Origin: Verrucomicrobiaceae bacterium | Lineage (GTDB): Bacteria > Verrucomicrobiota > Verrucomicrobiia > Verrucomicrobiales > Verrucomicrobiaceae | Direction of reading: 5' to 3' | DNA length: 64,000 nt | Assembly (NCBI GenBank): GCA_027490195.1 | Contig: JAIXYN010000006.1 | Span: forward strand, 6,930-70,929 | Shown: positions 1 through 64,000 of the stretch, piece after piece | Position numbering within the stretch: position 1 is the first letter of the stretch | Layout of the letters: every line of letters starts with the position of its first letter | Notes under the pieces: model-generated | What the model saw: the letters and a program-made list of their open reading frames with translations, nothing else | Database searches by the model: none | What the model was told of the DNA's origin: nothing | Position numbers and translations under genes: made by a program

Positions 1-378
1 GCCGATCTGCCCCTGCGTCTGACGCCAGGAGACCAAGGCCGGTGCCCACTCATAGCCGGGCACCCAGAGCCAGGACTGCTGCATGCGGATCCAGCGCCCG
101 TAGTGGTAGGTCAGCCAGCCAAAGTCTTCGTTGGAGATCCACGTCCAACCAGCATCTGTGAAGGCCCAGCTGCCATCGGCATAGGGCGACCACCCGGGCT
201 GCTGCGAGGCGAGGGGCTGCCACACGTAGCCGTAGCCGTCCGTGTAAATCCAGTCACCGTAGGGACTGAGCGCATCGTAGAAGAAGTCGATGGAGACGGA
301 GTCATCCGCACGTGCCGGAGCCAGAGGTGCGGTCACCGCAAGCAGCGCGGCAAACAAGAGAAGAAGGGAATGTTTCAT
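1..378 (-). CDS. Secreted protein with DUF6600-like N-terminal domain (3' end runs off the left edge)
   Basis: Manual translation from ATG at 378: MKHSLLLLFAALLAVTAPLAPARADDSVSIDFFYDALSPYGDWIYTDGYGYVWQP...WTWISNEDFGWLTYHYGRW...WVPGYEWAPALVSWR. Signal peptide plus Trp/Tyr-rich DUF6600 pattern; not in the ORF track because it is truncated. Confidence 0.8.
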   Translation of the reverse strand, partial: MKHSLLLLFAALLAVTAPLAPARADDSVSIDFFYDALSPYGDWIYTDGYGYVWQPLASQQPGWSPYADGSWAFTDAGWTWISNEDFGWLTYHYGRWIRMQQSWLWVPGYEWAPALVSWRQTQGQIG

Positions 379-775
379 GGTGTGGCGGGGGTGTTTGAAT
401 CGAAGATTTTTAAAGAGGTGGTGGCAGCACCGGCATGTCGACCCACTCACACTCTCCAGCTCTGGGCTTGGGAGCAGCAGGCCCGTGGCTGTTTAGAATC
501 CCACTGGAGTTCTGGCTGGATGGGCGGTTTGGCAGGAGTTCATGCGTAACACGCTACGGTGCATGGAATCCGCTGCCATGGGGTATAACCCTGCCTGCGG
601 CATCAGGGCACGTGGAGGGAGAGGCGCATGTTTTCGCCATGCCGTGCTTGGGTGATAAAGACGCTGGCATCGTAACAACAAGTCAGCGTTCAATTGCCAT
701 GCATGCACGGCAAGCATGGCGCTCAGATAAGGGCGTTGATTTCGGAGGTCTGGGCACTATTCCGCGCGACAGCGT

Positions 776-1030
776 CTTGGAGTGCGGTGGCAGAGATGCA
801 AGGCGCGAGCCTGCATCGGCGACACCGCTTTCGCGAGGTGAAGAATGCTCTTCGGATTCAGCGCGTCGTCCTGGCTGCGAAAAGCGGCGTCGCGCCTAGG
901 CTTGCCGCACGCATTGATGCGCTTTGCTCACCCTTCGGGCAGCCTGCGGCTGTCTATCTCTGCTGCGCTCCGGTTCCAAGAGGCTGTCGCGTTCGCGTGA
1001 GCCTGTGCTGCGGCTGCAGAACTGCCCGCC
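776..1030. repeat. Intergenic REP-like palindromic elements
   Basis: GACACCGCTTTCGC (821-834) pairs imperfectly with GCGAAAAGCGGCGTC (877-891); internal hairpin GATGCA..TGCATC (795-817); a second GC-rich imperfect palindromic block at about 930-1030. Confidence 0.5.
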
Positions 1031-1031
1031 C

Positions 1032-2999
1032 TCACGGCTGGGCTTCCTGCCGGAGAACGATGGGGACGTAGCCTGCCTCCAGGCCTGCGGGTGGGTCCAC
1101 GCGCAGGGCGGCATCCAGCGTGGCGAGGGCGCCAGCGCTGGGTGGGGTCATGTAGTCGCCATTCACAGACCATTCGCCATGGAGGCGCTCGATCAATGAC
1201 TGCAGTTGATCTCGTTTCTCTTCCGGCCACTTGAGTGCAACGATGGAAGGCTGGTCGATGAAACGATACCAGGCATAGGTGACGATGGAGCCATCCGTGA
1301 GCGTGGCGGTGTACTGCCCGGCCTTGGGTCCGGGCTTTTTCCACAAGCCAGTGGCTTCTTCCGGAGAGGTGTAGGGAGTCCCTGCGGTGGCTGAGCGAAA
1401 GACCTGCCTGACCAAGTTGGTTTCCTTGGGAATCTGCGCGGGGGCGACGGCCATTCGCTTCTCCCCTTCCTGCCGGAAATACTCGGGGAGTGAGCCCCAC
1501 TCGCGGGCATTCTTCCACTTCAATCCAAAGGCCTTGCCACCGCCGGGGGTGTCCAAGATGACGGTGCGGGCGCGGTTCGCAAAGCCAGAGAGTTCGATGT
1601 TTTCCTCGCCTTCGCCTTGGTGAAAGGAGATGGGCTCCGCCCGCAGTTCCGGGTGAAACGCCGCCTTCGGATTGAAGCGCCACGCCACCTTGCGCTTGCC
1701 CTGCCGTGGGTTTTTCACCCGGTTGTAGAGTCCTTCGCCGGAGTACAAAGTGACATCCTGCATCAGCACGGTTTCGCCCTCGGCATTCACCGGAAACTGC
1801 AACCTGGGCACCTTGGTGTAGCGGGTGCCCTGGGCATCCTGGGCTTCGAAGAAGGGCACGGTGTTCACTTCCATGGCACCGCCGCCCATCTTGCCCTGCC
1901 GCGCGTCCAATCCGCGACCGTCGATCACGTGGTAGCGCTGCGAAAGGCGGCTCCACGTTTCGGGAATCCAGCAGGCCACGGGGCCTTTGAAATTGATGGC
2001 GTTGAGAAAGAGCGTCCAGTTTTGCTCGCCGGTGGGTGTGCCTGCACTGTTGCTAGGTTCTGTCAGCGGCAAGGCCATCCAGGCGTTTCCCAGCAGCTCG
2101 CCCGCGCTGCCCGCTTTGAAGGTGAGCCCGTCCGGCGGGATGAGCAGGCGATTGCTGAGCTGGGCGATGCCAAGCTTTTCGGGCTCGAGCGCTTGCGGCC
2201 TGCCGAATCCCCAACCAGGAGATGATATTTCGTGGGTGTACCCATTCGGTGTGCCGTTGATGCGATACTTGGAGGTGGCGGAGCCGAACTGCGTGCTGGC
2301 CCAGAAACCCAGCCCGCCTTCGATGGTCTGAAACACATCGCTGTAGGTCGGCCCGCGCTCGGGCCAGTTGTCGCGGGCGACGGTGCCCGGTGGGCAGAGC
2401 GCCTGCTTGAAGTCGGAATTATCAGGCGTGATCCACGTAGAGGGCAGGCCTACCTGAAACCCCTGGAGCGGCTTCTCAAGCAGCGGCCACGCGGCCACAT
2501 AAAAGCTGACGCCATAGCCGTAGCCTGCGGGCACCTCTCCCAGACTCATGGAGAGGTAGCCCTTTAGCCCGCCATATTTTTGCGGCAAGCGCACGCCGCC
2601 CCTTTTGCCCCCGAGGCGGTGAAATTCATCATCGCGAAAGGTAAAGCCGATGACCTTGCCATCTTCGATCTGCAGGAGGCTGTCCGTGCTGCCATCCCCG
2701 AAGTAGGGGTTGGTGTTGTCGCTGCGCAGCACACCGGCGGCGAGGTCGGGCAGCAGGTTCCAGGTGCTGCCCGCTTTGTTCACCCATTCCAGCGCATTGC
2801 CGTCCGAGTCGGGCTTGATGCGGATCTCCCCCTCATGCCAGGGGTTTTCCACGGGATCACGCCGGTACTGGCCAACGAGAGATTTCACCGTTTGGGCGCT
2901 GGCGGTGAGGCCGTCGAAGATCAGAAGCAAGACCACACAGAGGCAGCCCAAGTGGATTCTGCTCCGCACCACGGAGCCTGGTTGGATCTGCCGCGTCAT
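1032..2999 (-). CDS. Large exported hypothetical protein (about 655 aa)
   Basis: Long ORF with host-like codon usage and a hydrophobic N-terminus (LGCLCVVLLLIFDGLTASAQ); no family recognised. Confidence 0.75.
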   Translation of the reverse strand: MTRQIQPGSVVRSRIHLGCLCVVLLLIFDGLTASAQTVKSLVGQYRRDPVENPWHEGEIRIKPDSDGNALEWVNKAGSTWNLLPDLAAGVLRSDNTNPYFGDGSTDSLLQIEDGKVIGFTFRDDEFHRLGGKRGGVRLPQKYGGLKGYLSMSLGEVPAGYGYGVSFYVAAWPLLEKPLQGFQVGLPSTWITPDNSDFKQALCPPGTVARDNWPERGPTYSDVFQTIEGGLGFWASTQFGSATSKYRINGTPNGYTHEISSPGWGFGRPQALEPEKLGIAQLSNRLLIPPDGLTFKAGSAGELLGNAWMALPLTEPSNSAGTPTGEQNWTLFLNAINFKGPVACWIPETWSRLSQRYHVIDGRGLDARQGKMGGGAMEVNTVPFFEAQDAQGTRYTKVPRLQFPVNAEGETVLMQDVTLYSGEGLYNRVKNPRQGKRKVAWRFNPKAAFHPELRAEPISFHQGEGEENIELSGFANRARTVILDTPGGGKAFGLKWKNAREWGSLPEYFRQEGEKRMAVAPAQIPKETNLVRQVFRSATAGTPYTSPEEATGLWKKPGPKAGQYTATLTDGSIVTYAWYRFIDQPSIVALKWPEEKRDQLQSLIERLHGEWSVNGDYMTPPSAGALATLDAALRVDPPAGLEAGYVPIVLRQEAQP

Positions 3000-3235
3000 C
3001 ATATGGGGCGGAGATTGTCAGGATAACAACCTAGAAGCAAGACTGAAAAACGCGGACCGATACCAAGGGCACTTTCGGAGATCTGCTGCGGCAGCATGAG
3101 GTGCAGGCGGCAGGCTCCCCAAAATCCTCCTCTGCCTGTGACTCCTCCTCTTCCTCCCGGGAAGGCACCATGGACGCAGCGGCCGCTTCCATCACCGAAA
3201 CCCGCAGCGCCTAATTTACCAATTTCTACCACACC

Positions 3236-3453
3236 ATGCAATCCAATACTAGGCGTGCCAGCGCCTAGACCAGCTCCGCGTGCGCGACAATCCGCTGACC
3301 ACCCTGCCTGCGGGCTTTGCCGCGATGCCGAGTACCATCGAAATCACCGGCAAGAAGATCCGTCAAGAGTATCTGCCGCAGGAACTGCGCGGCCACATGA
3401 GCACTGAGAAGCCGCCCGTGAAACCGAAGGTGATCGTGAAGCCCGTGAAGTGA
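3236..3453 (+). pseudogene. Probable leucine-rich-repeat gene remnant
   Basis: Frame 3253-3453 reads ACQRLDQLRVRDNPLTTLPAGFAAMPSTIEITG... (LxxLxVxxNxLxxLP pattern) with no in-frame start; the ATG at 3236 (ACACCATG context) is in another frame and stops after 10 codons. Confidence 0.45.
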
Positions 3454-3473
3454 CTGCGCGTCGCGGCATTCGC

Positions 3474-3888
3474 TCAACGCTTCGCCCTCGGCGCTGGATC
3501 AGCACCGGATGTCGCGACTGGAAAAGAGACCGGGTAAAGTGGAGTCTTGGGGCAAAGATCTCCCGTGGGGAGGATCTCGGGAGCTGGCTCTGGAAGGCTG
3601 TCGACCTGGTTCAAGCGAGTATTCAGCATCCTTCTACTTCTCGGTTTGCCAAAAAGCGGATAATCAACGAGCGGATAATACCTCGCGTTGAAAGCCTTGT
3701 ATGCAGCCGACACCGGGTCGATAGCCACCACCTGCACCGGCTGCCGCATCTGCGCGCTGAGTACCGCAAAGCAGGCGATCAAGCCACCGCAGAGGCACAG
3801 GATGAGGCCGATGCAGAAAACGAGGCCCCTGCCGAACCCTGCGCCAGAAACCGACAGCATCGCTGTGAGGCGGTATGAGGCACCCATG
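3474..3888 (-). CDS. Hypothetical single-pass membrane protein (start uncertain)
   Basis: Part of ORF 3474-4160; hydrophobic segment GLVFCIGLILCLCGGLIACFAVL followed by a Pro-rich tail. Start coordinate is approximate. Confidence 0.5.
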
Positions 3889-4354
3889 GATGGAAGGCGA
3901 ATGCTGCAGGCCATGCCACGCTTATACGGGATCAGCGGAAGGGCTGTCAAGATTTCGCAGGGGAGGCTGTTGTTCCGAGGGGATTGACCTGGAAAACTCA
4001 TCCGCCTTCGTTTTGTCTCCCGGAGGGAGAAGAGTGATTTGCCGGTGGTGGAGCGAAACAGCGCAGCGGTGCAGCGGGAACTACCGGAGTTGGCGCACGA
4101 AACACCTGGTTCCAGAGCCGCATGCCGAAGGTATTCGAGAAGCCTTCCACCAACCAGCATCCACGAGGAGTCTGCGCACGGCTATCGCATACCTCTGGCA
4201 TGCGGCCTTGATCCAAAATGCGTGGTTGGCATGATCCGGTGGTTCTCGCTCGGCAGGCCTCGCTTCATCACCGGCTATTTTCCATGCTCCCTCCGGGAGC
4301 CCATGCAAGGCCCCATAAAAGCGGGAACGCATCATCATCCCAGCAAAGCATCAA

Positions 4355-4762
4355 CTACTTCCCCGCTTTGCCTTCGGCTTCCACATCCTTCTTCTCTTCC
4401 TCACCTTCCACAGGAAGATCCGGCAGCGGCGGGGGGAGATTGTCGATGATGTTCAGCAGCGGCACGCCACGCTCGACGGATTTGTCGAGGCGGAAGAAGA
4501 TCTGGGGGCTGCTGCGCAGTTTAACGCGCTTGTAGAGATCCCGCTGGATGAACCCACGAGCCTTGACGAGCTTGGCCAGGGCGGCGTCCTGCTGGTGTGG
4601 CTTGCCGATGACACCCACATAAACAAAGCACTGCCGCATGTCCGGTGTGGGGCTGACGTCGTGAATGGTCACGAGACAGTCTTCGTTGCGGAAATCCTTC
4701 TCGAGGATGGTGCTGAGCTCACGACGAATGAGCTCGCGTACTTTATCGACTCGGAGGGACAT
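4355..4762 (-). CDS. rbfA: Ribosome-binding factor A
   Basis: MSLRVDKVRELIRRELS...VSPTPDMRQCFVYV...VKLRSSPQIFFRLDKSVERG; directly downstream of infB. Confidence 0.95.
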   Translation of the reverse strand: MSLRVDKVRELIRRELSTILEKDFRNEDCLVTIHDVSPTPDMRQCFVYVGVIGKPHQQDAALAKLVKARGFIQRDLYKRVKLRSSPQIFFRLDKSVERGVPLLNIIDNLPPPLPDLPVEGEEEKKDVEAEGKAGK

Positions 4763-4772
4763 ACAGTAGTTT

Positions 4773-4848
4773 AAAGTTTCAGGTTTAATGTTTCAAGTTA
4801 CGAGCCAGGTGCTTCGCGATGAACTTGAAACTTTAAACCTTGGACTTG
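4773..4848. repeat. AT-rich inverted repeat built from about 7-bp units between infB and rbfA
   Basis: Left arm AAAGTTTCAGGTTTAATGTTTCAAGTT (4773-4799) is complementary, with a few mismatches, to AACTTGAAACTTTAAACCTTGGACTTG (4822-4848); 22-nt loop. Confidence 0.75.
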
Positions 4849-4861
4849 TAACTTGGTTTGA

Positions 4862-7105
4862 TCAGAGAGTTTGGGCGATTTTTTCGAGTTCGTAGCACTC
4901 GATGACGTCGTTTTCTTCGTAGTCGCTGAAGCCGGAGAGCTTGATACCGCACTCCATGCCGTTGCGCACTTCGTTGACTTCGTCCTGGAAGCGGCGCAGC
5001 GTTTCAAAGCCGCCGTCATACACAGCCTGGCCGTCACGCAGCACGCGGGCGCGCTGCTTGCGGTTCATGACACCATCGGTGACGACGGAGCCGCCGACGA
5101 AGCCCTTGTTGACTTTGAAGACCTGCTTCACGCGGGCATGGCCGATGACCTTTTCGCGGGTGATCGGATCGAGCAATCCGGCCATGGCTTCCTTCACCTG
5201 ATCGATGAGTTCGTAGATGATGGAGTAGAGCTTCACCTGCACCGTCTCGCGCTTGGAAACGACGAGGGCCTTGTTCTCCACCTTGACGTTGAAGCCGATG
5301 ATGATGGCGTCCGAGGCGCTGGCCAGCAGGACGTCGGACTCGTTGATGGCGCCGACTTCCTTGTGCAGGATGTCGAGGTTGCACTTGTCGCTCTTGATGT
5401 CGGTGAGGCACTTGGCCACCGCTTCCACAGAGCCCTGCACGTCGCACTTGAGGACGACCTTGAGGGCCTTCTTGTTGCTGTCCTCGATGCTGGCAAAGAG
5501 GTGCTCCAAAGTGGAGCGGCGCGGCACGTTGAGCTTCTTTTGACGGATCTCTTCGAGGCGCTCCTCGCTGAGCTTCTTCACGTCGCGCTCGCTGTTCATG
5601 ACGACGACTTCGTCGCCCACATGCGGCATGTCGCTGAAGCCGATGACTTCGCAGGGCATGCCCGGAAGAACAGCTTTGATGGACTCGCCGCGGTCGTTGA
5701 TGATCGCCTTGACCTTGCCCCAGAGCGGGCCGCAGATGAAGGGCTGGCCGACTTTGAGCGTGCCCTGGCCGATGATTACGGTGGCCACGGGTCCTTTGCC
5801 GGCCACCATGGAAGATTCGATGACCGTCGCACGAGGAGAGGCCTTGGGGTCTGCCTTGAGTTCCAGCACTTCGGCCTGGAGGGACATGGTTTCGAGGAGG
5901 TTTTCGAGTCCGAGACCAGTTTTGGCCGAGACTTCCATGACTTCGATCTCACCACCCCAGTCAACTGGCGCAAGGCCGATGTCCTGCAACTGGCTTTTAA
6001 CGCGCAGGATGTTGGCTCCGGGAAGGTCACACTTGTTCAGCGCCACCATGAGCTGCACTTTAGCGGCCTTGGCATGACTGAGAGCTTCCTTGGTCTGCGG
6101 CATGATGCCGTCGTCCGCTGCGATGACGAGGACGACGATGTCCGTGACATTGGCACCACGGGCGCGCATGGCCGAGAAGGCGGCATGGCCGGGTGTGTCG
6201 ATGAATGTGATGGGCTTGCCGTTGTGCCAGATGCAGTAAGCACCGATGTGCTGCGTGATGCCACCCGCTTCTCCCGCAGTGACTTCCGTCTTGCGCAGGG
6301 CGTCCAGCAGCGAGGTTTTGCCATGGTCAACGTGACCCATGAAAGTGATGATCGGGGCGCGGAGTTCCAGCTTCTCCTCCTCCACCTCTTCAACGACCTG
6401 GGCGACAGGTTCAACGATGACTTCCTCCACCTTGTGGACGCCGCCGCCTTTTTCACGCTTGTCGCGCTCCAGCTTGAAGCCGTGCTTCTCGCAGATTTTT
6501 TCGGCAATCTCAATGTCGATGGCCTTGTCAGCGCTGGCGAAGACCTTGAACGCGATGAGTTCAGAAATGATCTTGAAGGGCTTCAGGCCCATCTTGTCCG
6601 CCAGATCCTTGACCACGAAAGGTGGCTTCAGGTGGATGATTTTTTCACCGCTTTCACCGAGTTCAAATTCAGGCACCACGACCTCGGCAGGAGGGAGGTG
6701 CACGATCGGGACGATCGGCTTCGGCGGGGTGGGGTCATTCAGCAGAGAAATGGGCGGCAGCGCATTCTGCTGGGCGTTTTCATCCACCGGACGTCGACGC
6801 ACCTTTGGCTTTTCGTCATCCTCAAAGAGGTTCAGCGCGGCAGCCTTGCGCTCATCCAGCGTCGGCTTGGGGGGCACCACAGGCTGTGGCTCCGGCACTG
6901 GCACGACTACTTTTTTGGCCCCTAAAGGCGGCAGCGAGTGGTCTTTAACCGGCCCTCTGGTCCGGGGCTTCTTTCCCTCAATCAACGACAGCACCTCACC
7001 TTTGACTTCTTTTTTGGGCTTGGCGCTTTCGACAGGCACAGCGTCCTCAACGACCTCGTCGGTGGGGGACTTGCTCTTTTTGGCGGATGAGGGTTTGCTG
7101 GGCAT
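4862..7105 (-). CDS. infB: Translation initiation factor IF-2
   Basis: G-domain motifs [24 protein letters not shown]; IF2 C-terminal domains (GMECGI). Confidence 0.98.
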
Positions 7106-7194
7106 GAGAAATTGAGATCGGGCGAGCGGCGTGGGAGGCTGGCTGGTCGTGAGTTGGGGGTTGGTTTGAAGTCGTTGTCATAGCGGCACAGGGG

Positions 7195-8460
7195 CTACTC
7201 CTTGGAAGGAGATGAAGCATGTGCTGCGGCTTTATCGAAAATCTGCTGGGCCAAGGCCTCGTTACCATCCAGCACCTCGGCGATGTCAGAGACATCGACT
7301 CCGGTGGCCAGTGTCTTGAGATCACCCATGCCGCCTTGGGTCAGCTGGCGGGCCACTTCTTCAGTGATGCCGAGAGCGTCCACGAGGTGATGCACCGCGC
7401 TGCCCATCTGGCCTTCGAAGACTTCGGCTGCGTGTTCATCCTTCTCGATGACGAGGTCCATGCCCACGAGGCGTGAAGTCAGGCGTGCATTCTGACCGCG
7501 ACGGCCGATGGCCTTCGAGAGGTCTTCGTCGCTGACGGTGAGGCGCGCTTCCTTCTTGTCCACGTTGACCGAGATGGAAATGACCTTGATCGGCTTGAGG
7601 GCTTCACGAACGAACTCAGCGGGATCCGACTTCCAGCGGATGATGTCCACTTTCTCGTTGTTCAGCTCGCGGACGATGTTCTTCACACGCGCGCCCCGCA
7701 GACCGACGCAGGCACCCACGGGGTCCACCTTTTCATCGGCGCTGTGCACGGCCACCTTGGTGCGGTATCCGGCCTCACGGGCGATACTGGCGATCTCCAC
7801 GGTGCGATCACCGATTTCGCTGACTTCAAATTCAAACAGACGGCGCACGAAATTCGGATGCGCACGGGAGAGGATGATTTCAGGGCCACGGCCGCTGTCT
7901 TTTTCCACCGCCTTGACGTAGAAGCGCATGCGGTCACCCGGGGTGTAGTCCTCGGTGGACACACGTTCCTTGGAGGTCATGACGCCTTCGAACTTGCCGA
8001 GGTCCACGACCACGTCGGATTTTTCAAAGCGACGCACCACGCCGCTGACGACGTCACCTGTGCGGTCCTTGAATTCCTCATAGAGGTTTTCTTTCTCCGC
8101 CATGCGGAGGCGCTGCAGCATTGTCTGCTTGGCAGTCTGCGCGGCGATGCGGCCCATGTTGTTGGGCGTGACTTCGACTTCGATCTCGTCACCCAGCACG
8201 GCGCTCTTCTTGAAGCGCTTGGCCGTTTCGAGCTGAAGCTCCTCCCAGCGGTTGGCCACAGTCTCCACCGCGATCAGTTTGGCGAAGGCCTTGATGGTTC
8301 CTTTGTCAGGATCAATGTCGATGCGCAGTTCCCGTGCGGGACCGATGCTTTTTTTGGAGGCGGCGAGCAATGCCTGTGACAGGGCCTCGACCATTTTGGT
8401 TCGGTCGATTCCTTTCTCTTTCTCGTAATAGTCGAAGAGGGCTTTGAGTTCGCTGATCAT
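7195..8460 (-). CDS. nusA: Transcription termination/antitermination factor NusA
   Basis: GRIAAQTAKQ, S1 and KH motifs (AREAGYRTKVAV, DPVGACVGLRGARV, AIGRRGQNARL); upstream of infB. Confidence 0.98.
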   Translation of the reverse strand: MISELKALFDYYEKEKGIDRTKMVEALSQALLAASKKSIGPARELRIDIDPDKGTIKAFAKLIAVETVANRWEELQLETAKRFKKSAVLGDEIEVEVTPNNMGRIAAQTAKQTMLQRLRMAEKENLYEEFKDRTGDVVSGVVRRFEKSDVVVDLGKFEGVMTSKERVSTEDYTPGDRMRFYVKAVEKDSGRGPEIILSRAHPNFVRRLFEFEVSEIGDRTVEIASIAREAGYRTKVAVHSADEKVDPVGACVGLRGARVKNIVRELNNEKVDIIRWKSDPAEFVREALKPIKVISISVNVDKKEARLTVSDEDLSKAIGRRGQNARLTSRLVGMDLVIEKDEHAAEVFEGQMGSAVHHLVDALGITEEVARQLTQGGMGDLKTLATGVDVSDIAEVLDGNEALAQQIFDKAAAHASSPSKE

Positions 8461-8484
8461 ATGAAATTCGTGTTTTCACCAGAC

Positions 8485-8510
8485 AAAAAAGAGCGGGGAA
8501 GACCCCACTC
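8485..8510 (-). terminator. Intrinsic terminator-like hairpin in the nusA leader
   Basis: Minus strand reads GAGTGGGG-TCTT-CCCCGCTC-TTTTTT and ends 25 nt before the nusA start. Confidence 0.7.
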
Positions 8511-8670
8511 TCGCCGTGAAAACGCTAATTCTGTCCGGGAAGGACGCGGATCATAAAGGAGGGCTAGGAATCAGCAAGCAGAAAAATTGTGTGGAAGTGC
8601 GCAGTTTTCTCAGGCGTTTTCATGAGGGCCAGTTTATTCCCATTTCCTTCAAGCCCAATCCCTTTCAAAC

Positions 8671-10095
8671 ATGCGCCTCCTGTTCTCTGCCCTCCTGGCC
8701 CTGATTCTCGCCCCACAAGGGGCCACGTCGGCATCTCCCCCTCCCAACATCGTTGTTATTTTTATGGATGATATGGGTTATGCTGATGTCGGTTGCTTCG
8801 GAGCGCAGGGTTATAACACCCCCAGCATCGACAAGCTGGCCGCCGAGGGCCGCAAGTTCACCAACTTCCACGTCGCCCAGCCCGTGTGCAGCGCCTCCCG
8901 CACCGCCCTGCTCACCGGCTGCTACCCGAACCGCCTGGGCATCCACGGTGCCCTCGGGCCAGGTGCCAAGCACGGCATCAATGCCGATGAAACGACCCTG
9001 GCCGAACTGGTCAAACAAAAAGGCTACGCCACCGCCGCCGTGGGCAAATGGCACCTGGGTTCCCTGCCCCAGTTTCTTCCCACCCAGCACGGCTTCGACC
9101 AATACTACGGCCTTCCTTATTCGAATGACATGTGGCCCTTCCATCCGCAGGCCAAAAAGGCTTTTCCCAAGCTGCCCATGGTCGAAAACGACCAGGTCGT
9201 GGATGCCGATGTCACGCCCGAGGATCAAACCCACCTCACCACGGACTACACCACCCGTGGCGTGCAGTTCATTGAGAAAAACAAGAACAAGCCATTCTTC
9301 CTCTACCTCGCGCACAGCATGGTTCACGTGCCCCTGTTTGTGAGCGACAAGTTCAAGGGCAAATCCGGCAAAGGCTTGTTTGGAGATGTCATGATGGAGG
9401 TGGACTGGTCCGTCGGCCAGATCGTGGACACGCTGAAGAAAAACGGCCTCGAAGACAACACCTGGATCATCCTCACTTCCGACAACGGCCCCTGGCTCAG
9501 CTACGGCGACAACGCCGGCAGCGCAGGCCCTCTGCGCGAAGGCAAAGGCACCTGCTGGGAGGGCGGCACGCGCGTGACGGGCATCATGAAATGGCCCGGC
9601 AAAATCCCCGCCGGCACCACCACGAACACGATGATGATGACCATCGATCTCCTGCCCACCATCGCCCACGTCATCGACGCGAAACTGCCTGATCACAAGA
9701 TCGACGGCCTCAACTGCTGGCCCATCGTCTCAGGCGAACCCGAGGCCAAAAACCCTCACGATTTCTACGCCTTCTACTACGAGCAAAATCAGCTCCAGGC
9801 CATCAGCAGCGGAGACGGCCGCTGGAAACTCCAGCTCCCCCACACCTACCGCAGCCTGCCCACGGACATCCCCCAGGCCACCGGCGGCAAACCGGTCAAC
9901 TACAAGACGGTGAAGATCACCGAGCCCGAGCTCTATGACCTCTACGGCGACCTCAGCGAATCCAAAAACATCGCCGCCCAAAACCCGGCCGAAGTGGCCC
10001 GGCTGCAAAAGCACGCCGAAACCATCCGTGCCGAACTCGGAGACAGTCTCATGAAGCTGCCCAGAGGCAGCGGCACGCGGGAAGCAGGAAAGTAG
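8671..10095 (+). CDS. Arylsulfatase (formylglycine-dependent sulfatase family), exported
   Basis: Signal peptide, PNIVVIFMDDMGY, CSASR (CxxxR) + TALLTG, GKWHLG, SDNG. Confidence 0.93.
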   Translation: MRLLFSALLALILAPQGATSASPPPNIVVIFMDDMGYADVGCFGAQGYNTPSIDKLAAEGRKFTNFHVAQPVCSASRTALLTGCYPNRLGIHGALGPGAKHGINADETTLAELVKQKGYATAAVGKWHLGSLPQFLPTQHGFDQYYGLPYSNDMWPFHPQAKKAFPKLPMVENDQVVDADVTPEDQTHLTTDYTTRGVQFIEKNKNKPFFLYLAHSMVHVPLFVSDKFKGKSGKGLFGDVMMEVDWSVGQIVDTLKKNGLEDNTWIILTSDNGPWLSYGDNAGSAGPLREGKGTCWEGGTRVTGIMKWPGKIPAGTTTNTMMMTIDLLPTIAHVIDAKLPDHKIDGLNCWPIVSGEPEAKNPHDFYAFYYEQNQLQAISSGDGRWKLQLPHTYRSLPTDIPQATGGKPVNYKTVKITEPELYDLYGDLSESKNIAAQNPAEVARLQKHAETIRAELGDSLMKLPRGSGTREAGK

Positions 10096-10105
10096 CGGAG
10101 ACGCT

Positions 10106-10130
10106 GGTTCGAACCCTACATCGCGCACCA
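10106..10130 (+). other. Degenerate tRNA 3'-end fragment (att-like remnant)
   Basis: GGTTCGAACCCTACATCGCGCACCA has a T-loop, a 3' acceptor strand and CCA, but no 5' half (no D or anticodon arm) upstream. Confidence 0.55.
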
Positions 10131-10229
10131 TCTGCACCGTTCGCCACGTCGCAACATTCTGCGACAAATGGTTCAAAATCAACGATGCGAGCCAAATCCG
10201 CATGCGACTGGCACCTAACGCGAAGAAAG

Positions 10230-10318
10230 GATTAACGTCGGAACTCACCGACACGCCGCCTTGGACTCACCCAACCTCACAAGACGACGACGTGTTCGGT
10301 GCAGTGTCATAGTTCAGC
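10230..10318 (-). mobile_element. attC-like integron cassette recombination site
   Basis: Minus strand: GCTGAAC (R'')-tatgac-ACTGCACC (L'')-central stem-GGTGAGT (L')-tccgac-GTTAATC (R'). L'' has one extra base at position 4 relative to L', and there is a second unpaired A. Confidence 0.65.
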
Positions 10319-10397
10319 TTAGAGTTGCCCCCGATGTGGCTGGGTCTGTGGGGGATGCTGAACTCATGGTGTCCGGTGTCTCGTTGTAGCTGGTAGC

Positions 10398-10625
10398 TCA
10401 AAATAGGGAGCCGCCCTTTACTCCCGTGATAATGAAGATAACGCCCGCAACGATGGGCATAACTGAATATGCTACTACATGAATAATCGGTCCGGCCATG
10501 GCTCCAAAACGTTGCTTCATCGGCTCCAACTTGTTCAGCTTATGTGGATTGGTGAATCGAAGAAGCGTCATGTATAAACCTCCGCAAAGGATGAAGGTTC
10601 CTATTCCAATGGTGATCCAGTTCAT
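10398..10625 (-). CDS. Small two-TM membrane protein (75 aa), AT-richer than the host
   Basis: Two hydrophobic segments; directly upstream of the attC-like region and in the same orientation. Confidence 0.7.
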   Translation of the reverse strand: MNWITIGIGTFILCGGLYMTLLRFTNPHKLNKLEPMKQRFGAMAGPIIHVVAYSVMPIVAGVIFIITGVKGGSLF

Positions 10626-10738
10626 GGGTTTGAGAATGTATGTGTTTGGGTTGTCTCAGGACAGGTTATACATGTCCTCACGAACAGACGTCCGTACAGT
10701 GGTAAGGTGAATGTATCAGCCCAGAATGGAGTCTGGTC

Positions 10739-10796
10739 GCGGGGTGTCAAAAGGAAGCTTTTCGCCGTCCGCCCCCTATTCCTTTTAACACCCCGC
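10739..10796. repeat. 18-bp inverted repeat (one mismatch) with a 22-nt loop
   Basis: GCGGGGTGTCAAAAGGAA (10739-10756) and TTCCTTTTAACACCCCGC (10779-10796). Confidence 0.75.
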
Positions 10797-10864
10797 TCCT
10801 ACTCCTCCAAGCGGTTTAGAAGAGGTTTGAGCACCTCGGCATTGCTGATCAAGACTTAGAGTTG

Positions 10865-11272
10865 CTACAGCTTTTGAAGAAAATCGCCGGGGTTGATCGG
10901 GGGCACTGGCCCTTTCAAAAAGCCGGCTTCATCTCGGGTCACCAGCCAGTCCACGCCGCTGGCCGCTGCCGCAGCGGCAATCAAGGCATCTTCGTAATCC
11001 GTGATGCCATAGCCAAGAGCTTCCAGGGCCTCGTCCTGCCCCACTGTGGCCACAGTAGCCCAGGTGAGGAGGTCACGAATCATCTCCAAAGCATAAACCT
11101 CACCGCGCTTCCTGGCAGTGATGTAGAAAACCGTCGCAATCCCGTGCCAGGCCACAAAAATCTCAAACCCACGTTGATCGCATTCATCCAGAACTGCCTG
11201 GCTCGCAGTGTAAAACGGCAGCCTCTGCTCGACAATGTCCAGAAGGATATTGGTATCGAGAAAAACGCGCAT
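10865..11272 (-). CDS. PIN-domain (VapC-like) toxin
   Basis: MRVFLDTNILLD...DYEDALIAAAA...WLVTRD acidic PIN motifs. Confidence 0.9.
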   Translation of the reverse strand: MRVFLDTNILLDIVEQRLPFYTASQAVLDECDQRGFEIFVAWHGIATVFYITARKRGEVYALEMIRDLLTWATVATVGQDEALEALGYGITDYEDALIAAAAAASGVDWLVTRDEAGFLKGPVPPINPGDFLQKL

Positions 11273-11283
11273 TCGATCTCAGG

Positions 11284-11541
11284 TTAGACGCCGTACTTTT
11301 CCTGAAAATGTGCCATGCGCACCTCTTCCGTGGTCTGTGAATCCTGGCCTTTTGCCGCACCCGCGTACTTGCGTGCCCAAGCCCCTGCCCCACCCTTGTT
11401 CGTCTTCGGGGGCTGCGCTGCAGCTTTCACAATCTGAATCAGAAAGGTGGAACCCATTTCAGCCACGATACGCAGACTGTCGCCTTGATGTAAATCAAGG
11501 CTACGCACCTGTTCGGCAGGAATCTGTTTGGTGATGGTCAT
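11284..11541 (-). CDS. Putative antitoxin (AbrB/MazE-like)
   Basis: Small gene 11 nt upstream of the PIN gene; LDLHQGDSL resembles the swapped-hairpin motif. Start could be 11565. Confidence 0.65.
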   Translation of the reverse strand: MTITKQIPAEQVRSLDLHQGDSLRIVAEMGSTFLIQIVKAAAQPPKTNKGGAGAWARKYAGAAKGQDSQTTEEVRMAHFQEKYGV

Positions 11542-11913
11542 GACAAGGATTTCCTGCTTGAGCATACCTCAGACAAGCCGGATTCCAAACCCAATTCCAG
11601 AGCTTGACGCCCACAGCCTCCAGCGTGGAGCCATAAGCCACCGACCAGGATCGAAATTACGAGGCGAGCAAATAGGTGCTGGAAGGAAGGGCGGGGATCA
11701 TCTTGATCACCGTTTAGAAGCTGTGGGTGTGGCGGATCGCAGAGGCAGCAGGGTGATCCCTCTCCTGGCAGAAGCGCACTTTCACCAGGCTCTGGGTGCC
11801 AGTCCCCACCCTTGGCAGCGAGTCACTTAGCAGCAGTTTTCGTGCCTAGATTGCATTAAAGGTTGTCACATTCGGCAACATGACTAGCATCGCGCTGGCT
11901 CCAACCAAGCCAT

Positions 11914-11934
11914 CAACCAACCAACCAACCAACC
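11914..11934 (+). repeat. (CAAC)5 simple tandem repeat abutting the amtB start codon
   Basis: CAACCAACCAACCAACCAACC immediately followed by ATG at 11935. Confidence 0.85.
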
Positions 11935-13269
11935 ATGACCCTTCCCATGCTGAAAAGCACCGGGAGCGGGGCCTTGCGGAGCTATTCCGTGATGGCCGCG
12001 CTCGTATTTGCCACCACCTCCGCCCATGCTGCGGACGGCACCGCCCCCTCCATCAACAGCGGTGACACCGCCTGGCTGCTGATCTCGACAGCGCTGGTGC
12101 TCTTCATGATGATCCCCGGACTGGCCCTGTTCTACGCAGGTCTGGTGCGGTCCAAGAACATCCTTTCCATCCTGATGCAGTGCTTTGCGCTGACCGCTAT
12201 CATGAGCCTGGTATGGCTGGCTTGCGGGTATTCGCTGAGCTTTTCTGACGGCAGCTCGATCATCGGCGGCTTTGACAAGGTGTTCCTCCAGGGCGTGACG
12301 CCAGACACCGTGCGGAGTGACTGCCCCACGATTCCAGAACTGCTGCACTTCGCCTACCAGATGATGTTTTTCCTGATCACGCCAGGCTTGTTCATTGGCG
12401 CGTTTGCCGAGCGCATGAAGTTCAAGGCCATCCTGGTTTTCAGCATCGTCTGGAGCTTGGCAGTTTACGTGCCTTGCTGCTACGGTGTGTGGCACAAAGC
12501 AGGCGCTTTCTTTGGCCTGACCGGCGTGATCGACCTCGCAGGCGGCATCGTGGTGCACATCACCGCCGGCGTAGCCGCTCTGGTGGCCTGCGTGATGGTA
12601 GGTCCGCGCAATGGTTTCCCCGGTGCGCAGCTCATGCCCCATAATCTGCCCTTGACCATCGTCGGCGCAGGCATGCTGTGGGTGGGCTGGTTCGGCTTCA
12701 ATGCGGGTAGCCAGCTCGCCGCCAATGGCGCTGCGGCCATGACCCTGGTCGTCACCCATCTCTCGGCCTGCGCCGCCTCCGTGGTGTGGATGCTCATCGA
12801 GTGGGTTCGCAACGGCAAGCCGAGTGCCCTGGGCATTGCCACTGGCTCAATTGCCGGGCTGGCCGCGATCACCCCTGCCTCCGGCAAAGTGGGGCCCATA
12901 GGAGCCATCTGCATCGGGGCCATCTCCGCCTGGGTCTGCTGGCTGGCCTGCTCCAAGCTAAAGCATAAGTTTCGCTACGACGACTCCCTGGACGTCTTCG
13001 GCGTGCATGGCGTGGGCGGTTTCATCGGCACCATGCTCGTCGCGGTCTTCGGTTCCAAGGCCTTCGCTGGTGGCTTGGGCGATTTCAGCATCGGCAAGCA
13101 ACTGGTGACTCAGGGTCTGGCCTCGCTTTATACGATTCTGCTTTCTGGCATCGGCAGTTTCGTGATCCTCAAGGTCATCGATCTCACCATGGGACTTCGT
13201 GTCACCCATGAGGAAGAAAACCAGGGGCTCGATCTCGCCGAACATGGCGAGGCAGCCTACAACGATTAA
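11935..13269 (+). CDS. amtB: Ammonium transporter
   Basis: GDTAW, PGLALFYAG, DLAGG.VVH, WFGFNAGS, DDSLDVFGVHG, GLDLAEHGE. Confidence 0.97.
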   Translation: MTLPMLKSTGSGALRSYSVMAALVFATTSAHAADGTAPSINSGDTAWLLISTALVLFMMIPGLALFYAGLVRSKNILSILMQCFALTAIMSLVWLACGYSLSFSDGSSIIGGFDKVFLQGVTPDTVRSDCPTIPELLHFAYQMMFFLITPGLFIGAFAERMKFKAILVFSIVWSLAVYVPCCYGVWHKAGAFFGLTGVIDLAGGIVVHITAGVAALVACVMVGPRNGFPGAQLMPHNLPLTIVGAGMLWVGWFGFNAGSQLAANGAAAMTLVVTHLSACAASVVWMLIEWVRNGKPSALGIATGSIAGLAAITPASGKVGPIGAICIGAISAWVCWLACSKLKHKFRYDDSLDVFGVHGVGGFIGTMLVAVFGSKAFAGGLGDFSIGKQLVTQGLASLYTILLSGIGSFVILKVIDLTMGLRVTHEEENQGLDLAEHGEAAYND

Positions 13270-13293
13270 AACTGCCCCCATAGCAGGCCCAGA

Positions 13294-13340
13294 GGGGCCC
13301 TTCGAGCGCAGAGCGCGACGGAGGGCCCCGCATCATTTTT
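13294..13340 (+). terminator. Hairpin downstream of amtB (possible terminator)
   Basis: GGGGCCCTTCG...CGGAGGGCCCC stem followed by gcatcattttt. Confidence 0.45.
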
Positions 13341-13434
13341 GCGAATGCCTCATTGCGAATTGTCATTCAGGCGCGCATAGGCTTAAATTTACCTTGTTAA
13401 TAATAACCCAGCCACTCCCCCTTTCCCCCCAGTC

Positions 13435-14400
13435 ATGATCGATGTTCAGGAACTCACCAAGCAGTATGCCGGACGCACTGCGGTGAACAACATCTCCTTC
13501 CAGGTGGAACCGGGGGAAATCGTGGGCTTCCTTGGCCCGAATGGGGCGGGTAAATCCACCACGATGCGCATCCTCAGCGGCTACATGCCGGCCACTTCAG
13601 GACGGGCCATCGTGGCAGGTTTTGATGTCTTCCATCAGTCGATCCAGGTGCGGCAGTCTGTGGGCTACATGCCGGAAAATGCCCCGCTCTACACCGACAT
13701 GAGGGTCAAGGAGTACCTGCGTTTCCGGGCGGAGTTGAAAGGACTCTCAGGCATGACCATGCGCCGTCGCATCGGCGAGGTGATGGAACTCACCGGCGTC
13801 ACCGAGATGCGGAAGCGCCTCATTGGCAATCTTTCTAAAGGCTACCGCCAGCGTGTGGCACTGGCAGATGCCCTGGTGCACAAGCCCAAGCTCCTCATCC
13901 TCGACGAGCCGACCAACGGCCTCGACCCCGTGCAGATCCGCCATGTGCGCGATCTGCTGCGCAATCTGAAGTCCAAGCACACCGTGCTGCTCTCCACTCA
14001 CATCCTGAATGAAGTCGAGCAGACCTGCGACCGTGTGGTCATGATCCATCAGGGACGCATCCGCGCCAATGACACCCCCGCGAATCTCACGCGTCAGCTG
14101 CGGTCCACCACGCTGCTGCATTTGGAAATTGATGGTGTGGGCAGTCTGGTGGAAAAACTCTCCGCCATCACCGCCGTGCGCAAAGCCACGGAGGAAGGAC
14201 TAATCGTCCACCCTTGGCGGCGCTTCACCCTGCGGGTCGAACCAGATAACGATGTGCGTGAAGAAGTGATGGAACTCGCCTTGAAGCAAAAATGGCGCAT
14301 CCGTGAGATGCACCGCCAGCTCCCCACTCTGGAGGATGTCTTCGTCGAACTCTCCATGAACGCCGGCACACCCACCGACATTCCCACTCACGTCCTATGA
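13435..14400 (+). CDS. ABC transporter ATP-binding protein (GldA-like)
   Basis: Walker A GPNGAGKST, LSKGYRQR, LILDEPT. Confidence 0.93.
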   Translation: MIDVQELTKQYAGRTAVNNISFQVEPGEIVGFLGPNGAGKSTTMRILSGYMPATSGRAIVAGFDVFHQSIQVRQSVGYMPENAPLYTDMRVKEYLRFRAELKGLSGMTMRRRIGEVMELTGVTEMRKRLIGNLSKGYRQRVALADALVHKPKLLILDEPTNGLDPVQIRHVRDLLRNLKSKHTVLLSTHILNEVEQTCDRVVMIHQGRIRANDTPANLTRQLRSTTLLHLEIDGVGSLVEKLSAITAVRKATEEGLIVHPWRRFTLRVEPDNDVREEVMELALKQKWRIREMHRQLPTLEDVFVELSMNAGTPTDIPTHVL

Positions 14401-15155
14401 GGATATTCTGGATACTGCTCAAGAAAGAACTTCACTCCTTTTTTGTCTCCCCCGTGGCCTACGTGGTGCTGGCCTTGGTCATGATTCTCAATGGCTTCGC
14501 CTTTCGTGCGGCCCTATCCGTGCTGGAAAGCGCACCCAGCGAAGGTTCCATCGTGAGCTGGACCTTCCACGCCATGTGGTTTTGGCTGTCTTACTTCTTC
14601 GTCTTCCCGCTGCTGACCATGCGTCTCTTCGCCGAAGAGAAAAAGATGGGCACCCTGGAGACCCTCTTCACCGCCCCGGTGCGTGCCTGGCAGGTGGTCG
14701 GCTCCAAGTATCTCGCCGCTGTCATCGTCTACTGCGTTCTCTGGCTTCCCAGCCTGTTCAATTTCAAGTTTGCCAACTGGATCTCCGCCGGCCAGGTGGA
14801 ACTTCCTGAGGGAGCCATGGCAGGCGCGTATCTCATCCTGGTGGTGATGGGCATGTTCAATCTTGCCATCGGCTGTTTTGCCTCGTCTCTGACGTCAAAT
14901 CAGATCGTCGCCGCCATCATCTCCTTCACCCTGAGCCTGATGCATTTCCTGCTGGGCATTTTCATCATGGTCGTGGGCCGCAAGATTTCCGACACCATCG
15001 TGGACGTCGTCAATTACTTCGCCGCCACCGAGCACATCCGCATCTTCACCGCTGGTCTCATCGACAGCCGGCCCATCATCTATTACCTCAGCATGTCGCT
15101 GCTTTTCCTCTCCTTCACCCACCACGTGGTCGAGTTCCGCCGCTGGCGCCCGTGA
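14397..15155 (+). CDS. ABC-2 permease (GldF-like)
   Basis: KKELHSFFVSPVAY, PLLTMRLFAEEKKMGTLETLFTAPV; about 6 TM; overlaps the ATPase stop. Confidence 0.88.
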   Translation: MRIFWILLKKELHSFFVSPVAYVVLALVMILNGFAFRAALSVLESAPSEGSIVSWTFHAMWFWLSYFFVFPLLTMRLFAEEKKMGTLETLFTAPVRAWQVVGSKYLAAVIVYCVLWLPSLFNFKFANWISAGQVELPEGAMAGAYLILVVMGMFNLAIGCFASSLTSNQIVAAIISFTLSLMHFLLGIFIMVVGRKISDTIVDVVNYFAATEHIRIFTAGLIDSRPIIYYLSMSLLFLSFTHHVVEFRRWRP

Positions 15156-15173
15156 GCCGATTGATCCAACACC

Positions 15174-16670
15174 ATGCCGGATTCCGAACAGAACAACCCG
15201 CCAGCCAGCGCTGAAACCAGGCCCATGCCGAAGCGTTACGGCATCGGCATGAACGTCGCCCTGCAACTCCTTCTGGCGTTCGCGCTGTTTGTCGGAGTCA
15301 ACCGCCTCAACTACTACCATTACTGGCGCTGGGACCTCAGTGCCAGCCAGGACTACACGCTCAGCCCGGCCACTCTGAAATACCTCGACAGCCTGTCGCG
15401 TGATGTGCAGATCTACATCGTCTTTGCTCGTGACTCCAAAGTGTATGGCGAAGTGCAGTCTCTCCTAGAGGAGTACAACATGTACGGCAGGCAGCGCATC
15501 AAGGTGCGCTCCATCGACCCCGTGCATGACATCGAGCGAGCCGAGCAACTCAAGGCGGACACCGGCCTCTCCCTCGCGCAAAACGGGGTGCTGATTCGGT
15601 GCGGTGTGAACAGGCGTTTCATCACCGAGGAGGAGCTTGTTGTCAGGGAGAAGGGCACCAGCACCAACAAACAGATCATCGAATTTCGCGGTGAAGATGC
15701 CATCTCATCCGCACTCATCTCCGTTGTGGAAGGCCGTGTGCGGCGTTTTTATTATGTCGTCGGCAAAGGCAGTCGCTCGGGCTTGGGCGAGAGTGATTCC
15801 TACAACGCCATCATTGATCTCGGCAGGCAGCAGAACTTCGAAGTCATTCAGGTGAATCTCTCCGAAGTCAGTCACATTCCCACGGACGCCGACGGCCTGC
15901 TCATTCTAGGCCCACGCTACGACCTTACCGAACGTGAGGTCGTCATGCTCAGCAACTACTGGCAGTCCAAGCGGGCAGGCATTTTCATCATGCTTGATCC
16001 CGGCGGTGAAACCGCGCGGCTCAACGCCTTTCTAACGGCCAACGGCCTGCATCCCCGTGGCGACCGCGTCTTGATGGCGGAAAGCACCAGCACCGGCCCC
16101 AAGAAGGAATTCACCGTGCTGGGCGAATTCACCAAGGAAGTACCATTCATCCGCCATCTGACCTCCTCAGCCATCACTCTGGCCGGGCAGACGGAATCCC
16201 TGGAGATTCTCGCGGAGAACACCTCCCTCAAGGAACAGTCCATCATCGTCAAACCACTGATCCTTGCCGCACCACGCTATTGGGGTGAGCGGCAATTTTT
16301 GGAGGAACTACCCATCGTCGATGAGGAGGACACTCTGCCGCCCATTTACGTGGCCGCCAGCATCGAGCGCGGAGCCTTGGGGGACGAAACTAAGCGCGCG
16401 GACAGCTCCCGCATGGTGGTGGTTTCCAACTCCACCCTGCTCGACAAGCAGACCATGCTCGCCGTGAGCCGTGATTTTGCGTCCGCCGGCCTGAACTGGC
16501 TGATGAACCGCGAAAGTTTCATCGGCATCCCCGCCAAGTCCAAACACTCCTACCGCATTCAGCTCACCAACAAACAGCATGAGCTGATCTTCTGGATCAC
16601 CTCCATCACCTTGCCGGGCGCCGTGCTCGGCTTCGGCTTCATGGTCTGGGCCAGCCGGCGGGCCGCATGA
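15174..16670 (+). CDS. ABC-associated auxiliary protein (GldG-like)
   Basis: N-terminal TM, RWDLS..QDYTLS, GEDAISSALI, C-terminal TM. Confidence 0.8.
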   Translation: MPDSEQNNPPASAETRPMPKRYGIGMNVALQLLLAFALFVGVNRLNYYHYWRWDLSASQDYTLSPATLKYLDSLSRDVQIYIVFARDSKVYGEVQSLLEEYNMYGRQRIKVRSIDPVHDIERAEQLKADTGLSLAQNGVLIRCGVNRRFITEEELVVREKGTSTNKQIIEFRGEDAISSALISVVEGRVRRFYYVVGKGSRSGLGESDSYNAIIDLGRQQNFEVIQVNLSEVSHIPTDADGLLILGPRYDLTEREVVMLSNYWQSKRAGIFIMLDPGGETARLNAFLTANGLHPRGDRVLMAESTSTGPKKEFTVLGEFTKEVPFIRHLTSSAITLAGQTESLEILAENTSLKEQSIIVKPLILAAPRYWGERQFLEELPIVDEEDTLPPIYVAASIERGALGDETKRADSSRMVVVSNSTLLDKQTMLAVSRDFASAGLNWLMNRESFIGIPAKSKHSYRIQLTNKQHELIFWITSITLPGAVLGFGFMVWASRRAA

Positions 16671-16686
16671 GCACCGACTTTGACGC

Positions 16687-18522
16687 ATGAGCGCACGCAC
16701 CACTCTTCTAATGTTCCTGCTCGTGGCCTCCATGGGCGCGATCATCCTCGGCATCGAGCGTTACTTCCCTTCCGCCATCGACAAGCGTGAAGTCAGACGC
16801 GGCCCCACCCGTTTCGAAAGAGAGAAAGTCACCCGCGTCGAAATCCTCACCGCTGAAAACGTGCCGCTCACCCTCGTGCGTGACGGCACCGCCTGGCGGA
16901 TCGAGGCTCCATATCAGGATCTGGCCGACCCGCAGAAAGTCGCCGCGCTCATTATCAGCCTCCATGGCGTCGAATGGATCCATCGCGTCCACCAGGAGGA
17001 GTTTGATGCCGCAGAGTGGCAAAAAACCGGACTGGACAAACCACGCTTCAAGGTGCGCCTCCTCGCCGGAGAGGCTCCGGTCTATGAATGCTGGTTCGGC
17101 TCACCTGGAGCCGTCGAAAATAGCCTTTACATAGGCATTCCAGACGCTGGCACCCATGAGACTGCCTGGTACCTTGCCAAAAGTGAAGCACCGATGGTCC
17201 TGCAGGTTCCCGCCGCCTCCTGGCGCGACCCCAAACTGCTACGCCTGCCAGCGGAGGTGATCACCAGCATCACCTTGAATCAGCCCTCCGGGCAGATCGT
17301 CCTCAGCCGTGAAAACGAGCATGCGCCCTGGCTTCTCGTTAAACCACTCAAAACTCGCGGCAGCAAAGAGCGCATCACCGAACTGCTCTCCGCCATTCTC
17401 AACATCGAAATCACCGAGGCCAAGGATGTCGCCGCCACAACCAAGGAAGACCCGCAGACCGCCCGAGCCGATGAGATCAAAGTCACTGTCGAGTCCAAAG
17501 CGCGCAACAAATCCTACGAGTTCACTGTCAAAAAACCCGCCGATGACAAGCAGGCAGTCACCACCGCCACCACCGCGTATCGCAAACCAGCCTTCACCGT
17601 CGTAGCTAAAAACCTCCTCTCCCTCTGGGTCAGTCCCAATGCCCTGCGAGACCACCTGTTGGCACAGATCGATGGCGAGAAGCTCGACTTCATCACCATC
17701 ACCAGCAAAACCCACCCTGAGATCAATCTGCGCAACGAAGGCGGCTCCTGGTACCTGCAACGCCATGGCAAATGGGACCCCGCCAACGGCGAACGCGTGG
17801 GGCGCTGCCTCGACGCACTCAACAGCTATGAAATCCTCCAGTTCGCCGCAGATTCCGCCGCAGACCTGACGCCCTTTGGCTTGGACGATCCCTTCCAGAC
17901 AGTCACCTGGACACCGCAGCGCGAAAAGCCGGTGAAGCTCATGTTCGGCCACAATCCGGAAAGCACCCAGTTCTTTGCCAAATACGACAGCGAGCCCTTC
18001 GTTTACCGCATTGATGCATCCTTGCTGCCTTCCCTGCCCACCGACGGCATCAAATGGAAAGGCCTCGGAGCCCTGCGTTTCACCACCTTCGCCCTGCGCC
18101 GCATCACCATGGCGCTAGGTGCTTATGCACCCGTGGTGCTCGACTACAACCCCGTCACTGCCGAATGGAAAGCCTCACGCGGCGGCCATGACATCACAGC
18201 CGAACTCGACCGCGTCAAAGCCGACCAGCTCGCAGCCAGCCTCTCACGCTTAACCGTGCAGGACTGGGCCGCAGACCGCAGCGACGCACTGCAGGCCTTG
18301 AAAACTCCGTCGCTCACCATTCAGGTCGTGCTCGGTGAGCCCGGCCGCCTCGACGGCCCCGTGCGTGAGATCGAAATCCTCTTCTCGCCAACCCAGCCAA
18401 ACGCCACCACCGCCTTCTACTTCGGCCAGATTAAAGACGACCCCGATGTTTTCTACATGACCAACAATGCGCTGCTGCAGATTGCTGGAATCAATATCTT
18501 CAAGCCGAAACAGGCGAAGTAA
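16687..18522 (+). CDS. DUF4340-like periplasmic protein
   Basis: N-terminal anchor and three repeated units (W.I..P...AD; .GLD.P...V); the usual fourth gene of Gld-like ABC loci. Confidence 0.75.
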   Translation: MSARTTLLMFLLVASMGAIILGIERYFPSAIDKREVRRGPTRFEREKVTRVEILTAENVPLTLVRDGTAWRIEAPYQDLADPQKVAALIISLHGVEWIHRVHQEEFDAAEWQKTGLDKPRFKVRLLAGEAPVYECWFGSPGAVENSLYIGIPDAGTHETAWYLAKSEAPMVLQVPAASWRDPKLLRLPAEVITSITLNQPSGQIVLSRENEHAPWLLVKPLKTRGSKERITELLSAILNIEITEAKDVAATTKEDPQTARADEIKVTVESKARNKSYEFTVKKPADDKQAVTTATTAYRKPAFTVVAKNLLSLWVSPNALRDHLLAQIDGEKLDFITITSKTHPEINLRNEGGSWYLQRHGKWDPANGERVGRCLDALNSYEILQFAADSAADLTPFGLDDPFQTVTWTPQREKPVKLMFGHNPESTQFFAKYDSEPFVYRIDASLLPSLPTDGIKWKGLGALRFTTFALRRITMALGAYAPVVLDYNPVTAEWKASRGGHDITAELDRVKADQLAASLSRLTVQDWAADRSDALQALKTPSLTIQVVLGEPGRLDGPVREIEILFSPTQPNATTAFYFGQIKDDPDVFYMTNNALLQIAGINIFKPKQAK

Positions 18523-18555
18523 GTCCTGATCAGACACCGCGCTTGCAAACGTGGC

Positions 18556-20067
18556 TCAGTCTTTCTTGAACCAGCCCTTCACCTTCGTGAAGAAGCCTTT
18601 CTTCTCAGCGGTTGAACCACGCGCCGCAGGGTCAGCCGTGGAGACGGGAACTGTGACTGGGAGGCTTTGATCCCAGCCACCGCCGAGCGCCTTGATCAAA
18701 CTGACACTGGCAATCAAGCGCTGTCCGGCCAGCGTGGCGCAGGCACGCTGGGTGGCCAGCAGAGAGCGGTTCGCCTCGATCACATCCAGATAGGGGCTCG
18801 TACCCGCCTCGTAGCGCGCATGCGCGATTTCAGCGGCTTTTTGGGCACTGTCACGTGCGCGGTGCTGCGCCTCCGTCTGTGTGGCAAGATTGCGCATGGC
18901 GGCCAGAGCGTTCTCGACATCGCTGAAGGCGACAAGCACGGACTGCCGGTAGTTGGCCAGCGCTTCATCATGTGCAGCACGGGTGCGCTCTGATGCCGCC
19001 CGGTTCTTCCCACCGGCCATCAATGGCACGCTGATGCTGGGCCCGACGTTCCAGTTGAGGCTGCTGACCTCGAAGAGATTGGCCGAATCACCGCTGAGAT
19101 AGCCGCCTTGTCCGATCAGCTTGATGCTGGGAAAGAAGTTCCCTTGCACGACACCAATCTGCGCCGTGGCGGAGGCCAGCGCACGTTCGGCAGCGGCCAC
19201 ATCGGGGCGGCGCTCCAGCAGGTCGGTAGGCACTCCGACTGGAATGCCCGGAGGTGTGGGCAGCAGGCCTGCATTGCCCCCGAGCCTGAAGGCGCTGGGA
19301 TTCGTGCCGGTCAGCAGGGCGATGCCGTTTTCAAGCTGGTCGCGCTGATTCTGCAAGGCACTCACTTCCGCCTCGGCGGTGGCTACTTCAGTCTCCGCCT
19401 GCGCCTGTTCCAGCTCGCTGCCAGCACCGGCTTTGACTCGTGCTCGTGCGATGTTCAACGCCTGACCGCGCAAGCCGACTGCGTCACGCACGGTCTTTAG
19501 TTCGCCGTCGAGAGCGCGGATGCGGAAGTAGTTTGTGGCGACATCGGCATGCATGCCGAGCAGCACATTTTGCATCAGGCTGGCGGCGGCGGAGGCATCC
19601 GCGCGTGCGCTTTCCACCTGCCGGCGGATCTTGCCCCACAGATCAAGCTCCCAGGTGAAATCGAGCGGCACATTGTAACTCGGCCCCACATAGTGCAAGC
19701 CACCGAGGGGAAAGGCGCTCGGCATGTTCTGCGAGGTTCTCTGCGTGGTGATTGCGGAGTTGATGTCCGCACGCGGAAAGAACGCCGCGCGGGCGATTCC
19801 GGTGCCGGCACGCGCCTGGTCAAAGCGAGCGACCGCTGCCTTCAGTGTCTGGTTGTGCGCTGTGGCACGCTCCATGAGGACGTTCAGCTTCGCATCGCCA
19901 AACACACGCCACCATTCACCTTTGGGCAGTGAATCGAGCGGACGTGTTTCACGCCATTGAATGCCGGATTTGTAGTTTGGCGGCGTCACCGTATCAGGAC
20001 GCTCGTAGTTCGGCCCGACTTGGGCGAGAGCACGGGTCGCGAGAAAAAGGATGAGTAGGATGCGCAT
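18556..20067 (-). CDS. RND efflux outer-membrane factor (NodT/OprM family)
   Basis: WWRVFGDAKLN, WELDLWGKIRR, LLERRPDVAAAE, SLIKALGGGW. Confidence 0.93.
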   Translation of the reverse strand: MRILLILFLATRALAQVGPNYERPDTVTPPNYKSGIQWRETRPLDSLPKGEWWRVFGDAKLNVLMERATAHNQTLKAAVARFDQARAGTGIARAAFFPRADINSAITTQRTSQNMPSAFPLGGLHYVGPSYNVPLDFTWELDLWGKIRRQVESARADASAAASLMQNVLLGMHADVATNYFRIRALDGELKTVRDAVGLRGQALNIARARVKAGAGSELEQAQAETEVATAEAEVSALQNQRDQLENGIALLTGTNPSAFRLGGNAGLLPTPPGIPVGVPTDLLERRPDVAAAERALASATAQIGVVQGNFFPSIKLIGQGGYLSGDSANLFEVSSLNWNVGPSISVPLMAGGKNRAASERTRAAHDEALANYRQSVLVAFSDVENALAAMRNLATQTEAQHRARDSAQKAAEIAHARYEAGTSPYLDVIEANRSLLATQRACATLAGQRLIASVSLIKALGGGWDQSLPVTVPVSTADPAARGSTAEKKGFFTKVKGWFKKD

Positions 20068-20075
20068 AACAAGGA

Positions 20076-23000
20076 TCAATGAGGGGCAGGAAGAGTGGTG
20101 GCGGAAGCGGTGGTCTTTTTCTTGTGGCCAAGCATTACCAGCACATAGAAAACGGGGGTGAAGAACAGCCCTAGGAAGGTCACCCCGATCATGCCGGCAA
20201 ACACGGCGGTGCCCATGGCACGGCGCATTTCAGCCCCCGCACCGGTGGAGACAACGAGAGGATACACGCCGGCGATGAACGCGATGGAGGTCATCAAAAT
20301 CGGGCGCAGACGCAGACGACAGGCCTCAATAGCTGCGTCAAAGGCAGTCAGCCCGTGATCAAACCTCTCCTTCGCAAACTCCACGATGAGGATGGCATTT
20401 TTACAGGCCAGACCAATCAGCACGATGAAGCCGATCTGCGTGAAGATGTTGTTGTCACCTCCCGTGATCATCACACCAGCCAGTGCAAACAGCAGGCACA
20501 GCGGCACAATCAGAATGATGGACAGCGGCAGGCGCAGACTTTCGTATTGCGCAGCCAGCACCATGAACACCAGCAGGATGCAGAGCGGGTAAATGTAGAT
20601 GGCCGTGTTTCCTGCGATGATCTTCTGGTAGGTGAGGTCGGTCCACTCAAACTCGAAACCGCCGGGCAGGACATCTTTGGCGAGTTTGGAGATGAGTTCC
20701 TCGGCTTGCCCTGAGCTCATCGGCGGCAGCGGTGCGCCATTGAGATCGGCGGCGAGGTAGCCGTTGTAATGGGTGACGCGATCCGGACCGAAGCCTTCCT
20801 TCACTTTCACGAGCGAGCCGACGGAAACCATCTCGCCAGCGAGGTTGCGGGTTTTGAGACGCGTGATGTCGCTGGCTTCATCGCGAAACTGATCTTCAGC
20901 CTGGGCGACGACCTGATAGGTGCGGCCAAAGCGGTTGAAGTCATTCACATAGAGGCTGCCGAGATTGATCTGAAGTGTTTCGAAAAGAGACGCGAGGGGC
21001 ACGCCCTGGATCTTGGCTTTTTCACGGTCCACATCGGCTTCGATCTGGGGGACGTTGACGGTGTAGCCGGAATAAACCTGCGTGAGTTTCTGGCTGCCAT
21101 AGGCGGCACCGACGAGTTGCTGCGTGGCTTGATAGAGTGCGGCGTAGCCTTGGTTACCGCGATCTTCGACCATGAGCTTGAAGCCTCCGGTCGTGCCGAT
21201 GCCGTTGACGGGCGGCGGCGGGAACATCATCACCATGGCATCCTGAATGGCCATGAATTTGCCATTGAGTGTGTTAGCAATGGCTGCGCCGCTCAATTCG
21301 GGTTTGGTGCGGTCTTCGAAATTGTCGAGGCCGACGAACACGATGCCTGCATTCGGACTGATGGTGAAGCCTTGGATCGACAGGCCGGGGAAAGCGATGG
21401 CGTCCTTCACCCCCTCCTCGTCCATGGCGATCTGCGACATGCGGCGCATCACTTCATCCGTGCGATCCAGCGAAGCACCATCTGGCAACTGCGCGAAGCC
21501 GACGAGGTATTGCTTGTCCTGACCGGGCACGAAACCTTCAGGCACGATTTCAAAGCCCTTCCAGGTGGCCCACACAAGACCGCCATAGATGATGACGGCG
21601 ATGGCGCTGAAACGGATGATGCGCTTCACAATGCCCACATACACATTGGAGGACCATTCGAAAAAGCGATTGAACGGCCGGAAGAACCAGCCAAACAGCG
21701 CATCAATGATCTTGGTGAGGATGTCGCGTTTATCGCCATGTCCTTTCAGCAGCAAAGCGGACAGAGCCGGGGAAAGCGTGAGCGAATTGATGGCCGAAAT
21801 GACCGTGGAGATGGCGATGGTGACGGCAAACTGTTTATAAAACTGGCCGGTGAGTCCGCTGATGAAAGCGGTGGGAATAAACACCGCGCACAGCACCAGT
21901 GCCGTAGCGACGATGGGACCCGTCACCTCCGTCATGGCCTGCTGAGTGGCAGCCAGCGGCTTGAGACCGTTCTGAATGTTTCGCTCGACGTTTTCGACGA
22001 CCACGATGGCATCATCCACCACGATGCCGATCGCCAGCACGAGGCCGAAGAGCGAGAGGTTGTTGATGGAAAAGCCGAGGGCGTGCATCACCGCAAAGGT
22101 GCCGACGAGCGACACCGGCACGGCGGCCAGCGGGATGATCGACGCACGCCAGGTCTGCAGGAAGAGCACGACAACAAGCACAACCAACAGCAGCGCCTCG
22201 ATGAGCGTGTGAATGACGGCGTCGATGGATTTTTCCACAAACACCGTGGGGTCGTAGGCAATGGCGTAATCCACGCCTTCAGGCATTTTCTTTTTGAGCT
22301 CAGTCATGCACGAACGCACGGCCTGCGAAACCGCGAGAGCATTCGCACCGGGAAGCTGGAACACCCCCATGCCGACGGCACGCTTGTTATTGAGAAGAGC
22401 GCGCAGCGAGTAATCACCCGAGCCCATCTCCGCGCGCGCAACATCACGCAGACGGAGCTTTTCGCCATGCGCACCGATTTTGACAATGATCTGGTCAAAC
22501 TCCTCCTCGCTGATGAGACGGCCTTTGGCATTCACCGTCAGTTCGAAGGAAGCATCCTTGGTCGGCTGCTGACCGATGGTGCCTGCGGCGACTTGGATGT
22601 TCTGCTCGCGGATCGCATTGACGATGTCGCCGGAGGTCAGGCCACGTGCAGCGGCCTTGTCGGGATCAATCCACACGCGCATGGCGTAGTCGCCGCCGCC
22701 GAAGATGTTCACTTGGCCGACACCCGCGAGGCGCGTCAGCTCATCCTTCACATTGAGCGTGGCGTAGTTGCGCAGGTAGATTTCATCGTAGCGCTCATTC
22801 GGAGACAGCAGATGCACCACCAGCGTCATGTTCGGCGAAGACTTCACCGTGGTCACCCCAAAGCGGCGCACTTCCTCCGGCAGCTTTGGCAGCACCTGAG
22901 AGACACGGTTTTGCACCTGCATCTGCGCGAGGTCGAGCTCCGTGCCGATCTTGAAAGTGACGGTGAGCGTCATCACGCCATTCGCCGTGCTTTGCGATGA

Positions 23001-23240
23001 CATGTAGAGCATGTTTTCGATGCCATTGATTGTCTGCTCAAGCGGCGAGGCCACGGTTTCGGCAATGGTCTTCGGATTCGCGCCGGGGTAGGTAGCGGTG
23101 ACGATAACCGTCGGCGGCGCGACTTCCGGGTATTCGGAGATCGGCAGTTGGAACAGCGAGATGGTGCCGAGGATGAAGATCAGCAGCGAGAGCACGCCCG
23201 CGAAAATGGGACGCGTGATGAAGAAACGGGAAATGTTCAT
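20076..23240 (-). CDS. RND efflux permease (HAE1, MexF/AcrB type)
   Basis: FFITRPIFA, LPISEYPEVAPP, GIVVDDAIVVVENVER, RLRPILMTS. Confidence 0.97.
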   Translation of the reverse strand: MNISRFFITRPIFAGVLSLLIFILGTISLFQLPISEYPEVAPPTVIVTATYPGANPKTIAETVASPLEQTINGIENMLYMSSQSTANGVMTLTVTFKIGTELDLAQMQVQNRVSQVLPKLPEEVRRFGVTTVKSSPNMTLVVHLLSPNERYDEIYLRNYATLNVKDELTRLAGVGQVNIFGGGDYAMRVWIDPDKAAARGLTSGDIVNAIREQNIQVAAGTIGQQPTKDASFELTVNAKGRLISEEEFDQIIVKIGAHGEKLRLRDVARAEMGSGDYSLRALLNNKRAVGMGVFQLPGANALAVSQAVRSCMTELKKKMPEGVDYAIAYDPTVFVEKSIDAVIHTLIEALLLVVLVVVLFLQTWRASIIPLAAVPVSLVGTFAVMHALGFSINNLSLFGLVLAIGIVVDDAIVVVENVERNIQNGLKPLAATQQAMTEVTGPIVATALVLCAVFIPTAFISGLTGQFYKQFAVTIAISTVISAINSLTLSPALSALLLKGHGDKRDILTKIIDALFGWFFRPFNRFFEWSSNVYVGIVKRIIRFSAIAVIIYGGLVWATWKGFEIVPEGFVPGQDKQYLVGFAQLPDGASLDRTDEVMRRMSQIAMDEEGVKDAIAFPGLSIQGFTISPNAGIVFVGLDNFEDRTKPELSGAAIANTLNGKFMAIQDAMVMMFPPPPVNGIGTTGGFKLMVEDRGNQGYAALYQATQQLVGAAYGSQKLTQVYSGYTVNVPQIEADVDREKAKIQGVPLASLFETLQINLGSLYVNDFNRFGRTYQVVAQAEDQFRDEASDITRLKTRNLAGEMVSVGSLVKVKEGFGPDRVTHYNGYLAADLNGAPLPPMSSGQAEELISKLAKDVLPGGFEFEWTDLTYQKIIAGNTAIYIYPLCILLVFMVLAAQYESLRLPLSIILIVPLCLLFALAGVMITGGDNNIFTQIGFIVLIGLACKNAILIVEFAKERFDHGLTAFDAAIEACRLRLRPILMTSIAFIAGVYPLVVSTGAGAEMRRAMGTAVFAGMIGVTFLGLFFTPVFYVLVMLGHKKKTTASATTLPAPH

Positions 23241-23271
23241 GGAAGCGGATTGGGGGTGTTTCGCTTCGTGA

Positions 23272-24426
23272 TTACTTGGCCGCCTTTTCTTTCGGTGCCG
23301 GGGCCTCCGTCGACTGCACTGGCATGCCAGGCTGCGGCAGACGCGCCTGCCCGTTCACGATGATCTTGTCTCCCGCCACTAGGCCGCTGCGGATGATGCG
23401 CTTGCCGTCGATGCTGGGCCCGATCACGATGGGTTTGTAAACCGAGAGCGCCGGGGTCTTTGTTTCATCAATCCCAAGCACAAACTTGTTCGCCTGATCT
23501 GTGAGGATGCTTTTTTCATCGACCAGCAGAGCCTTGTATTTGCCTGTCATGGGGATGCGAATGCGCGCAAACAAACCGGGCGTGAGAATGTTGTCGGTGT
23601 TCGAAAACTCAGCACGCAGCACCATGCTGCCGGTGCCTGCATCCAAGCGGTTGTCGAAGGACTCGATGCTCCCTTGATGTGGGAAGCCCGTCTCGTTGGA
23701 GAGCTGAAGCTCCACGGGGACGCGCCCATCGCCATTGGTGAAGGTCGTCTTGCTGCGTTGCATCGACTGCAGCTTCAGCAGGCTGTTCTCGTCGATGTCC
23801 GCATACACATACACGGGGTCCACGGTCACAATGGTCGTAAGCAGGGTCGTGCCCGCTGTGACGAAATTGCCCGTCGTGGTGATCGCACGACTGATGCGCC
23901 CGCTGATCGGCGCTTTGACCGAGCTGTGCTCGAATTCAATCTCGGCACTGTGCTGCGCAGCCTTGGCGGCCTCCAGCCCGGCGACCGCCTGCAGATTCAT
24001 CGATTCGCGCGATTCCGCCTGCTCAGGGGCGATGGCTTTTGCTTCCAGCAGGATCTTCACACGATCAAATTCACGCTTCATCGCCTGCGCATTGGCCTCG
24101 GCACGCGCCACCTCGGCCCCGGTGGAACGCAGCTTGGTCTCAAAGGGCCGCTGGTCGATGGTGAAGAGCACGTCACCTTTCTTAACCAAGGCTCCGGCCT
24201 GGAAATGGACTTCGGTGATGTAGCCGGAGACACGGGGCTTCAGCTCCACCATCTCCATGGGCTCGACGCGCCCCGTGAACTCCTCCCACTCGACGAGTTC
24301 TTTCTGCTCAACCGGTGCGAGCGTCACTGGTGCCGGAGGCATCTGACCGCCGCCGTGGCCGCCCTCAGGCGGTTTGCCACAGGCAGCGAGGAGCAAGACG
24401 AATGGGAGGAGGGTTTGGAGTTTCAC
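23272..24426 (-). CDS. RND periplasmic adaptor (MexE-like lipoprotein)
   Basis: Lipobox LAAC, VELKPRVSGY, APISGRISR, LTPGLFARI. Confidence 0.93.
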   Translation of the reverse strand: MKLQTLLPFVLLLAACGKPPEGGHGGGQMPPAPVTLAPVEQKELVEWEEFTGRVEPMEMVELKPRVSGYITEVHFQAGALVKKGDVLFTIDQRPFETKLRSTGAEVARAEANAQAMKREFDRVKILLEAKAIAPEQAESRESMNLQAVAGLEAAKAAQHSAEIEFEHSSVKAPISGRISRAITTTGNFVTAGTTLLTTIVTVDPVYVYADIDENSLLKLQSMQRSKTTFTNGDGRVPVELQLSNETGFPHQGSIESFDNRLDAGTGSMVLRAEFSNTDNILTPGLFARIRIPMTGKYKALLVDEKSILTDQANKFVLGIDETKTPALSVYKPIVIGPSIDGKRIIRSGLVAGDKIIVNGQARLPQPGMPVQSTEAPAPKEKAAK

Positions 24427-24452
24427 GAGGCGAGTGGTTTTGGGGTGGAAAG

Positions 24453-24468
24453 TTGACCAGTTGGTTAA
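24453..24468. promoter_or_regulatory. Candidate TetR operator upstream of the adaptor gene
   Basis: Imperfect palindrome TTGACCAGTTGGTTAA; shares a TTGACC/GGTCAA half-site with 25131-25146. Confidence 0.5.
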
Positions 24469-24494
24469 TTTGAAAGCAAAAAATTAGCGCAGCA

Positions 24495-25091
24495 TCAGTC
24501 TTTGACGCCGAGGATGATCTTGGCCCCGGACTCGAATTCATCCAAACGACCGAGGTCATTCCACATGCGGGCGTGGAGCAGCAGCCCCTCGCTGTAAGCA
24601 AACACGATCCGTGCCAGGGCCATCGCATCATGCGTGACAATGCTGCCCTGCGCCTGCGCATCGCGGATGGCGCTCTCGTAGTAGCGGATGAACTGGCTCA
24701 GGATTTCCTGCAGTTTGTCCCGCAAGCGCTCGTCCACCGTGCTGACCTCTGCGCCCAGGGAATGGATCGGGCAGCCCAGCACGCGGCCATGCTTTTTAAA
24801 CAGTTCCTCCTGCTCCTGGCGGAAATTGCGGAAGCAGTTCAGGATGCGCTCCACCGGGGGCACCACGGGGGAAAAGATCTGGTCCAGCTCCTTGCGGTGC
24901 TCGGTCCAGCTATGGTCGATCGCGGTGAGGGCCAATTCCGTTTTGGACTCAAAGAAATGGTAAAAGCTGCCCTTCTTCACCCCTGCCCTTTCGCAAATAT
25001 GATCCACCGAGGTGCTGCCATAGCTGCCCGCCCAGATCAGTTCGATCATGGCTTCTATCAGGCGGTCTTTGGCAGTGGAGGTGCGTCCCAT
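24495..25091 (-). CDS. TetR family regulator (NemR-like)
   Basis: HTH GSTSVDHICERAGVKKGSFYHFFESK; C-terminal GCPIHSL. Confidence 0.92.
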   Translation of the reverse strand: MGRTSTAKDRLIEAMIELIWAGSYGSTSVDHICERAGVKKGSFYHFFESKTELALTAIDHSWTEHRKELDQIFSPVVPPVERILNCFRNFRQEQEELFKKHGRVLGCPIHSLGAEVSTVDERLRDKLQEILSQFIRYYESAIRDAQAQGSIVTHDAMALARIVFAYSEGLLLHARMWNDLGRLDEFESGAKIILGVKD

Positions 25092-25130
25092 GGGGTATTT
25101 TCGGGTAAGGTGACACAGGTATAAAATAAA

Positions 25131-25146
25131 CTAGACGGTCGGTCAA
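25131..25146. promoter_or_regulatory. Candidate TetR autoregulatory operator
   Basis: CTAGACGGTCGGTCAA about 40 nt upstream of tetR; TAGAC..GGTC near-dyad. Confidence 0.5.
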
Positions 25147-25212
25147 CAATTTTTCCACCTCCCTGATTGCCGCCAGCTCCTTCACCTTCCATAGTGTGCC
25201 ATTCCTTCACAC

Positions 25213-26691
25213 ATGAACGACCAAGCCACAGTTCTGATCGTCGATGACGAAAAGCATACCCGCGATGGCCTGCGCCTCTCGCTGGAGGATGACTTCGACT
25301 GCTACGTGGCCTCAAACGCCGCCGAGGCGATGGAATACCTGAACAACGACCGCATCGACGTGATGCTCACCGACCTCCGCCTCGGCGAGGACGATGGCAT
25401 GAAGCTGCTCGAAGCCGCCCTGGCCCTGCCCAAGCCGCCCGTCTGCATCATGATGACCGCTTACGGCAGCGTCGATACCGCCGTGGAGGCCATGCGCCGT
25501 GGTGCCTACCATTTCGTCACCAAGCCGCTGAATCTTGACGAGGTAGAAATCCTCATCAAACGCGCTCTCCGCAGCCGCACGCTGGAGCACGAAAACGTCG
25601 CGCTGAAACAACAGGTAGAGCGCAAATTCTCAATCGAAGGCATCCTCGGTCAGGCCGAGGTGATGAAGCCTATCATCGACACCATCCAGCAGGTGGCCCC
25701 TTCCCGCGCCACGGTCTTGATTGAAGGCGAAAGCGGCACCGGCAAGGAACTCGTGGCCCGCGCCATTCACAATCTCAGCGGCCGCCCCAAGGCGAACATC
25801 GTCTCTGTGCACTGCGCGGCGCTCTCCCCCCAAATCCTCGAAAGCGAACTCTTCGGCCACGAGAAAGGCTCCTTCACCGGCGCGCAGGAGCGGCGCATCG
25901 GCCGCTTTGAGCAGGCGAATGGAGGCACGCTCTTCCTGGATGAAATCGGCGAGATCGACGCCAGCACCCAGGTGAAACTGCTGCGTGCCCTCGGTGAGCA
26001 GACCATAGAGCGTGTCGGCAGCAGCAAACCGATCTCCATCGACGTCCGCGTCATTGCCGCCACGAACCGCAACCTCGCCAAGATGGTGGAGGAAGGCAAA
26101 TTTCGTGAGGATCTCTACTGGCGTCTGCGCGTGGTCACCATCCAGCTTCCCCCGCTGCGCGCCCGCAAGAGCGACATCTCCGTGCTGGCAGATCACTTCC
26201 TCAAGGAACTCGCCAAGGCCAATGGTAAAGCCTACAAGCCGCTCGGCGAAGACGCCCTGCCTGCGATGATGAACTACGACTGGCCCGGCAACATCCGCGA
26301 ACTGCGCGCCGCCATCGAGCACGGCGTGGTCATGAGCAACAGCAACCGCGTCATGCTCAAGCATCTGCCGTCCTACCTGCTCAATCCGAACGGCCTGGGC
26401 ATCGGCTTGCGCGCCCCGTCATTGATCGCCGCCAAGGACGCCGCGACCGCAGCCGCACCGGCTGGACCCAGTAATGATCCCACGATCAAGCCGAAGAGCG
26501 ATCTCGACATCACTGAGGCGGAGCACCATCTCATTCTCACCGCCCTTCAGCGCAGCGGCAACAACCGCACCGTGGCTGCTGAGATGCTCGGCATGAGCCG
26601 CCGCACGCTGCAGCGCAAGCTCAAGGACCTCAACATGGTCCGCACGCACCGCCGCCGCGTCACCACGCCGGCTCAAGAATCGGTCTCGTAA
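25213..26691 (+). CDS. Sigma-54-dependent response regulator (NtrC/AtoC family)
   Basis: Receiver domain (VDDE, D-phosphosite, MTAYG), GESGTGKE, ELFGHEKGSFTGA, WPGNIREL, Fis-type HTH. Confidence 0.95.
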   Translation: MNDQATVLIVDDEKHTRDGLRLSLEDDFDCYVASNAAEAMEYLNNDRIDVMLTDLRLGEDDGMKLLEAALALPKPPVCIMMTAYGSVDTAVEAMRRGAYHFVTKPLNLDEVEILIKRALRSRTLEHENVALKQQVERKFSIEGILGQAEVMKPIIDTIQQVAPSRATVLIEGESGTGKELVARAIHNLSGRPKANIVSVHCAALSPQILESELFGHEKGSFTGAQERRIGRFEQANGGTLFLDEIGEIDASTQVKLLRALGEQTIERVGSSKPISIDVRVIAATNRNLAKMVEEGKFREDLYWRLRVVTIQLPPLRARKSDISVLADHFLKELAKANGKAYKPLGEDALPAMMNYDWPGNIRELRAAIEHGVVMSNSNRVMLKHLPSYLLNPNGLGIGLRAPSLIAAKDAATAAAPAGPSNDPTIKPKSDLDITEAEHHLILTALQRSGNNRTVAAEMLGMSRRTLQRKLKDLNMVRTHRRRVTTPAQESVS

Positions 26692-27335
26692 ACAGTCGGG
26701 TCTGGGAGTCCGGCGAGCACAAAGGCTTCGATGCGCTCCACACACGTGCCGCACTTTCCACAGTGCAAATCACCGCCCTTGTAGCACGACCACGTCTTGC
26801 CGTAATCCACGCCCAGATTGTCGCCGAGTTTAGCGATGCCCGCTTTGTCGAGATGAATGAACGGACGCAGCAGTTCGATGCGCGCATACGTGCCTTCGCG
26901 CATCGCCGTAGCCATGCCCTGCATGAAGTCCTCGCGGCAATCCGGGTAGATCATGTGATCCCCCGCATGCGCTGCGATGACGAGCGCCTGCGCCTCACGG
27001 CTTTCCGCCAGACCGCAGGCGATGGCCAGCATGATGCCGTTGCGAAACGGCACCACGGTCTTCTTCATGTTTTCTCCTGCGTAATGCCCCTCCGGGATCT
27101 CGCCGCCTGATTTGAGCAGATCGGAGGCAAAGAGCTGGTTCACAAAATCCAGATCGATGAGGTCGTGCTTCACGCCAGACTCCGCACAGTGCCATGCCGC
27201 CAGCGGAATCTCGCGGTGGTTGTGCTTGGCACCGTAGTCAAAACTCACTGCCCCCACGACCTCATGCTCCCGCCGCGCCCAGTGCAGCGCTGTCACCGAG
27301 TCCATCCCGCCAGAGAGCAGCACAACCGTTTTCAT
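26673..27335 (-). CDS. queC: 7-cyano-7-deazaguanine synthase
   Basis: LLSGGMDS PP-loop, VPFRN, YPDCR, TWSCY and CGKCGTC. Confidence 0.96.
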   Translation of the reverse strand: MKTVVLLSGGMDSVTALHWARREHEVVGAVSFDYGAKHNHREIPLAAWHCAESGVKHDLIDLDFVNQLFASDLLKSGGEIPEGHYAGENMKKTVVPFRNGIMLAIACGLAESREAQALVIAAHAGDHMIYPDCREDFMQGMATAMREGTYARIELLRPFIHLDKAGIAKLGDNLGVDYGKTWSCYKGGDLHCGKCGTCVERIEAFVLAGLPDPTVYETDS

Positions 27336-27763
27336 TCCGGCAGCCTCAGGGTTTCTTCCAAATCCGGATAACGCGCCTCGCAGGTGAGCTGAATGCCACC
27401 CCGCGCACCAAACTTGCCACGCACCACCACCTGCTTCGGAGCACAGGCTTTCACGATGTCGTCCAGCACGCGGTTTACGATCGCCTCATTGAAGGACGCG
27501 TGATTGCGGTAGGAGGCCAGATAGAATTTCAGCGACTTCGTTTCCACGCACGTCGTCTCCGGGATGTAGAGAATTTCAAGGTGCGCTGAATCCGGCTGCC
27601 CGGTCACGGGGCAGATCGAGCTGAATTCCGGTGCGCTGAGGTGAATGCGGTAGTTCCGTCCCGGCGTGCGATTGGGGAACGTCTCCAGCACCGCCACATC
27701 CGGCGAAGCGGGGAGGCGATTTTCAGAACGTCCGAGCAATGTGAGGTCTTTTTCCTGACTCAT
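27332..27763 (-). CDS. queF: NADPH-dependent preQ0 reductase (type I)
   Basis: EFSSICPVTGQPD and ETKSLKFYL; start placed at the ATG of MSQEKD; 4-nt overlap with queC. Confidence 0.93.
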   Translation of the reverse strand: MSQEKDLTLLGRSENRLPASPDVAVLETFPNRTPGRNYRIHLSAPEFSSICPVTGQPDSAHLEILYIPETTCVETKSLKFYLASYRNHASFNEAIVNRVLDDIVKACAPKQVVVRGKFGARGGIQLTCEARYPDLEETLRLPE

Positions 27764-27884
27764 GTCAGTGCAGAATGCGGGAGAGTGAAGATAATGCAAC
27801 GATCTGCATTAAATTGAATTTCGAGATTCTTTTTTCATCTTTTTTCCATTGTTTTTGCATCATTTAGATTCTAGAAATACATCC

Positions 27885-28091
27885 ATGAGAATCACAGTCG
27901 ATATTGAAGAGGACATCATCAGCGACGCAATGGAGTTAACCGGGGAGAAGAACAAGAGTCCCGCCATCGCCAAGGCCGTGGAGCAGTATGTGAAAAGGAT
28001 GCGGGCGAAGGAGTTCGGCAAGCGTCTCCGCGAAGGGTTTTATGACTACCCTTCCACCAACGCTGAAGTCGAAGCCCTCGAAATCATCTAA
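27885..28091 (+). CDS. VapB-like antitoxin (RHH type)
   Basis: MRITVDIEEDIISDAMELTGEKNKSPAIAKAVEQYV; 3 nt upstream of a PIN gene. Confidence 0.85.
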   Translation: MRITVDIEEDIISDAMELTGEKNKSPAIAKAVEQYVKRMRAKEFGKRLREGFYDYPSTNAEVEALEII

Positions 28092-28094
28092 CAC

Positions 28095-28517
28095 ATGGTC
28101 CTCGTCGATTCCTCCATTTGGATCGAGGCCTCTAGACGCATGGGCAGTCTGGAGGTCAAGGTCGGCATCGAAGGCCTGCTGGATGCTTACGAGGCCACGC
28201 TCTGCTCCCCCGTGATGCTCGAAGTCCTGGGAGGTGCACGCAAAGAGGAACGCAAGCAACTCAACGCCGACTTCTCCTGCCTGCCCTACATCCGTGTGAC
28301 CGAGGCGGACTACATTGCCGCAGTCCGCAACAACTGGAAACTGCGTGACGCTGGCATCACAGCCCCAGCCAATGATGTTCTCATCGCCACCATTGCGGTG
28401 CGGCTCTTTTGCCGTGTGTATGCGCAGGACAAACACTTTGAAGCCATGGCGCCCGTGCTCGGGTTTGCGCTCTATGAACCTGGTTATGGCGGCTCCTTTC
28501 GTCCCGATGGCGGCTGA
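28095..28517 (+). CDS. PIN-domain VapC toxin
   Basis: MVLVDSSIWIE, VMLEVL, NDVLIA, QDKHF. Confidence 0.9.
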   Translation: MVLVDSSIWIEASRRMGSLEVKVGIEGLLDAYEATLCSPVMLEVLGGARKEERKQLNADFSCLPYIRVTEADYIAAVRNNWKLRDAGITAPANDVLIATIAVRLFCRVYAQDKHFEAMAPVLGFALYEPGYGGSFRPDGG

Positions 28518-28557
28518 GTGATAGTTTTCCAAATGTGGGAGCGTTTCTAAATTCAGA

Positions 28558-29343
28558 ATGCTCAAAGAAGCCGCCATCCCACTCACTGACGACACGCTCG
28601 CGCCCGGCACAGAGCGCACGCTTGCCATCCTCGAACTCCTCGGTCGCCACCGTGCCGGACTCAGTCTCACGGAGATCGCCCGCGAGCTCGATCTGCCGGT
28701 CAACTCCGTCTTTCGCATCACCGGCACGCTGCACAGCCGCGGCTACCTGCAGCGCCGCGAGGATGACAAGCGCTTCGTTCTCACCAACAAGCTCTTCGAC
28801 CTCTCCCGCCCGGTGGTGCGCGAGAAGAGCCTCGTCGTCTGCGCCTTGGAATCCCTCAAATGGCTGCGCGATGAAACCGGCGAGACCACTCAAATTCTCG
28901 CCAGCGTGAATCACAAGATGACCGTGCTGGAGCAGTGCATCTCTTCGCAGCCGATCAAGGTCAGCAGCACCGTCGGCCTGCAGGTGCCCATGTACTCCTG
29001 CGCGCCCGGCAAGGCAGTGCTCGCGCATCTCCCACCGGCGGAGCTTGAGAAATTCTTCGCCGCCGTTCAGCTCAAGCAATACACGCCCACCACGCTCGCG
29101 ACCGCTGAGTCGCTCGAAACCGACCTCGCCAAAACACGCAAGCGAGGCTTTGCCACCGACATCGCCGAGGGACTCGAAGGCATCCATTGTGTCGCCGCCG
29201 CCATCCTCGATGAATACCACTACCCCGTTGCCGCCATCACCGTCATGTCCCCTTCCTTCCGCCTGAAACGCGACCAGTTTGACAAAGCCGGCAAGCTTTG
29301 CCTCGAAGCCGCCGCCACCATCACCCGGAGGCTCCTGGCATGA
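28558..29343 (+). CDS. IclR family regulator
   Basis: wHTH (ERTLAILELL...SLTEIARELDLPVNSVFR) and effector domain (CAPGKA, RKRGFA, CVAAAI). Confidence 0.93.
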   Translation: MLKEAAIPLTDDTLAPGTERTLAILELLGRHRAGLSLTEIARELDLPVNSVFRITGTLHSRGYLQRREDDKRFVLTNKLFDLSRPVVREKSLVVCALESLKWLRDETGETTQILASVNHKMTVLEQCISSQPIKVSSTVGLQVPMYSCAPGKAVLAHLPPAELEKFFAAVQLKQYTPTTLATAESLETDLAKTRKRGFATDIAEGLEGIHCVAAAILDEYHYPVAAITVMSPSFRLKRDQFDKAGKLCLEAAATITRRLLA

Positions 29344-32300
29344 AGCCCCATCTCCTCATACTTTCCACCACGCTTCTTTGCGGCAGGCTTCTCGCGGCAC
29401 CTACACCGGCACAAATCGAGTTCTTTGAAGCCAAGATCCGCCCTATCCTCGCGCAGGAGTGCTATGAATGCCACAGCACCGGCACCAAAAAAAAAGGCGG
29501 CCTCGTACTCGACTCCCGCCCCGGCTGGCAGGCTGGTGGTGAATCCGGAGATGTCATCAAGCCCGGCGATCCCGCCGGCTCGCTGCTTCTGCAAACCATC
29601 AAGCATCAGCACGAAGACATCAAGATGCCCAAAGCCGGAGCCAAGCTAGATGACAAAGTCATCGCCGACTTCGAACAATGGATTCGCGATGGCGCTGCCG
29701 ATCCGCGCGACACCGCCCCCTCCAAAGCAGAGATCGCCAAAGAGACCAACTGGAAGAGCATCATCGAGCGCCGCAAGCAGTGGTGGGCCTTTTTGCCCGT
29801 CTCAAAGCAGCCCGCGAATAAAACCATCGATGACTACATCGACGCGGAACTCACCAAGCAGGGCATTCCCGCAGCAACGCCCGCCGATCCACAGACACTG
29901 CGCCGCCGCATGAGTTACATCCTCACAGGTCTTCCACCTTCAGCGGAGCAGAGCATCGATGACCTTCTTGCCTCACCTCACTTCGGCGAAAAATGGGCAC
30001 GCCACTTCATGGACTGGGTCCGCTACGCGGAAAGTTACGGCTCCGAAGGCGACCCTGCCATTCCCTACGCATTTCAGTATCGCGACTACCTCATCCGCGC
30101 CTTCAATGAGGACGTGCCGTATCCGCAACTCCTCAAGGAAGCCATCGCCGGAGACTTGCTAGCAAAGCCTCGCATCAAGAACGGCATCAACGAAAGCGCC
30201 ATTGGCATCGCGCAATTGCGTATGGTGCTGCACGGTTTCTCACCGGTCGATTCACTCGATGAAATGGTGACCTTCACGGACAACCAGATCGACACCGTCA
30301 CCAAAGCCTTCCAGTCCCTCACGGTTAGCTGCGCCCGCTGCCACAATCACAAGTTCGACGCCATCTCCCAGGCCGACTTCTATTCCCTCTACGGCATCTT
30401 CACCAGCACTCATCCAGCCGTCATCGATGTGAACGCACCCGGCACCGGCAAAGCGGAGCGTGAAGAACTCGCCAAGCTCAAGCAGCAGATCAAAGACGCT
30501 GTGGCAGCACACTGGCTGAAAGTAGCGCCGAAGACCGCGTATTACGACACCTCCGACTCCGCGCATCCTGGCCTCGATAAATACCAGTGGTTCACCAACG
30601 GCGTCAACCTTACCAAGGCGGGCGAGTTCTCCGTCGCGCTTGAGGGCGATGGCATCGTTTCACAAATCTACCCTGGCGGTTACTTCAGCAATCTGCTCAC
30701 CACCAAGGAACGCGCCGTCGTGTTTTCAAACCGCTTCAAATGCGAAGGCGGCACGTTGTGGTTTCGTGTCGCTGGCAATGGCGGCGTTAAGGCCAAGTAT
30801 GTCGTGGAGAACTACCCGCGCACCGGCACGATTCACAAGGCAGTGCTGCTGGGCGAGACCAAGGATGAGAAGCTTGGCTGGCGCTCGCTTGATCTCGAAT
30901 TCTGGAAGGGCGATGAAATCTTCATCCAGCTCATCACCTCGGCCGACATGCCGGCTGAATACAACAAGGACGCACGTTCCTGGTTTGGCCTCACCGATGT
31001 CGTCATCACCAAAGACAAAACGCCACCTTCAAAAGAAGGACGCACACAGCTCTCTGCCGGTGAAGTCATCCAGGCATGGCAGAAGGGCATGCTCAGCAAC
31101 AGCCAGGCCGAGGCGCTCAACCGTCTTGTTCAGGCAGGCACGCTGCCGAACCAACTGAAGGACATTCCCGCAGCAGCCAAGCTGGTGACCCGCTACCGTG
31201 AAGTCGAAGCAAAACTGCCCATGCCCACCCGCGTTCCCGGCGTCATCGAAGCCGATGCCAAGGACGCGCCGCTCTTTGTCCGGGGCGATCACAAACAACC
31301 CTCTGAAGTCGTCCCGCGCCGCTTCCTTGATGCCCTCGATCCCACCCCCTTCAACACCAAGGGCAGCGGTCGCTTGCAGCTCGCTGAACACATGGCGGAC
31401 ATGAATAACAATCCACTCACCGCGCGCGTCGTCGTCAACCGCCTCTGGCATCACGTCTTCGGTCGCGGCATCGTCGCCAGCGTCGATAACTTCGGCAAGC
31501 TCGGAGACCTGCCCACGCATCCCGAACTGCTCGACTTCCTTGCCCAGCGTTTCATCGACAGCGGCGGCTCCATCAAAGCCATGCTGAAGCTCATCGTGAG
31601 CTCCAAGGCCTTCCAGCGCAGCGCGCAGGCCTCTGACATCGCCATGCAGAAAGATCCCGAGAACAAGCTGCTGAGCCATTGGAGCATCCACCGCCTCGAA
31701 GCCGAAGCCATTCGCGATTCCATCCTCACGCTGACCGGCAAACTCGAAACCGAACTCTACGGCGAATCGACCGCCACCAACACACCGCGCCGCAGCATCT
31801 ACGTCAAAGTGGTCCGCAATTCGCTTGATCCCTTCCTCACCACCTTCGACTCCCCGGTGCCTTTCAGCACGCGTGGCAAGCGCGACACCACCAACGTCCC
31901 CGCACAGTCACTCACCCTTCTCAACGACAACAACGTCATCCGCTGGTCCCGTGAATGGGCGCTGCGCTCCAGCAAAGTCGATGCCGAACAGCGTGTGAAA
32001 CAGATGTTCAAAGAAGCCTTTGCCCGTGCAGCCACGGCGGATGAAGTGAAGCAGAGCCTCGCCTACCTAACGTCCTTGCAGCAGGAGAACAACGCACGCG
32101 CTCAGGAACTCGCTTTGCAGGAGCAAGAGCTCGCAGCTCTAGACCAGCAGATCAACGCGATCCTCGATTCCGGCCGACTGAAACTGCAGGCCACGCGCAA
32201 ACTCCCCACCGTTCCTCTCAACACCCCCGAACCACTGGCCGAGTGGACCTTTGAGAAAGATGCCAAAGACGTCAACGGTCGCATGCATCTCGAACTCGTC

Positions 32301-33044
32301 GGCACGGCCCACATCGAAAAAGGCGCGCTGATTCTCGATGGCAAGTCGATGGCCAAATCCGGCTCGCTGCCAAAACCGATCACCACCAAGACCCTCGAAG
32401 CTTGGGTCATGCTCGACAACCTCACCCAGCGTGGCGGCGGCGTAGTCACCGTGCAGCACAAAGACGGCGGACAGTTTGATTCCATCGTCTTCGCCGAAAA
32501 GACCCCGCAGCACTGGGTCGCTGGCAGCAATTTCTTTGACCGCAGCGAACTCTTTGAAGGCGAGGACGAGACTGAAGCTTCCACACGCCCCGTGCATGTC
32601 GCCGTTGTGTATCAGCCAGATGGCACCATCAGCGGCTACCGCGATGGCAAACCCTACGGCCGCACCTACCGCAAAGCCCCCGCAGCCCTTTTTGAAGCCG
32701 AGGCCTCTCAGATTCTCCTCGGCTGCCGCCACGGTGCCCCCACTGGCAACAAAGGCCTGACTGGCCGCATCTTCCGTGCCCGACTCTATGATCGCGCGCT
32801 GACTCCGGAGGAGATTGCCAAGACGGCTCTGATCGAATCCAGCAGCGTTACCAAGGCCGACATCATCGCGTCACTCACGGCGGAGCAGCGCAGTAAGCTC
32901 TCCAAACTCAACCCCCGCCGCAAGCAACAGGCCAGCCATCTAGAATCCCTGCGCTTCACCGCCAGCGACGATCCCGAACTCCAAGCCTGGACCAGCCTCG
33001 CGCAATCGCTCATCAACCTGAAGGAGTTCATCTACCTGCAGTAA
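29340..33044 (+). CDS. Planctomycete cytochrome C / DUF1549 / DUF1553 protein with LamG-like insert
   Basis: CYECH haem motif, CARCHNHKFD, NPLTARVVVNRLW, LPTHPELLD, EAIRDSIL, LamG-like TLEAWV...PVHVAVVY; ATGA overlap with iclR. Confidence 0.9.
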   Translation: MKPHLLILSTTLLCGRLLAAPTPAQIEFFEAKIRPILAQECYECHSTGTKKKGGLVLDSRPGWQAGGESGDVIKPGDPAGSLLLQTIKHQHEDIKMPKAGAKLDDKVIADFEQWIRDGAADPRDTAPSKAEIAKETNWKSIIERRKQWWAFLPVSKQPANKTIDDYIDAELTKQGIPAATPADPQTLRRRMSYILTGLPPSAEQSIDDLLASPHFGEKWARHFMDWVRYAESYGSEGDPAIPYAFQYRDYLIRAFNEDVPYPQLLKEAIAGDLLAKPRIKNGINESAIGIAQLRMVLHGFSPVDSLDEMVTFTDNQIDTVTKAFQSLTVSCARCHNHKFDAISQADFYSLYGIFTSTHPAVIDVNAPGTGKAEREELAKLKQQIKDAVAAHWLKVAPKTAYYDTSDSAHPGLDKYQWFTNGVNLTKAGEFSVALEGDGIVSQIYPGGYFSNLLTTKERAVVFSNRFKCEGGTLWFRVAGNGGVKAKYVVENYPRTGTIHKAVLLGETKDEKLGWRSLDLEFWKGDEIFIQLITSADMPAEYNKDARSWFGLTDVVITKDKTPPSKEGRTQLSAGEVIQAWQKGMLSNSQAEALNRLVQAGTLPNQLKDIPAAAKLVTRYREVEAKLPMPTRVPGVIEADAKDAPLFVRGDHKQPSEVVPRRFLDALDPTPFNTKGSGRLQLAEHMADMNNNPLTARVVVNRLWHHVFGRGIVASVDNFGKLGDLPTHPELLDFLAQRFIDSGGSIKAMLKLIVSSKAFQRSAQASDIAMQKDPENKLLSHWSIHRLEAEAIRDSILTLTGKLETELYGESTATNTPRRSIYVKVVRNSLDPFLTTFDSPVPFSTRGKRDTTNVPAQSLTLLNDNNVIRWSREWALRSSKVDAEQRVKQMFKEAFARAATADEVKQSLAYLTSLQQENNARAQELALQEQELAALDQQINAILDSGRLKLQATRKLPTVPLNTPEPLAEWTFEKDAKDVNGRMHLELVGTAHIEKGALILDGKSMAKSGSLPKPITTKTLEAWVMLDNLTQRGGGVVTVQHKDGGQFDSIVFAEKTPQHWVAGSNFFDRSELFEGEDETEASTRPVHVAVVYQPDGTISGYRDGKPYGRTYRKAPAALFEAEASQILLGCRHGAPTGNKGLTGRIFRARLYDRALTPEEIAKTALIESSSVTKADIIASLTAEQRSKLSKLNPRRKQQASHLESLRFTASDDPELQAWTSLAQSLINLKEFIYLQ

Positions 33045-33045
33045 C

Positions 33046-33612
33046 ATGGGCTTACTCACGGACATTCTTTCGCGAACGTTGTTTCGATCGACCTTCCGGA
33101 AGATAGATCGCCTGATGGAGGACGTTCGCGCTGGAAAGCCGATTCCGAAGACTGCACCCGATCCAAAGTCTGGCGTACTAAGCGTCAAAGACTCGACGCT
33201 CATCTATGCCTCACCAGACTACGGCGACTGGCAGATTCCAATTAGCGAAATTGTGGCTTTTGGTGAATACACCACTGACAATGGACCATGGATTGATGAT
33301 TGGATCATGGTGTTCGTGACCAGAGATTTTAATTGGGTGGAAGCATCCAACTACTGTGCCGGGTGCGACGAAGTGCGTGATTACCTAGCCAAACACTGGG
33401 GGTTAGAGTCCTTGTACGGTGATTTGACATTCAGCACTGATTTCGGCAGCCGAGCCATCTGGCCTTCGGAGATCGCTGGCCATCCGCTATTTGACTTCGT
33501 CGAACGACCTCAATCCATTTTTGCTAAAGTGAAATCTTTCGGGATGGGCTTAATAGACAAAGACATCACTTCCGAAATCCGCCAGCGCCTTCAACCAACC
33601 GACGCAAAATGA
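33046..33612 (+). CDS. Orphan hypothetical protein, AT-richer than its flanks
   Basis: 188-aa ORF starting 1 nt after the upstream stop and overlapping the next start (ATGA). Confidence 0.75.
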
Positions 33613-35027
33613 ATATGTCCTTCTCCCGCCGCCAGCTCCTCTCCCGCGCCTCCACCGGCTTCGGCATGGGCGCACTTGCAGGCCTCATGCATGAGCAGGC
33701 GCTTGCGGACATGCCGCTCGTGCATCGCGCCAAGAAATTCGCACCAAAGGCACGCAGCGTGATCTTTCTCTACATGAGCGGAGGCGTGTCGCATGTCGAT
33801 TCCTTCGATCACAAGCCGATGCTCACGAAGTTTGCTGGCCAGCCGATGCCGGGTGCGGTGAAGAAGACGCAGTTCAACAACAACGGCACCGTGCAGCCCT
33901 CGCACTGGGAGTTCAAACGTCGTGGGCAGTCGGGCCTGCAAGTGAGCGACCTCTTTCCGCAGATCGGCGGCGTGGCGGATGATCTCTGCATGATCCGCAG
34001 CATGACGGCGAAGTTCAGCGAGCATGCGCAGGGAAACTTCTTCATGCACACCGGTTTTCCCTTCCTCGGCTTCCCCAGCGCAGGCGCATGGACGAGCTAT
34101 GGCCTCGGCACCGAGTCACGCGATCTTCCCGGCTACATCGTGCTGCAAAGCGGCGGTGCATCCACTCCGCATGGCGGCGTGGGTTTGTTCAGCAACGGCT
34201 TCCTTCCCGCGCAACATCAGGCCAGCGTTGTGAAGGCGGATGAAGCCGAAGCCGTCGTCAACATCCGCCCGCGCCAGCCGCAGGACATGCAGCGCAAGCA
34301 GCTCGATTTCATCGGCGCGATGGACCGCCGCTACGTCAGCACCATGCAGCATGACATGCACGTGGAAGCCGCCATCTCCAACTACGAGATGGCCTGGCGG
34401 ATGCAGTCCGCCGTGCCCGATCTCTGCGATATCAGCGGCGAAACCGAAGCGACCAAGAAGCTCTACGGCCTCGACGACCCCGAACCGAAAAAGGCCGCCT
34501 ACGCACGCCAGTGCCTGCTTGCGCGCCGCCTCGTCGAACGCGGCGTGCGCTTCATCGAGCTCAGCACGCTCGCTTACAACGTCGGCGGCGGCAACGGTGC
34601 CAACCCCTGGGATCACCACGGTGCGATCAAAGAAGGCCACGGCAAGATGGCCAATCAGATCGATCAGCCCATCGCCGCTCTCATCAAGGACCTGCGCGCC
34701 CGCGGTCTGCTCGACAGCACGCTCCTCGTCTGGGCCGGTGAATTTGGCCGCACCCCCTTTGCGCAGGGTTCCAACGGCCGCGACCATAACCCCTACGGCT
34801 TCACCGTCTGGATGGCCGGTGGAGGCGTCAAAGGCGGCCATGTTTACGGTGCCACGGATGACCTCGGCTACAACGCCGTCGAAAACATCACCACTGTCTA
34901 TGACATGTGGGCCACCGTATTGCACCTCATGGGCATCGACCACGAACAGCTCACCTACCGTTTCAGTGGGCGCGATCTGCGCCTCACCGATGTGCATGGG
35001 AATTTACTCAAAGACATCATCGCCTGA
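33609..35027 (+). CDS. DUF1501 family protein, copy 1 (Tat-like signal)
   Basis: [50 protein letters not shown]. Confidence 0.92.
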
Positions 35028-36430
35028 TGAACGCCCACCTTTCACGCCGCCAGCTTCTCGCCAATGCCTCCACCGGCTTTGGCATGGCCGCGCTCGCAGG
35101 TCTCATGCAGGCGGAGTCGCCAGTCAATCGTGCGAAGCGCTTTGCGCCCAAGGCACGCAGCGTGATCTTCTGCTACATGAGCGGCGGGGTGTCGCACTTG
35201 GATTCCTTCGATCCAAAGCCGCTGCTGAAAAAATATGAGGGGCAGCCGATGCCGGTCGAGGTGAAGAAAACGCAGTTCAACAACAACGGCACCGTCCAGC
35301 CCGCACATTGGGAGTTTCGTCAGCGCGGCCAGAGCGGCATGCCAGTGAGCGAGCTCTTTCCGCACATGGCGACAGTCGCAGACGAGCTCTGCGTCATTCG
35401 CAGCATGACGGCGAAGTTCAGCGAGCATGCACAGGGAAACTTCTTCATGCACAGCGGCTTCCCCTTCCTCGGCTATCCGAGCGCAGGCGCGTGGGCCAGC
35501 TATGGACTTGGAACGGAGTCACGCGATCTTCCCGGCTACATCGTGCTGCAAAGCGGTGGCGCCACGGTTCCTCATGGCGGCGTGGGCGTCTTCAGCAACG
35601 GCTTCCTCCCTGCGCAACATCAGGCCAGCATCGTGCAGGCGGATGTGGAGGAGGCCGTGCGCAATATCCATTCCAAGCAGCCTCGCAACATGCAGCGCAA
35701 GCAGCTCGACTTCATCGGCGCGATGGATCACCGCTTTGCCAGCACCTCCCAACATGACGTCCATGTCGATGCGTCCATTGCGAACTACGAGATGGCCTGG
35801 CGCATGCAGTCCGCCGTGCCGGAACTGTGCGACATCTCCGGCGAGACCGAAGCCACGAAGCATCTCTACGGTATGGACGGTCCGGACTCCCCGCGCATTG
35901 CTTACGCGCGGCAGTGCCTGCTGGCACGGCGTCTGGTGGAGCGTGGTGTGCGCTTTGTGGAGTTGAGCTGCCTGCCGCAAACGCTTGGTGGTGGCCAGGG
36001 ACCGAATCCATGGGATCAGCACGGGCAGATCAAAAAAGGCCACGGCAACATGGCCCATCAGGTGGACCAGCCCATCGCAGCACTGGTCAAGGACCTCAAA
36101 TCACGCGGTCTGCTCGACAGCACGCTCGTCATCTGGGCCGGTGAGTTCGGCCGCACGCCCTTCGCGCAGGGCACCGATGGCCGCGACCACAATCCCTACG
36201 GCTTCTCCATCTGGATGGCCGGCGGCGGCGTCAAACCCGGCCACATCTACGGCGGCACGGACGACTTCGGCTACCACGCCATCGAAAACGCCTGCACCGT
36301 CTATGACATGTGGGCCACCGTCCTCCATCTCATGGGCATCGATCACGAGCAGCTCACCTACCGCTTCAGCGGCCGCGATCTGCGCCTCACCGATGTGCAC
36401 GGCAATGTGCTGCGCGATGTGATCGCGTAG
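35027..36430 (+). CDS. DUF1501 family protein, copy 2
   Basis: Starts at the TGATG overlap ([11 protein letters not shown]); same motifs as copy 1 and closely similar to it. Confidence 0.92.
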
Positions 36431-36508
36431 TTGGATTAAAACGAGTGTGGCGACAGCCCGCCCGTCTATGAGCGTGTGGCAAACACACCGGCGTAAAAGA
36501 GTTCCCGA

Positions 36509-36578
36509 AGTCGGGCGGTTTGGCGAAGTGAACTGGGGTTGATAATAACCGCAGCACGCCAAACACGCCCAACCAACG
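36509..36578. repeat. About 70-bp palindromic dispersed repeat, copy A
   Basis: Arms AGTCGGGCGGTTTGGCGAAG and GCACGCCAAACACGCCCAACCAACG recur inverted at 59459-59529. Confidence 0.8.
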
Positions 36579-36589
36579 AAAAGACAAGC

Positions 36590-37969
36590 CTACACTTCAA
36601 GCTTCCACGGACCACGATACTCGCGCCCCAGAAGCTTGCTCGCATCCGCATCTCCAATGATCTCTTCCTTCACGGGATCCCATTTGATGGTGCGATTGGT
36701 GAGGAAGGAAATGAGGGCAAGGTGGCCGGGGCTGGCGCTGCGGTGCGCGGTCTCCACTGGGGTGACGGTGGGCTGGCGGCTCTTCACGCAGTCGAGGAAG
36801 TTGCGATGGTGTCCCTTGGTTTCGTAAAGACGTGTCTTGATGACGTCGTCACCCAGCTTCGGTGCCTTGGCGACTTCGATGATCTCGCTCTTTGGATCCT
36901 TGTCATCCTTCCGCTTTTTGACCAGTTGTTTGAGCGCGGGATTCGAGCAGTCGTAAGCGCCACCACGGTTCACATAGACCCAGCCGTCTGCGCCTATCCA
37001 TTTGGTGCCCATTTTGATGTCGTCGTGTCCGCCGGCGATGGTCATGGTGATGTCGCCGGCATACTTGGCTTCGGCGCGGTACTTGGTGGCGGTGTTCCAG
37101 ATGTCCGTGCGTGGCGGCATGTCCACCTGGATGGGGCTGATTTCAATGGGGCCGCTGCGGTCCATGTCCATGCCCCAGTGGGCGATGTCGCAATGATGAC
37201 CGATCCAGTCGAGCAGCTGACCGCCGCCAATGTTGTAATCCCAGCGCCAGTTTTTATGCACGCGGCACTCGATGTAGTCCTGCATCGTCGCAGGGCCGAT
37301 CCACATTTCATAATCCAGCTCCGCCGGTGGTGGTGTCACACTGCGCTTGTCGCCGGTCTTGGCGAAGTCGTTGTGCCCGCTTGGCAGGCCCACGTGGACT
37401 TCCTTCAGCTTTCCAATGAGGCCGTTGCGCACGATTTCAGCACCAATGCGGAAATTGTCTTCGCTGCGCTGCCACGAGCCGGTCTGCCAGATGCGACCGT
37501 GCTTCTGCACCGCCTTCACAATGGCCTGCTGCTCGACGATGGTGCGCGCCAGCGGCTTCTCACCGTAGATGTCCTTGCCATTCTTTGCGGCTTCAATGGC
37601 GGTGAGCGCATGCCAGTTATCGGGCAGTGCCAGCATGACAGTGTCGATATCCTTGCGGGCCATGACTTCGCGATAGTCGTGGTAAGGTTTGCAGTCCTGA
37701 TTTTTGTAAGCGCCGTTGATGGTGTCCAGCGCCTTCTGCAGATTGCGTTTGTCGATGTCACACGCGGCCACGATCTGGCAGTCCTGCTCCTGGAGGAATT
37801 TGCCGGTGTTGCTCGGCCCCATCATGCCCCAGCCGAAGACGGCCATAGTGATCTTGCTGGAAGGCGCATTCTGTCCAATGACACTGGCCGGAATGATGGT
37901 GGGGAAGCCGATGACGGCGGCAGACTTCGTGAGGAACTGGCGGCGGGAGGAAACAGGAATGCGTTTCAT
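36590..37969 (-). CDS. Gfo/Idh/MocA oxidoreductase with Tat signal
   Basis: SRRQFL, FGWGMMG, LPDNWH, IYGEKP, QTGSWQRS, DWIGHHCD. Confidence 0.92.
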   Translation of the reverse strand: MKRIPVSSRRQFLTKSAAVIGFPTIIPASVIGQNAPSSKITMAVFGWGMMGPSNTGKFLQEQDCQIVAACDIDKRNLQKALDTINGAYKNQDCKPYHDYREVMARKDIDTVMLALPDNWHALTAIEAAKNGKDIYGEKPLARTIVEQQAIVKAVQKHGRIWQTGSWQRSEDNFRIGAEIVRNGLIGKLKEVHVGLPSGHNDFAKTGDKRSVTPPPAELDYEMWIGPATMQDYIECRVHKNWRWDYNIGGGQLLDWIGHHCDIAHWGMDMDRSGPIEISPIQVDMPPRTDIWNTATKYRAEAKYAGDITMTIAGGHDDIKMGTKWIGADGWVYVNRGGAYDCSNPALKQLVKKRKDDKDPKSEIIEVAKAPKLGDDVIKTRLYETKGHHRNFLDCVKSRQPTVTPVETAHRSASPGHLALISFLTNRTIKWDPVKEEIIGDADASKLLGREYRGPWKLEV

Positions 37970-38215
37970 AGGGGATGGTTTGGCTGGGAGATAAGTTTTA
38001 AACGAAAGTCCACCCTCAAGTCCAGCCGCAAATGCGTGAGTGGTGCTTAATAGCACACGAACCGATATAGTCCGATGCTCACTCCTGACCGTCGAGCAGC
38101 GCTCCCGCAAACACACTGGCGAAGGCTTTTGCCAAAAGCTTCCAACTCGTCTGTCAGCTCGGTGGCGATGCGACTTGCGAACGCGCTGATCGACAGACAG
38201 AAGTGTCTATCGTAC

Positions 38216-38692
38216 TCAGCAGCTCGTCGGCACCCGCTGCGCCAGCTTCACCGTGTGCGGAATGGCACCGATCACAAAGCTCAGACAATCCACTGCTCCC
38301 TGCGGTTTTCCTGGCAGGGCGATGACAAGGCTGCGATCAACCACCGCCGCCAGACTTCGGGAGAGAATGGCGTTTGGCGTCAGTTCGAGCGACTTCATGC
38401 GCATCAACTCGCCAAAGCCAGGAATCTCCACGCGCATGATACCGCGAATGGCCTCAGGGGTGACATCACGCTCGGCGATGCCTGTGCCACCCGTGGTGAG
38501 GATAAGAGCGCAACCTTGGGCAGAGAAGGAACGAATCGCTTCCTGAATGCGCAGCAGGTCATCGGGGATGATCGCCTCAGCAGCGACTCCCCAGCCGTAA
38601 CCTTCCGCCGCCAGTTTCAGTGCCGGACCACCAAGATCCTCATAGACGCCCTGACTGGCACGATCAGAAACAGTGATGATGCCGACCTGCAT
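38216..38692 (-). CDS. mog: Molybdopterin adenylyltransferase (MogA/MoaB family)
   Basis: ITVSDR, LTTGGTG...RDVTPEA, ILSR, LPGKP. Confidence 0.9.
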   Translation of the reverse strand: MQVGIITVSDRASQGVYEDLGGPALKLAAEGYGWGVAAEAIIPDDLLRIQEAIRSFSAQGCALILTTGGTGIAERDVTPEAIRGIMRVEIPGFGELMRMKSLELTPNAILSRSLAAVVDRSLVIALPGKPQGAVDCLSFVIGAIPHTVKLAQRVPTSC

Positions 38693-38737
38693 TCTGTTTG
38701 TGCTGCCAGTTGGATGTGCGAGGAGACCGGCTGGGCA

Positions 38738-41113
38738 TTACTGAGCCTGCGGCTTCGTGCCAGCCTGTGCTTTGTCTTCGGTTTTGGCCGCCGTGGTGGG
38801 CTTGTGATCAAGCTCGAGAAGATCACGCATGATGTGGATGGTCTCCATTTTCACAGGCTCAATGCCATAGGGGAATTTGGACTCCTCATTGCCGCTGTCG
38901 TCATCCTTGGATGCCGTGCGCATGCCAGAGTTCATTTCCTTGCTGAAAGCAGACTCAGGCACGAGGTCAGGCTTGTCCACGTTGTCCAGTGTGAGGTGGT
39001 AGGTCTTGAAGCCGTTGTCTTTGATGCGCTCAGCGACCTCCTTAACGCGCTTGGCGCGTTCATCGACCTGCTTATCGCGGCGGGCTTCGGTGTCGATGCG
39101 TTCCTTCTCACGCTCCTGCAGGTTCAAAGAGACGGTGTTGCGGTCGATCTTTTCCTTCAGGCGGTTGGACTCCTCGACCACGTTTTGGAACTCAGGACTG
39201 GCGGCGACGCGGCTCTTCACACGTGAGTTGATCTCATCGATCGGAAACGCGTCTTTGCGGAAGAGAGGGTATTTACGCGGCGGGATCGTGTCGTAGGGCA
39301 GTGGGTTTTCAGCGGCAGATTCACCGATGTCTAGCACGTCGCGGATCGACGGCAGCGGGATGTCGGATTCGACACCTTTGAGCTGGGTGGAACCACCGGC
39401 GATGCGGTAGAACTTCTGGATCGTTACCTTGAGGTCGCCAGCGCCTTTTTTGTCGCTAAAGAAGGGCATGTAACGCTCCACCGGAAGGATGGTCTGCACC
39501 GTGCCTTTGCCAAAGGAGGACTTGTCCCCCACGATGAGCGCGCGGCGGTAGTCCTGCAGCGCTGCCGCCAAAATCTCCGAAGCCGAGGCACTGGCTTTGT
39601 TGATGAGAACGATCATTGGACCGTCATAGACAGGCTTCTCGTTTTCGCAGTCGCGCCAAGTGATGCTGCCACGCCAGTCCTTGGCCTGCACCACCGGACC
39701 GGCAGGAATGAAGAGACCGGTGAGCTTGATAGCTTCATCCAGAGAGCCGCCACCGTTATCGCGCAGGTCGAGCACAAGACCGTCGATTTTCTCCTTCATC
39801 AGACGACGCAGTAGGCGCTCCACATCAACACTCGTGCTGACCGTGTTGTTTTCCATGTCGGCATAGAAATTGGAGAGATTGATCCAGCCGACTTTGAGCG
39901 TTTTGCCAAGGTCCGGAGGAGTGACAAGGAGTTCGGCATTGGCGAGCTTCTCCTTCAGCGGCACTTCATCACGCACGATGGCGATGATACGATTGCCGGA
40001 GGGATCGTCAGCAGGGACGATCTTGATGCGGACCGTGGTGCTCTTTTCACCACGGATCATATCAACAATCTTCTGCAGCTTGAGATACTTCACATCAACG
40101 AAATCTTCGTCTCCCTGGGCGACGGCGATGATGCGGTCATTGAGCTTAAGTTCCCCCTGCTTGTCAGCCGGACCACCAACAACGATGCCCTGAATCTCAG
40201 CGCCATCATCCTTCTGGCCGAGCAAAGCGCCGATGCCAACGAGCTTGTGCTGCATGTGGATTTTGAAATTGTCGCTCTCATCCGTGCTCATGTACTCCGT
40301 GTGCGGGTCATAGGCAGTGGCCAGACTGGAAAGGAAGAAGTTCACCACGTCCTTGGTGTCGTTCTCGTCGATGCTCTCAAGCAGACGCGTGTAATCTTTG
40401 AGCACTCGCTCTTTCGGAGTCAGGTCCTTGTCGTCCTTTTCCTTCTTGGCGGCGACGACTTTGGCAGCATCTGCCGCCGGCTTGGGAGCTTCGACAACCT
40501 TCTTGTCCTCTTTCACGGTCTCAGGCTTGGCCTCAGCGGTGCCAGCTTTCTTGGCAGCAGCTTTTTCCGCCTTTTTCTTTTCATCGCGCTGACGGGTTTC
40601 ATCCGCAATGCGCTCTGCCAGAAGATTGTCTTCGATGATTTCGAGCCACAGCTTGTCCTGGGCGGCTTTGTCCTTCGGCCATGGTGCCTTATCGCGCTTG
40701 ATCTCAATGGTGCTCTTCGTGTCGAAGGTGAACTTGTTGTTCTCCAGCGCCTTCTTGAGGAAGTCCACGCGCTCCTTCACGCGCTCCTTGTAGATGTCGT
40801 AGATCTCGATGGCAGGGCTGATGTTCCGCATCAGCACATGGTCGTCGAGCGTCGTCTCATACTTGTCCTTGAAGCCCGCGACATCCTGCTCGGTGAAGAA
40901 GATATGCTTGAAGTCGAGCATGTTCAGGTAGTTATGCAGCATCTCGCCGGAAACCTTGTCGTCGAAGTCCTGCTTCGAGTAGTGGTGGTTTTGCAGCATG
41001 TAGGCGACGTGCATGGCCACCTGGCCAAAATTGGTCTCCGCTTGCGCCGAGGGGATAAGAAGCGCGAGGGCGGAAGCCGCAGCGGCCACAGGGGTGAGTA
41101 AAAAGCGAGTCAT
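38738..41113 (-). CDS. prc: Tail-specific C-terminal protease (S41) with PDZ domain
   Basis: DPHTEY, GIGALL PDZ, LDLRDNGGGSL, SASASEI, GKGTVQ, TIQKFYR. Confidence 0.93.
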   Translation of the reverse strand: MTRFLLTPVAAAASALALLIPSAQAETNFGQVAMHVAYMLQNHHYSKQDFDDKVSGEMLHNYLNMLDFKHIFFTEQDVAGFKDKYETTLDDHVLMRNISPAIEIYDIYKERVKERVDFLKKALENNKFTFDTKSTIEIKRDKAPWPKDKAAQDKLWLEIIEDNLLAERIADETRQRDEKKKAEKAAAKKAGTAEAKPETVKEDKKVVEAPKPAADAAKVVAAKKEKDDKDLTPKERVLKDYTRLLESIDENDTKDVVNFFLSSLATAYDPHTEYMSTDESDNFKIHMQHKLVGIGALLGQKDDGAEIQGIVVGGPADKQGELKLNDRIIAVAQGDEDFVDVKYLKLQKIVDMIRGEKSTTVRIKIVPADDPSGNRIIAIVRDEVPLKEKLANAELLVTPPDLGKTLKVGWINLSNFYADMENNTVSTSVDVERLLRRLMKEKIDGLVLDLRDNGGGSLDEAIKLTGLFIPAGPVVQAKDWRGSITWRDCENEKPVYDGPMIVLINKASASASEILAAALQDYRRALIVGDKSSFGKGTVQTILPVERYMPFFSDKKGAGDLKVTIQKFYRIAGGSTQLKGVESDIPLPSIRDVLDIGESAAENPLPYDTIPPRKYPLFRKDAFPIDEINSRVKSRVAASPEFQNVVEESNRLKEKIDRNTVSLNLQEREKERIDTEARRDKQVDERAKRVKEVAERIKDNGFKTYHLTLDNVDKPDLVPESAFSKEMNSGMRTASKDDDSGNEESKFPYGIEPVKMETIHIMRDLLELDHKPTTAAKTEDKAQAGTKPQAQ

Positions 41114-41220
41114 GGTGGGGGTCGTCCAGATCTATAACGAACCTCGCGGCACGTTTTGCGTTCAGATTTTGCCTTTTCTGTGTTGAAATGTCCAACGCTT
41201 TCCCGTCTTTCGCCTTCTCC

Positions 41221-41838
41221 ATGCCTCAAATCTCCACCTACACCGGCGGTATCGCCGCCACAAACGGCTACCTGCTCACCCTGCCCAGCGGCACCCTCCT
41301 TGTGGATGCGCCGGATGGAATCGCCGCCTGGCTTAAGAAGCAAAATGTGAAGGTGGACGTCCTCTTCCTCACCCATCAGCACTTTGACCACGTCCTGGAT
41401 GTCGCCGCTTTGCAGGCTGAGCACGGCTGCCGGGTTTACTCATTTGCCCCCTATTCACGCGAGCTGACTCTGGAGATCCTCTACGGTGCCGTCACAGGCA
41501 GCCCCTTCTCCGTCCCCCCATTTGTGGTGGATGAGGTTCTCGAAGGTCAAGGCCAGATCGAAGTCCTTGGCGAAGCTTGGAAGCTCTACCACGTGCCCGG
41601 CCATTCTCCAGACAGCCTCTGCTTCCACCTTCCCTCTCAGAATCTGCTCTTCGGAGGCGACGTGCTCTTTCTCGACGGCGTCGGCCGCACCGACTTCCCC
41701 AACGGTTCCGGTGCGCTGCTGCTCAGCGGCATCATCAAAAAACTCTTTGTCCTGCCTGATGACACCCGCGTCTTTCCGGGTCATGGCGACGACACCACCA
41801 TCGGCCGTGAACGCCTCGAAAACCCCTTCCTCACTTGA
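41221..41838 (+). CDS. Metallo-beta-lactamase-fold hydrolase (glyoxalase II-like)
   Basis: THQHFDH, PGHSPDS, GDVLF, GRTDF, PGHG. Confidence 0.9.
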   Translation: MPQISTYTGGIAATNGYLLTLPSGTLLVDAPDGIAAWLKKQNVKVDVLFLTHQHFDHVLDVAALQAEHGCRVYSFAPYSRELTLEILYGAVTGSPFSVPPFVVDEVLEGQGQIEVLGEAWKLYHVPGHSPDSLCFHLPSQNLLFGGDVLFLDGVGRTDFPNGSGALLLSGIIKKLFVLPDDTRVFPGHGDDTTIGRERLENPFLT

Positions 41839-41862
41839 TCGGCCATTCCGGCTCCGTCTCCC

Positions 41863-41890
41863 TTCATTCTGATTTCGTCATTCGTCATTT
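41863..41890 (-). repeat. AATGACGAA-type intergenic repeat, half copy
   Basis: Minus strand AAATGACGAATGACGAAATCAGAATGAA; same motif at 52711 and 62483. Confidence 0.7.
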
Positions 41891-41896
41891 CCTCCA

Positions 41897-42967
41897 ATGC
41901 CCCGTTCCCTTCATGACCTGACCTTTGACCAGCTGCGCGAGGAGATCGTGGCCGCAGGTCTGCGTCCGGCACATGCGGGCACGCTCTGGAACACCTTGCA
42001 TTTCAAGGCGATGGCAGATCCCCTCGCCCGCGAGGATCTCCTCCCGCCCCTGCGCAAGTGGCTCACTCAGGTGCTCAGCGACGGCTCATGGATGCTCGAC
42101 GTACCCCCGGTCTCATTAGACACCGCGAGCAGCGATGGTTTGACTCACAAATTCCTCCTCCGCATGGCCGATGCGCAGGAGATCGAGACCGTCATCATGG
42201 GCTACACCGGCCGCCACACCGCCTGCGTCAGCACCCAGGCGGGCTGCGCCATGGGCTGTGTCTTCTGCGCCACCGGCCAGATGGGTTTCGTGCGGCATCT
42301 GCGCCCCGGCGAAATCGTGGCCCAGGTGCTGCATGCGCAGCGCAGTGTGCGTGCCAATGGCGGCAAGGGACTGCGCAATCTCGTGTTCATGGGCATGGGC
42401 GAGCCCCTGCACAACTACGATGCCGTGATGACCGCCCTCGACATCATCTGCGACACCCGGGGGCTGAACATTGGCCCCAGCAAGATCAGCGTTTCCACCG
42501 TCGGCGTGGTGCCCGGCATCCTGCGCATGGCGGCGGAAAAGCGCCCCTACAATCTCGCCGTCAGCCTGCACGCCGCCACCGAGGAAGAGCGCGCCAAACT
42601 GATCCCCGCCAACCAGCGCTGGCCGCTGTCCGATCTCATCGCCGCCTGCCGCAGCTACAATGCGCAGACCGGCCGCCGCATCTTCTTCGCCTGGACCCTG
42701 ATCCAAGGCGTCAACGACACCCCCGAGCATGCCCGGTTGATCGCCGAACTGCTCCAGGGCCTGGACGCCCACATCAATCTCATCCCGCTCAATCAAACGG
42801 ATGGCTACGATGGCAGCGAAAGCAGTGACAGCGCCGCAGACATCTTCCACCGCATCCTTCAAGATGCAGGCTTCCCCTGCACCATTCGTCAGCGCCGCGG
42901 CATTGATGTCGCCGCAGGCTGCGGCCAGCTCAAGGCCGCAAAAAGTGTCCGGCGCAAGGCGGCTTAA
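41897..42967 (+). CDS. rlmN: 23S rRNA (A2503) C2-methyltransferase, radical SAM
   Basis: CVSTQAGCAMGCVFC, MGMGEPLHN, SLHA, AGCGQL. Confidence 0.93.
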   Translation: MPRSLHDLTFDQLREEIVAAGLRPAHAGTLWNTLHFKAMADPLAREDLLPPLRKWLTQVLSDGSWMLDVPPVSLDTASSDGLTHKFLLRMADAQEIETVIMGYTGRHTACVSTQAGCAMGCVFCATGQMGFVRHLRPGEIVAQVLHAQRSVRANGGKGLRNLVFMGMGEPLHNYDAVMTALDIICDTRGLNIGPSKISVSTVGVVPGILRMAAEKRPYNLAVSLHAATEEERAKLIPANQRWPLSDLIAACRSYNAQTGRRIFFAWTLIQGVNDTPEHARLIAELLQGLDAHINLIPLNQTDGYDGSESSDSAADIFHRILQDAGFPCTIRQRRGIDVAAGCGQLKAAKSVRRKAA

Positions 42968-43077
42968 GGGTCCCCATGCCATTGCATGAACTTCCCGTGA
43001 ACGCCGCGTGAATTCATCTTCATAAATCGCGCACCACTTGCCGTGATCGCTCGATGGGGCGTATCGTTGCTTCAGCC

Positions 43078-43728
43078 ATGTCCAACCGTATCTTCCTGCT
43101 GAACCTTTTCGCCTGCCTGTGGTGCTGCATCATTCTGAACTTCCGCTTTCAGCTCTCGGGTCATCATTACTACGCCTTCATGCTGTGGAATCTCTTCCTG
43201 GCAGCCATCCCACTAGGCCTCAGCCTCGGCCTGCGCCAGATCAATCGCCTCGTGCTGGCAGTGCCTCTGCTCGCGGTCTGGCTGCTGTTCTTTCCCAATG
43301 CGCCCTACGTCCTCACCGACCTGATGCATCTCAATGAACACAACGCTCATGTCCCCAAGTGGCTCGATCTCCTCATGCTGCTCTCCTTTGGCTTCGTCGC
43401 GCTGTGGTTCGGCTTTCAGTCCCTCCATATCGTCCAGCATTGGTTTGCACTGAAGTTTTCCCATGCCACCGCTTGGTGCGTCACCGTGGGGTCACTCGGC
43501 CTGAGCGGGTTCGGTGTTTACCTCGGCCGCTTTGACCGCTGGAACAGCTGGGACCTCCTCCACCGGCCCGTCTCACTGCTCAGCCGCATCGCCTCCTACA
43601 TTCTTCATCCCATGGCCCACACCCACACCTGGGGCTTCACCCTTGGCTTTGGCACCCTGCTCATCCTCTCCTACCTCTTCTGGTTTTCGTCAGTGCAAAC
43701 CGCTCAGGACAGTCGTAAGCTCGACTAG
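43078..43728 (+). CDS. DUF1361 family membrane protein
   Basis: WNLFLAAIP, WLLFFPNAPYVLTDLMHL, GVYLGRFDRWNSWD. Confidence 0.88.
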   Translation: MSNRIFLLNLFACLWCCIILNFRFQLSGHHYYAFMLWNLFLAAIPLGLSLGLRQINRLVLAVPLLAVWLLFFPNAPYVLTDLMHLNEHNAHVPKWLDLLMLLSFGFVALWFGFQSLHIVQHWFALKFSHATAWCVTVGSLGLSGFGVYLGRFDRWNSWDLLHRPVSLLSRIASYILHPMAHTHTWGFTLGFGTLLILSYLFWFSSVQTAQDSRKLD

Positions 43729-43730
43729 CC

Positions 43731-44150
43731 GTGCCTCACTACGATTCCAGCCGCGACCACCTCATGCTCTTTGATGGCATCTGCCATCTCTGCAATGGGA
43801 GCGTGCGCTTCATCGTGAAGCGCGATCCTCAGGGCAAGATCAAATTTGCGCCCATTCAAAGTCCCTTGGGCAGCGCGCTCTACGCACAGCACGGCCTCGA
43901 TCCCACAGCACCCAGCGCCATGCTTTTCATCACACCGCGCGGCGCATTCCAAGCCAGCGAAGCAGCCCTCGAAATCGCCCGCACGCTCGGCGGCATGTGG
44001 AAATTCGCGCTCGTTTTCAAACTCCTGCCCCGTGCCCTGCGCGACGCCGCCTACTACATCATCGCCCGCAACCGCTACCGCTGGTTTGGCAAAGATGAGT
44101 CCTGCATGATGCCGACAAAAGAATTGTCCGACAGATTAGTAGAGACATGA
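43731..44150 (+). CDS. DCC1/DUF393 thiol-disulfide oxidoreductase-like protein
   Basis: FDGICHLCNGSV, FAPIQS, RDAAY..IARNRYRWFGK..SC. Confidence 0.9.
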   Translation: MPHYDSSRDHLMLFDGICHLCNGSVRFIVKRDPQGKIKFAPIQSPLGSALYAQHGLDPTAPSAMLFITPRGAFQASEAALEIARTLGGMWKFALVFKLLPRALRDAAYYIIARNRYRWFGKDESCMMPTKELSDRLVET

Positions 44151-44557
44151 ACATGGTCGTCGCCACCCTTGAAGTCATCGCCGCCGAGCGGGCCAACACG
44201 CACTTCGACAAGGCTTTTGGAATGGTCGATGCGTTGCTGAAAGCATACGGCGAAAGTGATCTTGCAACGCGGTTGTGGGAGGACATACCGTCATCGACTC
44301 CAGTGGAAACAGTTTCAGATCTATACGGAATACTGGTTTGGAGCACCCCTGACAATGGCCACGCGCTCACCCAGGCCACCGATTCGTGGCTCACTGAATG
44401 TGCATGTGAAAGAAAATGCCATGTGGCCTTGAACCTCGACACCTATCCCTTTGCAACCTACCAAGAAATGCGTGACCGCCTGGCTGGCGTCGCGACGGCT
44501 TGGCCAAGGTTGGAACAACATTGTCAAAGGTTGCTTGCTGAACGTCCAAAGGACTGA
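44147..44557 (+). CDS. Orphan hypothetical protein, AT-richer than its flanks
   Basis: 136-aa ORF; its ATG overlaps the DCC1 stop (ATGA). Confidence 0.7.
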   Translation: MNMVVATLEVIAAERANTHFDKAFGMVDALLKAYGESDLATRLWEDIPSSTPVETVSDLYGILVWSTPDNGHALTQATDSWLTECACERKCHVALNLDTYPFATYQEMRDRLAGVATAWPRLEQHCQRLLAERPKD

Positions 44558-44584
44558 AAAGACCTCGATAATCCACCCCCGGCC

Positions 44585-44619
44585 TCCCCGCACTTACTCC
44601 CCGCACTTACTCCTCGCAC
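44585..44619. repeat. 13-bp tandem repeat upstream of nadE
   Basis: TCCCCGCACTTAC twice plus a partial TCCTCGCAC. Confidence 0.75.
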
Positions 44620-44648
44620 ACCCCAAACCCTCCGTGCTAGGTTCCACC

Positions 44649-46601
44649 ATGCCGCAAGCAGCCCCTACCCCGACCACCACCCGCGAACGTCTTGGCTTTG
44701 TACGCGTCGCTGCCGTGTCCCCGGAACTGGTCTTGGGAGATGTGGCAAAGAATGTCGCGATCCTCGACCGTGAAGCACGAACGCTGGCGCAGCGCGGCTG
44801 CCGCTTGATCGTGTTCCCGGAGCTGAGTCTCACCGGCTACTCCTGCGCGGATCTGTTTCACACCACCGCCCTGCTGGATGCGAGCGTGAAAGGCCTAGCC
44901 GAACTGGTGCAAGCAACCAGAGACCTTCCCTGCGTGATTGTCGTGGGTCTTCCGCTGCGAGTTCAAGACCGCCTCTACAACATGGCGGCGGTGCTTGCCA
45001 AAGGGCGCCTGCTCGGACTAGTGCCGAAGACTTTCCTGCCCAACTCCTCCGAGTTCTACGAGCGCCGCTGGTTCTCGCCCTCGCACACCCTGAACGTCTC
45101 AACGCTGCGCTTGAACGACCAGGACGTGGCCATCGGCGCAGAGCTGCTTTTTGAGGTGCTGGATGTGCCGGGCTTCGTCCTCGGCGTTGAGATCTGCGAG
45201 GACTTGTGGACGGTAATTCCGCCTTCCTGCCATCTCTCGCTCGCAGGAGCAACACTGCTGGCCAATCCATCCGCCAGCACGGAAGTCCTCGGCAAGGCCC
45301 CCTACCGCCGCCATCTCGTGGCGCAGCAGGCAGCACGCTGTCTGGCAGCCTATGTGTATGCCGGAGCAGGCCCGGGTGAATCGACCACGGACGTGGTTTA
45401 TTCGGGGCACTGCATGGTGGCAGAAAATGGTGTCCTCCTCGGTGAATCCGAACGCTTCTCGTTTGAGACGCGCGCTGTGGTCACCGATGTCGATCTGCAC
45501 CATCTGGCACATGACCGCCTGAAGAGTTCATCATTTCGCGATGAAGCCGGCAGCATCGGCTTCCGGCGCGTTGCCTTCAGTCTCGGCGCTGCCCTCGGTG
45601 GCGCGGACACCCTGCTGCGCTCCATTTCAGCGCATCCCTTTGTGCCCTCAGCCAAAGTGGATCGTGCAGCGGTGTGCGAGGAAATTTTCGCCATCCAGGC
45701 CACCGGCCTCGCCCGCAGGTTGAAACAGGCACGCGCCAAAACCGCAGTCCTCGGACTCTCCGGCGGACTCGACTCCACCCTGGCGCTGCTGGTCATGCTG
45801 GAAGCCTTGAAACGTGCAGGCATGCCAACGACCGCCGCGCTGACAGTCACCATGCCCGGCTTTGGCACCACAACACGCACGAAGGGCAATGCCGAGCAAC
45901 TCGCCGAGGCGCTGAACATCGAACTGCGCTCCATTTCCATCAACGACGCCGTGCATCAGCACTTCGCCGACATCGGTCATTCGGCCACTCAGCACGATGC
46001 TACTTACGAGAACTCGCAGGCTCGCGAGCGCACGCAGATCCTCATGGACCTCGCCAACAAGACCGGCGGCATCGTCGTCGGCACGGGAGACCTTTCCGAA
46101 GCCGCACTCGGCTGGTGCACCTTCAATGGCGACCACATGTCCATGTATCACGTGAACTCTGGCGTGCCGAAGACGCTGGTGCGCTACCTCATCGAATGGT
46201 GCGCCGCCGGCCCGTTTGCCGAGAAAGCGGGTGCAATCCTGCTGGACATCGCCGACACACCCATCTCCCCCGAGCTCCTGCCGCTCGCCGCCGATGAATC
46301 GCTTCAGCAGAAGACCGAAGACACCGTCGGGCCGTATGAGTTGCATGACTTCTTCCTGTTTCACTTCGTGCGGCATGGCTGCAACGCAGAAAAAATCCGC
46401 TGGCTGGCCGCCCAAGCTTTTGCGGGCAAATACGACGACGAAACCATCGCCAAATGGCTCGCCCTTTTCTTCAAACGCTTCGCCCAAAACCAGTTCAAGC
46501 GCTCCAGCGTTCCGGACGGCCCCAAGGTCGGCTCCGTGGCCCTCTCACCACGTGGCGACTGGCGCATGCCGAGCGACTACGCCGGTGATTTAAACTCCTG
46601 A
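44649..46601 (+). CDS. nadE: Glutamine-dependent NAD+ synthetase
   Basis: Nitrilase domain (FPELSLTGY, KTFLPN, EICEDLW) plus LSGGLDS, YENSQARER, TPISPELLP. Confidence 0.96.
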   Translation: MPQAAPTPTTTRERLGFVRVAAVSPELVLGDVAKNVAILDREARTLAQRGCRLIVFPELSLTGYSCADLFHTTALLDASVKGLAELVQATRDLPCVIVVGLPLRVQDRLYNMAAVLAKGRLLGLVPKTFLPNSSEFYERRWFSPSHTLNVSTLRLNDQDVAIGAELLFEVLDVPGFVLGVEICEDLWTVIPPSCHLSLAGATLLANPSASTEVLGKAPYRRHLVAQQAARCLAAYVYAGAGPGESTTDVVYSGHCMVAENGVLLGESERFSFETRAVVTDVDLHHLAHDRLKSSSFRDEAGSIGFRRVAFSLGAALGGADTLLRSISAHPFVPSAKVDRAAVCEEIFAIQATGLARRLKQARAKTAVLGLSGGLDSTLALLVMLEALKRAGMPTTAALTVTMPGFGTTTRTKGNAEQLAEALNIELRSISINDAVHQHFADIGHSATQHDATYENSQARERTQILMDLANKTGGIVVGTGDLSEAALGWCTFNGDHMSMYHVNSGVPKTLVRYLIEWCAAGPFAEKAGAILLDIADTPISPELLPLAADESLQQKTEDTVGPYELHDFFLFHFVRHGCNAEKIRWLAAQAFAGKYDDETIAKWLALFFKRFAQNQFKRSSVPDGPKVGSVALSPRGDWRMPSDYAGDLNS

Positions 46602-46609
46602 TTATTCCC

Positions 46610-47386
46610 ATGCTTCGATACCTCGCCCTCAGCCTGCTTCTCACCCTGTGCGCCTGCACGCGCAGCAACAAGCTCATCATCGGCACCGACGCCACCTACC
46701 CGCCCTTTGAATTCGTCGATGCCAAAGGCCAGATCAGCGGCGTGGACATCGAGGTGGGGCGCGAGATCGGCAAGGCGCTCGGGCGCGAGGTGGAATTCCG
46801 CAACATCAACTTCGACGGCCTCATCACTGCGCTGCGCACCGGCTCCATCGACCTCGTGCTTTCGTCCATGACCGCCACGCCGGAGCGACGCCAATCCATC
46901 GATTTCTCCGAGCCGTATGTGAAAACGGGCCTGGCCGTTCTGGTCTCCGCGAGCTCAGCCGTTCAAAGCGCCGCCGATCTTAAGGCTCCTGGCCGCAAGA
47001 TCGTCGTCCGCCTCGGCACCACCGGTGAAACCTGGGCGCGGGAAAATCTCAAGGACGCCAAAATCATCGCCCTGGACGCAGATGTGTCCTGCGTGATGGA
47101 AGTGGTCAACTCAAGCGTCGATGCGTGGATCTACGATCAGCTCTCCATCATCAACCATCACGCCAAGCACCCTGAAAAGACGCGACCCCTACTCTCTCCG
47201 CTGCGTGAGGAAGTCTGGGCCGTGGGCCTGAAGAAGGGCAATGAGGAACTGAAGACCAAGGTCAACGAAGTCCTCTCTCGCATGCGCAGCGACGGCAGCT
47301 TCACCCAACTGGCCGAGCGCTTCATGGCCAAGGAGAAAGCCATGATGAACGCGCAGGGCCTGCCGTTTGTGTTTGAGTTGAAGTGA
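46610..47386 (+). CDS. Polar amino-acid ABC substrate-binding lipoprotein (family 3)
   Basis: Lipobox LCAC, GTDATYPPFE, GVDIE, SMTATPER...DFSEPY. Confidence 0.92.
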   Translation: MLRYLALSLLLTLCACTRSNKLIIGTDATYPPFEFVDAKGQISGVDIEVGREIGKALGREVEFRNINFDGLITALRTGSIDLVLSSMTATPERRQSIDFSEPYVKTGLAVLVSASSAVQSAADLKAPGRKIVVRLGTTGETWARENLKDAKIIALDADVSCVMEVVNSSVDAWIYDQLSIINHHAKHPEKTRPLLSPLREEVWAVGLKKGNEELKTKVNEVLSRMRSDGSFTQLAERFMAKEKAMMNAQGLPFVFELK

Positions 47387-47397
47387 TCTGGATGAGA

Positions 47398-47637
47398 TTA
47401 CACTGAGGCCAGTTCAATATCACGAGTAATGCGCACAGATGGATCTGGCAGCGCCTCTCCCAGTTCTTGACGGTGCGCCACTTCATCACGCAGGATCCCG
47501 CACAACTCGGCATAGACTTGTTCGTCGTTCGTGCCGTGACAGACACCACCCACGTAGAGATCTGGACAGTAGCCAATGTAAAGCTGATCCTCCTCCGACC
47601 AGCGGACGAAGTGATGATAGCGGTCTGCGGCTTTCAT
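47398..47637 (-). CDS. hicB: HicB-like antitoxin (short)
   Basis: VRWSEEDQLYIGYCPDL...CHG, RNase H-like HicB N-domain; downstream of hicA. Confidence 0.8.
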   Translation of the reverse strand: MKAADRYHHFVRWSEEDQLYIGYCPDLYVGGVCHGTNDEQVYAELCGILRDEVAHRQELGEALPDPSVRITRDIELASV

Positions 47638-47650
47638 ATAGGGCAATAAA

Positions 47651-47851
47651 TCACTTCTTGAGGGTTTGCGCAATCGCACTGGCAACCTGTTTCTCCTGAT
47701 AACGATGAGCATCATCCCCTTCAGCACCACTGAGGGAGATGATTCCCGGAAAGGCGTGATGCTTGAACTGCCGATGGGAACCCTTCTGCCGGTCGAGTTC
47801 AAAACCCGCCCGGTTCAGATCACTGATAAGCTGGCGGATTTTGCGTGGCAT
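47651..47851 (-). CDS. hicA: HicA mRNA interferase toxin
   Basis: LNRAGF...QKGSHRQFKH motif with the catalytic His. Confidence 0.9.
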   Translation of the reverse strand: MPRKIRQLISDLNRAGFELDRQKGSHRQFKHHAFPGIISLSGAEGDDAHRYQEKQVASAIAQTLKK

Positions 47852-47875
47852 GACACGAGAACCGGAAAAAACTCT

Positions 47876-48874
47876 TCACTTCGCCAGTTCAAAGCCCTCC
47901 GGCCTGAGTCCCTTTTGGAACCCCCCGAAGCCGTACATCGTGGGCTGATAGTCGCCGACGATGGACACATCGGCCTTCTCAGGCACTTCCTGTCCGAGGC
48001 CCCAGAAAACACCATTCACAACGAGACGGCGCAGCCCTTCGTTGGTGAGGTCGGTGGCGGCGCCCATGGTGGTGGCGAGGATTTTGTTTTCGGTGCCTGC
48101 GTCATTCTTCACCGTGCGCAGCCAGGCCACGGGCATCATGGGTGTGTTCACCTCCTGCTCCACCTTGGCAGCAGTGGCCTTCCTGTAGCTGGCGGGTGGC
48201 GTATCAGCAGTCATGCCTTGAAGAATCTGCCCACGGGCCAGAATAACGGCATCGGCAGGTGGCGCAGCTTCATAGACATCGGTGTTGCCAAACAGATCGC
48301 TCACACCGCGCAGCACGGCATGGTTTGCATTCGCAGCTTCAATGATGCCTTTGGTGGCTTCAAACTTGTGCTTGCCCCAGTGGCTCACCCAGGTCTCGCC
48401 GAGAAACTTCTTGCCCCAGCCGCCCGTGGCATTGTTCCAGTTCCAAGCGGCAAACGGGCTGTCCTTGGCGTAGCCGCTGAAGGCATGGGTGCTGGTGCGC
48501 AGGGCGATGATCGGCACGCCACGGTTCACGGCGGCTTCAAACTTCTTGCTGGTGGCCGCATCCCAGTGGCGGAAGCGCAGCAGCATCACGATGGCATCGG
48601 CGGAATCCAGCGCCTCAGGATGGCTCAGGCTGGCACCGTTAGTGGGGACGATCGTGCCGTCCTCGCCGAGGCTGAAGAGCACCGTGCATTTGAAGCCGTG
48701 GCGCTGGCTGAGGATCTTGCCAAGCATGGGCATGGACTCCTCGCTGCGGTACTCCTCGTCACCGGAAAGGAGCACGATGTGCTTTCCTTTCGCCGCACCG
48801 GCAGGTTCATAGACAACGTGGTCGGCGGCCATCAGGCCGGAGGCAGCAAGCAAAGAGAGGAGAAATTGTTTCAT
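47876..48874 (-). CDS. ThuA-like (class I glutamine amidotransferase-fold) exported protein
   Basis: HIVLLSGDEEYRSEE, GVPIIALRTSTHAF, MPVAW, TTMGAA; signal peptide. Confidence 0.8.
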   Translation of the reverse strand: MKQFLLSLLAASGLMAADHVVYEPAGAAKGKHIVLLSGDEEYRSEESMPMLGKILSQRHGFKCTVLFSLGEDGTIVPTNGASLSHPEALDSADAIVMLLRFRHWDAATSKKFEAAVNRGVPIIALRTSTHAFSGYAKDSPFAAWNWNNATGGWGKKFLGETWVSHWGKHKFEATKGIIEAANANHAVLRGVSDLFGNTDVYEAAPPADAVILARGQILQGMTADTPPASYRKATAAKVEQEVNTPMMPVAWLRTVKNDAGTENKILATTMGAATDLTNEGLRRLVVNGVFWGLGQEVPEKADVSIVGDYQPTMYGFGGFQKGLRPEGFELAK

Positions 48875-48976
48875 GTGTTTGGGTTGGAATTGGCGGAGGA
48901 TGAGACATACGCAAAATAACGCCAGCCATTTCCATTGCCGAGCAGCAGACGTAAAATGACGAGACACACCACCTCC

Positions 48977-50506
48977 ATGATCCCCAAATTTCCTCTTTTT
49001 CTCACCCTGCTGTTTGGCGGATTGCTGGCCTGGCTCTGGGCAACCGATCACGTCTTTCGCTCAGGCGGCCTGATGATTTTCATCCCTCTGTGGCTGATCC
49101 TCTTCGGCCTCTGGTGGGCGCTGCACCTGCGCGGAGTGCGGCTGAAGCGGCTGGGCGTGTTCTTTCTGGGAGTCATGGCCATCATAGCGGCGTTTAAGTA
49201 TCTGATCCGCTACGACGGCTCCGCTGACGGCTCAGCCTATCCGAGTCTCGCCTGGCGCTGGCAGAAAGCAGAGGCGCTGCCGGAACTCCACAGCGGGGCA
49301 GACGCCACAGCAGTTCCATCCCCCACCCCTCCGGGAGTAGCGGACATGCCGCGCTTCCTCGGTGCCCAGGGAGACGGCGCACTGCCAGAGCCGGACTGGC
49401 AGACCGACTGGAAAGCGCACCCACCACGCGAGGTCTGGCGCATCAAGGTGGGAGAAGGCTGGACGGGCTTTGCCGTGGCAGGCGGCAGGGCGCTCACGCA
49501 GGAGCAGCGCGGTGAGGAGGAATACGTCACCTGCTATGACATCGCCACCGGCAAGCTCCTGTGGGCGCATGCCGACAAAACACGCTTTGATGAGGCGATG
49601 GGCGGCATCGGCCCGCGCTCCACACCCACGGTGAACGTGGCGCAGAGCATGGTTTTCACCATGGGTGCCAATGGCTTGCTCAACTGCCTGGAGCTGACCA
49701 CCGGGAAAATCCGCTGGAGCAAAAACGTGCTGAAAGACGGCGGCGCGACCAAAAGTCCGCAGTGGGGCAAAAGCTCCGCACCCTTGATCGTCGGTGACAA
49801 CATCGTGTGCAGCGGCGGTGAGGACGGTGCCAGCCTCATTGCTTACCGTTGTAGTGACGGACAAATCGTCTGGAAGGCCGGGGATGATGGCGGCAGCTAC
49901 AGCTCCCCGGTGCTGATGACGCTGGCCGGGCGCGAGCAGATCCTGAACGTGAACAGCAACTCCGTGACCGGGCATGATCCCGCCAGCGGTGCCGTGCTGT
50001 GGAAATTTGAATGGCCAGGCATGTTTCCCAAAGTGTGCCAGCCTGTTCAGGTAACGCCGGAGCGCATCCTAGTCACCACCAGCTACGGCCTGAAGAGCAA
50101 CCTGCTGGAGATCAAACCTGCTGCCGATGGCAAGCTCACCGTGTCATCCCTCTGGGCCGCCAGCGCGCCGCGCACAAAATTCAGCAGCGCCAGCGTGTTC
50201 GGCACCCACGCTTACGCCATGGATGAAGGCACAATGTGCTGCGTGGACCTAGCCACGGGTGAGCGCGGCTGGCGCGAAGGGCGCTACGGCTTCGGTCAGC
50301 AGATTCGCCTTGGGGAGAGCCTCATGCTCTTGCAGGCGGAGAAGGGCTTCGTCGCCCTGGTCAAAGCCAATCCGGAACGGCTAGAGGAAGTGTCGCGTCT
50401 GGAGGCACTGAGCGCCAAGACGTGGAATCCCCCGACGTTGGCAGGCCGCTGGCTGCTGCTGCGCAATGATCGTGAAGCGGTCTGTTTTGAACTGCCTGCC
50501 AAGTAA
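48977..50506 (+). CDS. Membrane-anchored PQQ-like beta-propeller protein
   Basis: N-terminal TMs, repeated xTGxxxW motifs (TGKLLW, TGKIRW, SGAVLW, TGERGW), YSSPVL, TWNPPTL. Confidence 0.88.
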   Translation: MIPKFPLFLTLLFGGLLAWLWATDHVFRSGGLMIFIPLWLILFGLWWALHLRGVRLKRLGVFFLGVMAIIAAFKYLIRYDGSADGSAYPSLAWRWQKAEALPELHSGADATAVPSPTPPGVADMPRFLGAQGDGALPEPDWQTDWKAHPPREVWRIKVGEGWTGFAVAGGRALTQEQRGEEEYVTCYDIATGKLLWAHADKTRFDEAMGGIGPRSTPTVNVAQSMVFTMGANGLLNCLELTTGKIRWSKNVLKDGGATKSPQWGKSSAPLIVGDNIVCSGGEDGASLIAYRCSDGQIVWKAGDDGGSYSSPVLMTLAGREQILNVNSNSVTGHDPASGAVLWKFEWPGMFPKVCQPVQVTPERILVTTSYGLKSNLLEIKPAADGKLTVSSLWAASAPRTKFSSASVFGTHAYAMDEGTMCCVDLATGERGWREGRYGFGQQIRLGESLMLLQAEKGFVALVKANPERLEEVSRLEALSAKTWNPPTLAGRWLLLRNDREAVCFELPAK

Positions 50507-50533
50507 TGCTGCGGACTTCACGTCCACTTGCAC

Positions 50534-51475
50534 TCACCAAATATGGTGGAAGAAGCGGCCCACCATGCTGCGCGCTGCATCCGGCTTGATAAAGCGTCTG
50601 CCTTCAGTGTCTGACATCGCTGGCAGTTGCATGGGCCCTTTCTGAGTGATGACTTTGATCGATTTGATTTCGATCCGGGCCACCGGGCAGTCGTTGGCAT
50701 CCACTGGCATGATGGAGATGCGCTTGATGGTTTCCAAGCCGGACACCACCTGACCAAAGACGGTGTACTTGCCTTCAAGCGCGCCGTAATTGCCCAAGGT
50801 CACGTAAAACTGCGAACCATTCGAGCGGCGCTCAGGATTGACCTTGTCTGACAGGCGCGCCATTGCCACGGCTCCCACACGATGCGGCAGTTTGATCTCG
50901 GCAGGAATCGTTTTGTCTCCGCCACCCGTGCCCCACTTGAGACGTGCGGACTCATCTGAAGTCAGTGGATCTCCGGTCTGCACCAGAAAGCCTTCAATGG
51001 CACGGTGGAAGGCCAGACCGTTGTAAACGCCGCTGTCACAATGATCGATGAAGTTGTTCACCGTTTGAGGCGCTTCATTCGGAAACAGCTCGATCATGAC
51101 CGTTTCACGTGCACCGCCGAAAGCCACTTCCATGACGGCGAGTTTGCGCACCGAATCCTTGGCCCACAGCCCAGGGTCTTCCATCTTCTGCGCCGGCAGA
51201 CGCATCGGGGTGGAGGAGGCGTAGGGGGTGTATTGAGGGCTGTCCGTTTTGGTGGTGGTTGCAGCTCCGCCGCCAGCCTTGTCCACGGAATTGAACAGCG
51301 CTTTCTGCGCCTCTTCAGCCAGTTTGTCGATCTCCTCGGTGGACTTGGTCTTGGGTGCTGCAGGCAGCACCGGGGCTGTGCCGGACCGGAGTGAATCCGG
51401 GGCCTGCAACTGCTGGGCGGTCAATGCGGCGTGGCAGCCAAAGGCGAGCAGGCAGGTCAGAAGCGGGGTCTTCAC
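50534..51475 (-). CDS. Cyclophilin-type peptidyl-prolyl isomerase, exported
   Basis: APQTVNNF, YNGLAFHRAIEGFLVQTGDP, AVAMAR, NGSQFYV, YTVFGQV; GTG start chosen, exact start uncertain. Confidence 0.9.
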   Translation of the reverse strand: MKTPLLTCLLAFGCHAALTAQQLQAPDSLRSGTAPVLPAAPKTKSTEEIDKLAEEAQKALFNSVDKAGGGAATTTKTDSPQYTPYASSTPMRLPAQKMEDPGLWAKDSVRKLAVMEVAFGGARETVMIELFPNEAPQTVNNFIDHCDSGVYNGLAFHRAIEGFLVQTGDPLTSDESARLKWGTGGGDKTIPAEIKLPHRVGAVAMARLSDKVNPERRSNGSQFYVTLGNYGALEGKYTVFGQVVSGLETIKRISIMPVDANDCPVARIEIKSIKVITQKGPMQLPAMSDTEGRRFIKPDAARSMVGRFFHHIW

Positions 51476-51521
51476 GTGTCGTACGGTTTTAAATACAGGA
51501 AAAGCAAATGCCATGCCGCAG

Positions 51522-51836
51522 TTAGCGCAGCGTGGATGGAATCGTTGGGCTGCTCGGGGCGGCGGGGCTTGGAGCAGGCGCGGGGGCCGGTGTCGGCGCG
51601 GCAGGTGCGGAAGGCTCAAGACTCATGGGCGCTGCGGGCTGTTCGGTACGGGCATTGTACTGATAGCGCATCTTCGGATTGCCTCGTGCTTTGCGTGGGG
51701 GCAGTCCCCAGCTCACATCGAAGGCATCCTGCTGGGACACCGTGGGATGACGGGAGTCAACATGCTCAAAGGAACCGCAGGAACTGAGAAGGGTCGCGGC
51801 AAGCAGAGCGGCAAAGATGAAGCGCAGAGATGTCAT
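51522..51836 (-). CDS. Small lipoprotein with Pro/Ala-rich tail, paralog A
   Basis: Lipobox LSSC; shares RHPTVSQQDA(F/Y)D.SWGL.PRK.RGNPKMR.QYN with paralog B. Confidence 0.8.
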   Translation of the reverse strand: MTSLRFIFAALLAATLLSSCGSFEHVDSRHPTVSQQDAFDVSWGLPPRKARGNPKMRYQYNARTEQPAAPMSLEPSAPAAPTPAPAPAPSPAAPSSPTIPSTLR

Positions 51837-52014
51837 TGTTTGGCAGAATTGAATTCTTAACGGGCCACGATACTAGGCGGGCTGTCTCTAGCTGGCAAGA
51901 TCGAAGTCTTGGACGCTGCGACCAGCCATTCCGTTCAGTCTCCACCAAGGCGGCCACGCCGTGGGTACTGGGCAGGATAAGAATGCGCAGTGCAATGCCA
52001 GCCCCGGTCCAAAC

Positions 52015-52221
52015 TCATTGCACAGCGGCCTGCTCGGCCCTGGAATTGTATTGAAAGCGCATCTTCGGGTTGCCACGCACTTTGCGGGGTGCCAGTCCCC
52101 AGCTCAAATCATAGGCATCCTGCTGGGACACCGTGGGATGCCGGGCATCAGCAGGCTCAACACAGGAGCTGAGAAGTGTGGCGGCAAGTAAAGCGGCAAG
52201 GAGGAAGCTCAGAGATTTCAT
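52015..52221 (-). CDS. Small lipoprotein, paralog B (68 aa, lacks the Pro-rich tail)
   Basis: Start placed at MKSLSFLLAALLAATLLSSC by alignment to paralog A. Confidence 0.7.
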   Translation of the reverse strand: MKSLSFLLAALLAATLLSSCVEPADARHPTVSQQDAYDLSWGLAPRKVRGNPKMRFQYNSRAEQAAVQ

Positions 52222-52316
52222 GGTTGGCTGAATGGAATTCCTATCAATCCACGAACCAGGAGGTCTGGCTCTAGCTGGCAGGATCGCGGTCTTGGACGCC
52301 GCACCAGCCAATCCGT

Positions 52317-52673
52317 TCAGTTTCCACGCACAAGACGCACCGCCACATGGTCGGTATCAGGCAGGATGCGTTTCCGTAGGTCAATGCTGACCCCCACGGC
52401 CTGGAACTCCTCCATCACACAAGCCGCCATCTCGGCGGCGAGGGTTTCGATCAGCCTGCGCGGCCGCTCCGCCGCCAGTTCCTGAAGCCTCGCGGCCACT
52501 GCGGCGTAGTCGATTGTCGCAGAGATCTCATCGTTCATCGCCTCGAATCGACCAGCGATCCGCAGGGTGACATCAGCCTCCAGCACCTGGCTCGTAGCAC
52601 GTTCCTCCTCGGGAACGCCGATGTGCGTGGTCAGCCGCAGGGCGGAGATGCGTATTTCGTCGGGCGGTGACAT
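52317..52673 (-). CDS. folB: Dihydroneopterin aldolase
   Basis: HIGVPEEER...Q.LEADV, TIDYAAV, RLIETLA. Confidence 0.9.
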   Translation of the reverse strand: MSPPDEIRISALRLTTHIGVPEEERATSQVLEADVTLRIAGRFEAMNDEISATIDYAAVAARLQELAAERPRRLIETLAAEMAACVMEEFQAVGVSIDLRKRILPDTDHVAVRLVRGN

Positions 52674-52710
52674 TTGGGTTGCTGGGATAGGCGAAAGCTA
52701 TGGAAAGAAT

Positions 52711-52818
52711 AATGACGAAACCAGAATGACGAATCCCAAATGAATGACCAAACCGAAATGCAGCAATGTTTTGCTCATTGGAGCTTCATTCATCACTCTG
52801 AATTCTGGTTTCCTCATT
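52711..52818. repeat. Long imperfect AT-rich hairpin (AATGACGAA family) between the HAD-Nudix gene and folB
   Basis: Outer arms AATGACGAAACCAGAAT and ATTCTGGTTTCCTCATT (one mismatch); inner ATGAATGA / TCATTCAT. Confidence 0.75.
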
Positions 52819-53869
52819 CGGCGAAGCAGCCCTGCCGCATGCATTCATCGAGCAGGATTCGGGTGGGAATGTTCAAATCCATGCGCAGGGCCTCGGCCAG
52901 CGGCAGCCATTGAAAGGCCTGCGCCTCCTCGTTCAGCACCACCTGAGGCTCCACCTCGGCACAGCGTGCGATGTAGTTCAGCAGGAGAAAGTGCGCGGAA
53001 CGCTGAAACTCGGGTGGCTCAATGCAGTCCTGCACCATGACGAATTCGATGTCCTGCAGCGTGAGCCCGGTTTCCTCCAGGATCTCACGCACCAGCGCCG
53101 CCTCACATGTCTCGCCGCGTTTGATCTTGCCCCCAGGAATGCCCCAGCGGTGACTCCACTTGTGCGTGCGGATGAGCAGCATCTCGTCCTTGGAATTTAA
53201 AATGAGAGCGCCCACGGTGGACACTGGATACGCACCATCTCCCCCGCTCATGGGCCCCAGCAGAGCAGGCAGCCGTGAGAGATCCGGCACCAGCATGTCT
53301 GGCGCGGCGGTCATGAGTGTTTCGGCGCTCTCGTAACCCGTGCAGGTGGCGATGGTCACGACCCCGGCGGCATGGCCTGCCTCGATGTCATGTCGCATGT
53401 CGCCGATGAAGGCCGTCTCTGCGGCGGCCATGTCCAGCTCCGCCAGCAGCGCATGAATCTCCGTGCGTTTGTCGATGACGCCGCAGCGCATGATTTCAAA
53501 CGCATCCCGCACCCCCAGCGCCTCCGCCTGGGCCGCCACATGAATCAATGGCGCACTGCTAAGCACCACCAGCCGCCGCCCCGTGGCAGCAGCGAACTGG
53601 ATGAATTCCCGCGCATGGGGTAGTATCTCAATGTCGGCATGCGCATGCGTAAAATGCTCCAGGTAGAGCTGCTGCAGGCGCTCCAGCGGCAGGCCAGGTA
53701 GCACCTCCGCGAAAAATTCGGTGTACGGCAGGCGAAAGCGCGCCTTGAATTCTTCCCGCGTCATTTCCGCAGCGCCAGCGGCACGCAGCATGCCGTTCAC
53801 AGCACAGATCACGCCCGGCAGGTCATCCACCACCGTGCCGGACCAGTCGAACAAGAGATTCCGAATCAT
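52814..53869 (-). CDS. HAD-family phosphatase fused to a Nudix hydrolase
   Basis: HAD motifs FDWSGT, LSS, K, IGDMRHD; Nudix box GGKIKRGETCEAALVREILEETGL. Confidence 0.9.
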   Translation of the reverse strand: MIRNLLFDWSGTVVDDLPGVICAVNGMLRAAGAAEMTREEFKARFRLPYTEFFAEVLPGLPLERLQQLYLEHFTHAHADIEILPHAREFIQFAAATGRRLVVLSSAPLIHVAAQAEALGVRDAFEIMRCGVIDKRTEIHALLAELDMAAAETAFIGDMRHDIEAGHAAGVVTIATCTGYESAETLMTAAPDMLVPDLSRLPALLGPMSGGDGAYPVSTVGALILNSKDEMLLIRTHKWSHRWGIPGGKIKRGETCEAALVREILEETGLTLQDIEFVMVQDCIEPPEFQRSAHFLLLNYIARCAEVEPQVVLNEEAQAFQWLPLAEALRMDLNIPTRILLDECMRQGCFAE

Positions 53870-53908
53870 GTGCCGCCCGCCTTAACTGCGACCACGCCCC
53901 TTTGCAAA

Positions 53909-53939
53909 CCATCACTCCATCACTCCATCACTCCATCAC
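53909..53939. repeat. (CCATCACT)~4 tandem repeat
   Basis: CCATCACTCCATCACTCCATCACTCCATCAC between the PEP-CTERM stop and the HAD-Nudix start. Confidence 0.85.
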
Positions 53940-54562
53940 CTCCGACGACGACGCATCGACCACAACCACGCCACTCCCAGCAGCAGCAAGCTGCCCGGCT
54001 CCGGCACCGGCACGGGTGCGGTCACAAACTCAATTCCGTAGCTGATCTGGTCAGACCCCTCCTGAATCCAGAACGTGTAATTTCCCGGAGTCAGCGGCCC
54101 ATCAAAGCCGATGCCGGCAAACATCGGCCCAACATCCAGCAGATGCAGCAGATCGACGTAGGTGTTCCCAAAGCCATCCTGCCCATAGCCCCACAGACTG
54201 TTGCTCAGGTGACCCAATGGATCATTGAAGTCGATCGTCCCGCCATTGGCGATCGCCATGAAAGATTCATTGGTCAGGCTGCTGCTCTGGGCCGAATAAT
54301 CCACCAGATTGATCCCCGTCAGGTAGTAGCCTGCGGCGATGGTGAAATTCCAAACGTCCGCATCCAGCGGCCCGGTGCCTCCCAGCGAACCCATGGTGCC
54401 GGAAAACAAATTAACGCCTGGGTCCAAGGTGCCAATGAGCGTCGGCGCATTGCCATCGCCAGACAGCTCTCCATCGATCATCTCGTCCCAAGTCAGCGCC
54501 TGCACCGAGCCGAGAGGCAGGGCAAGAGCAGCGAGGAGGGCGAGTAGGCGTGAAACCGGCAT
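53936..54562 (-). CDS. PEP-CTERM sorting-domain surface protein
   Basis: Signal peptide; C-terminal VPEPGSLLLLGVAWLWSMRRRR. Confidence 0.92.
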   Translation of the reverse strand: MPVSRLLALLAALALPLGSVQALTWDEMIDGELSGDGNAPTLIGTLDPGVNLFSGTMGSLGGTGPLDADVWNFTIAAGYYLTGINLVDYSAQSSSLTNESFMAIANGGTIDFNDPLGHLSNSLWGYGQDGFGNTYVDLLHLLDVGPMFAGIGFDGPLTPGNYTFWIQEGSDQISYGIEFVTAPVPVPEPGSLLLLGVAWLWSMRRRRR

Positions 54563-54685
54563 GTTATTGTAATTATATTAAATATCACAGATACTGTCAA
54601 TCGAAGTGATTGTTTTCCAAAACTGAAGTTTCCGCCCTCCATTTCAGGCTCGCATCCCTCCTCCCGCCCCTGCATTTTGGCAGGC

Positions 54686-55309
54686 ATGCGTTCCTTGCTC
54701 CTCCTTTTGGCCCTCCTCGGGCTGCCCTCCTGCGTCCATATTTTCACCACGCATTACGACTACCAGTCCAGCGCCCCGGCCCCCACGGCAGCGGGCAGCG
54801 CTTTCAGGGTGGAGTTCATCCCCACGGCCACGGAATCCGGCGTCGCTCTCAGCGCCATGGTCGTCGGCGGGGCCATGGTCGCCGAAGTCGGCCCCTACCA
54901 GATGCGCTTGCACGCCTTCGGCCTGCCCGGAGATCAGCAGTGGTTTGAAATCAAAAGCCTGCGCCTCAGCGGTGCGGACGGCTTCAATGCCCCCATGGAA
55001 CCCCGTGGCTTTACCGGCCGGGCCGAGTTCAAGCCCATCCAAACCCCCGGCACCACCCGCGCCAGCCTGCTCCTCGGCCCCTACGTCAGCCTCGATGCCA
55101 AAAAGCAGCACGACATCGTCCTCGACGCCGAGGTGCTAGTGAGCCGCCGCAGCGGCCTCTCACGCGAAACCCTCCGCATCCCGCTGGCTTTGTCCAAAAC
55201 CAAGCGCCGCGAAAGCACCAACGTCATCACCGAGATCGCCCACGACATCCGCGACCGCGACAAGCCCACCATTCCCGCAGGCCTGCCACCGCCACCGGAG
55301 AAGCCCTGA
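54686..55309 (+). CDS. Hypothetical lipoprotein
   Basis: MRSLLLLLALLGLPSC lipobox; host-like codon usage. Confidence 0.75.
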   Translation: MRSLLLLLALLGLPSCVHIFTTHYDYQSSAPAPTAAGSAFRVEFIPTATESGVALSAMVVGGAMVAEVGPYQMRLHAFGLPGDQQWFEIKSLRLSGADGFNAPMEPRGFTGRAEFKPIQTPGTTRASLLLGPYVSLDAKKQHDIVLDAEVLVSRRSGLSRETLRIPLALSKTKRRESTNVITEIAHDIRDRDKPTIPAGLPPPPEKP

Positions 55310-55613
55310 GCCTTCAGGGGCAGCTCCGACACTTCTGTCCGCCAGCAAGCTGCCAGATCGGCAAAAGAATGGTCTGATTTTCAGTCATCATTCCAAGGGG
55401 CCTGGTTCAGGAGATCGGCATTCCCTTGCTCTCCATTCCCTTGCGAAATCAGGCGGCTTCCGACTTCTGGGAAAAGTGCCCAGATCTCTGCGGCGCTCAC
55501 CCGCAGCATTTTGCCGCTTTACAGTTCACGCTCGTTCGTCTCCAATGCCGCTCCACCGGCTGCACAGGCCGTCGTGATTTCCATCAACGCAATCCCACCA
55601 CCACACTCACACC

Positions 55614-56477
55614 ATGGGCAAAATCCAATTCGGTTCCGAAGTTTACACCTGGTTCATGCAGGGCACCGGCAAAGGCTACGACAACAAGCTCGACCACATG
55701 ATCAAGGTCGCCTCAGAAGCAGGCTTCACCGGCATCGAGCCGATGGTGCTGGAGATCTCCCAGAGCGCCCTCGGCTGCTCCAAGTACTGGCTCGGTGACT
55801 TCATTGATCCAATCAAGCTCAAGGACGTGCTGCAGAAGTACAACGTGCAGCTTGCTGGCCTCGCCCTCGTCTGCGCCTGGGACGGCGAAACCGAAGCGCC
55901 AAATGAAAAGGAAGCCGCTGACTTCACCCTCAACTTCCTCAAGCACTTCCCTGGCTCCATGCTCGGTACGGTGACGCTGCCAAGCGGCCGCAAGGACAAC
56001 CTCCAAAATCGCCGCCTCAACATCGCTAAGAACGTCAACCGCATCTCCCAGCGCGCCGCCGATCTCGGCATCAAGGCCTCCTACCACCCGAACTCCCCGC
56101 CCGCCTCCCTCGTCCGCACCCAGGAAGACTACGACGTCGTCCTCAGCAGCCTCGACCCCAAAGTCACTGGCTGGACTCCGGACGTCGGCCACATCATCCG
56201 CGGCGGCATGGACGTCATCGCCACCCTCAACAAGTGGCAGCACCTGGTGAACCACATCCACTACAAGGACTTCTCCGGCAACGGCGCCGAGCCTTGGGCC
56301 CAAATGGGCACCGGCAAGCTCGACTTCCACAAGATCACCGAGTGGCTCGTCTCCCGCAATTACTCCGGCTGGATCATCTGCGAAGACGAAGCCCACGTCG
56401 CCGTCGATGACCCCGATGGTGTGACCATGCAGAACGGCGAGTGGTGCAAGACCAACCTGCATCCGATCGTGGCGTAA
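55614..56477 (+). CDS. Sugar phosphate isomerase/epimerase (IolE-like TIM barrel)
   Basis: AGFTGIEP, YHPN, DVGH, HIHYKD, GWIICEDE metal ligands. Confidence 0.88.
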   Translation: MGKIQFGSEVYTWFMQGTGKGYDNKLDHMIKVASEAGFTGIEPMVLEISQSALGCSKYWLGDFIDPIKLKDVLQKYNVQLAGLALVCAWDGETEAPNEKEAADFTLNFLKHFPGSMLGTVTLPSGRKDNLQNRRLNIAKNVNRISQRAADLGIKASYHPNSPPASLVRTQEDYDVVLSSLDPKVTGWTPDVGHIIRGGMDVIATLNKWQHLVNHIHYKDFSGNGAEPWAQMGTGKLDFHKITEWLVSRNYSGWIICEDEAHVAVDDPDGVTMQNGEWCKTNLHPIVA

Positions 56478-56508
56478 GTTAGGCCACACGAATCTTTCGA
56501 TTCACTCG

Positions 56509-56540
56509 ACGCCTTCTCCTGAAAAGGGGAAGGCGTTTTT
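56509..56540 (+). terminator. Intrinsic terminator
   Basis: ACGCCTTCTCC-tgaaaa-GGGGAAGGCGT-TTTT about 30 nt after the stop codon. Confidence 0.8.
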
Positions 56541-56600
56541 GATTGATCCGCGAAAGCCTTTCTGATTCGATAGGAACAAGCGCCCAAGCAGAACAAGCAC

Positions 56601-56978
56601 ATGGAAATTGTCATCGCTCTCTTCTTCCTCACACTTATACTGCTGGTTATCCTTCCGACGCTTCCGCATTCGCGACGCTTCAGAGTGATTCTCGCCATCT
56701 TTGCCATTCCAGGGATCATCTTCGCGTATCGAGTCTTGGAAATGTTTGCGTCTAGAGGAGCACATAGTGCGCATCTCGATGAGTTTATCAGAAAATGCGA
56801 CAAGCTCCTGAACCAGGGAAAAACCGAAGAAGTGCGGGCGATCTTGGCAGACTACAGGCAGAAGCGCGGCGAACCTACCCCCCCGTCATCAGCCCTGGCA
56901 TCCCGAGCCGATCTGCTTTATCATCTCATCAAGGAGAAAGAGCTCGATATCGAGTTGGCCAAACCGTCTGAGAAATGA
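56601..56978 (+). CDS. Orphan two-TM membrane protein, AT-richer than host
   Basis: Two N-terminal hydrophobic segments; 125 aa. Confidence 0.7.
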   Translation: MEIVIALFFLTLILLVILPTLPHSRRFRVILAIFAIPGIIFAYRVLEMFASRGAHSAHLDEFIRKCDKLLNQGKTEEVRAILADYRQKRGEPTPPSSALASRADLLYHLIKEKELDIELAKPSEK

Positions 56979-57215
56979 CACCCTCCATAGTTAAAACGCC
57001 TGCAATGAATGGAACTCGGTCGAGGCAAATTTTCGTACACCTTTCTCCGGCCTGAGGTGGACGAGTGCCTTCGCCGCCGCTTGAAGCACCAACGGTGCGG
57101 CCTATCGCAGCCCAGGGAAACGCCCAGATTTTGCCAGCATCGGTTTCCCGATTCTATCCGCAAAAAAAGACCAGCCATGACTGGCCTGCATTGTCAACCA
57201 CAGGAACCTTGACTT

Positions 57216-57452
57216 ATGCGCCGCCCCACTGGATTCGAACTGGGACTTCTTCTGCTGGGAGCTTTCCTTTTGATCACTGGCACGGCCTTGGTCATTCACC
57301 CCACCGAGATGGATGTGTCACGCCCCGGGTCCCTCAGAACCGACGCTACCTTTGAGCATGTCTCGAAAACGGGAGCGCGGGTGGCGGGCACCTTTTCAGC
57401 ATTATCAAGCATTGCCATGCTTTGGGAAGTGTTCGCAAGACGAGACCGCTGA
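57216..57452 (+). CDS. Small two-TM hypothetical protein
   Basis: 78 aa with two hydrophobic segments; TTG start. Confidence 0.55.
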   Translation: MRRPTGFELGLLLLGAFLLITGTALVIHPTEMDVSRPGSLRTDATFEHVSKTGARVAGTFSALSSIAMLWEVFARRDR

Positions 57453-57477
57453 GACCTGCCATCCTTCAAACCAAGCC

Positions 57478-58053
57478 ATGAAAACCATCGCACACCGAGG
57501 AGGCATGGGAAAGGGCACGCAAAACACCCCTGCCGGCGTGCGCTTGGCCGTGCGGCACCAAGCAGACTATGTGGAGCTCGACGTAGTGCGTGCTGCGGAC
57601 GGCGAATTCCACTGCGCGCATTTTGGCTGGAATACAAAATGCGAGCTGCGCGATTGTCTGGCGGAACTCGGACCCCACATGCACCTCATTGCCCACCTCA
57701 AGGGCAATTATACCGAGGCAGATCTCATCTGCGTGGCCGAGTATCTGGCACCGCATCTCCCCTTGGAGAAGGTGATCTTTGCTTCTCACCGAAGCGGCGT
57801 TTTGCGAAGAATGCGACATTTGATTCCAAACGTGCACCTTGCTCGCTTTGGGCTGCTCCCCGCGATAGTGGCGCTGTGGAAGCCGCAGCCCTGGCAGTGC
57901 TGCATGATCAACCAATCGGTGCTAACGCGCTGGCTCGTGAAGGCCCTGCAGCAGCGAGGCTATGAGGTCTTCGCAAGCTGTGTGTGGGAACTGCGCTCCA
58001 AGCGAAGCGTGAAGGAACTGGGGGTGGATGGTACCTTCGTGAATTTACATTAA
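57478..58053 (+). CDS. Short glycerophosphodiester phosphodiesterase-fold protein
   Basis: MKTIAHRGG...NT, YVELDV, GVDG at the C-terminus. Confidence 0.75.
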   Translation: MKTIAHRGGMGKGTQNTPAGVRLAVRHQADYVELDVVRAADGEFHCAHFGWNTKCELRDCLAELGPHMHLIAHLKGNYTEADLICVAEYLAPHLPLEKVIFASHRSGVLRRMRHLIPNVHLARFGLLPAIVALWKPQPWQCCMINQSVLTRWLVKALQQRGYEVFASCVWELRSKRSVKELGVDGTFVNLH

Positions 58054-58218
58054 TGGATAAGAGCTATGAATGGATCCGCAGGACTGCCCCAGAGGGCCGC
58101 GGATTCGCCCGCCACGGCAGGCAGGCCCCCTGCGCGGTCTATTATCAAAAAGGTTGGACACCCCAGCGCTGATTCAGATAGCCTCATCAAGCACTCCCCT
58201 CACTCTTCCTCCCATTCC

Positions 58219-58641
58219 ATGACGTCCCTGCCCGCCGTTGCCTCAGCCCTGCTCCTCCTCATCCTCCTGAGCAGTTGCTGCTCCGCCCCCAAGCCCCCGG
58301 TGGATTCTTATGAACACCTCACGATCTCCGGAGTGATCGACGGCAGCGAGAAGTTCATCTTCGCCCCGGAGCAAGTGAAGTGGGTGCACCTCCACTGGTC
58401 TGAGCCCGATGACATGACGTTCAAGGGCAAGCCTTGGAACAACCCGCGCAAGACACCGGCCCAGTGGGCCGACTTTGCACATCTGGATCTTCCCCATTCG
58501 CGCATCGTCCAGCGCCAGGGCCGCGACGTCGTGGCCCTGGAACCAACCGCGAGCGGCTTTGTCCTGTATCTGGTCGATTCACCCAATGGCGCCGACAACT
58601 ACTCCGTCACCATCGCCATTCCCAAACAGCGGAAGAAGTGA
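58219..58641 (+). CDS. Hypothetical lipoprotein
   Basis: Lipobox LLSSC; start placed at MTSLPAV. Confidence 0.75.
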   Translation: MTSLPAVASALLLLILLSSCCSAPKPPVDSYEHLTISGVIDGSEKFIFAPEQVKWVHLHWSEPDDMTFKGKPWNNPRKTPAQWADFAHLDLPHSRIVQRQGRDVVALEPTASGFVLYLVDSPNGADNYSVTIAIPKQRKK

Positions 58642-58698
58642 GTCCACCCCCGTGACCTCACGGTGATTCATGCAGACCCAAGGTCGCCACGAAACGTT

Positions 58699-59400
58699 AT
58701 GCGTCACCTCCTGCTCCCCACACTCGCGCTTCTCCTGCTGGCTCCCGGTTGCAGCCGCAAGCCACCCAAGGCCGTCGTCCCGCCGCTGCCTGCCGTGAAG
58801 GTGGAAGACGTCCATGCCCCGGCCAGTCCGGCCGTAACGATTGCGCGCGGATCGAACCTGCGCGAGGTGGCGACCACCGCCTACGGGCACGAGGATTTCA
58901 GCGGCTTCGTCGCAGCGCTCAATGGCTTGGCCAATCCTGAACGTGTGGCGGCCGGTGCCATGCTCAAGACACCCTCCCTGCCCGCCGCCTTGCGTGATGC
59001 CGGACTCGGCCCAGCCTACCAGCCTGCCTTCAATGTGCTGGCCCAGACCTGGGCGGAACTGCGCACAGCACTGCCGGACTACCAGCGCGAGCGCGATCTT
59101 GCTCTCCATGCCTCCGGCAGTCGTGATAGCACCACGTTCGCGATCTCCGTCCCTCTCAGCCGCCGTCTCCTCCAATGCGCGGACAATATGGATGCCGCAC
59201 TCGATGTGCTGGGCCATCCCCAGGCAGGCCACAAGCTGCCGCGCAGCACCCTCGGCCAGTTTGCCGGAGCCTCGGGCTATCTGCGCCTCTTCGCGACGGG
59301 TCAGGTCGGGAGCCTCGACTACGACGTCTTCCTGGCTGAAAAAAGCTTTGGCCTGGGCTTCAGCTATGCCCTGATCTGGGTGCAGGCGCACCATCAATGA
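58699..59400 (+). CDS. Hypothetical lipoprotein with LysM-like segment
   Basis: Lipobox APGC; IARGSNLREVATTAYG...LAALNGLANPERVAAGAMLKTP resembles LysM. Confidence 0.7.
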   Translation: MRHLLLPTLALLLLAPGCSRKPPKAVVPPLPAVKVEDVHAPASPAVTIARGSNLREVATTAYGHEDFSGFVAALNGLANPERVAAGAMLKTPSLPAALRDAGLGPAYQPAFNVLAQTWAELRTALPDYQRERDLALHASGSRDSTTFAISVPLSRRLLQCADNMDAALDVLGHPQAGHKLPRSTLGQFAGASGYLRLFATGQVGSLDYDVFLAEKSFGLGFSYALIWVQAHHQ

Positions 59401-59458
59401 ACTCGTAAAGCGAATGCCCCCCTTCTCCGCTCAGACTGCTTGCCGGACTTTTCCGGGA

Positions 59459-59529
59459 CGTAGGTTGGTCGTGTTTGGCGTGCCTGGCTTTCTCCTTCTC
59501 CCCATTGCGCTTCGCCAAACCGCCCGACT
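59459..59529. repeat. About 70-bp palindromic dispersed repeat, copy B (inverted relative to copy A)
   Basis: CTTCGCCAAACCGCCCGACT is the exact reverse complement of 36509-36528; the other arm matches 23/25. Confidence 0.8.
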
Positions 59530-59578
59530 GTTTGCGTGTTCGCCCCCCATGTGGCGTGCTAGGCAATGGCACATTCGT

Positions 59579-59632
59579 TCACACCACCGACCCCGCCACA
59601 TCCTTCCACTTCGCGTGCCATTCATCGAACAC
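59579..59632 (-). repeat. Duplicated 3' end (including a stop codon) of the gene at 60866-61993
   Basis: 59591-59632 is identical to 60878-60919 (42 bp); 54 bp with 4 mismatches; encodes VFDEWHAKWKDVAGSVV* versus VFDEWHAKWKDVAGPVV*. Confidence 0.92.
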
Positions 59633-59704
59633 CAGCTGCCCTAAAGAGTTGGACATCACCATCCCGTTTGAAATACCCTGGGACTCAACCTCCCATCGAG
59701 CCCC

Positions 59705-60292
59705 ATGCCTCCACGTTTTCCAGTCTTTTGGGTCACCCTGCTGCTGTTCATCTTGGTAGCAGCGTCCACACAGGACGCTTTAGTGGGCGGCGTCCACCTC
59801 ATCCTCATCCTGCCGTTGGTCCTTTTGGGCCAGTGGTGCGTGCGCTGGCTTTTTCGTCGGTTTCACTCCCCGGTGTGGCTGCGTCGCAGCGCCATGCTGC
59901 TGCCAGCTCTTGTTCTTGCAGCCAAACTTTTCATCGCCGGCGGAAGAGACACCCAGGCTCTCAGAATCGCATTTGCAGGAAACATACCTGCCGGAATCCA
60001 TGATCTACACATCCAGGAAGACGCGTGGACCGACTATGTGGTAACCGCCTACTTCCGCTGCGATCCCGCAAGCCTGCGCGCCATTCTTGAGCGCCCACCC
60101 TTCACCCGCAGTAGCTCCCAGCCAGAACCTCTCGAGTTCAGTACAACAGACTTTCCAGGTCTTCACGCCTTGCCTGATTTTAACGGCCTCATCACGTTTA
60201 AGCGCACCGACATGGAAAACGGCAGCGACTACTGCACGGTGCAGACGGATGCCACATTCAGCTTTGCCTGCATCGTCTATTCCGTGGATTGA
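59705..60292 (+). CDS. Hypothetical membrane protein
   Basis: Three N-terminal hydrophobic segments and a soluble C-terminal domain; lies inside the direct-repeat-bounded islet. Confidence 0.75.
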   Translation: MPPRFPVFWVTLLLFILVAASTQDALVGGVHLILILPLVLLGQWCVRWLFRRFHSPVWLRRSAMLLPALVLAAKLFIAGGRDTQALRIAFAGNIPAGIHDLHIQEDAWTDYVVTAYFRCDPASLRAILERPPFTRSSSQPEPLEFSTTDFPGLHALPDFNGLITFKRTDMENGSDYCTVQTDATFSFACIVYSVD

Positions 60293-60322
60293 CTCAATCC
60301 ATCAACGAATCCAGGCCTCACA

Positions 60323-60853
60323 ATGAAAAGCCGCCTGCTGCTCCTTTCTCTACTTCTATCGCTGCTCCAGCCATCCTGCGCCACACGCCTCGCTTGTGAC
60401 TTCTCAGCACCCAGACTGAGCTGGCAGCATCCCAAGACGCCCAAAGACGGCAGTGAGGAGGGCCGTGTGGCGAGTTACATCACAGGCTGCACCGAGGACG
60501 GCTTTACCCTGTCCGAAGTGAACCACATCAATCATCTGCCGCAATGCGGTATGGATCTCTTTGCCACCTTTCTGACACTGGGCTTGATCCCACACTCCGC
60601 CCCCAATCCGATCCGTGCCACCGTTACAGGGTATGTCGATGGCCGGAAGAAAACAGAAACTTTCGCGCTCTCAATCGAGCGCCACACCTCCCTCTGGCAC
60701 AATCTGCTGCCCGAACGCCACGATGACCGCGTCATCGCACGCGCGGTGCTTCAAGCTCTCCGCCACCGGAAGGAGCGTGATCCAGAGATGCAAAAGCTGC
60801 TGAATCAATACGGAAAATTGGAACTAGAGAAGCTCAAAGCACACAAGGGATGA
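60323..60853 (+). CDS. Hypothetical lipoprotein
   Basis: MKSRLLLLSLLLSLLQPSC lipobox; inside the islet. Confidence 0.75.
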   Translation: MKSRLLLLSLLLSLLQPSCATRLACDFSAPRLSWQHPKTPKDGSEEGRVASYITGCTEDGFTLSEVNHINHLPQCGMDLFATFLTLGLIPHSAPNPIRATVTGYVDGRKKTETFALSIERHTSLWHNLLPERHDDRVIARAVLQALRHRKERDPEMQKLLNQYGKLELEKLKAHKG

Positions 60854-60865
60854 AAGGCAGCGCCC

Positions 60866-61993
60866 CTACACTACCGGCCCCGCCACATCCTTCCACTTCG
60901 CGTGCCATTCATCGAACACGATCGGTGAGATCTCGCTGGGCTTGATTTCGCTGCGGCCGCCCCAGAACACGTTGGTGTATTCGACTGGGATGCCGGACTC
61001 GATGAGGTGCTTGTCGATGGCGGCCTTGTGGGAGAGCACTGTGTCCTTGTCGGTGCCGTGGATGACGCCCATGATGTTCACGTTGGCAAAGCGGTCGCCA
61101 CCTTCACGCCAGTAGGCGTGGGTCATGATGGGATGACGCCCCACCTCGCCGCCGGCGCGTTCTTCCATGCCCTTCGGCACCTTCCAGTGGAAGAGCGCAT
61201 TGAAGCGCGTGACGCGCACGCCCGTGGCGCTGGGTTTGACATGCTCCAGGAAGGTGGAGAAGCGGCCGATGACGCCCTTCTCATCCAGGCGCTTGGCGAC
61301 TTCACAAAATTTCTCAAACGAGACTCCGGAGGCCTTGGCTCGGCCTTCCCAAGGAATAGGGCCGACTTCCTCGATGGAGAGGTCACCTTTGAGATGCAGC
61401 AGCACATTCCACTCTTCGGCATCCAGTTCGGCGATGTTGGTGGTCATCATCACGGCGGGCACATCGGCCTTTTCGCCGGGTTCCATCGTCTTGCGCCGCA
61501 CATGACCGACGCCAAGGGCGAAGATGCCATGCGCCTGCATGGTGTAGTAGCTTTCAGCACCGATCAGACGTGCCAGCACATCGCAATGATGATTGATGTC
61601 ATAGCCCTGCGGCACTTTCAGCGTGGTCCACAGGCGGTAGTCGCTGCCGCTGACCTCGCGGTCGGTGGAGCGCAGCACCACGTGGCCGCTGAAAGGGTCC
61701 TGCTTGAAGAGAAATTCAAAGGCGGCTTCCAGCTTTTCCGGCGGCACTTTCCAGGCCACCAGTGCGCCTTCAGCCAACTTGTTCGCCAACAGGGTCTGCC
61801 GCACGCGGCGGATCACTCCGGCCTTCAGCATCGCTTGAATGCGCTCCACCACGGTCTCCAGTGGCAGGCCGCAGCCTTGTGCAATGTCCTGGAACGGCGT
61901 GGGGGTGAAGCCTTTGATGCGGTCTTCGCTCACGGCGAGGATTTGCGCGTTGATCGGGTCGGTATGGTCGGTGGGAAGGTCGGCGGCGGACAT
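60866..61993 (-). CDS. Fused AhbA-AhbB / NirDL-like protein (siroheme decarboxylase-like; Lrp/AsnC fold twice)
   Basis: Two tandem wHTH + alpha/beta units: TPTPFQDIA.GCGLPLETVVERIQAMLKAGVIRRV and KRLDEKGVIGRF...NALFHWKVP...THAYWR...NIMGVIHG. Confidence 0.72.
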   Translation of the reverse strand: MSAADLPTDHTDPINAQILAVSEDRIKGFTPTPFQDIAQGCGLPLETVVERIQAMLKAGVIRRVRQTLLANKLAEGALVAWKVPPEKLEAAFEFLFKQDPFSGHVVLRSTDREVSGSDYRLWTTLKVPQGYDINHHCDVLARLIGAESYYTMQAHGIFALGVGHVRRKTMEPGEKADVPAVMMTTNIAELDAEEWNVLLHLKGDLSIEEVGPIPWEGRAKASGVSFEKFCEVAKRLDEKGVIGRFSTFLEHVKPSATGVRVTRFNALFHWKVPKGMEERAGGEVGRHPIMTHAYWREGGDRFANVNIMGVIHGTDKDTVLSHKAAIDKHLIESGIPVEYTNVFWGGRSEIKPSEISPIVFDEWHAKWKDVAGPVV

Positions 61994-62096
61994 GGCTGGT
62001 AGTCGGGGGGGAGTCACCCTTAGAGGCAACCCGAAGGAAATGCGAGATTTGAAATTTGCGATTTAGCACCCATCAATTGCCGTCTAGGATGGGCCC

Positions 62097-62474
62097 ATGG
62101 ACAACCGCAAGCCCACCGCCGCCATGCGCAGGCGCCACAACCTGATCTCGGCGTGGCGCGGCGTGGAGGACGGGCCGCTCATGGACCTTCCCACCCTCAG
62201 GGTGGGAGACCTCGCCACGCAGATCATGGCCAAGGCCGGCATGGCGAACCGCGTGAAGCTGGAGGACATCCTTGCCGCTTGGCAGGAGATCGTCGGCGCG
62301 TTCCTCTTCAAGCTCACCCGCCCAGACACCTTTGAGCGCGGCATCCTCACCGTCCGCCTCATGCAACCCACGGCCCACCACGCGCTAATGCAGGAGAAAG
62401 TGAAAATTCTCAAGCGTCTGCAGGAGAAGCTGCCCGATGCGAAGATCAAGGATGTCCGCTTCCGCCATGGGTGA
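62097..62474 (+). CDS. DUF721 / DciA family protein
   Basis: AWQEIVG...TRPDTFERGILTV...LQEKL...IKDVRFR. Confidence 0.8.
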   Translation: MDNRKPTAAMRRRHNLISAWRGVEDGPLMDLPTLRVGDLATQIMAKAGMANRVKLEDILAAWQEIVGAFLFKLTRPDTFERGILTVRLMQPTAHHALMQEKVKILKRLQEKLPDAKIKDVRFRHG

Positions 62475-62482
62475 ACGGAAAA

Positions 62483-62563
62483 AAATGACGAAAGCAGAAT
62501 GAGGAATGACGAATTGTTTCCAACCGTGCAAGCCATGACGTAATGACTTCTCATTCGTCATTC
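62483..62563. repeat. AATGACGAA-family imperfect hairpin between dciA and the cbiX-like gene
   Basis: AATGACGAAAGCAGAATGAGGAATGACGAAT ... TTCTCATTCGTCATTCC. Confidence 0.7.
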
Positions 62564-62579
62564 CAGCTCCCATCTCTTC

Positions 62580-64000
62580 TTGAACTCTCACTCCCACGCC
62601 GCCCTCATCATTATCGGTCACGGTTCCACCACGAATCCGGACTCCAGCGCCCCTACACACCTGCACGCCGACTCCATTCGCCGTCGCGGCCTCTTCCGCG
62701 AAGTCGCCTGCTGCTTCTGGAAGGAAGAACCCAACATGCGCGAGGTCTACGAGATGGTGGACAGCGAGGTCATCTACATCGTCCCGAATTTCATCAGCGA
62801 AGGCTACTTCTGCCAGCAGGTGATCCCGCGTGAGCTGCGGCTCGACGGCCCCACCACGCAGCGCGATGGCAAAACGATCCACTACTGCGATCCCGTGGGC
62901 ATACACCCGAACATGACGCGCCTTCTGCTGCAGCGCGCCGATGAAGTCGCCCCCCATGTGCCGCGTGATCAGACCAGCCTCGTCATCGTCGGCCACGGCA
63001 CCAGCCTGAACGAAAACTCCACCAAGGCCATTCAGGATCAGGTCGCCCTCATTCGCGGCGGCCACTACGGCTTCGCTGAAGTCATCGACACCTACATGGA
63101 GGAGGCCCCCTTTGTGAAGGACTGGGCCACGCTCACCACCGCGCCGAACGTCGTCGTCGTTCCTTTCTTCATCGCCGATGGCCTGCACAGCTTTCAAGAC
63201 ATCCCCGTCCTTCTCGGCATGCGCGAGGACGTCGGTGCAGCCCTCAGCGAGATCGGCGTCTTCCATCAAAACCCGCACCATCTCCAGGGCCGCCAGATCT
63301 ACTACAGCGGCGCCATCGGCACCGAGCCCCTCATGGCAGATGTCATCCTCGATCAGGTGAACGACTTCGATGCCAAGCACCAAGTGCAGAACAAAAAAGG
63401 CCTACCGAACGACGAGGTGAAATCCTCCCTCGCCTACTGGCTGAACTCCGGAATCGATGAAATCGGTGAGATCGTCATCACGACCAACCCCGACGGCACC
63501 TACTCGCTCTGCCACATCGCCGATCGCGGCAGAGAGGATCTCCAAGTCCACCACGAAGCTTACGATGCCCTCTTCATCGCCCGGAACGATGCCAGCGGCA
63601 CCTTCCGCCCGCTGCATTCCGCCCCCACCCTGAATCGCGGCTGGCGGCTCGACCTTGCCGACCTCGACAAACTGCGCCTAGCCCTCGATTTCTTCTACCC
63701 CGCCGCCATCGGCATGGCACGCGCACTTGAGCAGGAAAAGCTTACCGCCGTCCCGCTACGCGATCTCCTCGGCCGCCAGACCGGCATGTACCGCTTCGCC
63801 AACAACATCACCGATGATCAGGCCCACGCACTCATCGGCAAGACCTGCGCCAACACCAAGTGCCTCCGCCGCATCCTCTGGCCCCTCACCGCCACCCAGC
63901 CCATGGACGGAGCCGCAGCCGCCAAAACGCAGCCCACTCACGCCCCCAACGCCATGCCTCTCCTCTGCATCGAAGCCTGCACGCATGTCGTTTCAGCAGC
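62580..64000 (+). CDS. CbiX/SirB chelatase-fold protein fused to a DR2241-like Cys-rich domain (runs off the right edge)
   Basis: Manual translation from TTG 62580: ALIIIGHGS...CFWKEEP...VPNFISEGYF; second unit LVIVGHGT...YMEEAP...VPFFIADGLH; then FRPLHSAP, FFYPAA, RQTGMY, CANTKCLRRILW, LCIEAC. Missing from the ORF track because there is no stop in the window. Confidence 0.85.
   Translation, partial: MNSHSHAALIIIGHGSTTNPDSSAPTHLHADSIRRRGLFREVACCFWKEEPNMREVYEMVDSEVIYIVPNFISEGYFCQQVIPRELRLDGPTTQRDGKTIHYCDPVGIHPNMTRLLLQRADEVAPHVPRDQTSLVIVGHGTSLNENSTKAIQDQVALIRGGHYGFAEVIDTYMEEAPFVKDWATLTTAPNVVVVPFFIADGLHSFQDIPVLLGMREDVGAALSEIGVFHQNPHHLQGRQIYYSGAIGTEPLMADVILDQVNDFDAKHQVQNKKGLPNDEVKSSLAYWLNSGIDEIGEIVITTNPDGTYSLCHIADRGREDLQVHHEAYDALFIARNDASGTFRPLHSAPTLNRGWRLDLADLDKLRLALDFFYPAAIGMARALEQEKLTAVPLRDLLGRQTGMYRFANNITDDQAHALIGKTCANTKCLRRILWPLTATQPMDGAAAAKTQPTHAPNAMPLLCIEACTHVVSA

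Follow-up and report, generated by a model that had tools for sequence, protein, structure and literature searches.

A probable solitary attC site beside the integrase stub of a decayed tRNA-Val island in a Verrucomicrobiaceae genome

Within the 64,000 nucleotides that were analysed (the window), a group of small features was found between the end of a sulfatase gene on the plus strand (10095) and position ∼11900. The last 25 nt of a tRNA-Val(CAC) gene are present at 10106..10130 on the plus strand and comprise the T-loop, the 3' part of the T-stem, the acceptor strand and the CCA end; the intact tRNA-Val(CAC) gene of the host is located on another contig (C81). On the minus strand, 10131..10197 encodes a C-terminal stub of ∼25-30 codons that aligns with the 426-aa tyrosine integrase of the relative G021. 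Further along the same strand, the gene for a predicted membrane protein of 75 aa (10398..10625) and a vapBC-like toxin-antitoxin pair, encoding a 135-aa PIN protein and its 93-aa partner (10865..11565), could be identified, the latter being 88% identical to the pair of G021. At the same place, G021 carries an intact tRNA-Val gene, the 426-aa integrase (PF00589), three small cargo genes, vapBC and a Rep-like gene. The tRNA fragment and the integrase stub, combined with this counterpart in G021, therefore identify the region from 10096 to ∼11900 as the remnant of a decayed integrative island, and the tRNA-Val 3' fragment is the old attachment site of this island.

The 75-aa gene has a G+C content of 46%, compared with 59% for the window, and may represent cargo in its own right or belong to a larger cassette. 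A metagenome search with the protein yielded one homologue (63% identity, on soil contig L099), and a comparison of the 3' end of the gene with the integrase revealed no significant homology. Two repeats in the region were considered and rejected. The 11-nt repeat GCAACTCTAAG (10318-10328 and 10855-10865), regarded as a possible target duplication, occurs at the level expected by chance for the region and is conserved neither in G021 nor in the closely related contig L028. The inverted repeat at 10739-10796, regarded as a possible attC, has GTT and GAC in the wrong order and consists of conserved island DNA.

Just inside the island remnant, beside the integrase stub and between the convergent ends of the sulfatase gene (10095) and the 75-aa gene (10398), an 89-nt element with the anatomy of an integron attC site is located on the minus strand (10318..10230). 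A full attC anatomy had been described here in an earlier note on this DNA, and each motif listed there was found in the sequence. The R'' box GCTGAAC (10318-10312) is followed by the 6-nt spacer TATGAC (10311-10306) and by the L'' box, which starts with ACT (10305-10303), contains a bulged G as an extra base on the 5' arm (10302) and continues with CACCGA (10301-10296). An unpaired A (10295) forms the second bulge, after which the inner stem CACGTCG (10294-10288) pairs with CGGCGTG (10258-10252) around a centre of 29 nt. The site is completed by the L' box TCGGTG-AGT (10251-10243), the 6-nt spacer TCCGAC (10242-10237) and the R' box GTTAATC (10236-10230). In the paired form, ACT[G]CACCGA[A]CACGTCG is opposed to CGGCGTG-TCGGTG-AGT, and both bulges are found on the top-strand 5' arm only. 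When compared with RYYYAAC/GTTRRRY, the AAC and the GTT are exact and three of the four degenerate positions are matched in each box. The bulge lies 9 nt from either R box, and the corresponding distance in reference attCs from class 1 integrons, a cyanobacterial plasmid and the host is 8-9 nt. Because its outer L stem is cut down to 3 bp, versus CCGG/CCGG in the attC family to which it is compared below, the candidate may be partly decayed. On the same strand, three short motifs flank the element: GTTCAGC (10363-10357), which lies 38 nt upstream of R'' and is its exact complement, as had also been pointed out before, CTACAAC (10389-10383) and the bare 7-mer GTTAGGT (10219-10213).

In decaying island DNA, an ordinary hairpin with imperfect pairing might have AAC and GTT at its ends by accident, and false positives concentrate among single attC hits (PMC4889954). 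The folding energies are in keeping with a look-alike of this kind. The top strand of the candidate folded with -15.9 kcal/mol (z about -1.3 to -1.6 versus shuffled sequences), and the bottom strand, the folding of which had been suggested in the earlier note as a check, gave -11.7 kcal/mol and was no better than shuffled sequences (z 0 to -0.4). However, bona fide attCs in the host genome have z-scores from +0.4 to -5, and folding energy was therefore dropped as a test. A loose structural descriptor likewise left room for chance, as it produced about two equally good matches per simulated genome at the score of the candidate. This indicated that the geometry carries the signal, and the loose descriptor was replaced by a strict version, which was built on features common to class 1 plasmid arrays, a cyanobacterial plasmid integron and the attCs of the host. 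It demands AAC..GTT, a C/G bulge that follows a T at a distance of 8-9 nt from either R box, and stems with a minimum of 3 + 4 bp.

On ∼100 kb of reference integrons the strict descriptor recovered 19 real attCs and no false ones. In the host genome it identified 18 sites of the resident attC family and eight others, which is in line with the 7.5 matches per genome obtained in 30 simulated genomes of 7 Mb. Matches with at least 12 paired bp occurred only 0.13 times per simulated genome and matches with at least 13 bp never. The candidate attC has 13 paired bases and is the only non-family match above 9 in the host genome; the absence of any equally good match from the 30 simulated genomes argues against a chance origin. 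Scans against Rfam, with both gathering and E-value thresholds, revealed nothing relevant.

Covariance models were used as a further approach. A model trained on the attC family resident in the host (R1) gave no match at the candidate, even with the filters switched off, which indicates that the cassette does not stem from the main family of the resident array. R1 is too sequence-specific, and its null result had for a time favoured a chance look-alike. A second model (R2) was trained on 11 reference attCs trimmed to their cores, one of them cyanobacterial and the other 10 from class 1 arrays. It was discarded after it had failed on its positive controls (OXA-1, arr-3, IMP-1, the host attCs and the sites of the cyanobacterium), and hence has no power on long attCs or on attCs outside class 1.

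One cyanobacterial attC was found to be nearly identical to the candidate in the inner boxes. Therefore, all GTDB genomes were scanned with a pattern derived from the inner boxes of the candidate, GAAC-N7-CTGCACCG-N35-65-CGGTGAG-N7-GTT. The scan returned 62 loci, compared to ∼2-5 expected by chance, and all except one of these belong to one family with a single consensus over the whole length, GCCGAAC-AAACCGG-CT[G]CACCGA[A]C-GCCGGG...CCCGGC-GTCGGTGAG-CCGGGAC-GTTCGGC. The signature of the family can be abbreviated as CTGCACCGAAC...GTCGGTGAG. Its hosts are mostly Verrucomicrobiota, and members were also found in Planctomycetota, Cyanobacteria, Lentisphaerae and Acidobacteriota. Family members are organized in same-strand arrays with up to 14-16 copies per 8 kb, and at several loci an IntI homologue adjoins the array on the opposite strand. 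Four loci were tested with TIGR02249 (cut-off 265 bits), and the neighbouring IntI proteins of L055, L092 and L064 scored 403, 433 and 391 bits, respectively. Given the same-strand arrays and the adjoining IntI, the members of this 61-locus family are attC sites. In their consensus structure the inner pairs covary and the 5' arm contains an unpaired G and an unpaired A, and the bulged G and A of the candidate are found at the same columns.

A third covariance model (R3) was built from 18 family members, with the candidate left out. R3 matched the candidate over its full length (1-97) with 53.0 bits and an E-value of 2.2e-13, a score that is partly circular, since 22 conserved positions were fixed by the pattern taken from the candidate itself. 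Real array members score between 23 and 106 bits, a range that includes the candidate, and the next-best match in the window reached 11.9 bits. Outside the pattern, the candidate shows matches at 10 of the 15 columns that are at least 90% conserved (p = 0.004) and at 16 of the 26 that are at least 80% conserved (p = 0.0009); these matches include the second bulged A and the stem directly after it. In the covariance-model check that the earlier note had proposed, the candidate is matched by R3 and not by R1.

The missing match to R1 agrees with a chance look-alike. Against it stand the box-for-box identity with a 61-member attC family, which extends to both bulges, the 53 bits from a model that leaves the candidate out, and the significant identity at positions outside the search pattern. 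An accidental hairpin is consequently close to refuted and must be regarded as highly improbable. It is concluded that the 89-nt element (10318..10230, minus strand) is very probably a genuine integron attC, as the earlier note had read it. As judged from the sequences, the homology to a family that sits in arrays beside intI is the decisive evidence.

No second attC could be detected within 4 kb of the candidate by R1, R3 or either descriptor, and none was found in the window; no second site nearby reached E ≤ 10 with R1 or E ≤ 0.6 with R3. The statement in the earlier note that no integrase is present nearby holds for a much larger region, as no IntI-type tyrosine recombinase gene was found on the whole 272-kb contig (C92). 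The candidate therefore does not belong to a complete integron, in which intI would lie within 4 kb. A CALIN requires two or more attC sites on one strand within 4 kb and the absence of a neighbouring intI (PMC4889954). Since a single attC is detectable here, with the nearest other attCs ∼118 kb away and no intI, attI or other attC in the neighbourhood, the site is classified as a SALIN and not as a CALIN.

The more distant sites on this contig form a CALIN of four cassettes, ∼118-120 kb away, which otherwise consists of the resident attC family. It includes the only other strong R3 site in the host genome (C92:137253-137350, 53.2 bits), indicating that cassettes with this type of attC have entered the host genome before. 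A search for intI elsewhere in the genome, also proposed earlier, identified a single IntI-type gene on contig C86, which matches TIGR02249 with 260 + 76 bits in two frames and is 76% identical to the L055-type IntI over 231 aligned residues. The frame change is located near codon 285-290. Upstream of this intI, on the opposite strand, a cassette array is present with attCs that are nearly identical to each other. R1 detected ∼33 sites in the host genome, some inside contigs and most at contig ends, which points to a fragmented array. Because the host intI is read in two frames, the candidate attC may be inert today.

The solitary state bears on the proposal in the earlier note that the site is the last recognizable member of a decayed multi-cassette array (a CALIN), flanked by an attC with a deleted centre (33 nt, 10389-10357), which would belong to a cassette of the 75-aa gene, and by the GTTAGGT core. 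In accordance with this proposal, CTACAAC begins 7 nt past the stop codon of the 75-aa gene, which is a usual start for an attC, CACCGGACAC (10378-10369) agrees in 9 of 10 positions with the L'' box CACCGAACAC of the family, and the host genome holds CALINs elsewhere. Nevertheless, two family models and two descriptors recover one attC only. Moreover, the geometry of the presumed remnant is off, as R'' and CACCG are 4 nt apart and not 10 as in the family, and no nearby boundary, TTCACC included, is complementary to its R'' CTACAAC. The centre-deleted attC, which has no model support, is therefore rated as unproven. The flanks of the site also consist of island DNA (integrase stub, vapBC) and not of cassettes. 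A decayed array at this locus is accordingly quite unlikely, and the preferred reading is that of a genuine solitary attC in an island remnant, which is probable as a whole; the boundary of the cassette is its weaker part.

The cassette that this attC closes could be delimited in two ways. According to the first, the GTTCAGC at 10363-10357 (minus strand) would be a core-site-like left junction, with the G contributed by the target and TTCAGC by the cassette. The putative cassette then starts with TTCAGC (10362), ends with the G of R' (10236) and has a length of 127 bp (10362..10236, minus strand), made up of 38-42 nt of 'cargo' and the attC, with no ORF inside. For comparison, 40 real consecutive cassettes were analysed. 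Beyond AAC/GTT, R'' was complementary at four of four positions to the cassette's own 5' boundary (the preceding R') in 28 of them and at three of four in seven, and it was fully complementary to the integrated R' in 5/40. The R'' of the candidate shows the same pattern as real integrated cassettes, as it matches GTTCAGC at 4/4 positions and the integrated R' at 2/4. This complementarity supports the 127-bp unit; the chance of finding a given 7-mer within 40-100 nt is ∼0.2-0.6%. It speaks against this unit that it is about half as long as the smallest cassettes seen in arrays of the candidate's attC family (228 bp); one cassette of that size, which lacks a convincing ORF, occurs in three copies at locus L062.

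In the second way, the attC would close a cassette of ∼476 bp (10711..10236) that contains the 75-aa membrane-protein gene, and GTTCAGC would be incidental, forming the 5' arm of a local hairpin; indeed, an alternative reading of AGTTCAGC...GCTGAACT is that of an inverted repeat of 8 bp around a loop of 30 nt. The similarity to the island of G021 ends at ACATT|CACC (∼10711), where TTCACC complements R'' at three of four positions. In addition, the gene and its leader have 46% G+C versus 59% for the genome, and the layout and size of leader, small ORF and attC are typical of cassettes. However, TT is preceded by an A, where core and attG sites have a conserved G, and the distance between the stop codon and R'' amounts to 79 nt. 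The composition of the attC segment (57% G+C) also differs from that of the 75-aa gene. The L028 contig contains the gene but no attC, and the sole distant homologue of the protein is likewise encoded without an attC nearby. Finally, a 4/4 match such as GTTCAGC within 38 nt of R'' is hardly expected by accident at the frequency given above. The 476-bp cassette is therefore considered unlikely, and for the 127-bp boundaries the chances are about even. The SALINs of Loot et al. have an associated CDS; the 127-bp unit lacks an ORF, and the 75-aa gene falls inside the cassette only if the boundary is at ∼10711. For the earlier note, which had deduced a gene-less cassette of about 130 bp, this means that the missing ORF and the complementarity of R'' stand, while the assignment of the boundaries stays provisional.

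A single close relative of the locus was found, the assembly contig L028 (1.1 kb, ∼94% identity), on which the integrase stub, the 75-aa gene and vapC are all present. L028 differs from the host by the absence of a 169-bp segment (segment Y, 10198..10366, minus strand) that bears the attC. In its place L028 has 54 nt that are clearly integrase 3' coding sequence, so that the segment is replaced and not merely absent. The left break of similarity is found within 3 nt of the G|TT bond in G|TTCAGC, the left junction proposed for the 127-bp unit. The right break (10198) is not at a core site, and L028 does not represent a clean 'empty site'. A single clean insertion or deletion does not convert one version into the other, so that two or more events must be assumed. 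An imprecise integrase-mediated excision is one possibility for the origin of this difference. The 169-bp segment, or its last 38 nt, showed no significant homology to the 3' end of the integrase (p = 0.13-0.9), and a search with 10190-10720 in 105 genomes of the genus found the segment in none of them.

With regard to its origin, an integron integrase may have placed the 127-bp cassette at a genomic G/TT site by an insertion of the attC x attG type. The bottom strand of the attC would fold to an imperfect hairpin with an extrahelical C and T, as in any attC, and the integrase would cut between the A and the C of the bottom-strand AAC. Such an insertion would leave G|TTCAGC at the left end and G|TTAATC at the right end, and both junctions of the 127-bp unit do read G|TT, as expected for a genomic GWT insertion. 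Solitary cassettes at genomic GWT sites, as well as imprecise excisions that alter the flanks, have been documented (bioRxiv 10.1101/2022.09.11.507474). The full version of this proposal, in which the 127-bp unit is a complete, mobile and gene-less cassette consisting of the attC and ∼38 nt that was inserted at a Verrucomicrobium G/TT site by an integrase other than that of class 1, is put forward tentatively and is rather doubtful. If real, the 127-bp cassette would to our knowledge be the smallest known.

Single attC hits are usually thrown out as likely false positives (PMC4889954). The present candidate can be supported as real without a recombination assay, through its membership of a family that forms arrays beside integron integrases. 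It represents a natural chromosomal solitary cassette site outside the Proteobacteria and fits the recently proposed insertion of cassettes at genomic sites. For the annotation of the genome, 10096-11900 can be described as a tRNA-Val island that is dead and that later received an insertion of the integron type. Very short gene-less cassettes, and an attC family common to Verrucomicrobiota, Planctomycetota and Cyanobacteria, are of specialist interest. Should the 127-bp unit be a mobile cassette, the difference from L028 would record a natural insertion or imprecise excision at this place, and 'empty' cassettes of this sort could serve as portable recombination sites from which new arrays start or by which deletions are triggered; alternatively, they could carry a small RNA or a promoter.

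In comparison with the attCs of class 1 integrons (aadA2, aac(6')-IIa, catB3 and others), the candidate has the same R''/R' cores, unpaired spacers of ∼5-6 nt and the same geometry of a 3-bp L stem, an extra base after T, 6 bp and 8-9 nt. It differs in its extra base, a top-strand G (bottom-strand C) in contrast to the top-strand C of aadA-type sites, and in that its bulge is located 9 nt from R'' instead of 8. The attCs of sedentary chromosomal integrons are reportedly conserved within a taxon, and like these the candidate matches a sequence-conserved family that forms long chromosomal arrays; this family, however, spans several phyla in the GTDB scan and is not dominant in the integron of the host. 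Short ORF-less cassettes are known from chromosomal arrays, including the 228-bp example in the arrays of the candidate's own family, but the present unit has about half this length and is not part of an array.

With CALINs (2016, PMC4889954) the site shares an attC without a neighbouring integrase and the possibility that it is a degradation product of integron cassettes, but one attC is present where CALINs need at least two within 4 kb. The closest resemblance in organization is to SALINs (bioRxiv 10.1101/2022.09.11.507474). These consist of a CDS and an attC, whereas the 127 bp between the matching cores are ORF-less here, and the putative attG insertion comes with no clean empty site. Common to both are a single attC without intI or a second att site, G|TT on both sides, a host genome that contains an integron, and a close strain that differs at exactly the attC-bearing segment; imprecise excisions that change the flanks are reported for the SALINs. 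The element is thus a natural attC of a known kind, a solitary cassette of the SALIN type that is not new but is well documented at this locus.

A chromosomal integron is present in the host genome on contig C86 (39748-46221; loci L001 and L007). The match of its IntI-type gene to TIGR02249 is split over two frames, covering positions 3-246 (260 bits) and then 230-313 (76 bits); the split is due to a frameshift or else to an error in the assembly. At least nine cassettes lie on the strand opposite to this gene, and all carry attCs of a single, highly homogeneous family, the resident family. Contigs C4, C34, C53, C48 and C18 carry further array pieces at their ends, and contig C9 carries one near its start; the assembly has thus broken up the host integron array.

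A four-cassette CALIN was identified on the minus strand of C92, the contig that also holds the solitary attC (C92:135103-137350, corresponding to positions 3104-5351 of locus L015), at a distance of about 118-120 kb from that site. Its cassettes contain ORFs of 238, 232, 139 and 98 aa, and its attCs are of mixed type: two belong to the resident family, one is divergent and one, CT[G]CAGCGAAC...GTCGCTGAG, is of the same family as the solitary attC and has L boxes that show a compensated C/G change.

The solitary attC itself lies in a decayed island, of which window positions 10106-10197 retain a 3' fragment of tRNA-Val(CAC) and, after it, a C-terminal stub of the tyrosine integrase. In the relative G021 (locus L027, 6209-12493) the order is intact, with tRNA-Val, a 426-aa integrase, cargo, vapBC and a Rep-like gene. 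An inverted repeat downstream of vapC (window 10739-10796), with 18-bp arms that are 94% complementary and a loop of 22 nt, is kept in G021 and in the closely similar contig L028. It is not followed by a T-run and was rejected as an attC. An exact 11-nt direct repeat, GCAACTCTAAG, is found on the minus strand at 10318-10328, adjoining R'' of the solitary attC, and at 10855-10865, after the vapC stop codon; a repeat of this length is no more than chance would give in 2.2 kb, and relatives do not share it. A stretch of ∼75 nt (11693-11767) that lies upstream of the ammonium transporter gene (at 11935) has many dispersed copies of 72-83% identity, both in the host genome (contigs C32, C97 and C33) and in several relatives (G021, G016, G005, G013 and G001). 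No Rfam family was matched, and the stretch looks like a short dispersed repeat.

Among GTDB genomes (loci L036-L097), the attC family 'CTGCACCGAAC...GTCGGTGAG' of the solitary site is common to Verrucomicrobiota, Planctomycetota, Cyanobacteria (with an 80-81-nt subtype), Lentisphaerae, Acidobacteriota, Armatimonadetes and Ignavibacteriales. MAGs that bear the labels Bifidobacterium and Chitinophaga contain it too, probably as a result of mis-binning. One of these loci, L062 from an uncultured Verrucomicrobia MAG, holds three copies of a 228-bp cassette in a single array (1725-2049, 2370-2694 and 4786-5111; roughly 90% identity). This cassette has no convincing ORF and consists of ∼134 nt of G+C-rich cargo and an attC; it is a candidate non-coding cassette.

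Follow-up and report, generated by a model that had tools for sequence, protein, structure and literature searches.

Can one protein encoded beside folB take the phosphates off dihydroneopterin triphosphate before dihydroneopterin aldolase (FolB) acts? In folate synthesis this removal takes two steps. The first, at the triphosphate, is a known Nudix reaction (PMC1971073). The second, at the monophosphate, has no gene assigned to it and is put down to a non-specific phosphatase (PMC1971073, PMC4161248, PMC9544542). The question is raised by a locus of a Verrucomicrobiaceae bacterium, contained in a window of 64,000 nucleotides (the whole stretch of DNA that was analysed). A sequence-only reading of this locus had proposed that a polypeptide combining a HAD and a Nudix domain, encoded next to folB, performs both dephosphorylations. 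We compared the domains of this protein with known families, followed the gene and its neighbors through related genomes, and weighed the proposal against four other explanations.

A HAD-Nudix gene directly upstream of folB

The features of the locus, in window coordinates, are as follows.

52317..52673, minus strand: folB, dihydroneopterin aldolase, 118 aa, assigned by Pfam FolB
about 52458-52460, minus strand: codon of FolB residue 72, placed by the alignment of linked and unlinked FolBs
52674..52813, minus strand: spacer of 140 nt between the HAD-Nudix gene and folB
52709-52813, minus strand: palindromic REP/MITE-like element of about 105 nt, recognized by its core copies and hairpin
52814..53869, minus strand: HAD-Nudix fusion gene, an open reading frame of 351 aa with Pfam HAD_2 and NUDIX matches
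52862..53221, minus strand: Nudix domain, residues 217-336
53063-53131, minus strand: Nudix box, residues 247-269
53255..53869, minus strand: HAD domain of C1-cap type IA, residues 1-205
53834-53848, minus strand: HAD motif I, DWSGT (D8-W9-S10-G11-T12)

Both domains are readily recognized. Pfam HAD_2 covers residues 5-174 (E 6.5e-18; 65.9 bits against a cut-off of 23.8) and Pfam NUDIX covers residues 217-336 (E 2.7e-22; 79.6 bits against 21.1), and in the AF2 model of the 351-aa protein (pLDDT 85.9), residues 208-215 form a disordered linker between two folded domains. The HAD domain has its nucleophile, D8, in motif I; motif II is LSS (103-105; S104/S105), motif III is K134, and motif IV is GDMRHD (156-161), with the acidic pair D157/D161. 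Together with the Pfam score and the HAD fold of the model, these residues place the domain in the HAD superfamily. It departs from the canonical HAD phosphatase signature, DxD, at the Asp+2 position, which is occupied by S10. In the Nudix domain, the box is intact, G247-x5-E253-x7-R261-E262-I-L-E265-E266-T-G268-L269 against the consensus GX5EX7REUXEEXGU, and box, Pfam score and Nudix fold matches together identify a member of the Nudix hydrolase superfamily. Thus, the observations from which the sequence-only reading had started, a HAD domain whose DWSGT lacks the second Asp, an intact Nudix box, and a position just upstream of folB on the same strand, were all borne out by these matches and by the 140-nt spacer between the two minus-strand genes.

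The AF2 model aligned to HAD structures with TM 0.74-0.82 on the target. The best Foldseek matches of the HAD domain, 2hsz, 3sd7, CbbY (4uau) and BT2127 (3qu4), are C1-cap type IA HAD proteins, and those nearest to the Nudix domain are NudI, MutT, Ndx1 and NUDX1-like enzymes. Sequence matches of the protein to solved structures were weak, and sequence and fold searches against solved structures pointed to a generic HAD type IA and a MutT/NudI-like Nudix enzyme, with no clue to the substrate. All HAD equivalog scores lay far under their cut-offs, those for phosphoglycolate phosphatase among them (TIGR01449, 57 against 180 bits; PRK13222, 61 against 225). The Nudix domain fell short of the NudB equivalog (NF006961; 28.4 bits against a cut-off of 103) and matched AtNUDX1 structures weakly (E about 8e-6; TM 0.74). 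Phosphonoacetaldehyde hydrolase (PhnX) has DWAGT as its motif I and so resembles this protein in carrying a small residue at Asp+2 within a similar motif. A PhnX-like reading of DWSGT was nevertheless rejected, with a score of 22.7 bits against 220 and no conserved Lys for a Schiff base among cap residues 15-85.

Coupling of the HAD and Nudix domains to FolB

The tie to folB, on which the proposal of a role in folate synthesis depended, proved strongly conserved. Among the best 80 of 549 relatives (one genome per species; Verrucomicrobiaceae and Akkermansiaceae, identity down to 50%), 75 loci have folB immediately downstream on the same strand, as an adjacent gene in 65 and as part of an in-frame HAD-Nudix-FolB fusion without a stop in the other 10, the window's closest relatives being among these 10. 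Two of the five loci without folB are contig ends, less than 200 nt from the gene, so that the linkage is present in 75 of the 78 informative loci, far beyond chance. The nearest relatives (88-94% identity; Prosthecobacter MAGs from several independent assemblies) encode HAD-Nudix-FolB as single proteins of 495-499 aa. No other folate gene shares this conserved link: across the 80 loci, no gene for FolK, FolP, FolE2 or FolD was found near the pair, except for one folD.

Two loci differ in their surroundings. The locus with folD (L077:35-778) has no folB downstream; its folD directly precedes the HAD-Nudix gene, and a gene for a class IV aminotransferase, possibly PabC, follows 2.5 kb downstream. 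In a locus from another class (L121:4395-5078), the HAD-Nudix gene comes first, then folB, and right after folB another HAD gene, this one with a canonical motif (DLDGV).

We further ran an exhaustive HMMER search over 1.84 billion representative proteins and sorted the best 149 clusters by architecture. These held 47 HAD-Nudix, 7 HAD-Nudix-FolB, 16 HAD-FolB and 3 Nudix-FolB fusions, along with 43 HAD and 32 Nudix domains on their own. DWSGT is near-universal in the HAD parts of these clusters, and one of the triple fusions is labelled Planctomycetota by its source. The HAD-FolB and Nudix-FolB fusions indicate that each domain was independently fused to FolB, a classical sign of a shared pathway.

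The genome itself, 6.98 Mb and 95% complete, supplies the pathway. Its folB, 140 nt downstream of the HAD-Nudix gene on the same strand and in a different frame, is the sole FolB match; the product scores well above the Pfam FolB cut-off (76.7 against 31.8 bits) and just under that of the TIGR00525 equivalog (66.8 against 72.15). FolE2 (GCYH-IB), FolK and FolP are present and encoded elsewhere, and no type-I FolE (GTP cyclohydrolase I) was found in this genome. The sole FolB, alongside FolE2, FolK and FolP, places the HAD-Nudix/folB pair in de novo folate synthesis. In this genome, only the two dephosphorylations that lead from the FolE2 product to the FolB substrate are without an assigned enzyme. 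The HAD and Nudix domains are, in short, coupled to FolB in a complete folate pathway.

These observations bear on a more mundane explanation. Public names for these proteins are 'NUDIX domain-containing protein', 'phosphoglycolate phosphatase' and 'dihydroneopterin aldolase', and the first two would suit generic house-cleaning, in which the Nudix domain sanitises nucleotides, the HAD domain is a phosphoglycolate or sugar phosphatase, and both merely share an operon with folB. The nearest Nudix folds, of NudI and MutT types, fit this as well. However, the linkage in all but three informative loci and the three kinds of FolB fusion in separate lineages argue against it, and no house-cleaning family reached its cut-off; we therefore consider this explanation very unlikely.

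The HAD domain as the constant partner of FolB

The two domains do not accompany FolB equally. In a wider sample of 401 genomes drawn from the phylum, with HAD counted at E <= 1e-15, the HAD domain occurs in 58 genomes (about 46 of them strong matches) and FolB in 367. FolB is present wherever the HAD match is strong, and three Akkermansia-like genomes are without both. Most FolB-bearing genomes are without this HAD, which marks it as a lineage-specific solution and not a universal one. FolB is fused or adjacent to HAD in 37 of 44 further loci examined, and the association of this HAD family with FolB, by fusion or adjacency, extends over more than 100 of the genomes examined, Akkermansia-like gut bacteria included.

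Within an Akkermansia-like genus with genomes of 2-3 Mb, 28 of the 31 sampled genomes encode a HAD-FolB fusion of about 330 aa that has no Nudix domain (for example, ORF L094:1501-2493). An ortholog of this Nudix domain was found nowhere in the HAD-FolB genomes, the Akkermansia-like ones included. Thus, it is the HAD domain by itself, and not the pair of domains, that constantly accompanies FolB; the Nudix domain is added in some lineages, and in the HAD-FolB genomes the Nudix step is either dispensable or done otherwise. We considered, and rejected, a pattern in which NudB is present in HAD-FolB genomes and missing from HAD-Nudix genomes: none of the 15 genomes tested reaches the NudB cut-off, and the genome types showed no clear complementarity.

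In three loci labelled with the window's own genus (L089-L091; genomes G354, G369 and G342), HAD and FolB are encoded by separate genes, folB coming second, and the Nudix domain is absent. Their HAD is 55% identical to that of the window, and both architectures therefore coexist within one genus. The most distant HAD with DWSGT, a standalone family (f8; L124 and L125) with 34-38% identity, adjoins a LOG/lysine-decarboxylase-like gene and is divergent from a gene for a fused homocysteine S-methyltransferase/MTHFR.

A repeat element and an apparently split fusion

In the nearest relatives, the counterpart of the 140-nt spacer is an in-frame coding linker, and all three domains are joined in one 498-aa protein. 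In the window, the FolB-frame sequence after ...MRQG reads GLLRRM..., resembling the linker ...RRGLLGGMTKD... of the fused relatives. The upstream reading frame differs from it by one base and stops at ...RQGCFAE*, and a TAG lies 8 codons ahead of the folB ATG. Read this way, the window's gene pair appears to be a split form of the triple fusion. Sequencing error was rejected as the cause of the split, which combines the frame change, the in-frame TAG and about 40 extra bases from a genome-wide repeat.

That repeat is the palindromic REP/MITE-like element. Its 23-nt core, TTCGTCATTCTGGTTTCGTCATT, has about 100 copies in the genome at no more than 2 mismatches, frequently paired in inverted orientation with 60-130 nt between them, and complete copies align at other sites. 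The arms, ...GAAACCAGAAT... and ...ATTCTGGTTTC..., form a hairpin of -42.8 kcal/mol (z -2.9). Fused relatives show remnants of the element motif in their coding linker, as does P. fluviatilis in its spacer, so that fission here and fusion there are both possible. A promoter and terminator scan of the locus gave nothing above shuffles. Directly downstream of folB lie two paralogous small lipoprotein-like ORFs in tandem (51522-51836 and 52015-52311, minus strand), with the leaders MKSLSFLLAALLAATLLSSC and MTSLRFIFAALLAATLLSSC; neither has a Pfam match.

A conserved HAD family without the Asp+2 acid/base

In HAD phosphatases, Asp+2 acts as the general acid/base in both half-reactions (PMC8069645). 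With Ser at this position, a plain phosphomonoesterase mechanism is not expected. DWSGT is invariant in 22 close homologs. Of 88 family members, 95% retain Ser at Asp+2 and the others have Ala or Cys; the substitution is thus not a local degeneration. Across the same 88 members, D8, W9, S10 (95%), G11, T12, D15, D16, F45, P48, F52 and Y53 are conserved, as are K134, G156, D157, H160 (93%), D161, G178 and Y179. The HAD catalytic residues other than Asp+2, like the Nudix glutamates, are invariant, and motif II is retained among close homologs. Candidates for the acid/base role would be H160 in motif IV, D15 or D16 just after motif I, or the substrate itself. The cap contributes the invariant aromatics F45, F52 and Y/F53, which would suit a planar pterin ring.

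A family-wide loss of the general acid/base residue might mean that the HAD domain is catalytically impaired and serves FolB as a substrate-binding or regulatory module. D8, K134, D157 and D161 are strictly conserved, however, motif II persists in close homologs, and H160 is kept in 93% of the 88 members, a pattern that argues for catalysis; we put little weight on an impaired domain. Given the FolB fusions and the conserved catalytic residues, a non-catalytic HAD and generic house-cleaning are each unlikely.

Alternatively, the HAD domain could act on phosphoanhydrides, either stripping the gamma and beta phosphates from dihydroneopterin triphosphate or hydrolysing the pyrophosphate released by the Nudix domain, with non-specific phosphatases removing the last phosphate. 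By the logic of HAD chemistry, good leaving groups would need no acid at Asp+2, which fits DWSGT, and the nearer relatives include PpaX and BT2127, both pyrophosphatases of the HAD family. Such an activity may also replace the Nudix domain in the HAD-FolB genomes, which are without it. Yet it would be redundant with the Nudix domain wherever the two are fused, and hydrolysis of the aspartyl phosphate would still require a base; BT2127 itself requires its Asp13. A pyrophosphatase role, moreover, leaves the Nudix-less FolB fusion unexplained. We consider a phosphoanhydride substrate unlikely, while allowing it a small chance.

The HAD-linked FolBs

FolB catalysis depends on E22, Y54, E74 and K100 (S. 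aureus numbering). In our alignment of 115 linked and 14 unlinked FolBs, the residues E24, Y56, E76 and K101 do not vary. Outside the active site residues, the two sets diverge. Residue 72 is Arg in 89% of HAD-linked FolBs and Phe in 12 of the 14 unlinked ones; the linked FolBs read RPR[RK]LIE and are without D40, A44 and P102, which all 14 unlinked FolBs of the same phylum carry. Pfam FolB E-values of the linked proteins run from 1e-15 to 1e-27, mostly 1e-17 to 1e-25, whereas HAD-less families of the same class typically reach 1e-27 to 1e-40. By these measures the HAD-linked FolBs are a divergent subgroup, and R72 could hint at a phosphorylated FolB substrate.

Such a substrate would reverse the order of the last two reactions: the linked FolB would cleave the monophosphate to hydroxymethyl-dihydropterin and glycolaldehyde phosphate, and the HAD domain would hydrolyse the latter. 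Besides the divergence of the linked FolBs, with R72 where the 14 unlinked proteins mostly have Phe, the best HAD family matches are consistent with this order, being phosphoglycolate phosphatases, whose substrate resembles glycolaldehyde phosphate. A dihydroneopterin monophosphate aldolase of a different fold is annotated in Pyrococcus (PMC5041015), and the HAD-FolB fusions are equally compatible with either order. Nevertheless, the phosphoglycolate phosphatase scores lie far below their cut-offs (57 against 180), the invariant aromatics of the cap would suit a pterin better than a two-carbon substrate, and the FolB catalytic residues are unaltered. The problem of the missing Asp+2 persists with glycolaldehyde phosphate. 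We therefore see only an outside chance that FolB acts first. If it did, this HAD family, having no Asp+2 acid/base, would represent a new mechanistic type among HAD enzymes.

A candidate bifunctional phosphohydrolase for the pterin branch

The explanation that we favor, and regard as probable, is that the HAD-Nudix protein is a bifunctional phosphohydrolase feeding FolB in the pterin branch of de novo folate synthesis. FolE2 (GTP cyclohydrolase IB), encoded elsewhere in the genome, would supply 7,8-dihydroneopterin triphosphate, and the Nudix domain would convert it to the monophosphate and pyrophosphate. The HAD domain would then hydrolyse the monophosphate to dihydroneopterin and phosphate by way of an aspartyl-phosphate at D8, while D157 and D161 bind Mg2+, and FolB, encoded immediately downstream, would cleave the resulting dihydroneopterin. 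We infer both substrates, dihydroneopterin triphosphate for the Nudix domain and the monophosphate for the HAD domain.

Each half of this scheme has known counterparts. FolQ (YlgG of Lactococcus lactis), NudB of E. coli and AtNUDT1 have the same Nudix fold and box, are likewise encoded with folate genes, and catalyse the reaction proposed here, from the triphosphate to the monophosphate and pyrophosphate (PMC1971073). Unlike those enzymes, this Nudix domain shares its polypeptide with a HAD domain and, in relatives, also with FolB, and it is missing from sister genomes that keep HAD-FolB. For the HAD domain, the proposed step is the one otherwise left to a non-specific phosphatase, the conversion of the monophosphate to dihydroneopterin, but the candidate here is a dedicated family coupled to FolB. 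With the HAD type IA C1-cap phosphatases (Gph, CbbY, BT2127, PpaX) it has the fold, cap, nucleophile and motifs II-IV in common; it differs from them in the Ser at Asp+2, the aromatic-rich cap and the conserved motif IV His. Multifunctional folate enzymes are familiar in the form of FolB-FolK and FolB-FolK-FolP, in which, as here, consecutive steps of the pterin branch are fused to FolB. The FolB partners in the present family are, by comparison, phosphohydrolases that lie upstream of FolB in the pathway.

A full-text search of the literature returned no paper on HAD-FolB, HAD-Nudix-FolB or a dedicated monophosphate phosphatase. Current annotation names obscure the connection of these proteins to FolB. 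The family comprises HAD phosphohydrolases with a non-canonical motif I and is a candidate for the folate step that has no assigned enzyme. How such a family works without the usual acid/base residue is a question that would interest enzymologists. For the monophosphate step, to which reviews published between 2007 and 2022 attach no gene, this HAD family offers a concrete protein to test.

Follow-up and report, generated by a model that had tools for sequence, protein, structure and literature searches.

The locus described here raises the question of how two small genes came to lie between two copies of the end of a single protein-coding gene. The window (the whole stretch of 64,000 nucleotides that was analysed) carries a fused AhbA/AhbB-like gene, ahbAB, whose last 17 codons and stop are present twice in direct orientation, 1287 bp apart. 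The repeat can be read as 52 nt with 96% identity (59581–59632 against 60868–60919, spacing 1287) or as 54 bp (59579–59632 and 60866–60919) with four differences, namely C/T, A/G and AG/GA, which include a TGA stop in one copy and a TAG stop in the other. Both copies are identical over a 42-bp core, found twice in the window (shuffle expectation 0) and at no other place in the 6.98-Mb genome (G000). The peptide ends encoded by the two copies differ by one residue (..KDVAGPVV vs ..KDVAGSVV). An earlier note on this DNA had recognized the duplicated gene end around two genes, and its figures for the identical core, the four differences and the two stops hold, with the correction that 54 bp amount to 17 sense codons plus the stop and not to 18 codons plus stop. 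The answer that we reach is that the islet is probably a recombination scar at a hypervariable locus, and not a self-mobile or new mobile element.

The gene whose end is duplicated lies on the reverse strand (60866–62029) and was assigned by Pfam, NCBIfam and its orthologues as a siroheme decarboxylase-type gene with a double AsnC-fold. Its product matches Pfam AsnC_trans_reg2 and a NirDL-like HTH domain, while the NCBIfam AhbB/AhbA matches are below cut-off. Single-copy orthologues with 78–96% identity are present in 36 of the 41 relatives, making it a conserved anchor at the edge of what is, in this Prosthecobacter clade, a hypervariable stretch of small accessory genes downstream of ahbAB. 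A gene of the haem pathway is the site after which two small envelope-protein genes were inserted, and its last ~100 nt are the final sequence common to all versions of the locus. We also considered a recombination breakpoint within the G000 gene and dropped it; ahbAB is G021/G086-like to about -110, and conservation over the last 110 nt is too high for an assignment. Comparison of the repeats gives an in-gene copy of the end with TAG (60866–60919, reverse strand) and a displaced older copy with TGA (59579–59632, reverse strand), the latter a non-coding relic with homologous displaced copies beside orf245 in the relatives G092 and G123.

Between the two copies there are two genes on the forward strand. 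The first (59705–60292) is an ORF for a membrane protein of 195 aa with three predicted N-terminal helices, with homologues of 82% (G001), 71% (G081) and 69% (G071) identity and of 44–46% elsewhere in G016 and G013. The second (60323–60853) is an ORF for a lipoprotein of 176 aa with a signal peptide and a conserved lipobox (..S-C-A-T-R, Cys19), its stop sitting 12 nt beyond the in-gene tail copy. Its homologues, located elsewhere in the same variable region in G005, G071, G081 and G086, show 63–70% identity in whole-length alignments and 70–75% over the stretches matched by tblastn. Neither cargo protein had a match in Pfam, NCBIfam or PADLOC, and the AlphaFold models of both (pLDDT about 50) were unusable. 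Both genes are single-copy in the G000 genome, and the islet has a GC content of 0.56–0.59, inside the range of the surrounding region, as expected from an origin within the genus. The displaced gene end and the first cargo gene are separated by a leader of 72 nt (59633–59704, forward strand), of which the distal ~10 nt would be the illegitimate junction; 51 nt of it are 94% identical to a match found in G001 only. In G071 and G081 the membrane-protein gene comes instead about 20–30 nt after orf191. The leader was also examined as a truncated orf191-like remnant, an idea that was dropped when local alignment to orf191 3' ends gave shuffle-level scores in two of three comparisons and a weak one in the third (7/500 shuffles).

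On the other side of the displaced end are two genes that orthologues mark as residents, both lipoprotein-like and on the forward strand. One is orf245 (58663–59400), the neighbour of ahbAB before the insertion, with orthologues (80–85%) in G068, G092 and G123 that have orf191 on one side and ahbAB, or its displaced end, on the other. The other, orf191 (58066–58641), belongs to the variable region and has orthologues of 55–84% in G001, G005, G071, G081, G092, G123, G128 and G068.

The evidence that carries our reading comes from the relatives. The empty and alternative alleles that the earlier note had asked for, and whose absence it would have taken as a refutation, do exist: displaced ahbAB ends with other cargo (GNAT, SDR, a DUF6966 protein, a 1430-aa protein) occur in at least six other Prosthecobacter genomes (G001, G021, G016, G123, G092 and G075), all of them except G075 within a clade of at least 90% AhbAB identity, and G068 is the exact empty allele of G092. 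The same modules are found behind intact and displaced ends. In G068, G123 and G092 the real end is followed by a u129-orf245 module, the 1430-aa gene and the GNAT gene, respectively; behind a displaced end, u129-orf245 recurs in G092, the 1430-aa gene in G016, and the GNAT gene in both G001 and G021. The homology of shared modules begins right behind the stop codons. Since the displaced ends of G092 and G016 are followed by exactly the sequence that follows the real ends of G068 and G123, an insertion at the 3' end of a coding sequence is supported, in which the incoming DNA provided the replacement end and pushed the older one to its downstream position, as the earlier note had read it. The right edge of the displaced copy is the stop codon in every case. 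The left edges vary, being at -54 (G000, G001), -58 (G092, G123), -83 (G016), about -92 (G021) and -107 (G075), and the duplicated pieces measure 51–107 nt; that all have at least 51 nt is in line with a homology-dependent step.

The two ends also tell which copy is the newcomer. Stops differ between in-gene and displaced copies in G000 (TAG/TGA) and in G016 (TAG/TAA), where the last codon and stop are GTG TAG in the gene and GTC TAA in the displaced copy, beyond a duplication of 75 nt that is perfect (75/75). For the G016 and G092 alleles, donor-type genomes, with the cargo directly after ahbAB and the in-gene type of stop, were seen. The different last codon and stop, together with the donor-type neighbour after the in-gene copy, therefore indicate that the incoming DNA carried a genuine ahbAB end, and that in the window the in-gene tail came in together with the cargo. 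Among the relatives we found neither an allele that matches the window exactly but lacks the insert (ahbAB followed directly by the repeat and orf245), G068 having u129 in between, nor a donor arrangement for the window's cargo, and two pattern scans of metagenomes, one directed at a conspecific empty allele and one at other flank contexts, gave 0 matches; these are points against the best reading.

That reading is that chromosomal DNA of relatives, with its own copy of the gene end, was probably captured through homology-anchored recombination and then spread by homologous recombination, the likely route of capture being either homology-facilitated illegitimate recombination (HFIR) or the integration of a circle by a single crossover. 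DNA of a related strain would have entered the cell carrying its ahbAB end and the lipoprotein and membrane-protein genes, and would have integrated through the ahbAB homology. This could have happened by a single crossover of a circularized fragment starting 54 nt before the stop, or by HFIR, with the non-homologous end joined 54 nt before the resident stop. By either route the incoming end would complete ahbAB and the resident TGA end would be displaced 1287 bp downstream, an outcome that agrees with the arrangement observed. The earlier note had offered a homology-driven single-crossover capture as one option, which comes close to this explanation, although crossover of a circle is only one of the two routes. 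Later, the tail-cargo-tail unit would move between related genomes by double crossover, with the ahbAB body providing the homology on the left and the displaced tail a short stretch of it on the right, and this would be why identical cargo/tail junctions stand before different downstream DNA in G000 and G001, and again in G092 and G123. The two tails could also recombine with each other, leading to deletion of the cargo or mutual conversion. No dedicated recombinase or recognition site would play a part.

Some observations sit less easily with this scheme. Both tails of G000 contain a rare GAT codon, seen elsewhere only in G021, which requires gene conversion or a very close donor. Within a single clade, the same gene end would have undergone at least five independent illegitimate events, which is many given that homology-anchored illegitimate recombination is seldom seen in laboratory experiments. 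The simple model also needs extra steps for the two displaced copies of G075, which have the same -107 edge, and for the 62-nt linker plus tail common to G092 and G123 with different DNA on both sides. Two further ideas on the origin of the boundaries were discarded. Three edges fall at GATC, as the ends of restriction fragments would, but only the G092/G123 junction keeps GATC and the idea is post hoc. Capture of cDNA through an antisense terminator (60922–60939) is at most a remote idea, since terminator-like matches are as frequent in shuffled sequence and the co-directional 1430-aa cargo of G123 does not fit.

The same architecture is not confined to ahbAB, and further gene-end duplications around cargo are found at other genes of the G000 genome. 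At one of them (C3:29075/31443) an nSTAND-LRR gene is inserted in G000, and Prosthecobacter fluviatilis (G005) and G014 have an uninterrupted gene-end/PFK junction, i.e., a clean empty site. The right edge of the repeat is the stop codon at 4/4 loci of this genome. ComEC and DprA homologues are present, likewise in most control genomes, which weakly favours transformation as the route of entry.

How far can other processes account for these data? Att-type integration restores the 3' end of the target and leaves direct repeats on both sides of the insert, and the earlier note had accordingly proposed an integrase-less satellite; mobilized in trans by a tyrosine or serine recombinase, it would use the ahbAB 3' end as attB. 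The repeats and the regenerated end are indeed present, the site has been used repeatedly within the clade, two genome pairs have identical cargo/tail junctions, and the two displaced tails of G075 have one common edge. However, neither a recombinase nor a fixed core accompanies them. Domain searches confirmed that the window's cargo contains no integrase or transposase and detected no recombinase domain in the cargo of any relative, including cargoes of 4.5 kb and 7.4 kb. The six tyrosine-recombinase matches (PF00589) of the genome are all outside the 272-kb contig that carries the window, and a whole-genome search gave no third copy of the 42-mer linked to a recombinase. The edges of the duplicated segment vary between events without any conserved terminal motif, the blocks that form the cargo are, in other species, simply part of the chromosome next to ahbAB and make up no coherent element, and the same architecture at unrelated gene ends would need several site specificities. 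We consider such a satellite very improbable. A true target-site duplication, in which both strands are cut with a stagger of 54 nt, foreign DNA is inserted and the gaps are filled in, finds precedent in unique repeats of 46–420 bp documented around integrase-less inserts (PMC2853133) and would suit the perfect duplication of G016. Yet the in-gene copy has a different functional last codon and stop and is then followed by the native ahbAB neighbour of another lineage, and a random staggered cut does not predict repeats ending at a stop codon at all four loci, so that this explanation seems very improbable.

A purely intragenomic rearrangement of resident genes, by tandem duplication or unequal crossing-over followed by deletions and with no import, could draw on the fact that the cargo families reside in this region in relatives (the 176-aa lipoprotein gene, the 195-aa membrane-protein gene and orf191 are contiguous in G071), on the GAT codon common to both tails, and on a tandem duplication at folB, 8 kb away. 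Against it, the stops and the following sequence differ between the copies, the cargo is present only once in the genome, the modules of G092, G016, G001 and G021 match the arrangements of other species, and the same junction precedes different downstream genes in different species; we regard it as a poor candidate. At the folB end, which the earlier note had tentatively linked to a similar process, about 385 bp are simply duplicated in tandem; they comprise a small lipoprotein gene and only the last ~11 nt of folB, leaving the link without support. Finally, a MAG contig could chimerically join strain variants at their shared gene end. Most of the genomes compared are MAGs, and G092 is broken into two contigs inside its cargo. 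But a repeat of 54 nt is shorter than usual assembly k-mers, independent assemblies agree on the cargo/tail junctions (G000 with G001, G092 with G123), the 75-nt perfect repeat of G016 comes from a hybrid, long-read-scaffolded assembly, and the copies show the divergence or decay typical of real relics. An artefact is hardly credible.

Homology-anchored capture has counterparts among known systems. Insertion with long target duplication was reportedly recognized by Nobusato and co-workers in 2000. Unique direct repeats of 46–420 bp around integrase-less inserts were described in a number of bacteria, most of them competent (Furuta et al., 2010; PMC2853133). As in those cases, the ahbAB locus lacks mobile-element genes such as those for transposases or integrases, both within the insert and next to it, and has a unique repeat longer than 30 bp that is single in a related genome free of the insert, as seen in G068 versus G092 and, at the C3 locus, in G005 and G014 versus G000; for the window's own allele G068 is only a near-empty relative. 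Variable repeat length, repeats that sometimes overlap the 3' end of a gene, and a main occurrence in settings of active homologous recombination with imported DNA are further likenesses. In contrast, the published cases carry restriction-modification genes and are read as target duplication, whereas here the cargo is of envelope or miscellaneous accessory type, one site has been hit repeatedly with stacking, and the upstream copy was imported with the cargo, as its different stop and donor-type neighbour show. The second parallel is the displacement of rhs/cdiA C-terminal ends (Jackson et al., 2009, as cited in PMC3150448) and of T6SS effector-immunity modules, for whose sequential displacement HFIR was proposed (Kirchberger et al., 2017; PMC5361080). 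There, too, new DNA anchored in conserved upstream sequence pushes the old end downstream with a short conserved piece, orphan modules sit on the full-length gene elsewhere (here the u129, 1430-aa and GNAT modules), and no integrase is involved. The ahbAB locus departs from it in that the anchor is a metabolic gene whose protein end is nearly the same, with no changing toxin tip and no toxin, immunity or defence match in the cargo, and in that the arrays are short, with one displaced end or possibly two in G075. The locus belongs with these two phenomena, both already known. The product expected of a Campbell-type single crossover of a non-replicating circle or of HFIR, an insert between duplicated homologous segments for which one-sided homology suffices, is also the same. 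Single crossovers of circular molecules in E. coli left duplications of 109–950 bp of the homologous locus flanking the insert (PMC3240628), and PMC5361080 cites Prudhomme 2002 and de Vries & Wackernagel 2002 on HFIR. These precedents come from the laboratory, where plasmids or engineered donors were used; at ahbAB natural chromosomal fragments are presumed, and the duplications are shorter. Neither a diversity-generating retroelement (no reverse transcriptase among the ORFs between or beside the repeats, and repeat differences that are not adenine-specific) nor an integron cassette array (variable edges, a contig free of integrases, and junctions with neither an Rfam match nor a structured element) was recognized.

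Although it reveals no new enzyme or element, the locus is a clear natural record of accessory-gene gain beside housekeeping genes in bacteria that have few mobile-element genes; the housekeeping gene is kept intact, the incoming DNA supplies its own gene end and the old one stays as a datable relic. For a single locus the Prosthecobacter series is unusually complete, with an empty site, no fewer than five independent boundaries, and modules on both real and displaced ends. It could be used to measure natural rates of homology-anchored illegitimate recombination and to guide the annotation of orphan gene-end relics as such and not as att sites, pseudogenes or small ORFs. A bolder idea, unlikely though conceivable, is that the displaced ends are maintained as portable homology arms, turning ahbAB and similar Prosthecobacter borders into recombinase-free sites of cassette exchange. 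If so, tail-cargo-tail units would be copied into relatives, stacked or popped out by RecA alone, in an integrase-less but integron-like manner, which would explain the repeated use of the ahbAB end, the near-perfect preservation of some displaced copies (that of G016 and the 42/42 core of G000) and the junction modules found between differing DNA.

The earlier note had also pointed to a conserved hairpin element after the displaced copy, as expected for the original gene end. The element (about 59450–59530) lies just downstream of the displaced end, outside the insertion, and is a dispersed REP-like repeat of ~80 nt. In this region no Rfam match was found and folding was no better than that of shuffled sequences. 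With more than 80 copies genome-wide (72–82% identity, many at contig ends) the repeat is not specific to the locus. The positional part of the claim stands, in that P. fluviatilis, whose strain KACC 12649 has no gene-end duplication at this place, likewise carries a copy behind its real ahbAB end, equally placed and oriented.

The fused double AsnC-fold, AhbA/AhbB-like gene (ahbAB, 60866-62029, minus strand) owns the upstream copy of a direct repeat found in the window at 59581-59632 and 60868-60919 (52 nt, 96% identity, 1287 bp spacing), and the two copies enclose two genes, just as the earlier note had described. The 42 nt identical core appears twice in the window and never in shuffled sequences, and a search of the complete 6.98-Mb assembly, as the note had proposed, gave no copies besides these two, which lie on contig C92. 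Over a length of 54 bp (59579-59632 and 60866-60919) the copies show four differences, including TAG versus TGA, and both translate as V-F-D-E-W-H-A-K-W-K-D-V-A-G-(P/S)-V-V plus stop, i.e., 17 codons and not the 18 initially counted. The enclosed genes, both on the plus strand, encode a membrane protein of 195 aa (59705-60292) with three N-terminal hydrophobic helices and a lipoprotein of 176 aa (60323-60853) with a conserved lipobox at Cys19. Neither matched Pfam, NCBIfam or PADLOC, and their AlphaFold models (pLDDT ~50) were too poor for fold comparison; both are nevertheless genuine genes, and several relatives have intact homologues (44–82%). The GC content of the islet (0.56–0.59) is inside the local range, and the junctions showed no Rfam family and no significant structure.

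In the relatives compared, mostly freshwater MAGs, one side of the locus is conserved (ahbAB, dciA, and a CbiX-type gene), while on the other side, as far as a conserved xylose-isomerase-fold gene (55614-56477), nearly every species has a different gene content, so that homology runs out with the end of ahbAB, where a hypervariable region begins. As a side observation, the adjoining of ahbAB to dciA and a CbiX-DR2241-Fer4_23 gene (60866-64000), in an order conserved across the genus, may mark an unusual tetrapyrrole branch.

Displaced ends, i.e., second copies of the last nucleotides of ahbAB, were sought by comparing the locus of each relative with its own gene end and by screening 105 genomes of the genus with a degenerate pattern. 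Among these relatives, G001 and G021 carry decayed displaced ends (85–91%), G016 one identical at 75/75 positions, G123 a second copy 4.5 kb off, G092 one on an abutting contig (gap ~33 nt), and G075 two, 7.4 kb apart. In gene orientation, and labeling each displaced tail by its start relative to the stop codon, the window (G000) reads ahbAB, lipoprotein, membrane protein, tail (-54), a dispersed repeat, and the resident lipoprotein-like genes orf245 and orf191. The G001 allele is ahbAB, membrane protein, tail (-51/-54), GNAT, orf191, and that of G021 is ahbAB, DUF6966 protein, tail (about -92), GNAT. In G016 we found ahbAB, u129 (the block that precedes orf245 in G068 and G092), SDR, tail (-83), and a 1430-aa protein; in G092, ahbAB, GNAT, a 62-nt linker, tail (-58), u129, orf245, orf191; and in G123, ahbAB, the 1430-aa protein, the same linker, tail (-58), GrpB, orf245, orf191. 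G068 has ahbAB, u129, orf245, and orf191 without duplication, and the sequence after its real stop is that following the displaced stop of G092, making it the exact empty allele of the latter. Thus, both the empty and the alternative alleles that the note had suggested looking for do exist, the latter with other cargo in G001, G021, G016, G123, G092, and G075. For the arrangement of the window itself, relatives and metagenome scans yielded neither an exact empty allele nor a donor of the cargo; its lipoprotein gene, its membrane-protein gene, or both occur at other places of the region in G071, G081, and the isolate Prosthecobacter fluviatilis, with no duplication. Most of these genomes are MAGs, yet junctions are common to independent assemblies and G016 is long-read scaffolded.

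The u129-orf245 block, the 1430-aa gene, and the GNAT gene each follow a displaced end in one genome and the real end in another, their homology beginning straight after the stop codon. Hence, the cargo is no dedicated element but the usual ahbAB neighborhood of another lineage, stacked before the resident one: chromosomal DNA of relatives was inserted bringing its own gene end, and the resident end was displaced. The right edge of the duplicated piece is always the stop codon, with paired stops unlike in type (TAG/TGA in the window, GTG-TAG versus GTC-TAA in G016), and the illegitimate left junctions vary by event (-54, -58, -83, about -92, and -107), as predicted by a homology border plus a random illegitimate junction. 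Neither a fixed att core nor a staggered-cut target duplication predicts a variable start with a stop codon as right edge. One cargo/tail junction also stands before different downstream genes (the window versus G001, G092 versus G123); such recurrence of junction modules in unlike backgrounds is expected if the tail-cargo-tail unit, once formed, spreads by double crossover.

The earlier note had read the repeat around the two genes either as an att-type integrase-less satellite or as a homology-driven single-crossover capture. The former is not supported: it has to face, besides the variable left edges, the absence of recombinases from every cargo (DUF6966, SDR, GNAT, GrpB, HA-domain, subtilisin-like protease, and large secreted protein), including the 4.5-kb and 7.4-kb ones, the subtilisin-like protein being outside the scanned set and called from its sequence only. 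Furthermore, none of the six PF00589 matches of the genome is on the 272-kb contig C92, and the assembly has no third 42-mer that could mark the attP of a helper. When tested for what defines integrase-driven islands, integron cassettes, and DGRs, the islet likewise failed in each case. A unique repeat >30 bp, without mobility genes and single copy in the empty genome, as described for insertions with long target duplication (PMC2853133), is found here, although the upstream copy is in this case demonstrably imported. The pattern also resembles C-terminal displacement at rhs/cdiA loci (PMC3150448) and the sequential displacement of T6SS effector-immunity genes (PMC5361080), but here the anchor is a metabolic gene, its protein end is unchanged, and the cargo carries no toxin or immunity gene.

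Homology-anchored capture followed by homologous spread at a flexible locus is the best explanation, and the second reading of the note comes close to it. ComEC and DprA are encoded in the genome, which is weak evidence on how the DNA would have entered the cell. Integration could proceed by single crossover of a circularized fragment or by homology-facilitated illegitimate recombination (HFIR). The former has a direct experimental precedent in E. coli, where single crossovers of circular molecules accounted for most candidate HFIR events and left duplications of 109–950 bp of the homologous locus (PMC3240628). The duplications seen here, all of at least 51 nt, are consistent with a minimal homology requirement. 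Subsequent spread would be by homologous recombination, for which the body of ahbAB would provide the left arm and the displaced tail the right one, and the rare GAT codon common to both window copies would need gene conversion between them or a very close donor. Two cases demand extra steps of this simple model. The displaced ends of G075 (locus L065, contig C331, 44-154 and 7490-7596) share the left edge -107 with unrelated upstream DNA and enclose HA-domain and subtilisin-like genes, the real ahbAB being absent from that contig; a two-step stack, a hotspot, or a MAG artifact could each account for this. In G123 (L064, 3213-3280) and G092 (L066, ~6695-6760), linker and tail are shared (123 nt, 92% identical) between flanks unlike on both sides, and in G092 the GNAT gene begins within the linker, from which it takes its start codon and first ~6 codons. 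They leave some room for displaced ends being maintained as portable landing pads, which we consider unlikely.

When the assembly was compared with itself, 30 pairs of unique direct repeats (35–250 nt long, 0.25–8 kb apart) emerged, several with gene ends around cargo. An 83-nt duplication of a BNR/sialidase-like gene end (C3:29075/31443, 29075-31525) encloses an antisense nSTAND1-LRR NTPase gene (736 aa), inserted before a PFK gene that P. fluviatilis and G014, with the empty site, join directly to that gene end. An AraC-regulator end surrounds a FAD oxidoreductase (C24:36672/38712, 36672-38817), and a ribonucleotide-reductase-like gene end surrounds small membrane ORFs (C54:24737/26357, 24737-26443). 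In these three and in ahbAB the repeat ends ≤8 nt from the stop codon. A mirror image is seen within a DUF1553-DUF1501 pair, where the first ~60 nt of the DUF1501 gene are duplicated around a YhcG/DUF1016-type PDDEXK nuclease gene (C41:107543/108720, 107543-108782). Being at work at unrelated gene borders, the process cannot be an attachment system specific to ahbAB. Separately, C89:15243-22827 shows a 122-nt direct repeat (95%) with copies 7.5 kb apart, the upstream one adjoined, inside the interval, by a group-II-intron-type reverse transcriptase (551 aa, YADD motif); a gene for a 1204-aa secreted protein also lies there.

The element following the displaced copy (59450-59530), previously taken as a conserved hairpin, is a dispersed repeat of ~80 nt with >80 copies (72–82% identity) and no Rfam match. 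It forms arrays on C32 (29.4–34.8 kb) and often lies ≤250 nt from contig ends (C1, C2, C5, C8, C9, C15, C34, C49, C54, C71, and others), and therefore probably breaks the assembly. P. fluviatilis has it after the real ahbAB end in the same orientation, a position compatible with the displaced copy being an original gene end, as the note had proposed, although this repeat copy, only 77% identical, may have inserted independently. Finally, the folB-end duplication, which the note suggested might reflect a similar process, is an ordinary tandem duplication (51522-52327) affecting a small lipoprotein gene that immediately follows folB; its unit of ~385 bp takes in only the last ~11 nt of folB, and the paralogues are 82–92% identical in blocks.

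Follow-up and report, generated by a model that had tools for sequence, protein, structure and literature searches.

A probable siroheme-dependent haem b route in a Prosthecobacter-like bacterium, with a single-chain AhbAB-type protein and a CbiX-DR2241 protein as predicted components

We propose that a Prosthecobacter-like bacterium of the Verrucomicrobiaceae quite probably makes haem b solely by the siroheme-dependent (Ahb) route, and that two genes at the end of the analysed 64,000-nucleotide stretch of its DNA (the window) are ordinary parts of this route. One of them encodes a protein with two AsnC-type folds in a single chain, the other a chelatase-like CbiX-DR2241 protein. The features of the locus are as follows:

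60866..62029, minus strand: putative single-chain siroheme decarboxylase of the NirDL type, with an AhbA-like and an AhbB-like half (Pfam, NCBIfam, PDB, AF2/Foldseek)
61670..61684, minus strand: N-half motif H116-V-V118-L-R120 (HxVxR), from an alignment of nine diverse Verrucomicrobiae proteins
61106..61120, minus strand: C-half motif H304-A-Y306-W-R308, an intact HXYXR, invariant in nine diverse homologues
62097..62474, plus strand: dciA, helicase-loader family (PF05258, 58.7 bits)
62580..64000, continuing on the contig to 64055, plus strand: CbiX-CbiX-DR2241-Fer4_23 protein (Pfam, NCBIfam, PDB 2jh3)
62601..62930, plus strand: CbiX unit 1 (Pfam CbiX, residues 14-117), with H14 present and E74-G-Y at the place of the second His
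62976..63365, plus strand: CbiX unit 2 with H139 and H203 (NCBIfam CfbA/CbiX match, residues 133-262)
63456..63710, plus strand: DR2241 'stabilising' domain (PF18069, 64.7 bits, residues 293-377)
63738..64000, cut at the window end, plus strand: Fer4_23 4Fe-4S domain with C423, C428, C463 and C467 (PF18009, 61.9 bits)

The locus and the single-chain decarboxylase-type protein

The three genes lie where the first-pass annotation had placed them, and the separation of about 0.6 kb across dciA that it gave for the outer two corresponds to 551 bp between their starts. A haem-linked role of dciA, which also adjoins chdC in Xiphinematobacter, was considered and rejected: it encodes the sole DciA of this genome, and because of this single copy the protein is probably a bystander between both tetrapyrrole genes. 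The proximity of the decarboxylase and CbiX-DR2241 genes is limited to about 24 close Prosthecobacter loci; elsewhere, they are found on different contigs or far apart. We take this closeness as a chance outcome of gene order in one lineage and not as an operon, and a conserved two-gene module is not supported. The cobA-hemD fusion gene is located 2.6 kb beyond the window end (66639-68165 in extended coordinates). In distant loci, the genes conserved next to CbiX2-DR2241 included no tetrapyrrole genes. In Chthoniobacterales, Xiphinematobacter and genome G075, a gene for a TRZ/ATZ or aminofutalosine-deaminase-like amidohydrolase is located downstream of DR2241; it is probably unrelated and has no orthologue in this genome. 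The neighbours of ahbAB in one Akkermansia-like genome, MreB and unrelated genes, were likewise set aside, as was DUF1015, which is missing from Xiphinematobacter.

Read from TTG, the decarboxylase open reading frame encodes 387 amino acids. Because its homologues comprise 374-381 amino acids, the true start is probably the ATG at 61993, resulting in a protein of 375 amino acids. Pfam detects two AsnC_trans_reg2 domains (PF17805) and a NirdL-like HTH (PF22451). With the NCBIfam equivalog models NF040707 and NF040708, a check proposed in the first-pass annotation, both families match, AhbA at residues 42-174 with 57 bits and AhbB at residues 224-340 with 88 bits, but the scores stay below the respective cut-offs of 140 and 125. 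The suggested decarboxylase-type identity nevertheless holds, with NirDL and AhbA/B as the best matches in sequence and in fold. The alignment with NirDL (PDB 4ch7) spans the whole protein (E 5.6e-14), and NirDL is also the best fold match in Foldseek (E 2e-18, TM 0.69-0.71, about 360 columns), based on an AF2 model of moderate quality (pLDDT 72). The secondary structure of this model falls into two repeats, and Pfam, AF2 and Foldseek agree on two modules, each composed of an HTH and an AsnC/Lrp-type ligand domain, which together form one pseudo-dimer.

In the C-terminal half, H304, Y306 and R308 are predicted to be the catalytic residues of the AhbB type; an R102A exchange inactivates AhbB of Desulfovibrio desulfuricans (PMC4145669). 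The AhbA-type half lacks a complete HXYXR: its HxVxR is invariant in all nine aligned proteins, with Val in place of Tyr. The alignment indicates that the retained His and Arg are those with assigned roles in AhbA, namely His115 as iron ligand and Arg119 as propionate-binding residue (PMC4145669). Identity across the class amounts to 38-70%, mostly 48% or more. The Verrucomicrobial family also shares a very conserved C-terminal stretch, GGRSEIKPSEISP, outside the region aligned to NirDL.

In NCBI and JGI, homologues of this protein are named as Lrp/AsnC-type regulators. Such a non-catalytic, maybe tetrapyrrole-sensing transcription regulator would agree with the HTH and with the Lrp fold common to AhbA/B proteins (PMC4145669), but we consider it highly improbable. 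The His/Tyr/Arg catalytic motif is invariant, the observed class-wide identity is unusual for a local regulator, and the distribution described below complements that of HemE. In the fold search, NirDL and AhbA/B rank far above regulators, of which Lrp proteins match one half only, with E values of 1e-4 or worse. The double AsnC-fold protein is most likely an enzyme of the siroheme decarboxylase type, judged by its motifs and fold.

The CbiX-DR2241 protein

The open reading frame of CbiX-DR2241 crosses the window end, and the whole product comprises 491 amino acids. It aligns with DR2241 (PDB 2jh3) over the full length (E 3.6e-38; query residues 8-480, chain residues 5-468), and the four domains are colinear in both proteins. 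The score is above the cut-off of the double-CbiX model NF002671 (265.7 bits, cut-off 258) and below that of the full-length model NF002672 (313 bits, cut-off 435).

The His of the GHG motif is present in both CbiX units (H14 and H139) and the second His in unit 2 only (H203), just as the first-pass annotation had described. Unit 1 is probably non-catalytic because this second His is missing. The predicted chelatase active site is likely to reside in unit 2, whose two His correspond in the alignment to His127 and His187 of SirB from Paracoccus (4ccs), a pair that is essential and located entirely in the C-terminal half (PMC4063343). An invariant RQ(T/S)GMY (residues 408-413) separates the DR2241 domain from the Fe-S domain. 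The Cys-rich tail noticed earlier follows the pattern C423-x4-C428 ... C463-x-E-x-C467; the four Cys align with the cluster Cys of DR2241, three of them being invariant and the fourth present in six of seven diverse homologues. We know of no function assigned to DR2241 in the structural work, and, in line with the first-pass annotation, no role has been described for the Fe-S module.

When the genome was searched for chelatases of the CbiX, HemH and CysG-N types, only this one was found. As the sole CbiX/HemH-type chelatase found, CbiX-DR2241 is probably a sirohydrochlorin ferrochelatase equipped with a 4Fe-4S module. Iron is also the probable metal, given that the siroheme enzyme CysI is present and corrin methylases were not found. 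JGI, in contrast, names the protein a sirohydrochlorin cobaltochelatase, the nickel chelatase CfbA is among the NCBIfam domain matches, and metal specificity is unreadable from sequence. A cobaltochelatase for B12 or a nickel chelatase, with iron inserted by something else, still appears improbable to us: a search for corrin-type methyltransferases in the genome returned only RsmI as another TP_methylase, which served as positive control, a second chelatase of the types mentioned was not found, the gene pair is kept in Xiphinematobacter, and haloarchaeal cbiX2 has independently been predicted to encode a ferrochelatase (PMC3403918, PMC8305020).

Haem genes in this genome and across Verrucomicrobiota

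The genome contains hemA, hemB, hemC and the cobA-hemD fusion. The first-pass annotation found neither ahbC nor ahbD in the window; both are absent from the whole contig, with candidates located on two others: an AhbC-like gene at C83:34513-35691 (497-499 bits, full length, below the equivalog cut-off) and an AhbD-like radical SAM/SPASM gene at C69:54674-55777 (TIGR04053, 435 bits, cut-off 395). The latter reaches 306 bits with the AhbD model TIGR04545 (cut-off 500), AhbD being the next-best family after TIGR04053. ChdC and CysI of this genome pass NF008913 and NF010029, respectively. HemE was found neither here nor in the 18 congeners, and HemH was not found in the genome by tblastn, the only method used for it. 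Since AhbC, the AhbD-like enzyme and ChdC are present and both HemE and HemH were not found, the siroheme-dependent route appears to be the main haem route of this organism. The idea of an unusual tetrapyrrole branch was abandoned for the same reason: the rest of the known route to haem b is encoded in the genome. Placing both genes in siroheme metabolism, with a DR2241-type CbiX chelatase as the neighbour, agrees with the domains and this inventory.

A SirC/Met8p/CysG-N homologue was not found: residues 1-215 of E. coli CysG gave no tblastn match in the genome, and the SirC model TIGR01470 had no match in this genome, in any other sampled genome of the class, or in Deinococcus radiodurans as a control. 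TIGR01470 was used instead of PF13241, which in this genome matched the HemA Rossmann domain and a 2-hydroxyacid dehydrogenase. The gap between hemA and hemC, considered as a place for a hidden SirC, holds just two small unrelated ORFs. Precorrin-2 oxidation is therefore left without an assigned gene.

We surveyed 301 Verrucomicrobiota genomes. Fused AhbAB occurs in 40 of them; the 38 strong full-length matches all belong to the same class. True HemE (>350 bits) is present in nearly all class genomes without AhbAB. Among the strong AhbAB carriers, only G075 has HemE, while G213 shows a 227-bit match of the URO-D family. Across the 301 genomes, the fused decarboxylase and HemE thus hardly ever occur together.

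This anti-correlation bears on the question of which haem is made. The best PDB match of the double AsnC-fold protein is the haem d1 enzyme NirDL of Hydrogenobacter, and the reaction is identical in the haem d1 and haem b routes. That the protein serves haem d1 of a cytochrome cd1 nitrite reductase, and not haem b, is nonetheless extremely improbable. Besides being anti-correlated with HemE, the decarboxylase gene is kept in the 0.9-Mb genome of the nematode endosymbiont Xiphinematobacter and in gut Akkermansia-like genomes. The genome has only two NirJ-family radical SAM genes, both closer to AhbC and the AhbD-like family than to NirJ, and a haem d1 function would leave the organism without any haem route.

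The co-occurrence of the two genes, proposed as a check in the first-pass annotation, was observed in one direction: CbiX and DR2241 occur together in 17 class genomes, 16 of which have the decarboxylase, but about 22 Akkermansia-like genomes possess the decarboxylase and lack CbiX and DR2241. DR2241 also occurs in genome G270 and in D. radiodurans, both of which lack AhbAB. ChdC is present in 16 of 16 aerobic AhbAB carriers and in none of seven Akkermansia-like genomes; DR2241 is likewise found in all aerobic carriers. AhbC and AhbD are both absent from 11 of the 16, including Xiphinematobacter, whose genome (0.916 Mb) retains CbiX2 and the DR2241 domain and lacks CysI. In G035, G201, G108 and those Akkermansia-like genomes that were checked, the AhbC gene adjoins or overlaps the TIGR04053-type gene, which supports an AhbD role of the latter.

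Two gaps are thereby exposed in the aerobic Verrucomicrobiae route, one at the SirC step in every genome and one at the AhbC step, which affects 11 of 16 carriers. The DR2241/Fer4_23 module could supply the missing redox component, either by oxidizing precorrin-2 in place of SirC or by converting didecarboxysiroheme to coproheme in lineages without AhbC. DR2241 and ChdC accompany each other in every aerobic AhbAB carrier, and in 76 of 80 loci DR2241 is either fused to CbiX2 or lies next to it. These 80, all from Verrucomicrobiota, were the best of 590 loci obtained with a four-sequence query alignment. In the present organism, this would make CbiX-DR2241 a bifunctional protein for precorrin-2 oxidation and iron insertion that replaces SirC and SirB, a tentative and rather improbable idea. 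The redox role in general is equally doubtful. The lack of SirC in DR2241-positive genomes was compared within one class and control genomes only, and it is weakened by Haloferax, which has both. Akkermansia-like genomes keep AhbAB, AhbC and AhbD without SirC, CbiX or DR2241, the presence of DR2241 without AhbAB in G270 and D. radiodurans argues against an AhbC-like role, and no catalytic role has been proven for the Fe-S clusters of other CbiX/SirB proteins.

Proposed pathway and comparison with known systems

Based on our preferred reading, in which both genes are ordinary parts of the siroheme-dependent route, uroporphyrinogen III would be formed by HemA, HemB, HemC and the HemD half of CobA-HemD and then methylated to precorrin-2 by the CobA half. 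Oxidation to sirohydrochlorin, the step whose gene was not found in the genome, would be followed by insertion of iron to give siroheme, with the second CbiX unit of CbiX-DR2241 (H139, H203) acting as a SirB-type ferrochelatase. Siroheme may then be used by the sulfite reductase CysI or lose its C12 and C18 acetate carboxyl groups through single-chain AhbAB, where H304, Y306 and R308 of the AhbB-like half would perform catalysis and H116 and R120 of the AhbA-like half would bind the iron and a propionate. Coproheme would then be produced by AhbC, whose gene lies elsewhere in the genome, and could be converted to haem b by ChdC with oxygen or peroxide and by the AhbD-like TIGR04053 radical SAM enzyme without. 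Haloferax uses AhbAB and AhbC in the same way, followed by ChdC in air or AhbD without air (PMC5746218). From the observed homology, motifs, fold, inventory and distribution we infer the enzyme activities, the insertion of iron and not cobalt, and the use of different last enzymes under aerobic and anaerobic conditions.

Reviews still treat the route from siroheme to haem as characteristic of archaea and sulfate reducers (PMC11306076, PMC10452713, PMC8529089). Our results suggest that a large aerobic bacterial clade comprising Verrucomicrobiaceae, Chthoniobacterales and possibly a Methylacidiphilum-like family makes haem mainly, and apparently exclusively, in this way, and that the same applies to the Akkermansia-like genomes. 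The siroheme route in this clade would explain why haem genes of Xiphinematobacter and Chthoniobacter have been described as "missing" (PMC4607532). To our knowledge, nematodes are unable to make haem themselves, and the haem route of Xiphinematobacter matters for this reason. The public names of the two proteins, Lrp regulator and cobaltochelatase, are probably wrong, and the DR2241 family, with a solved structure and no function, gains a concrete and testable pathway context.

The siroheme decarboxylase NirDL of Hydrogenobacter thermophilus (PDB 4ch7/4czc) likewise combines two HTH-plus-AsnC-type modules in one chain and shares the HXYXR of the C-terminal half, but it acts in haem d1 formation, shows only about 19-20% identity, and the HxVxR of the N-terminal half is a feature of the Verrucomicrobial protein. 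AhbA/AhbB of D. desulfuricans (PDB 4czd/4un1) have the same fold, the same His, Tyr and Arg in the AhbB half and the same position in the haem b route, and the iron-ligand His and the Arg of the AhbA-type half are also kept in the fused protein. They are two separate subunits, whereas the Verrucomicrobial protein is a single chain with NCBIfam scores below the cut-offs.

DR2241 of D. radiodurans (2jh3) has the same four domains and conserved cluster Cys, with a different spacing of the first Cys pair; D. radiodurans possesses HemE and ChdC. The proven siroheme ferrochelatase SirB of Paracoccus pantotrophus (4ccs; PMC4063343) also consists of two CbiX units, of which the C-terminal one contains the active His pair, but it carries no DR2241 or Fe-S module and matches CbiX-DR2241 weakly (E 1.7e-8). 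Haloferax volcanii differs in being an archaeon, in having SirC and in using two two-domain AhbA/B proteins instead of one. Its set of AhbA/B, AhbC, AhbD, ChdC/PitA, cbiX2 and SirC likewise includes a CbiX-type predicted ferrochelatase alongside a DR2241-domain protein, and its siroheme route likewise feeds both an oxygen-linked last step by ChdC and a radical SAM last step by AhbD.

The predicted decarboxylase and chelatase and their neighbourhood

The first-pass annotation had reported an AsnC-fold protein, DciA and a CbiX-DR2241 protein in the window (positions 6930–70929 of contig C92 in the window's own genome, G000), and an ORF list together with family scans confirmed all three genes.

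Genes discussed here (window numbering, carried past 64000 for the last entry)
60866–62029, minus strand: fused decarboxylase gene ahbAB, 387 aa, two AsnC-type ligand domains and a NirDL-like HTH
62097–62474, plus strand: dciA, identified by family scan
62580–64000 (true end on the contig 64055), plus strand: CbiX-CbiX-DR2241-Fer4_23 protein, 491 aa
66639–68165 (G000:C92:73568–75094): cobA-hemD fusion, 508 aa, Pfam TP_methylase and HEM4

The closest homologues of both the decarboxylase and the CbiX-DR2241 protein are from Prosthecobacter (90–94% identity). The length of ahbAB homologues, 374–381 aa, favours the ATG at 61993 as the start of the decarboxylase.

Both halves of the decarboxylase match NCBIfam families, the N-half AhbA (57 bits) and the C-half AhbB (88 bits), though under the equivalog cut-offs. 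Its top solved relatives are NirDL (4ch7, E 5.6e-14), a single-chain siroheme decarboxylase along whose full length the window protein aligns, and both Desulfovibrio AhbA/B subunits. An AlphaFold model (pLDDT 72, pTM 0.68) likewise points to NirDL, which it matches over ∼360 columns (Foldseek E 2e-18 and 8.5e-17, TM 0.69–0.71); AhbA/B subunits rank after it, and Lrp/AsnC regulators cover just one half of the model at E 1e-4 or weaker.

An HXYXR motif is conserved in both AhbA and AhbB subunits; roles have been assigned to His115 (iron) and Arg119 (propionate) of AhbA, while His98, Tyr100 and Arg102 are catalytic in AhbB and the R102A variant is dead (PMC4145669). The corresponding motifs H304-A-Y306-W-R308 (C-half) and H116-V-V118-L-R120 (N-half) are invariant in nine proteins across the class. 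Therefore, all role-assigned residues are kept, the sole replacement being the N-half Tyr.

The final 17 codons and stop codon of ahbAB are duplicated in a 52-nt direct repeat (59581–59632 and 60868–60919, 96% identical), whose copies bracket a 1287-bp insert with two ORFs without Pfam matches (59705–60292 and 60323–60853). Homologues of these ORFs lie in related loci, but spaced differently from ahbAB. The arrangement has the appearance of an insertion that struck the 3′ end of the gene and carried or regenerated that end; one related locus (L092) shows a similar 3′-end duplication.

Over its entire length the chelatase can be aligned with DR2241, a Deinococcus protein of solved structure (2jh3, E 3.6e-38), cluster cysteines included. 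Its second CbiX unit has both histidines, H139 and H203, and the first unit only the first. In Paracoccus SirB, whose role as siroheme ferrochelatase is proven, the essential His127 and His187 likewise sit in the C-terminal half (PMC4063343), and haloarchaeal cbiX2 has independently been proposed as the ferrochelatase of the siroheme route (PMC3403918, PMC8305020). CbiX-DR2241 is the sole CbiX in G000, where tblastn found neither HemH nor a CysG N-terminal domain and no corrin pathway is present.

Haem genes of the window's genome

Using E. coli seeds in tblastn, we located hemA and hemC on contig C40, hemB on C39, and cysI, cysJ and cysH; CysI passes its equivalog. The sole match to the CysG methylase domain is the cobA-hemD fusion, which starts past the window end, 2.6 kb downstream of cbiX-DR2241 and after DUF1015 and tilS. 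The same searches gave zero matches for HemH and for the CysG N-terminal (SirC) domain, and HemE (PF01208) was not found in G000 or any of 18 congeners. A CobA profile detected no corrin-type methyltransferase, only CobA itself and, weakly, RsmI, whose verified identity served as positive control.

A search of G000 for radical SAM/SPASM genes with a NirJ2 model yielded two full-length genes. C83:34513–35691 fits AhbC/NirJ1 over its full length (497–499 bits, cut-off 650), and C69:54674–55777 lies above the TIGR04053 cut-off (435 vs 395), with AhbD as next-best family (306 bits). The ChdC gene (C60:75762–76619) scores above the cut-off of the equivalog "hydrogen peroxide-dependent heme synthase". 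HemW accounts for one HemN-like gene; a second, a radical SAM gene at C24:20772–22112, is under all equivalog cut-offs (HemN 193 bits, ChuW/HutW 191 bits) and sits in a genome without coproporphyrinogen.

Read most simply, this gene set represents the already known route from siroheme to haem b, ending in either of two terminal enzymes. Of the earlier proposal, siroheme processing and an undescribed role for the Fe-S fusion stand, whereas the unusual tetrapyrrole branch gives way to this known route with AhbC, an AhbD-like gene and ChdC.

Distribution and linkage in Verrucomicrobiota

Of 301 genomes sampled from the whole phylum, 40 have the fused decarboxylase; the 38 strong full-length matches among them all belong to the window's class. 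Almost every class genome lacking the decarboxylase has a true HemE (>350 bits); G075 is the single carrier that does, G213 having just a 227-bit paralogue. CbiX and DR2241 occur together in 17 class genomes, 16 of which have the decarboxylase; the exception, G270, has HemE, and ChdC was not found there. Co-occurrence is one-sided, since ∼22 Akkermansia-like carriers (genus g2, 1.7–3.3 Mb) showed neither CbiX nor DR2241. These have an adjacent AhbC/AhbD-like pair, and ChdC was found in none of seven examined, compared with 16 of 16 carriers outside this group. In such genomes (for example L034, G105:C1:943323–945564) the two genes overlap and lie downstream of a gene that, judged by eye from its translation, is O-acetylhomoserine sulfhydrylase-like, with ahbAB elsewhere.

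These gene contents therefore define two route versions: an anaerobic one (AhbAB, AhbC, AhbD) and an aerobic one (AhbAB, CbiX2, DR2241, ChdC). G000 belongs to the aerobic version yet retains AhbC and the AhbD-like gene, both kept within this version only in G000, G035, G108 and G201.

We also inspected the best 80 of 590 DR2241 loci in species-representative genomes, all 80 from Verrucomicrobiota. In 76 of these loci CbiX2 either forms one protein with the DR2241 domain or lies immediately before it; the fused form is limited to Verrucomicrobiaceae, with separate ORFs, adjacent or apart, elsewhere. The order ahbAB(−)/dciA(+)/cbiX-DR2241(+) is confined to ∼24 close Prosthecobacter loci, and the longer run with DUF1015, tilS and cobA-hemD to ∼17; in other genera decarboxylase and chelatase lie far apart or on separate contigs. 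The firm linkage is therefore that of CbiX2 with DR2241, neither being firmly linked to the decarboxylase, and the suggested two-gene module does not hold. No further conserved tetrapyrrole neighbour was found around CbiX2-DR2241 loci.

DUF1015 (64246–65481 in extended coordinates) follows cbiX-DR2241 in ∼20 Prosthecobacter-like loci and was not found in Xiphinematobacter. In Chthoniobacterales and Xiphinematobacter, a TRZ/ATZ or aminofutalosine-deaminase-like amidohydrolase directly follows, and sometimes overlaps, the DR2241 gene (∼22 loci: L137–L162, L030 in G075, and G117:804497–805882); no orthologue was found in G000.

Missing steps and comparison with known systems

All siroheme-route carriers need sirohydrochlorin, yet searches of the phylum sample for a precorrin-2-oxidising enzyme of the SirC/Met8p/CysG-N kind found none in the window's class: all 74 above-cut-off matches to SirC (TIGR01470) are in other classes. 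The DR2241 module could take SirC's place, and D. radiodurans, a control genome, has DR2241 with no SirC match found. However, Haloferax, another control, has both, and Akkermansia-like genomes lack SirC, CbiX and DR2241 together, so this replacement stays a minority reading.

A second gap concerns AhbC and AhbD, not found in 11 of 16 aerobic carriers. AhbAB, CbiX2, DR2241 and ChdC occur without them in G150, G075, G117, G141, G180, G243, G327, G067, G120, G138, G159 and G306, including one genome of the window's own family and the 0.916-Mb Xiphinematobacter; these carriers have no known enzyme for the conversion of didecarboxysiroheme to coproheme.

The Xiphinematobacter genome (G117; 915,884 bp, 47.7% GC) retains the CbiX2 and DR2241 pair, a hemA-hemC-cobA/hemD cluster, hemB, AhbAB, ChdC and HemW. 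CysI, AhbC, AhbD, HemE, HemH and SirC were not found, AhbC and AhbD not even at tblastn E 1e-3. When it was published, hemE, hemD, hemY and hemH were listed as missing, with analogues suspected in their place (PMC4607532); the siroheme route accounts for these gaps. The cluster carries the same cobA-hemD fusion as G000. At G117:316529–318158 dciA is divergent from adjoining chdC, as it is from ahbAB in the window; G000 has only one dciA, so this parallel is probably chance.

The G000 route thus belongs to a known pathway type, here in a bacterium from a phylum for which the searched literature does not describe siroheme-dependent haem synthesis. The same set-up, a siroheme route with two alternative terminal enzymes, has been demonstrated by gene deletions in Haloferax volcanii (PMC5746218).
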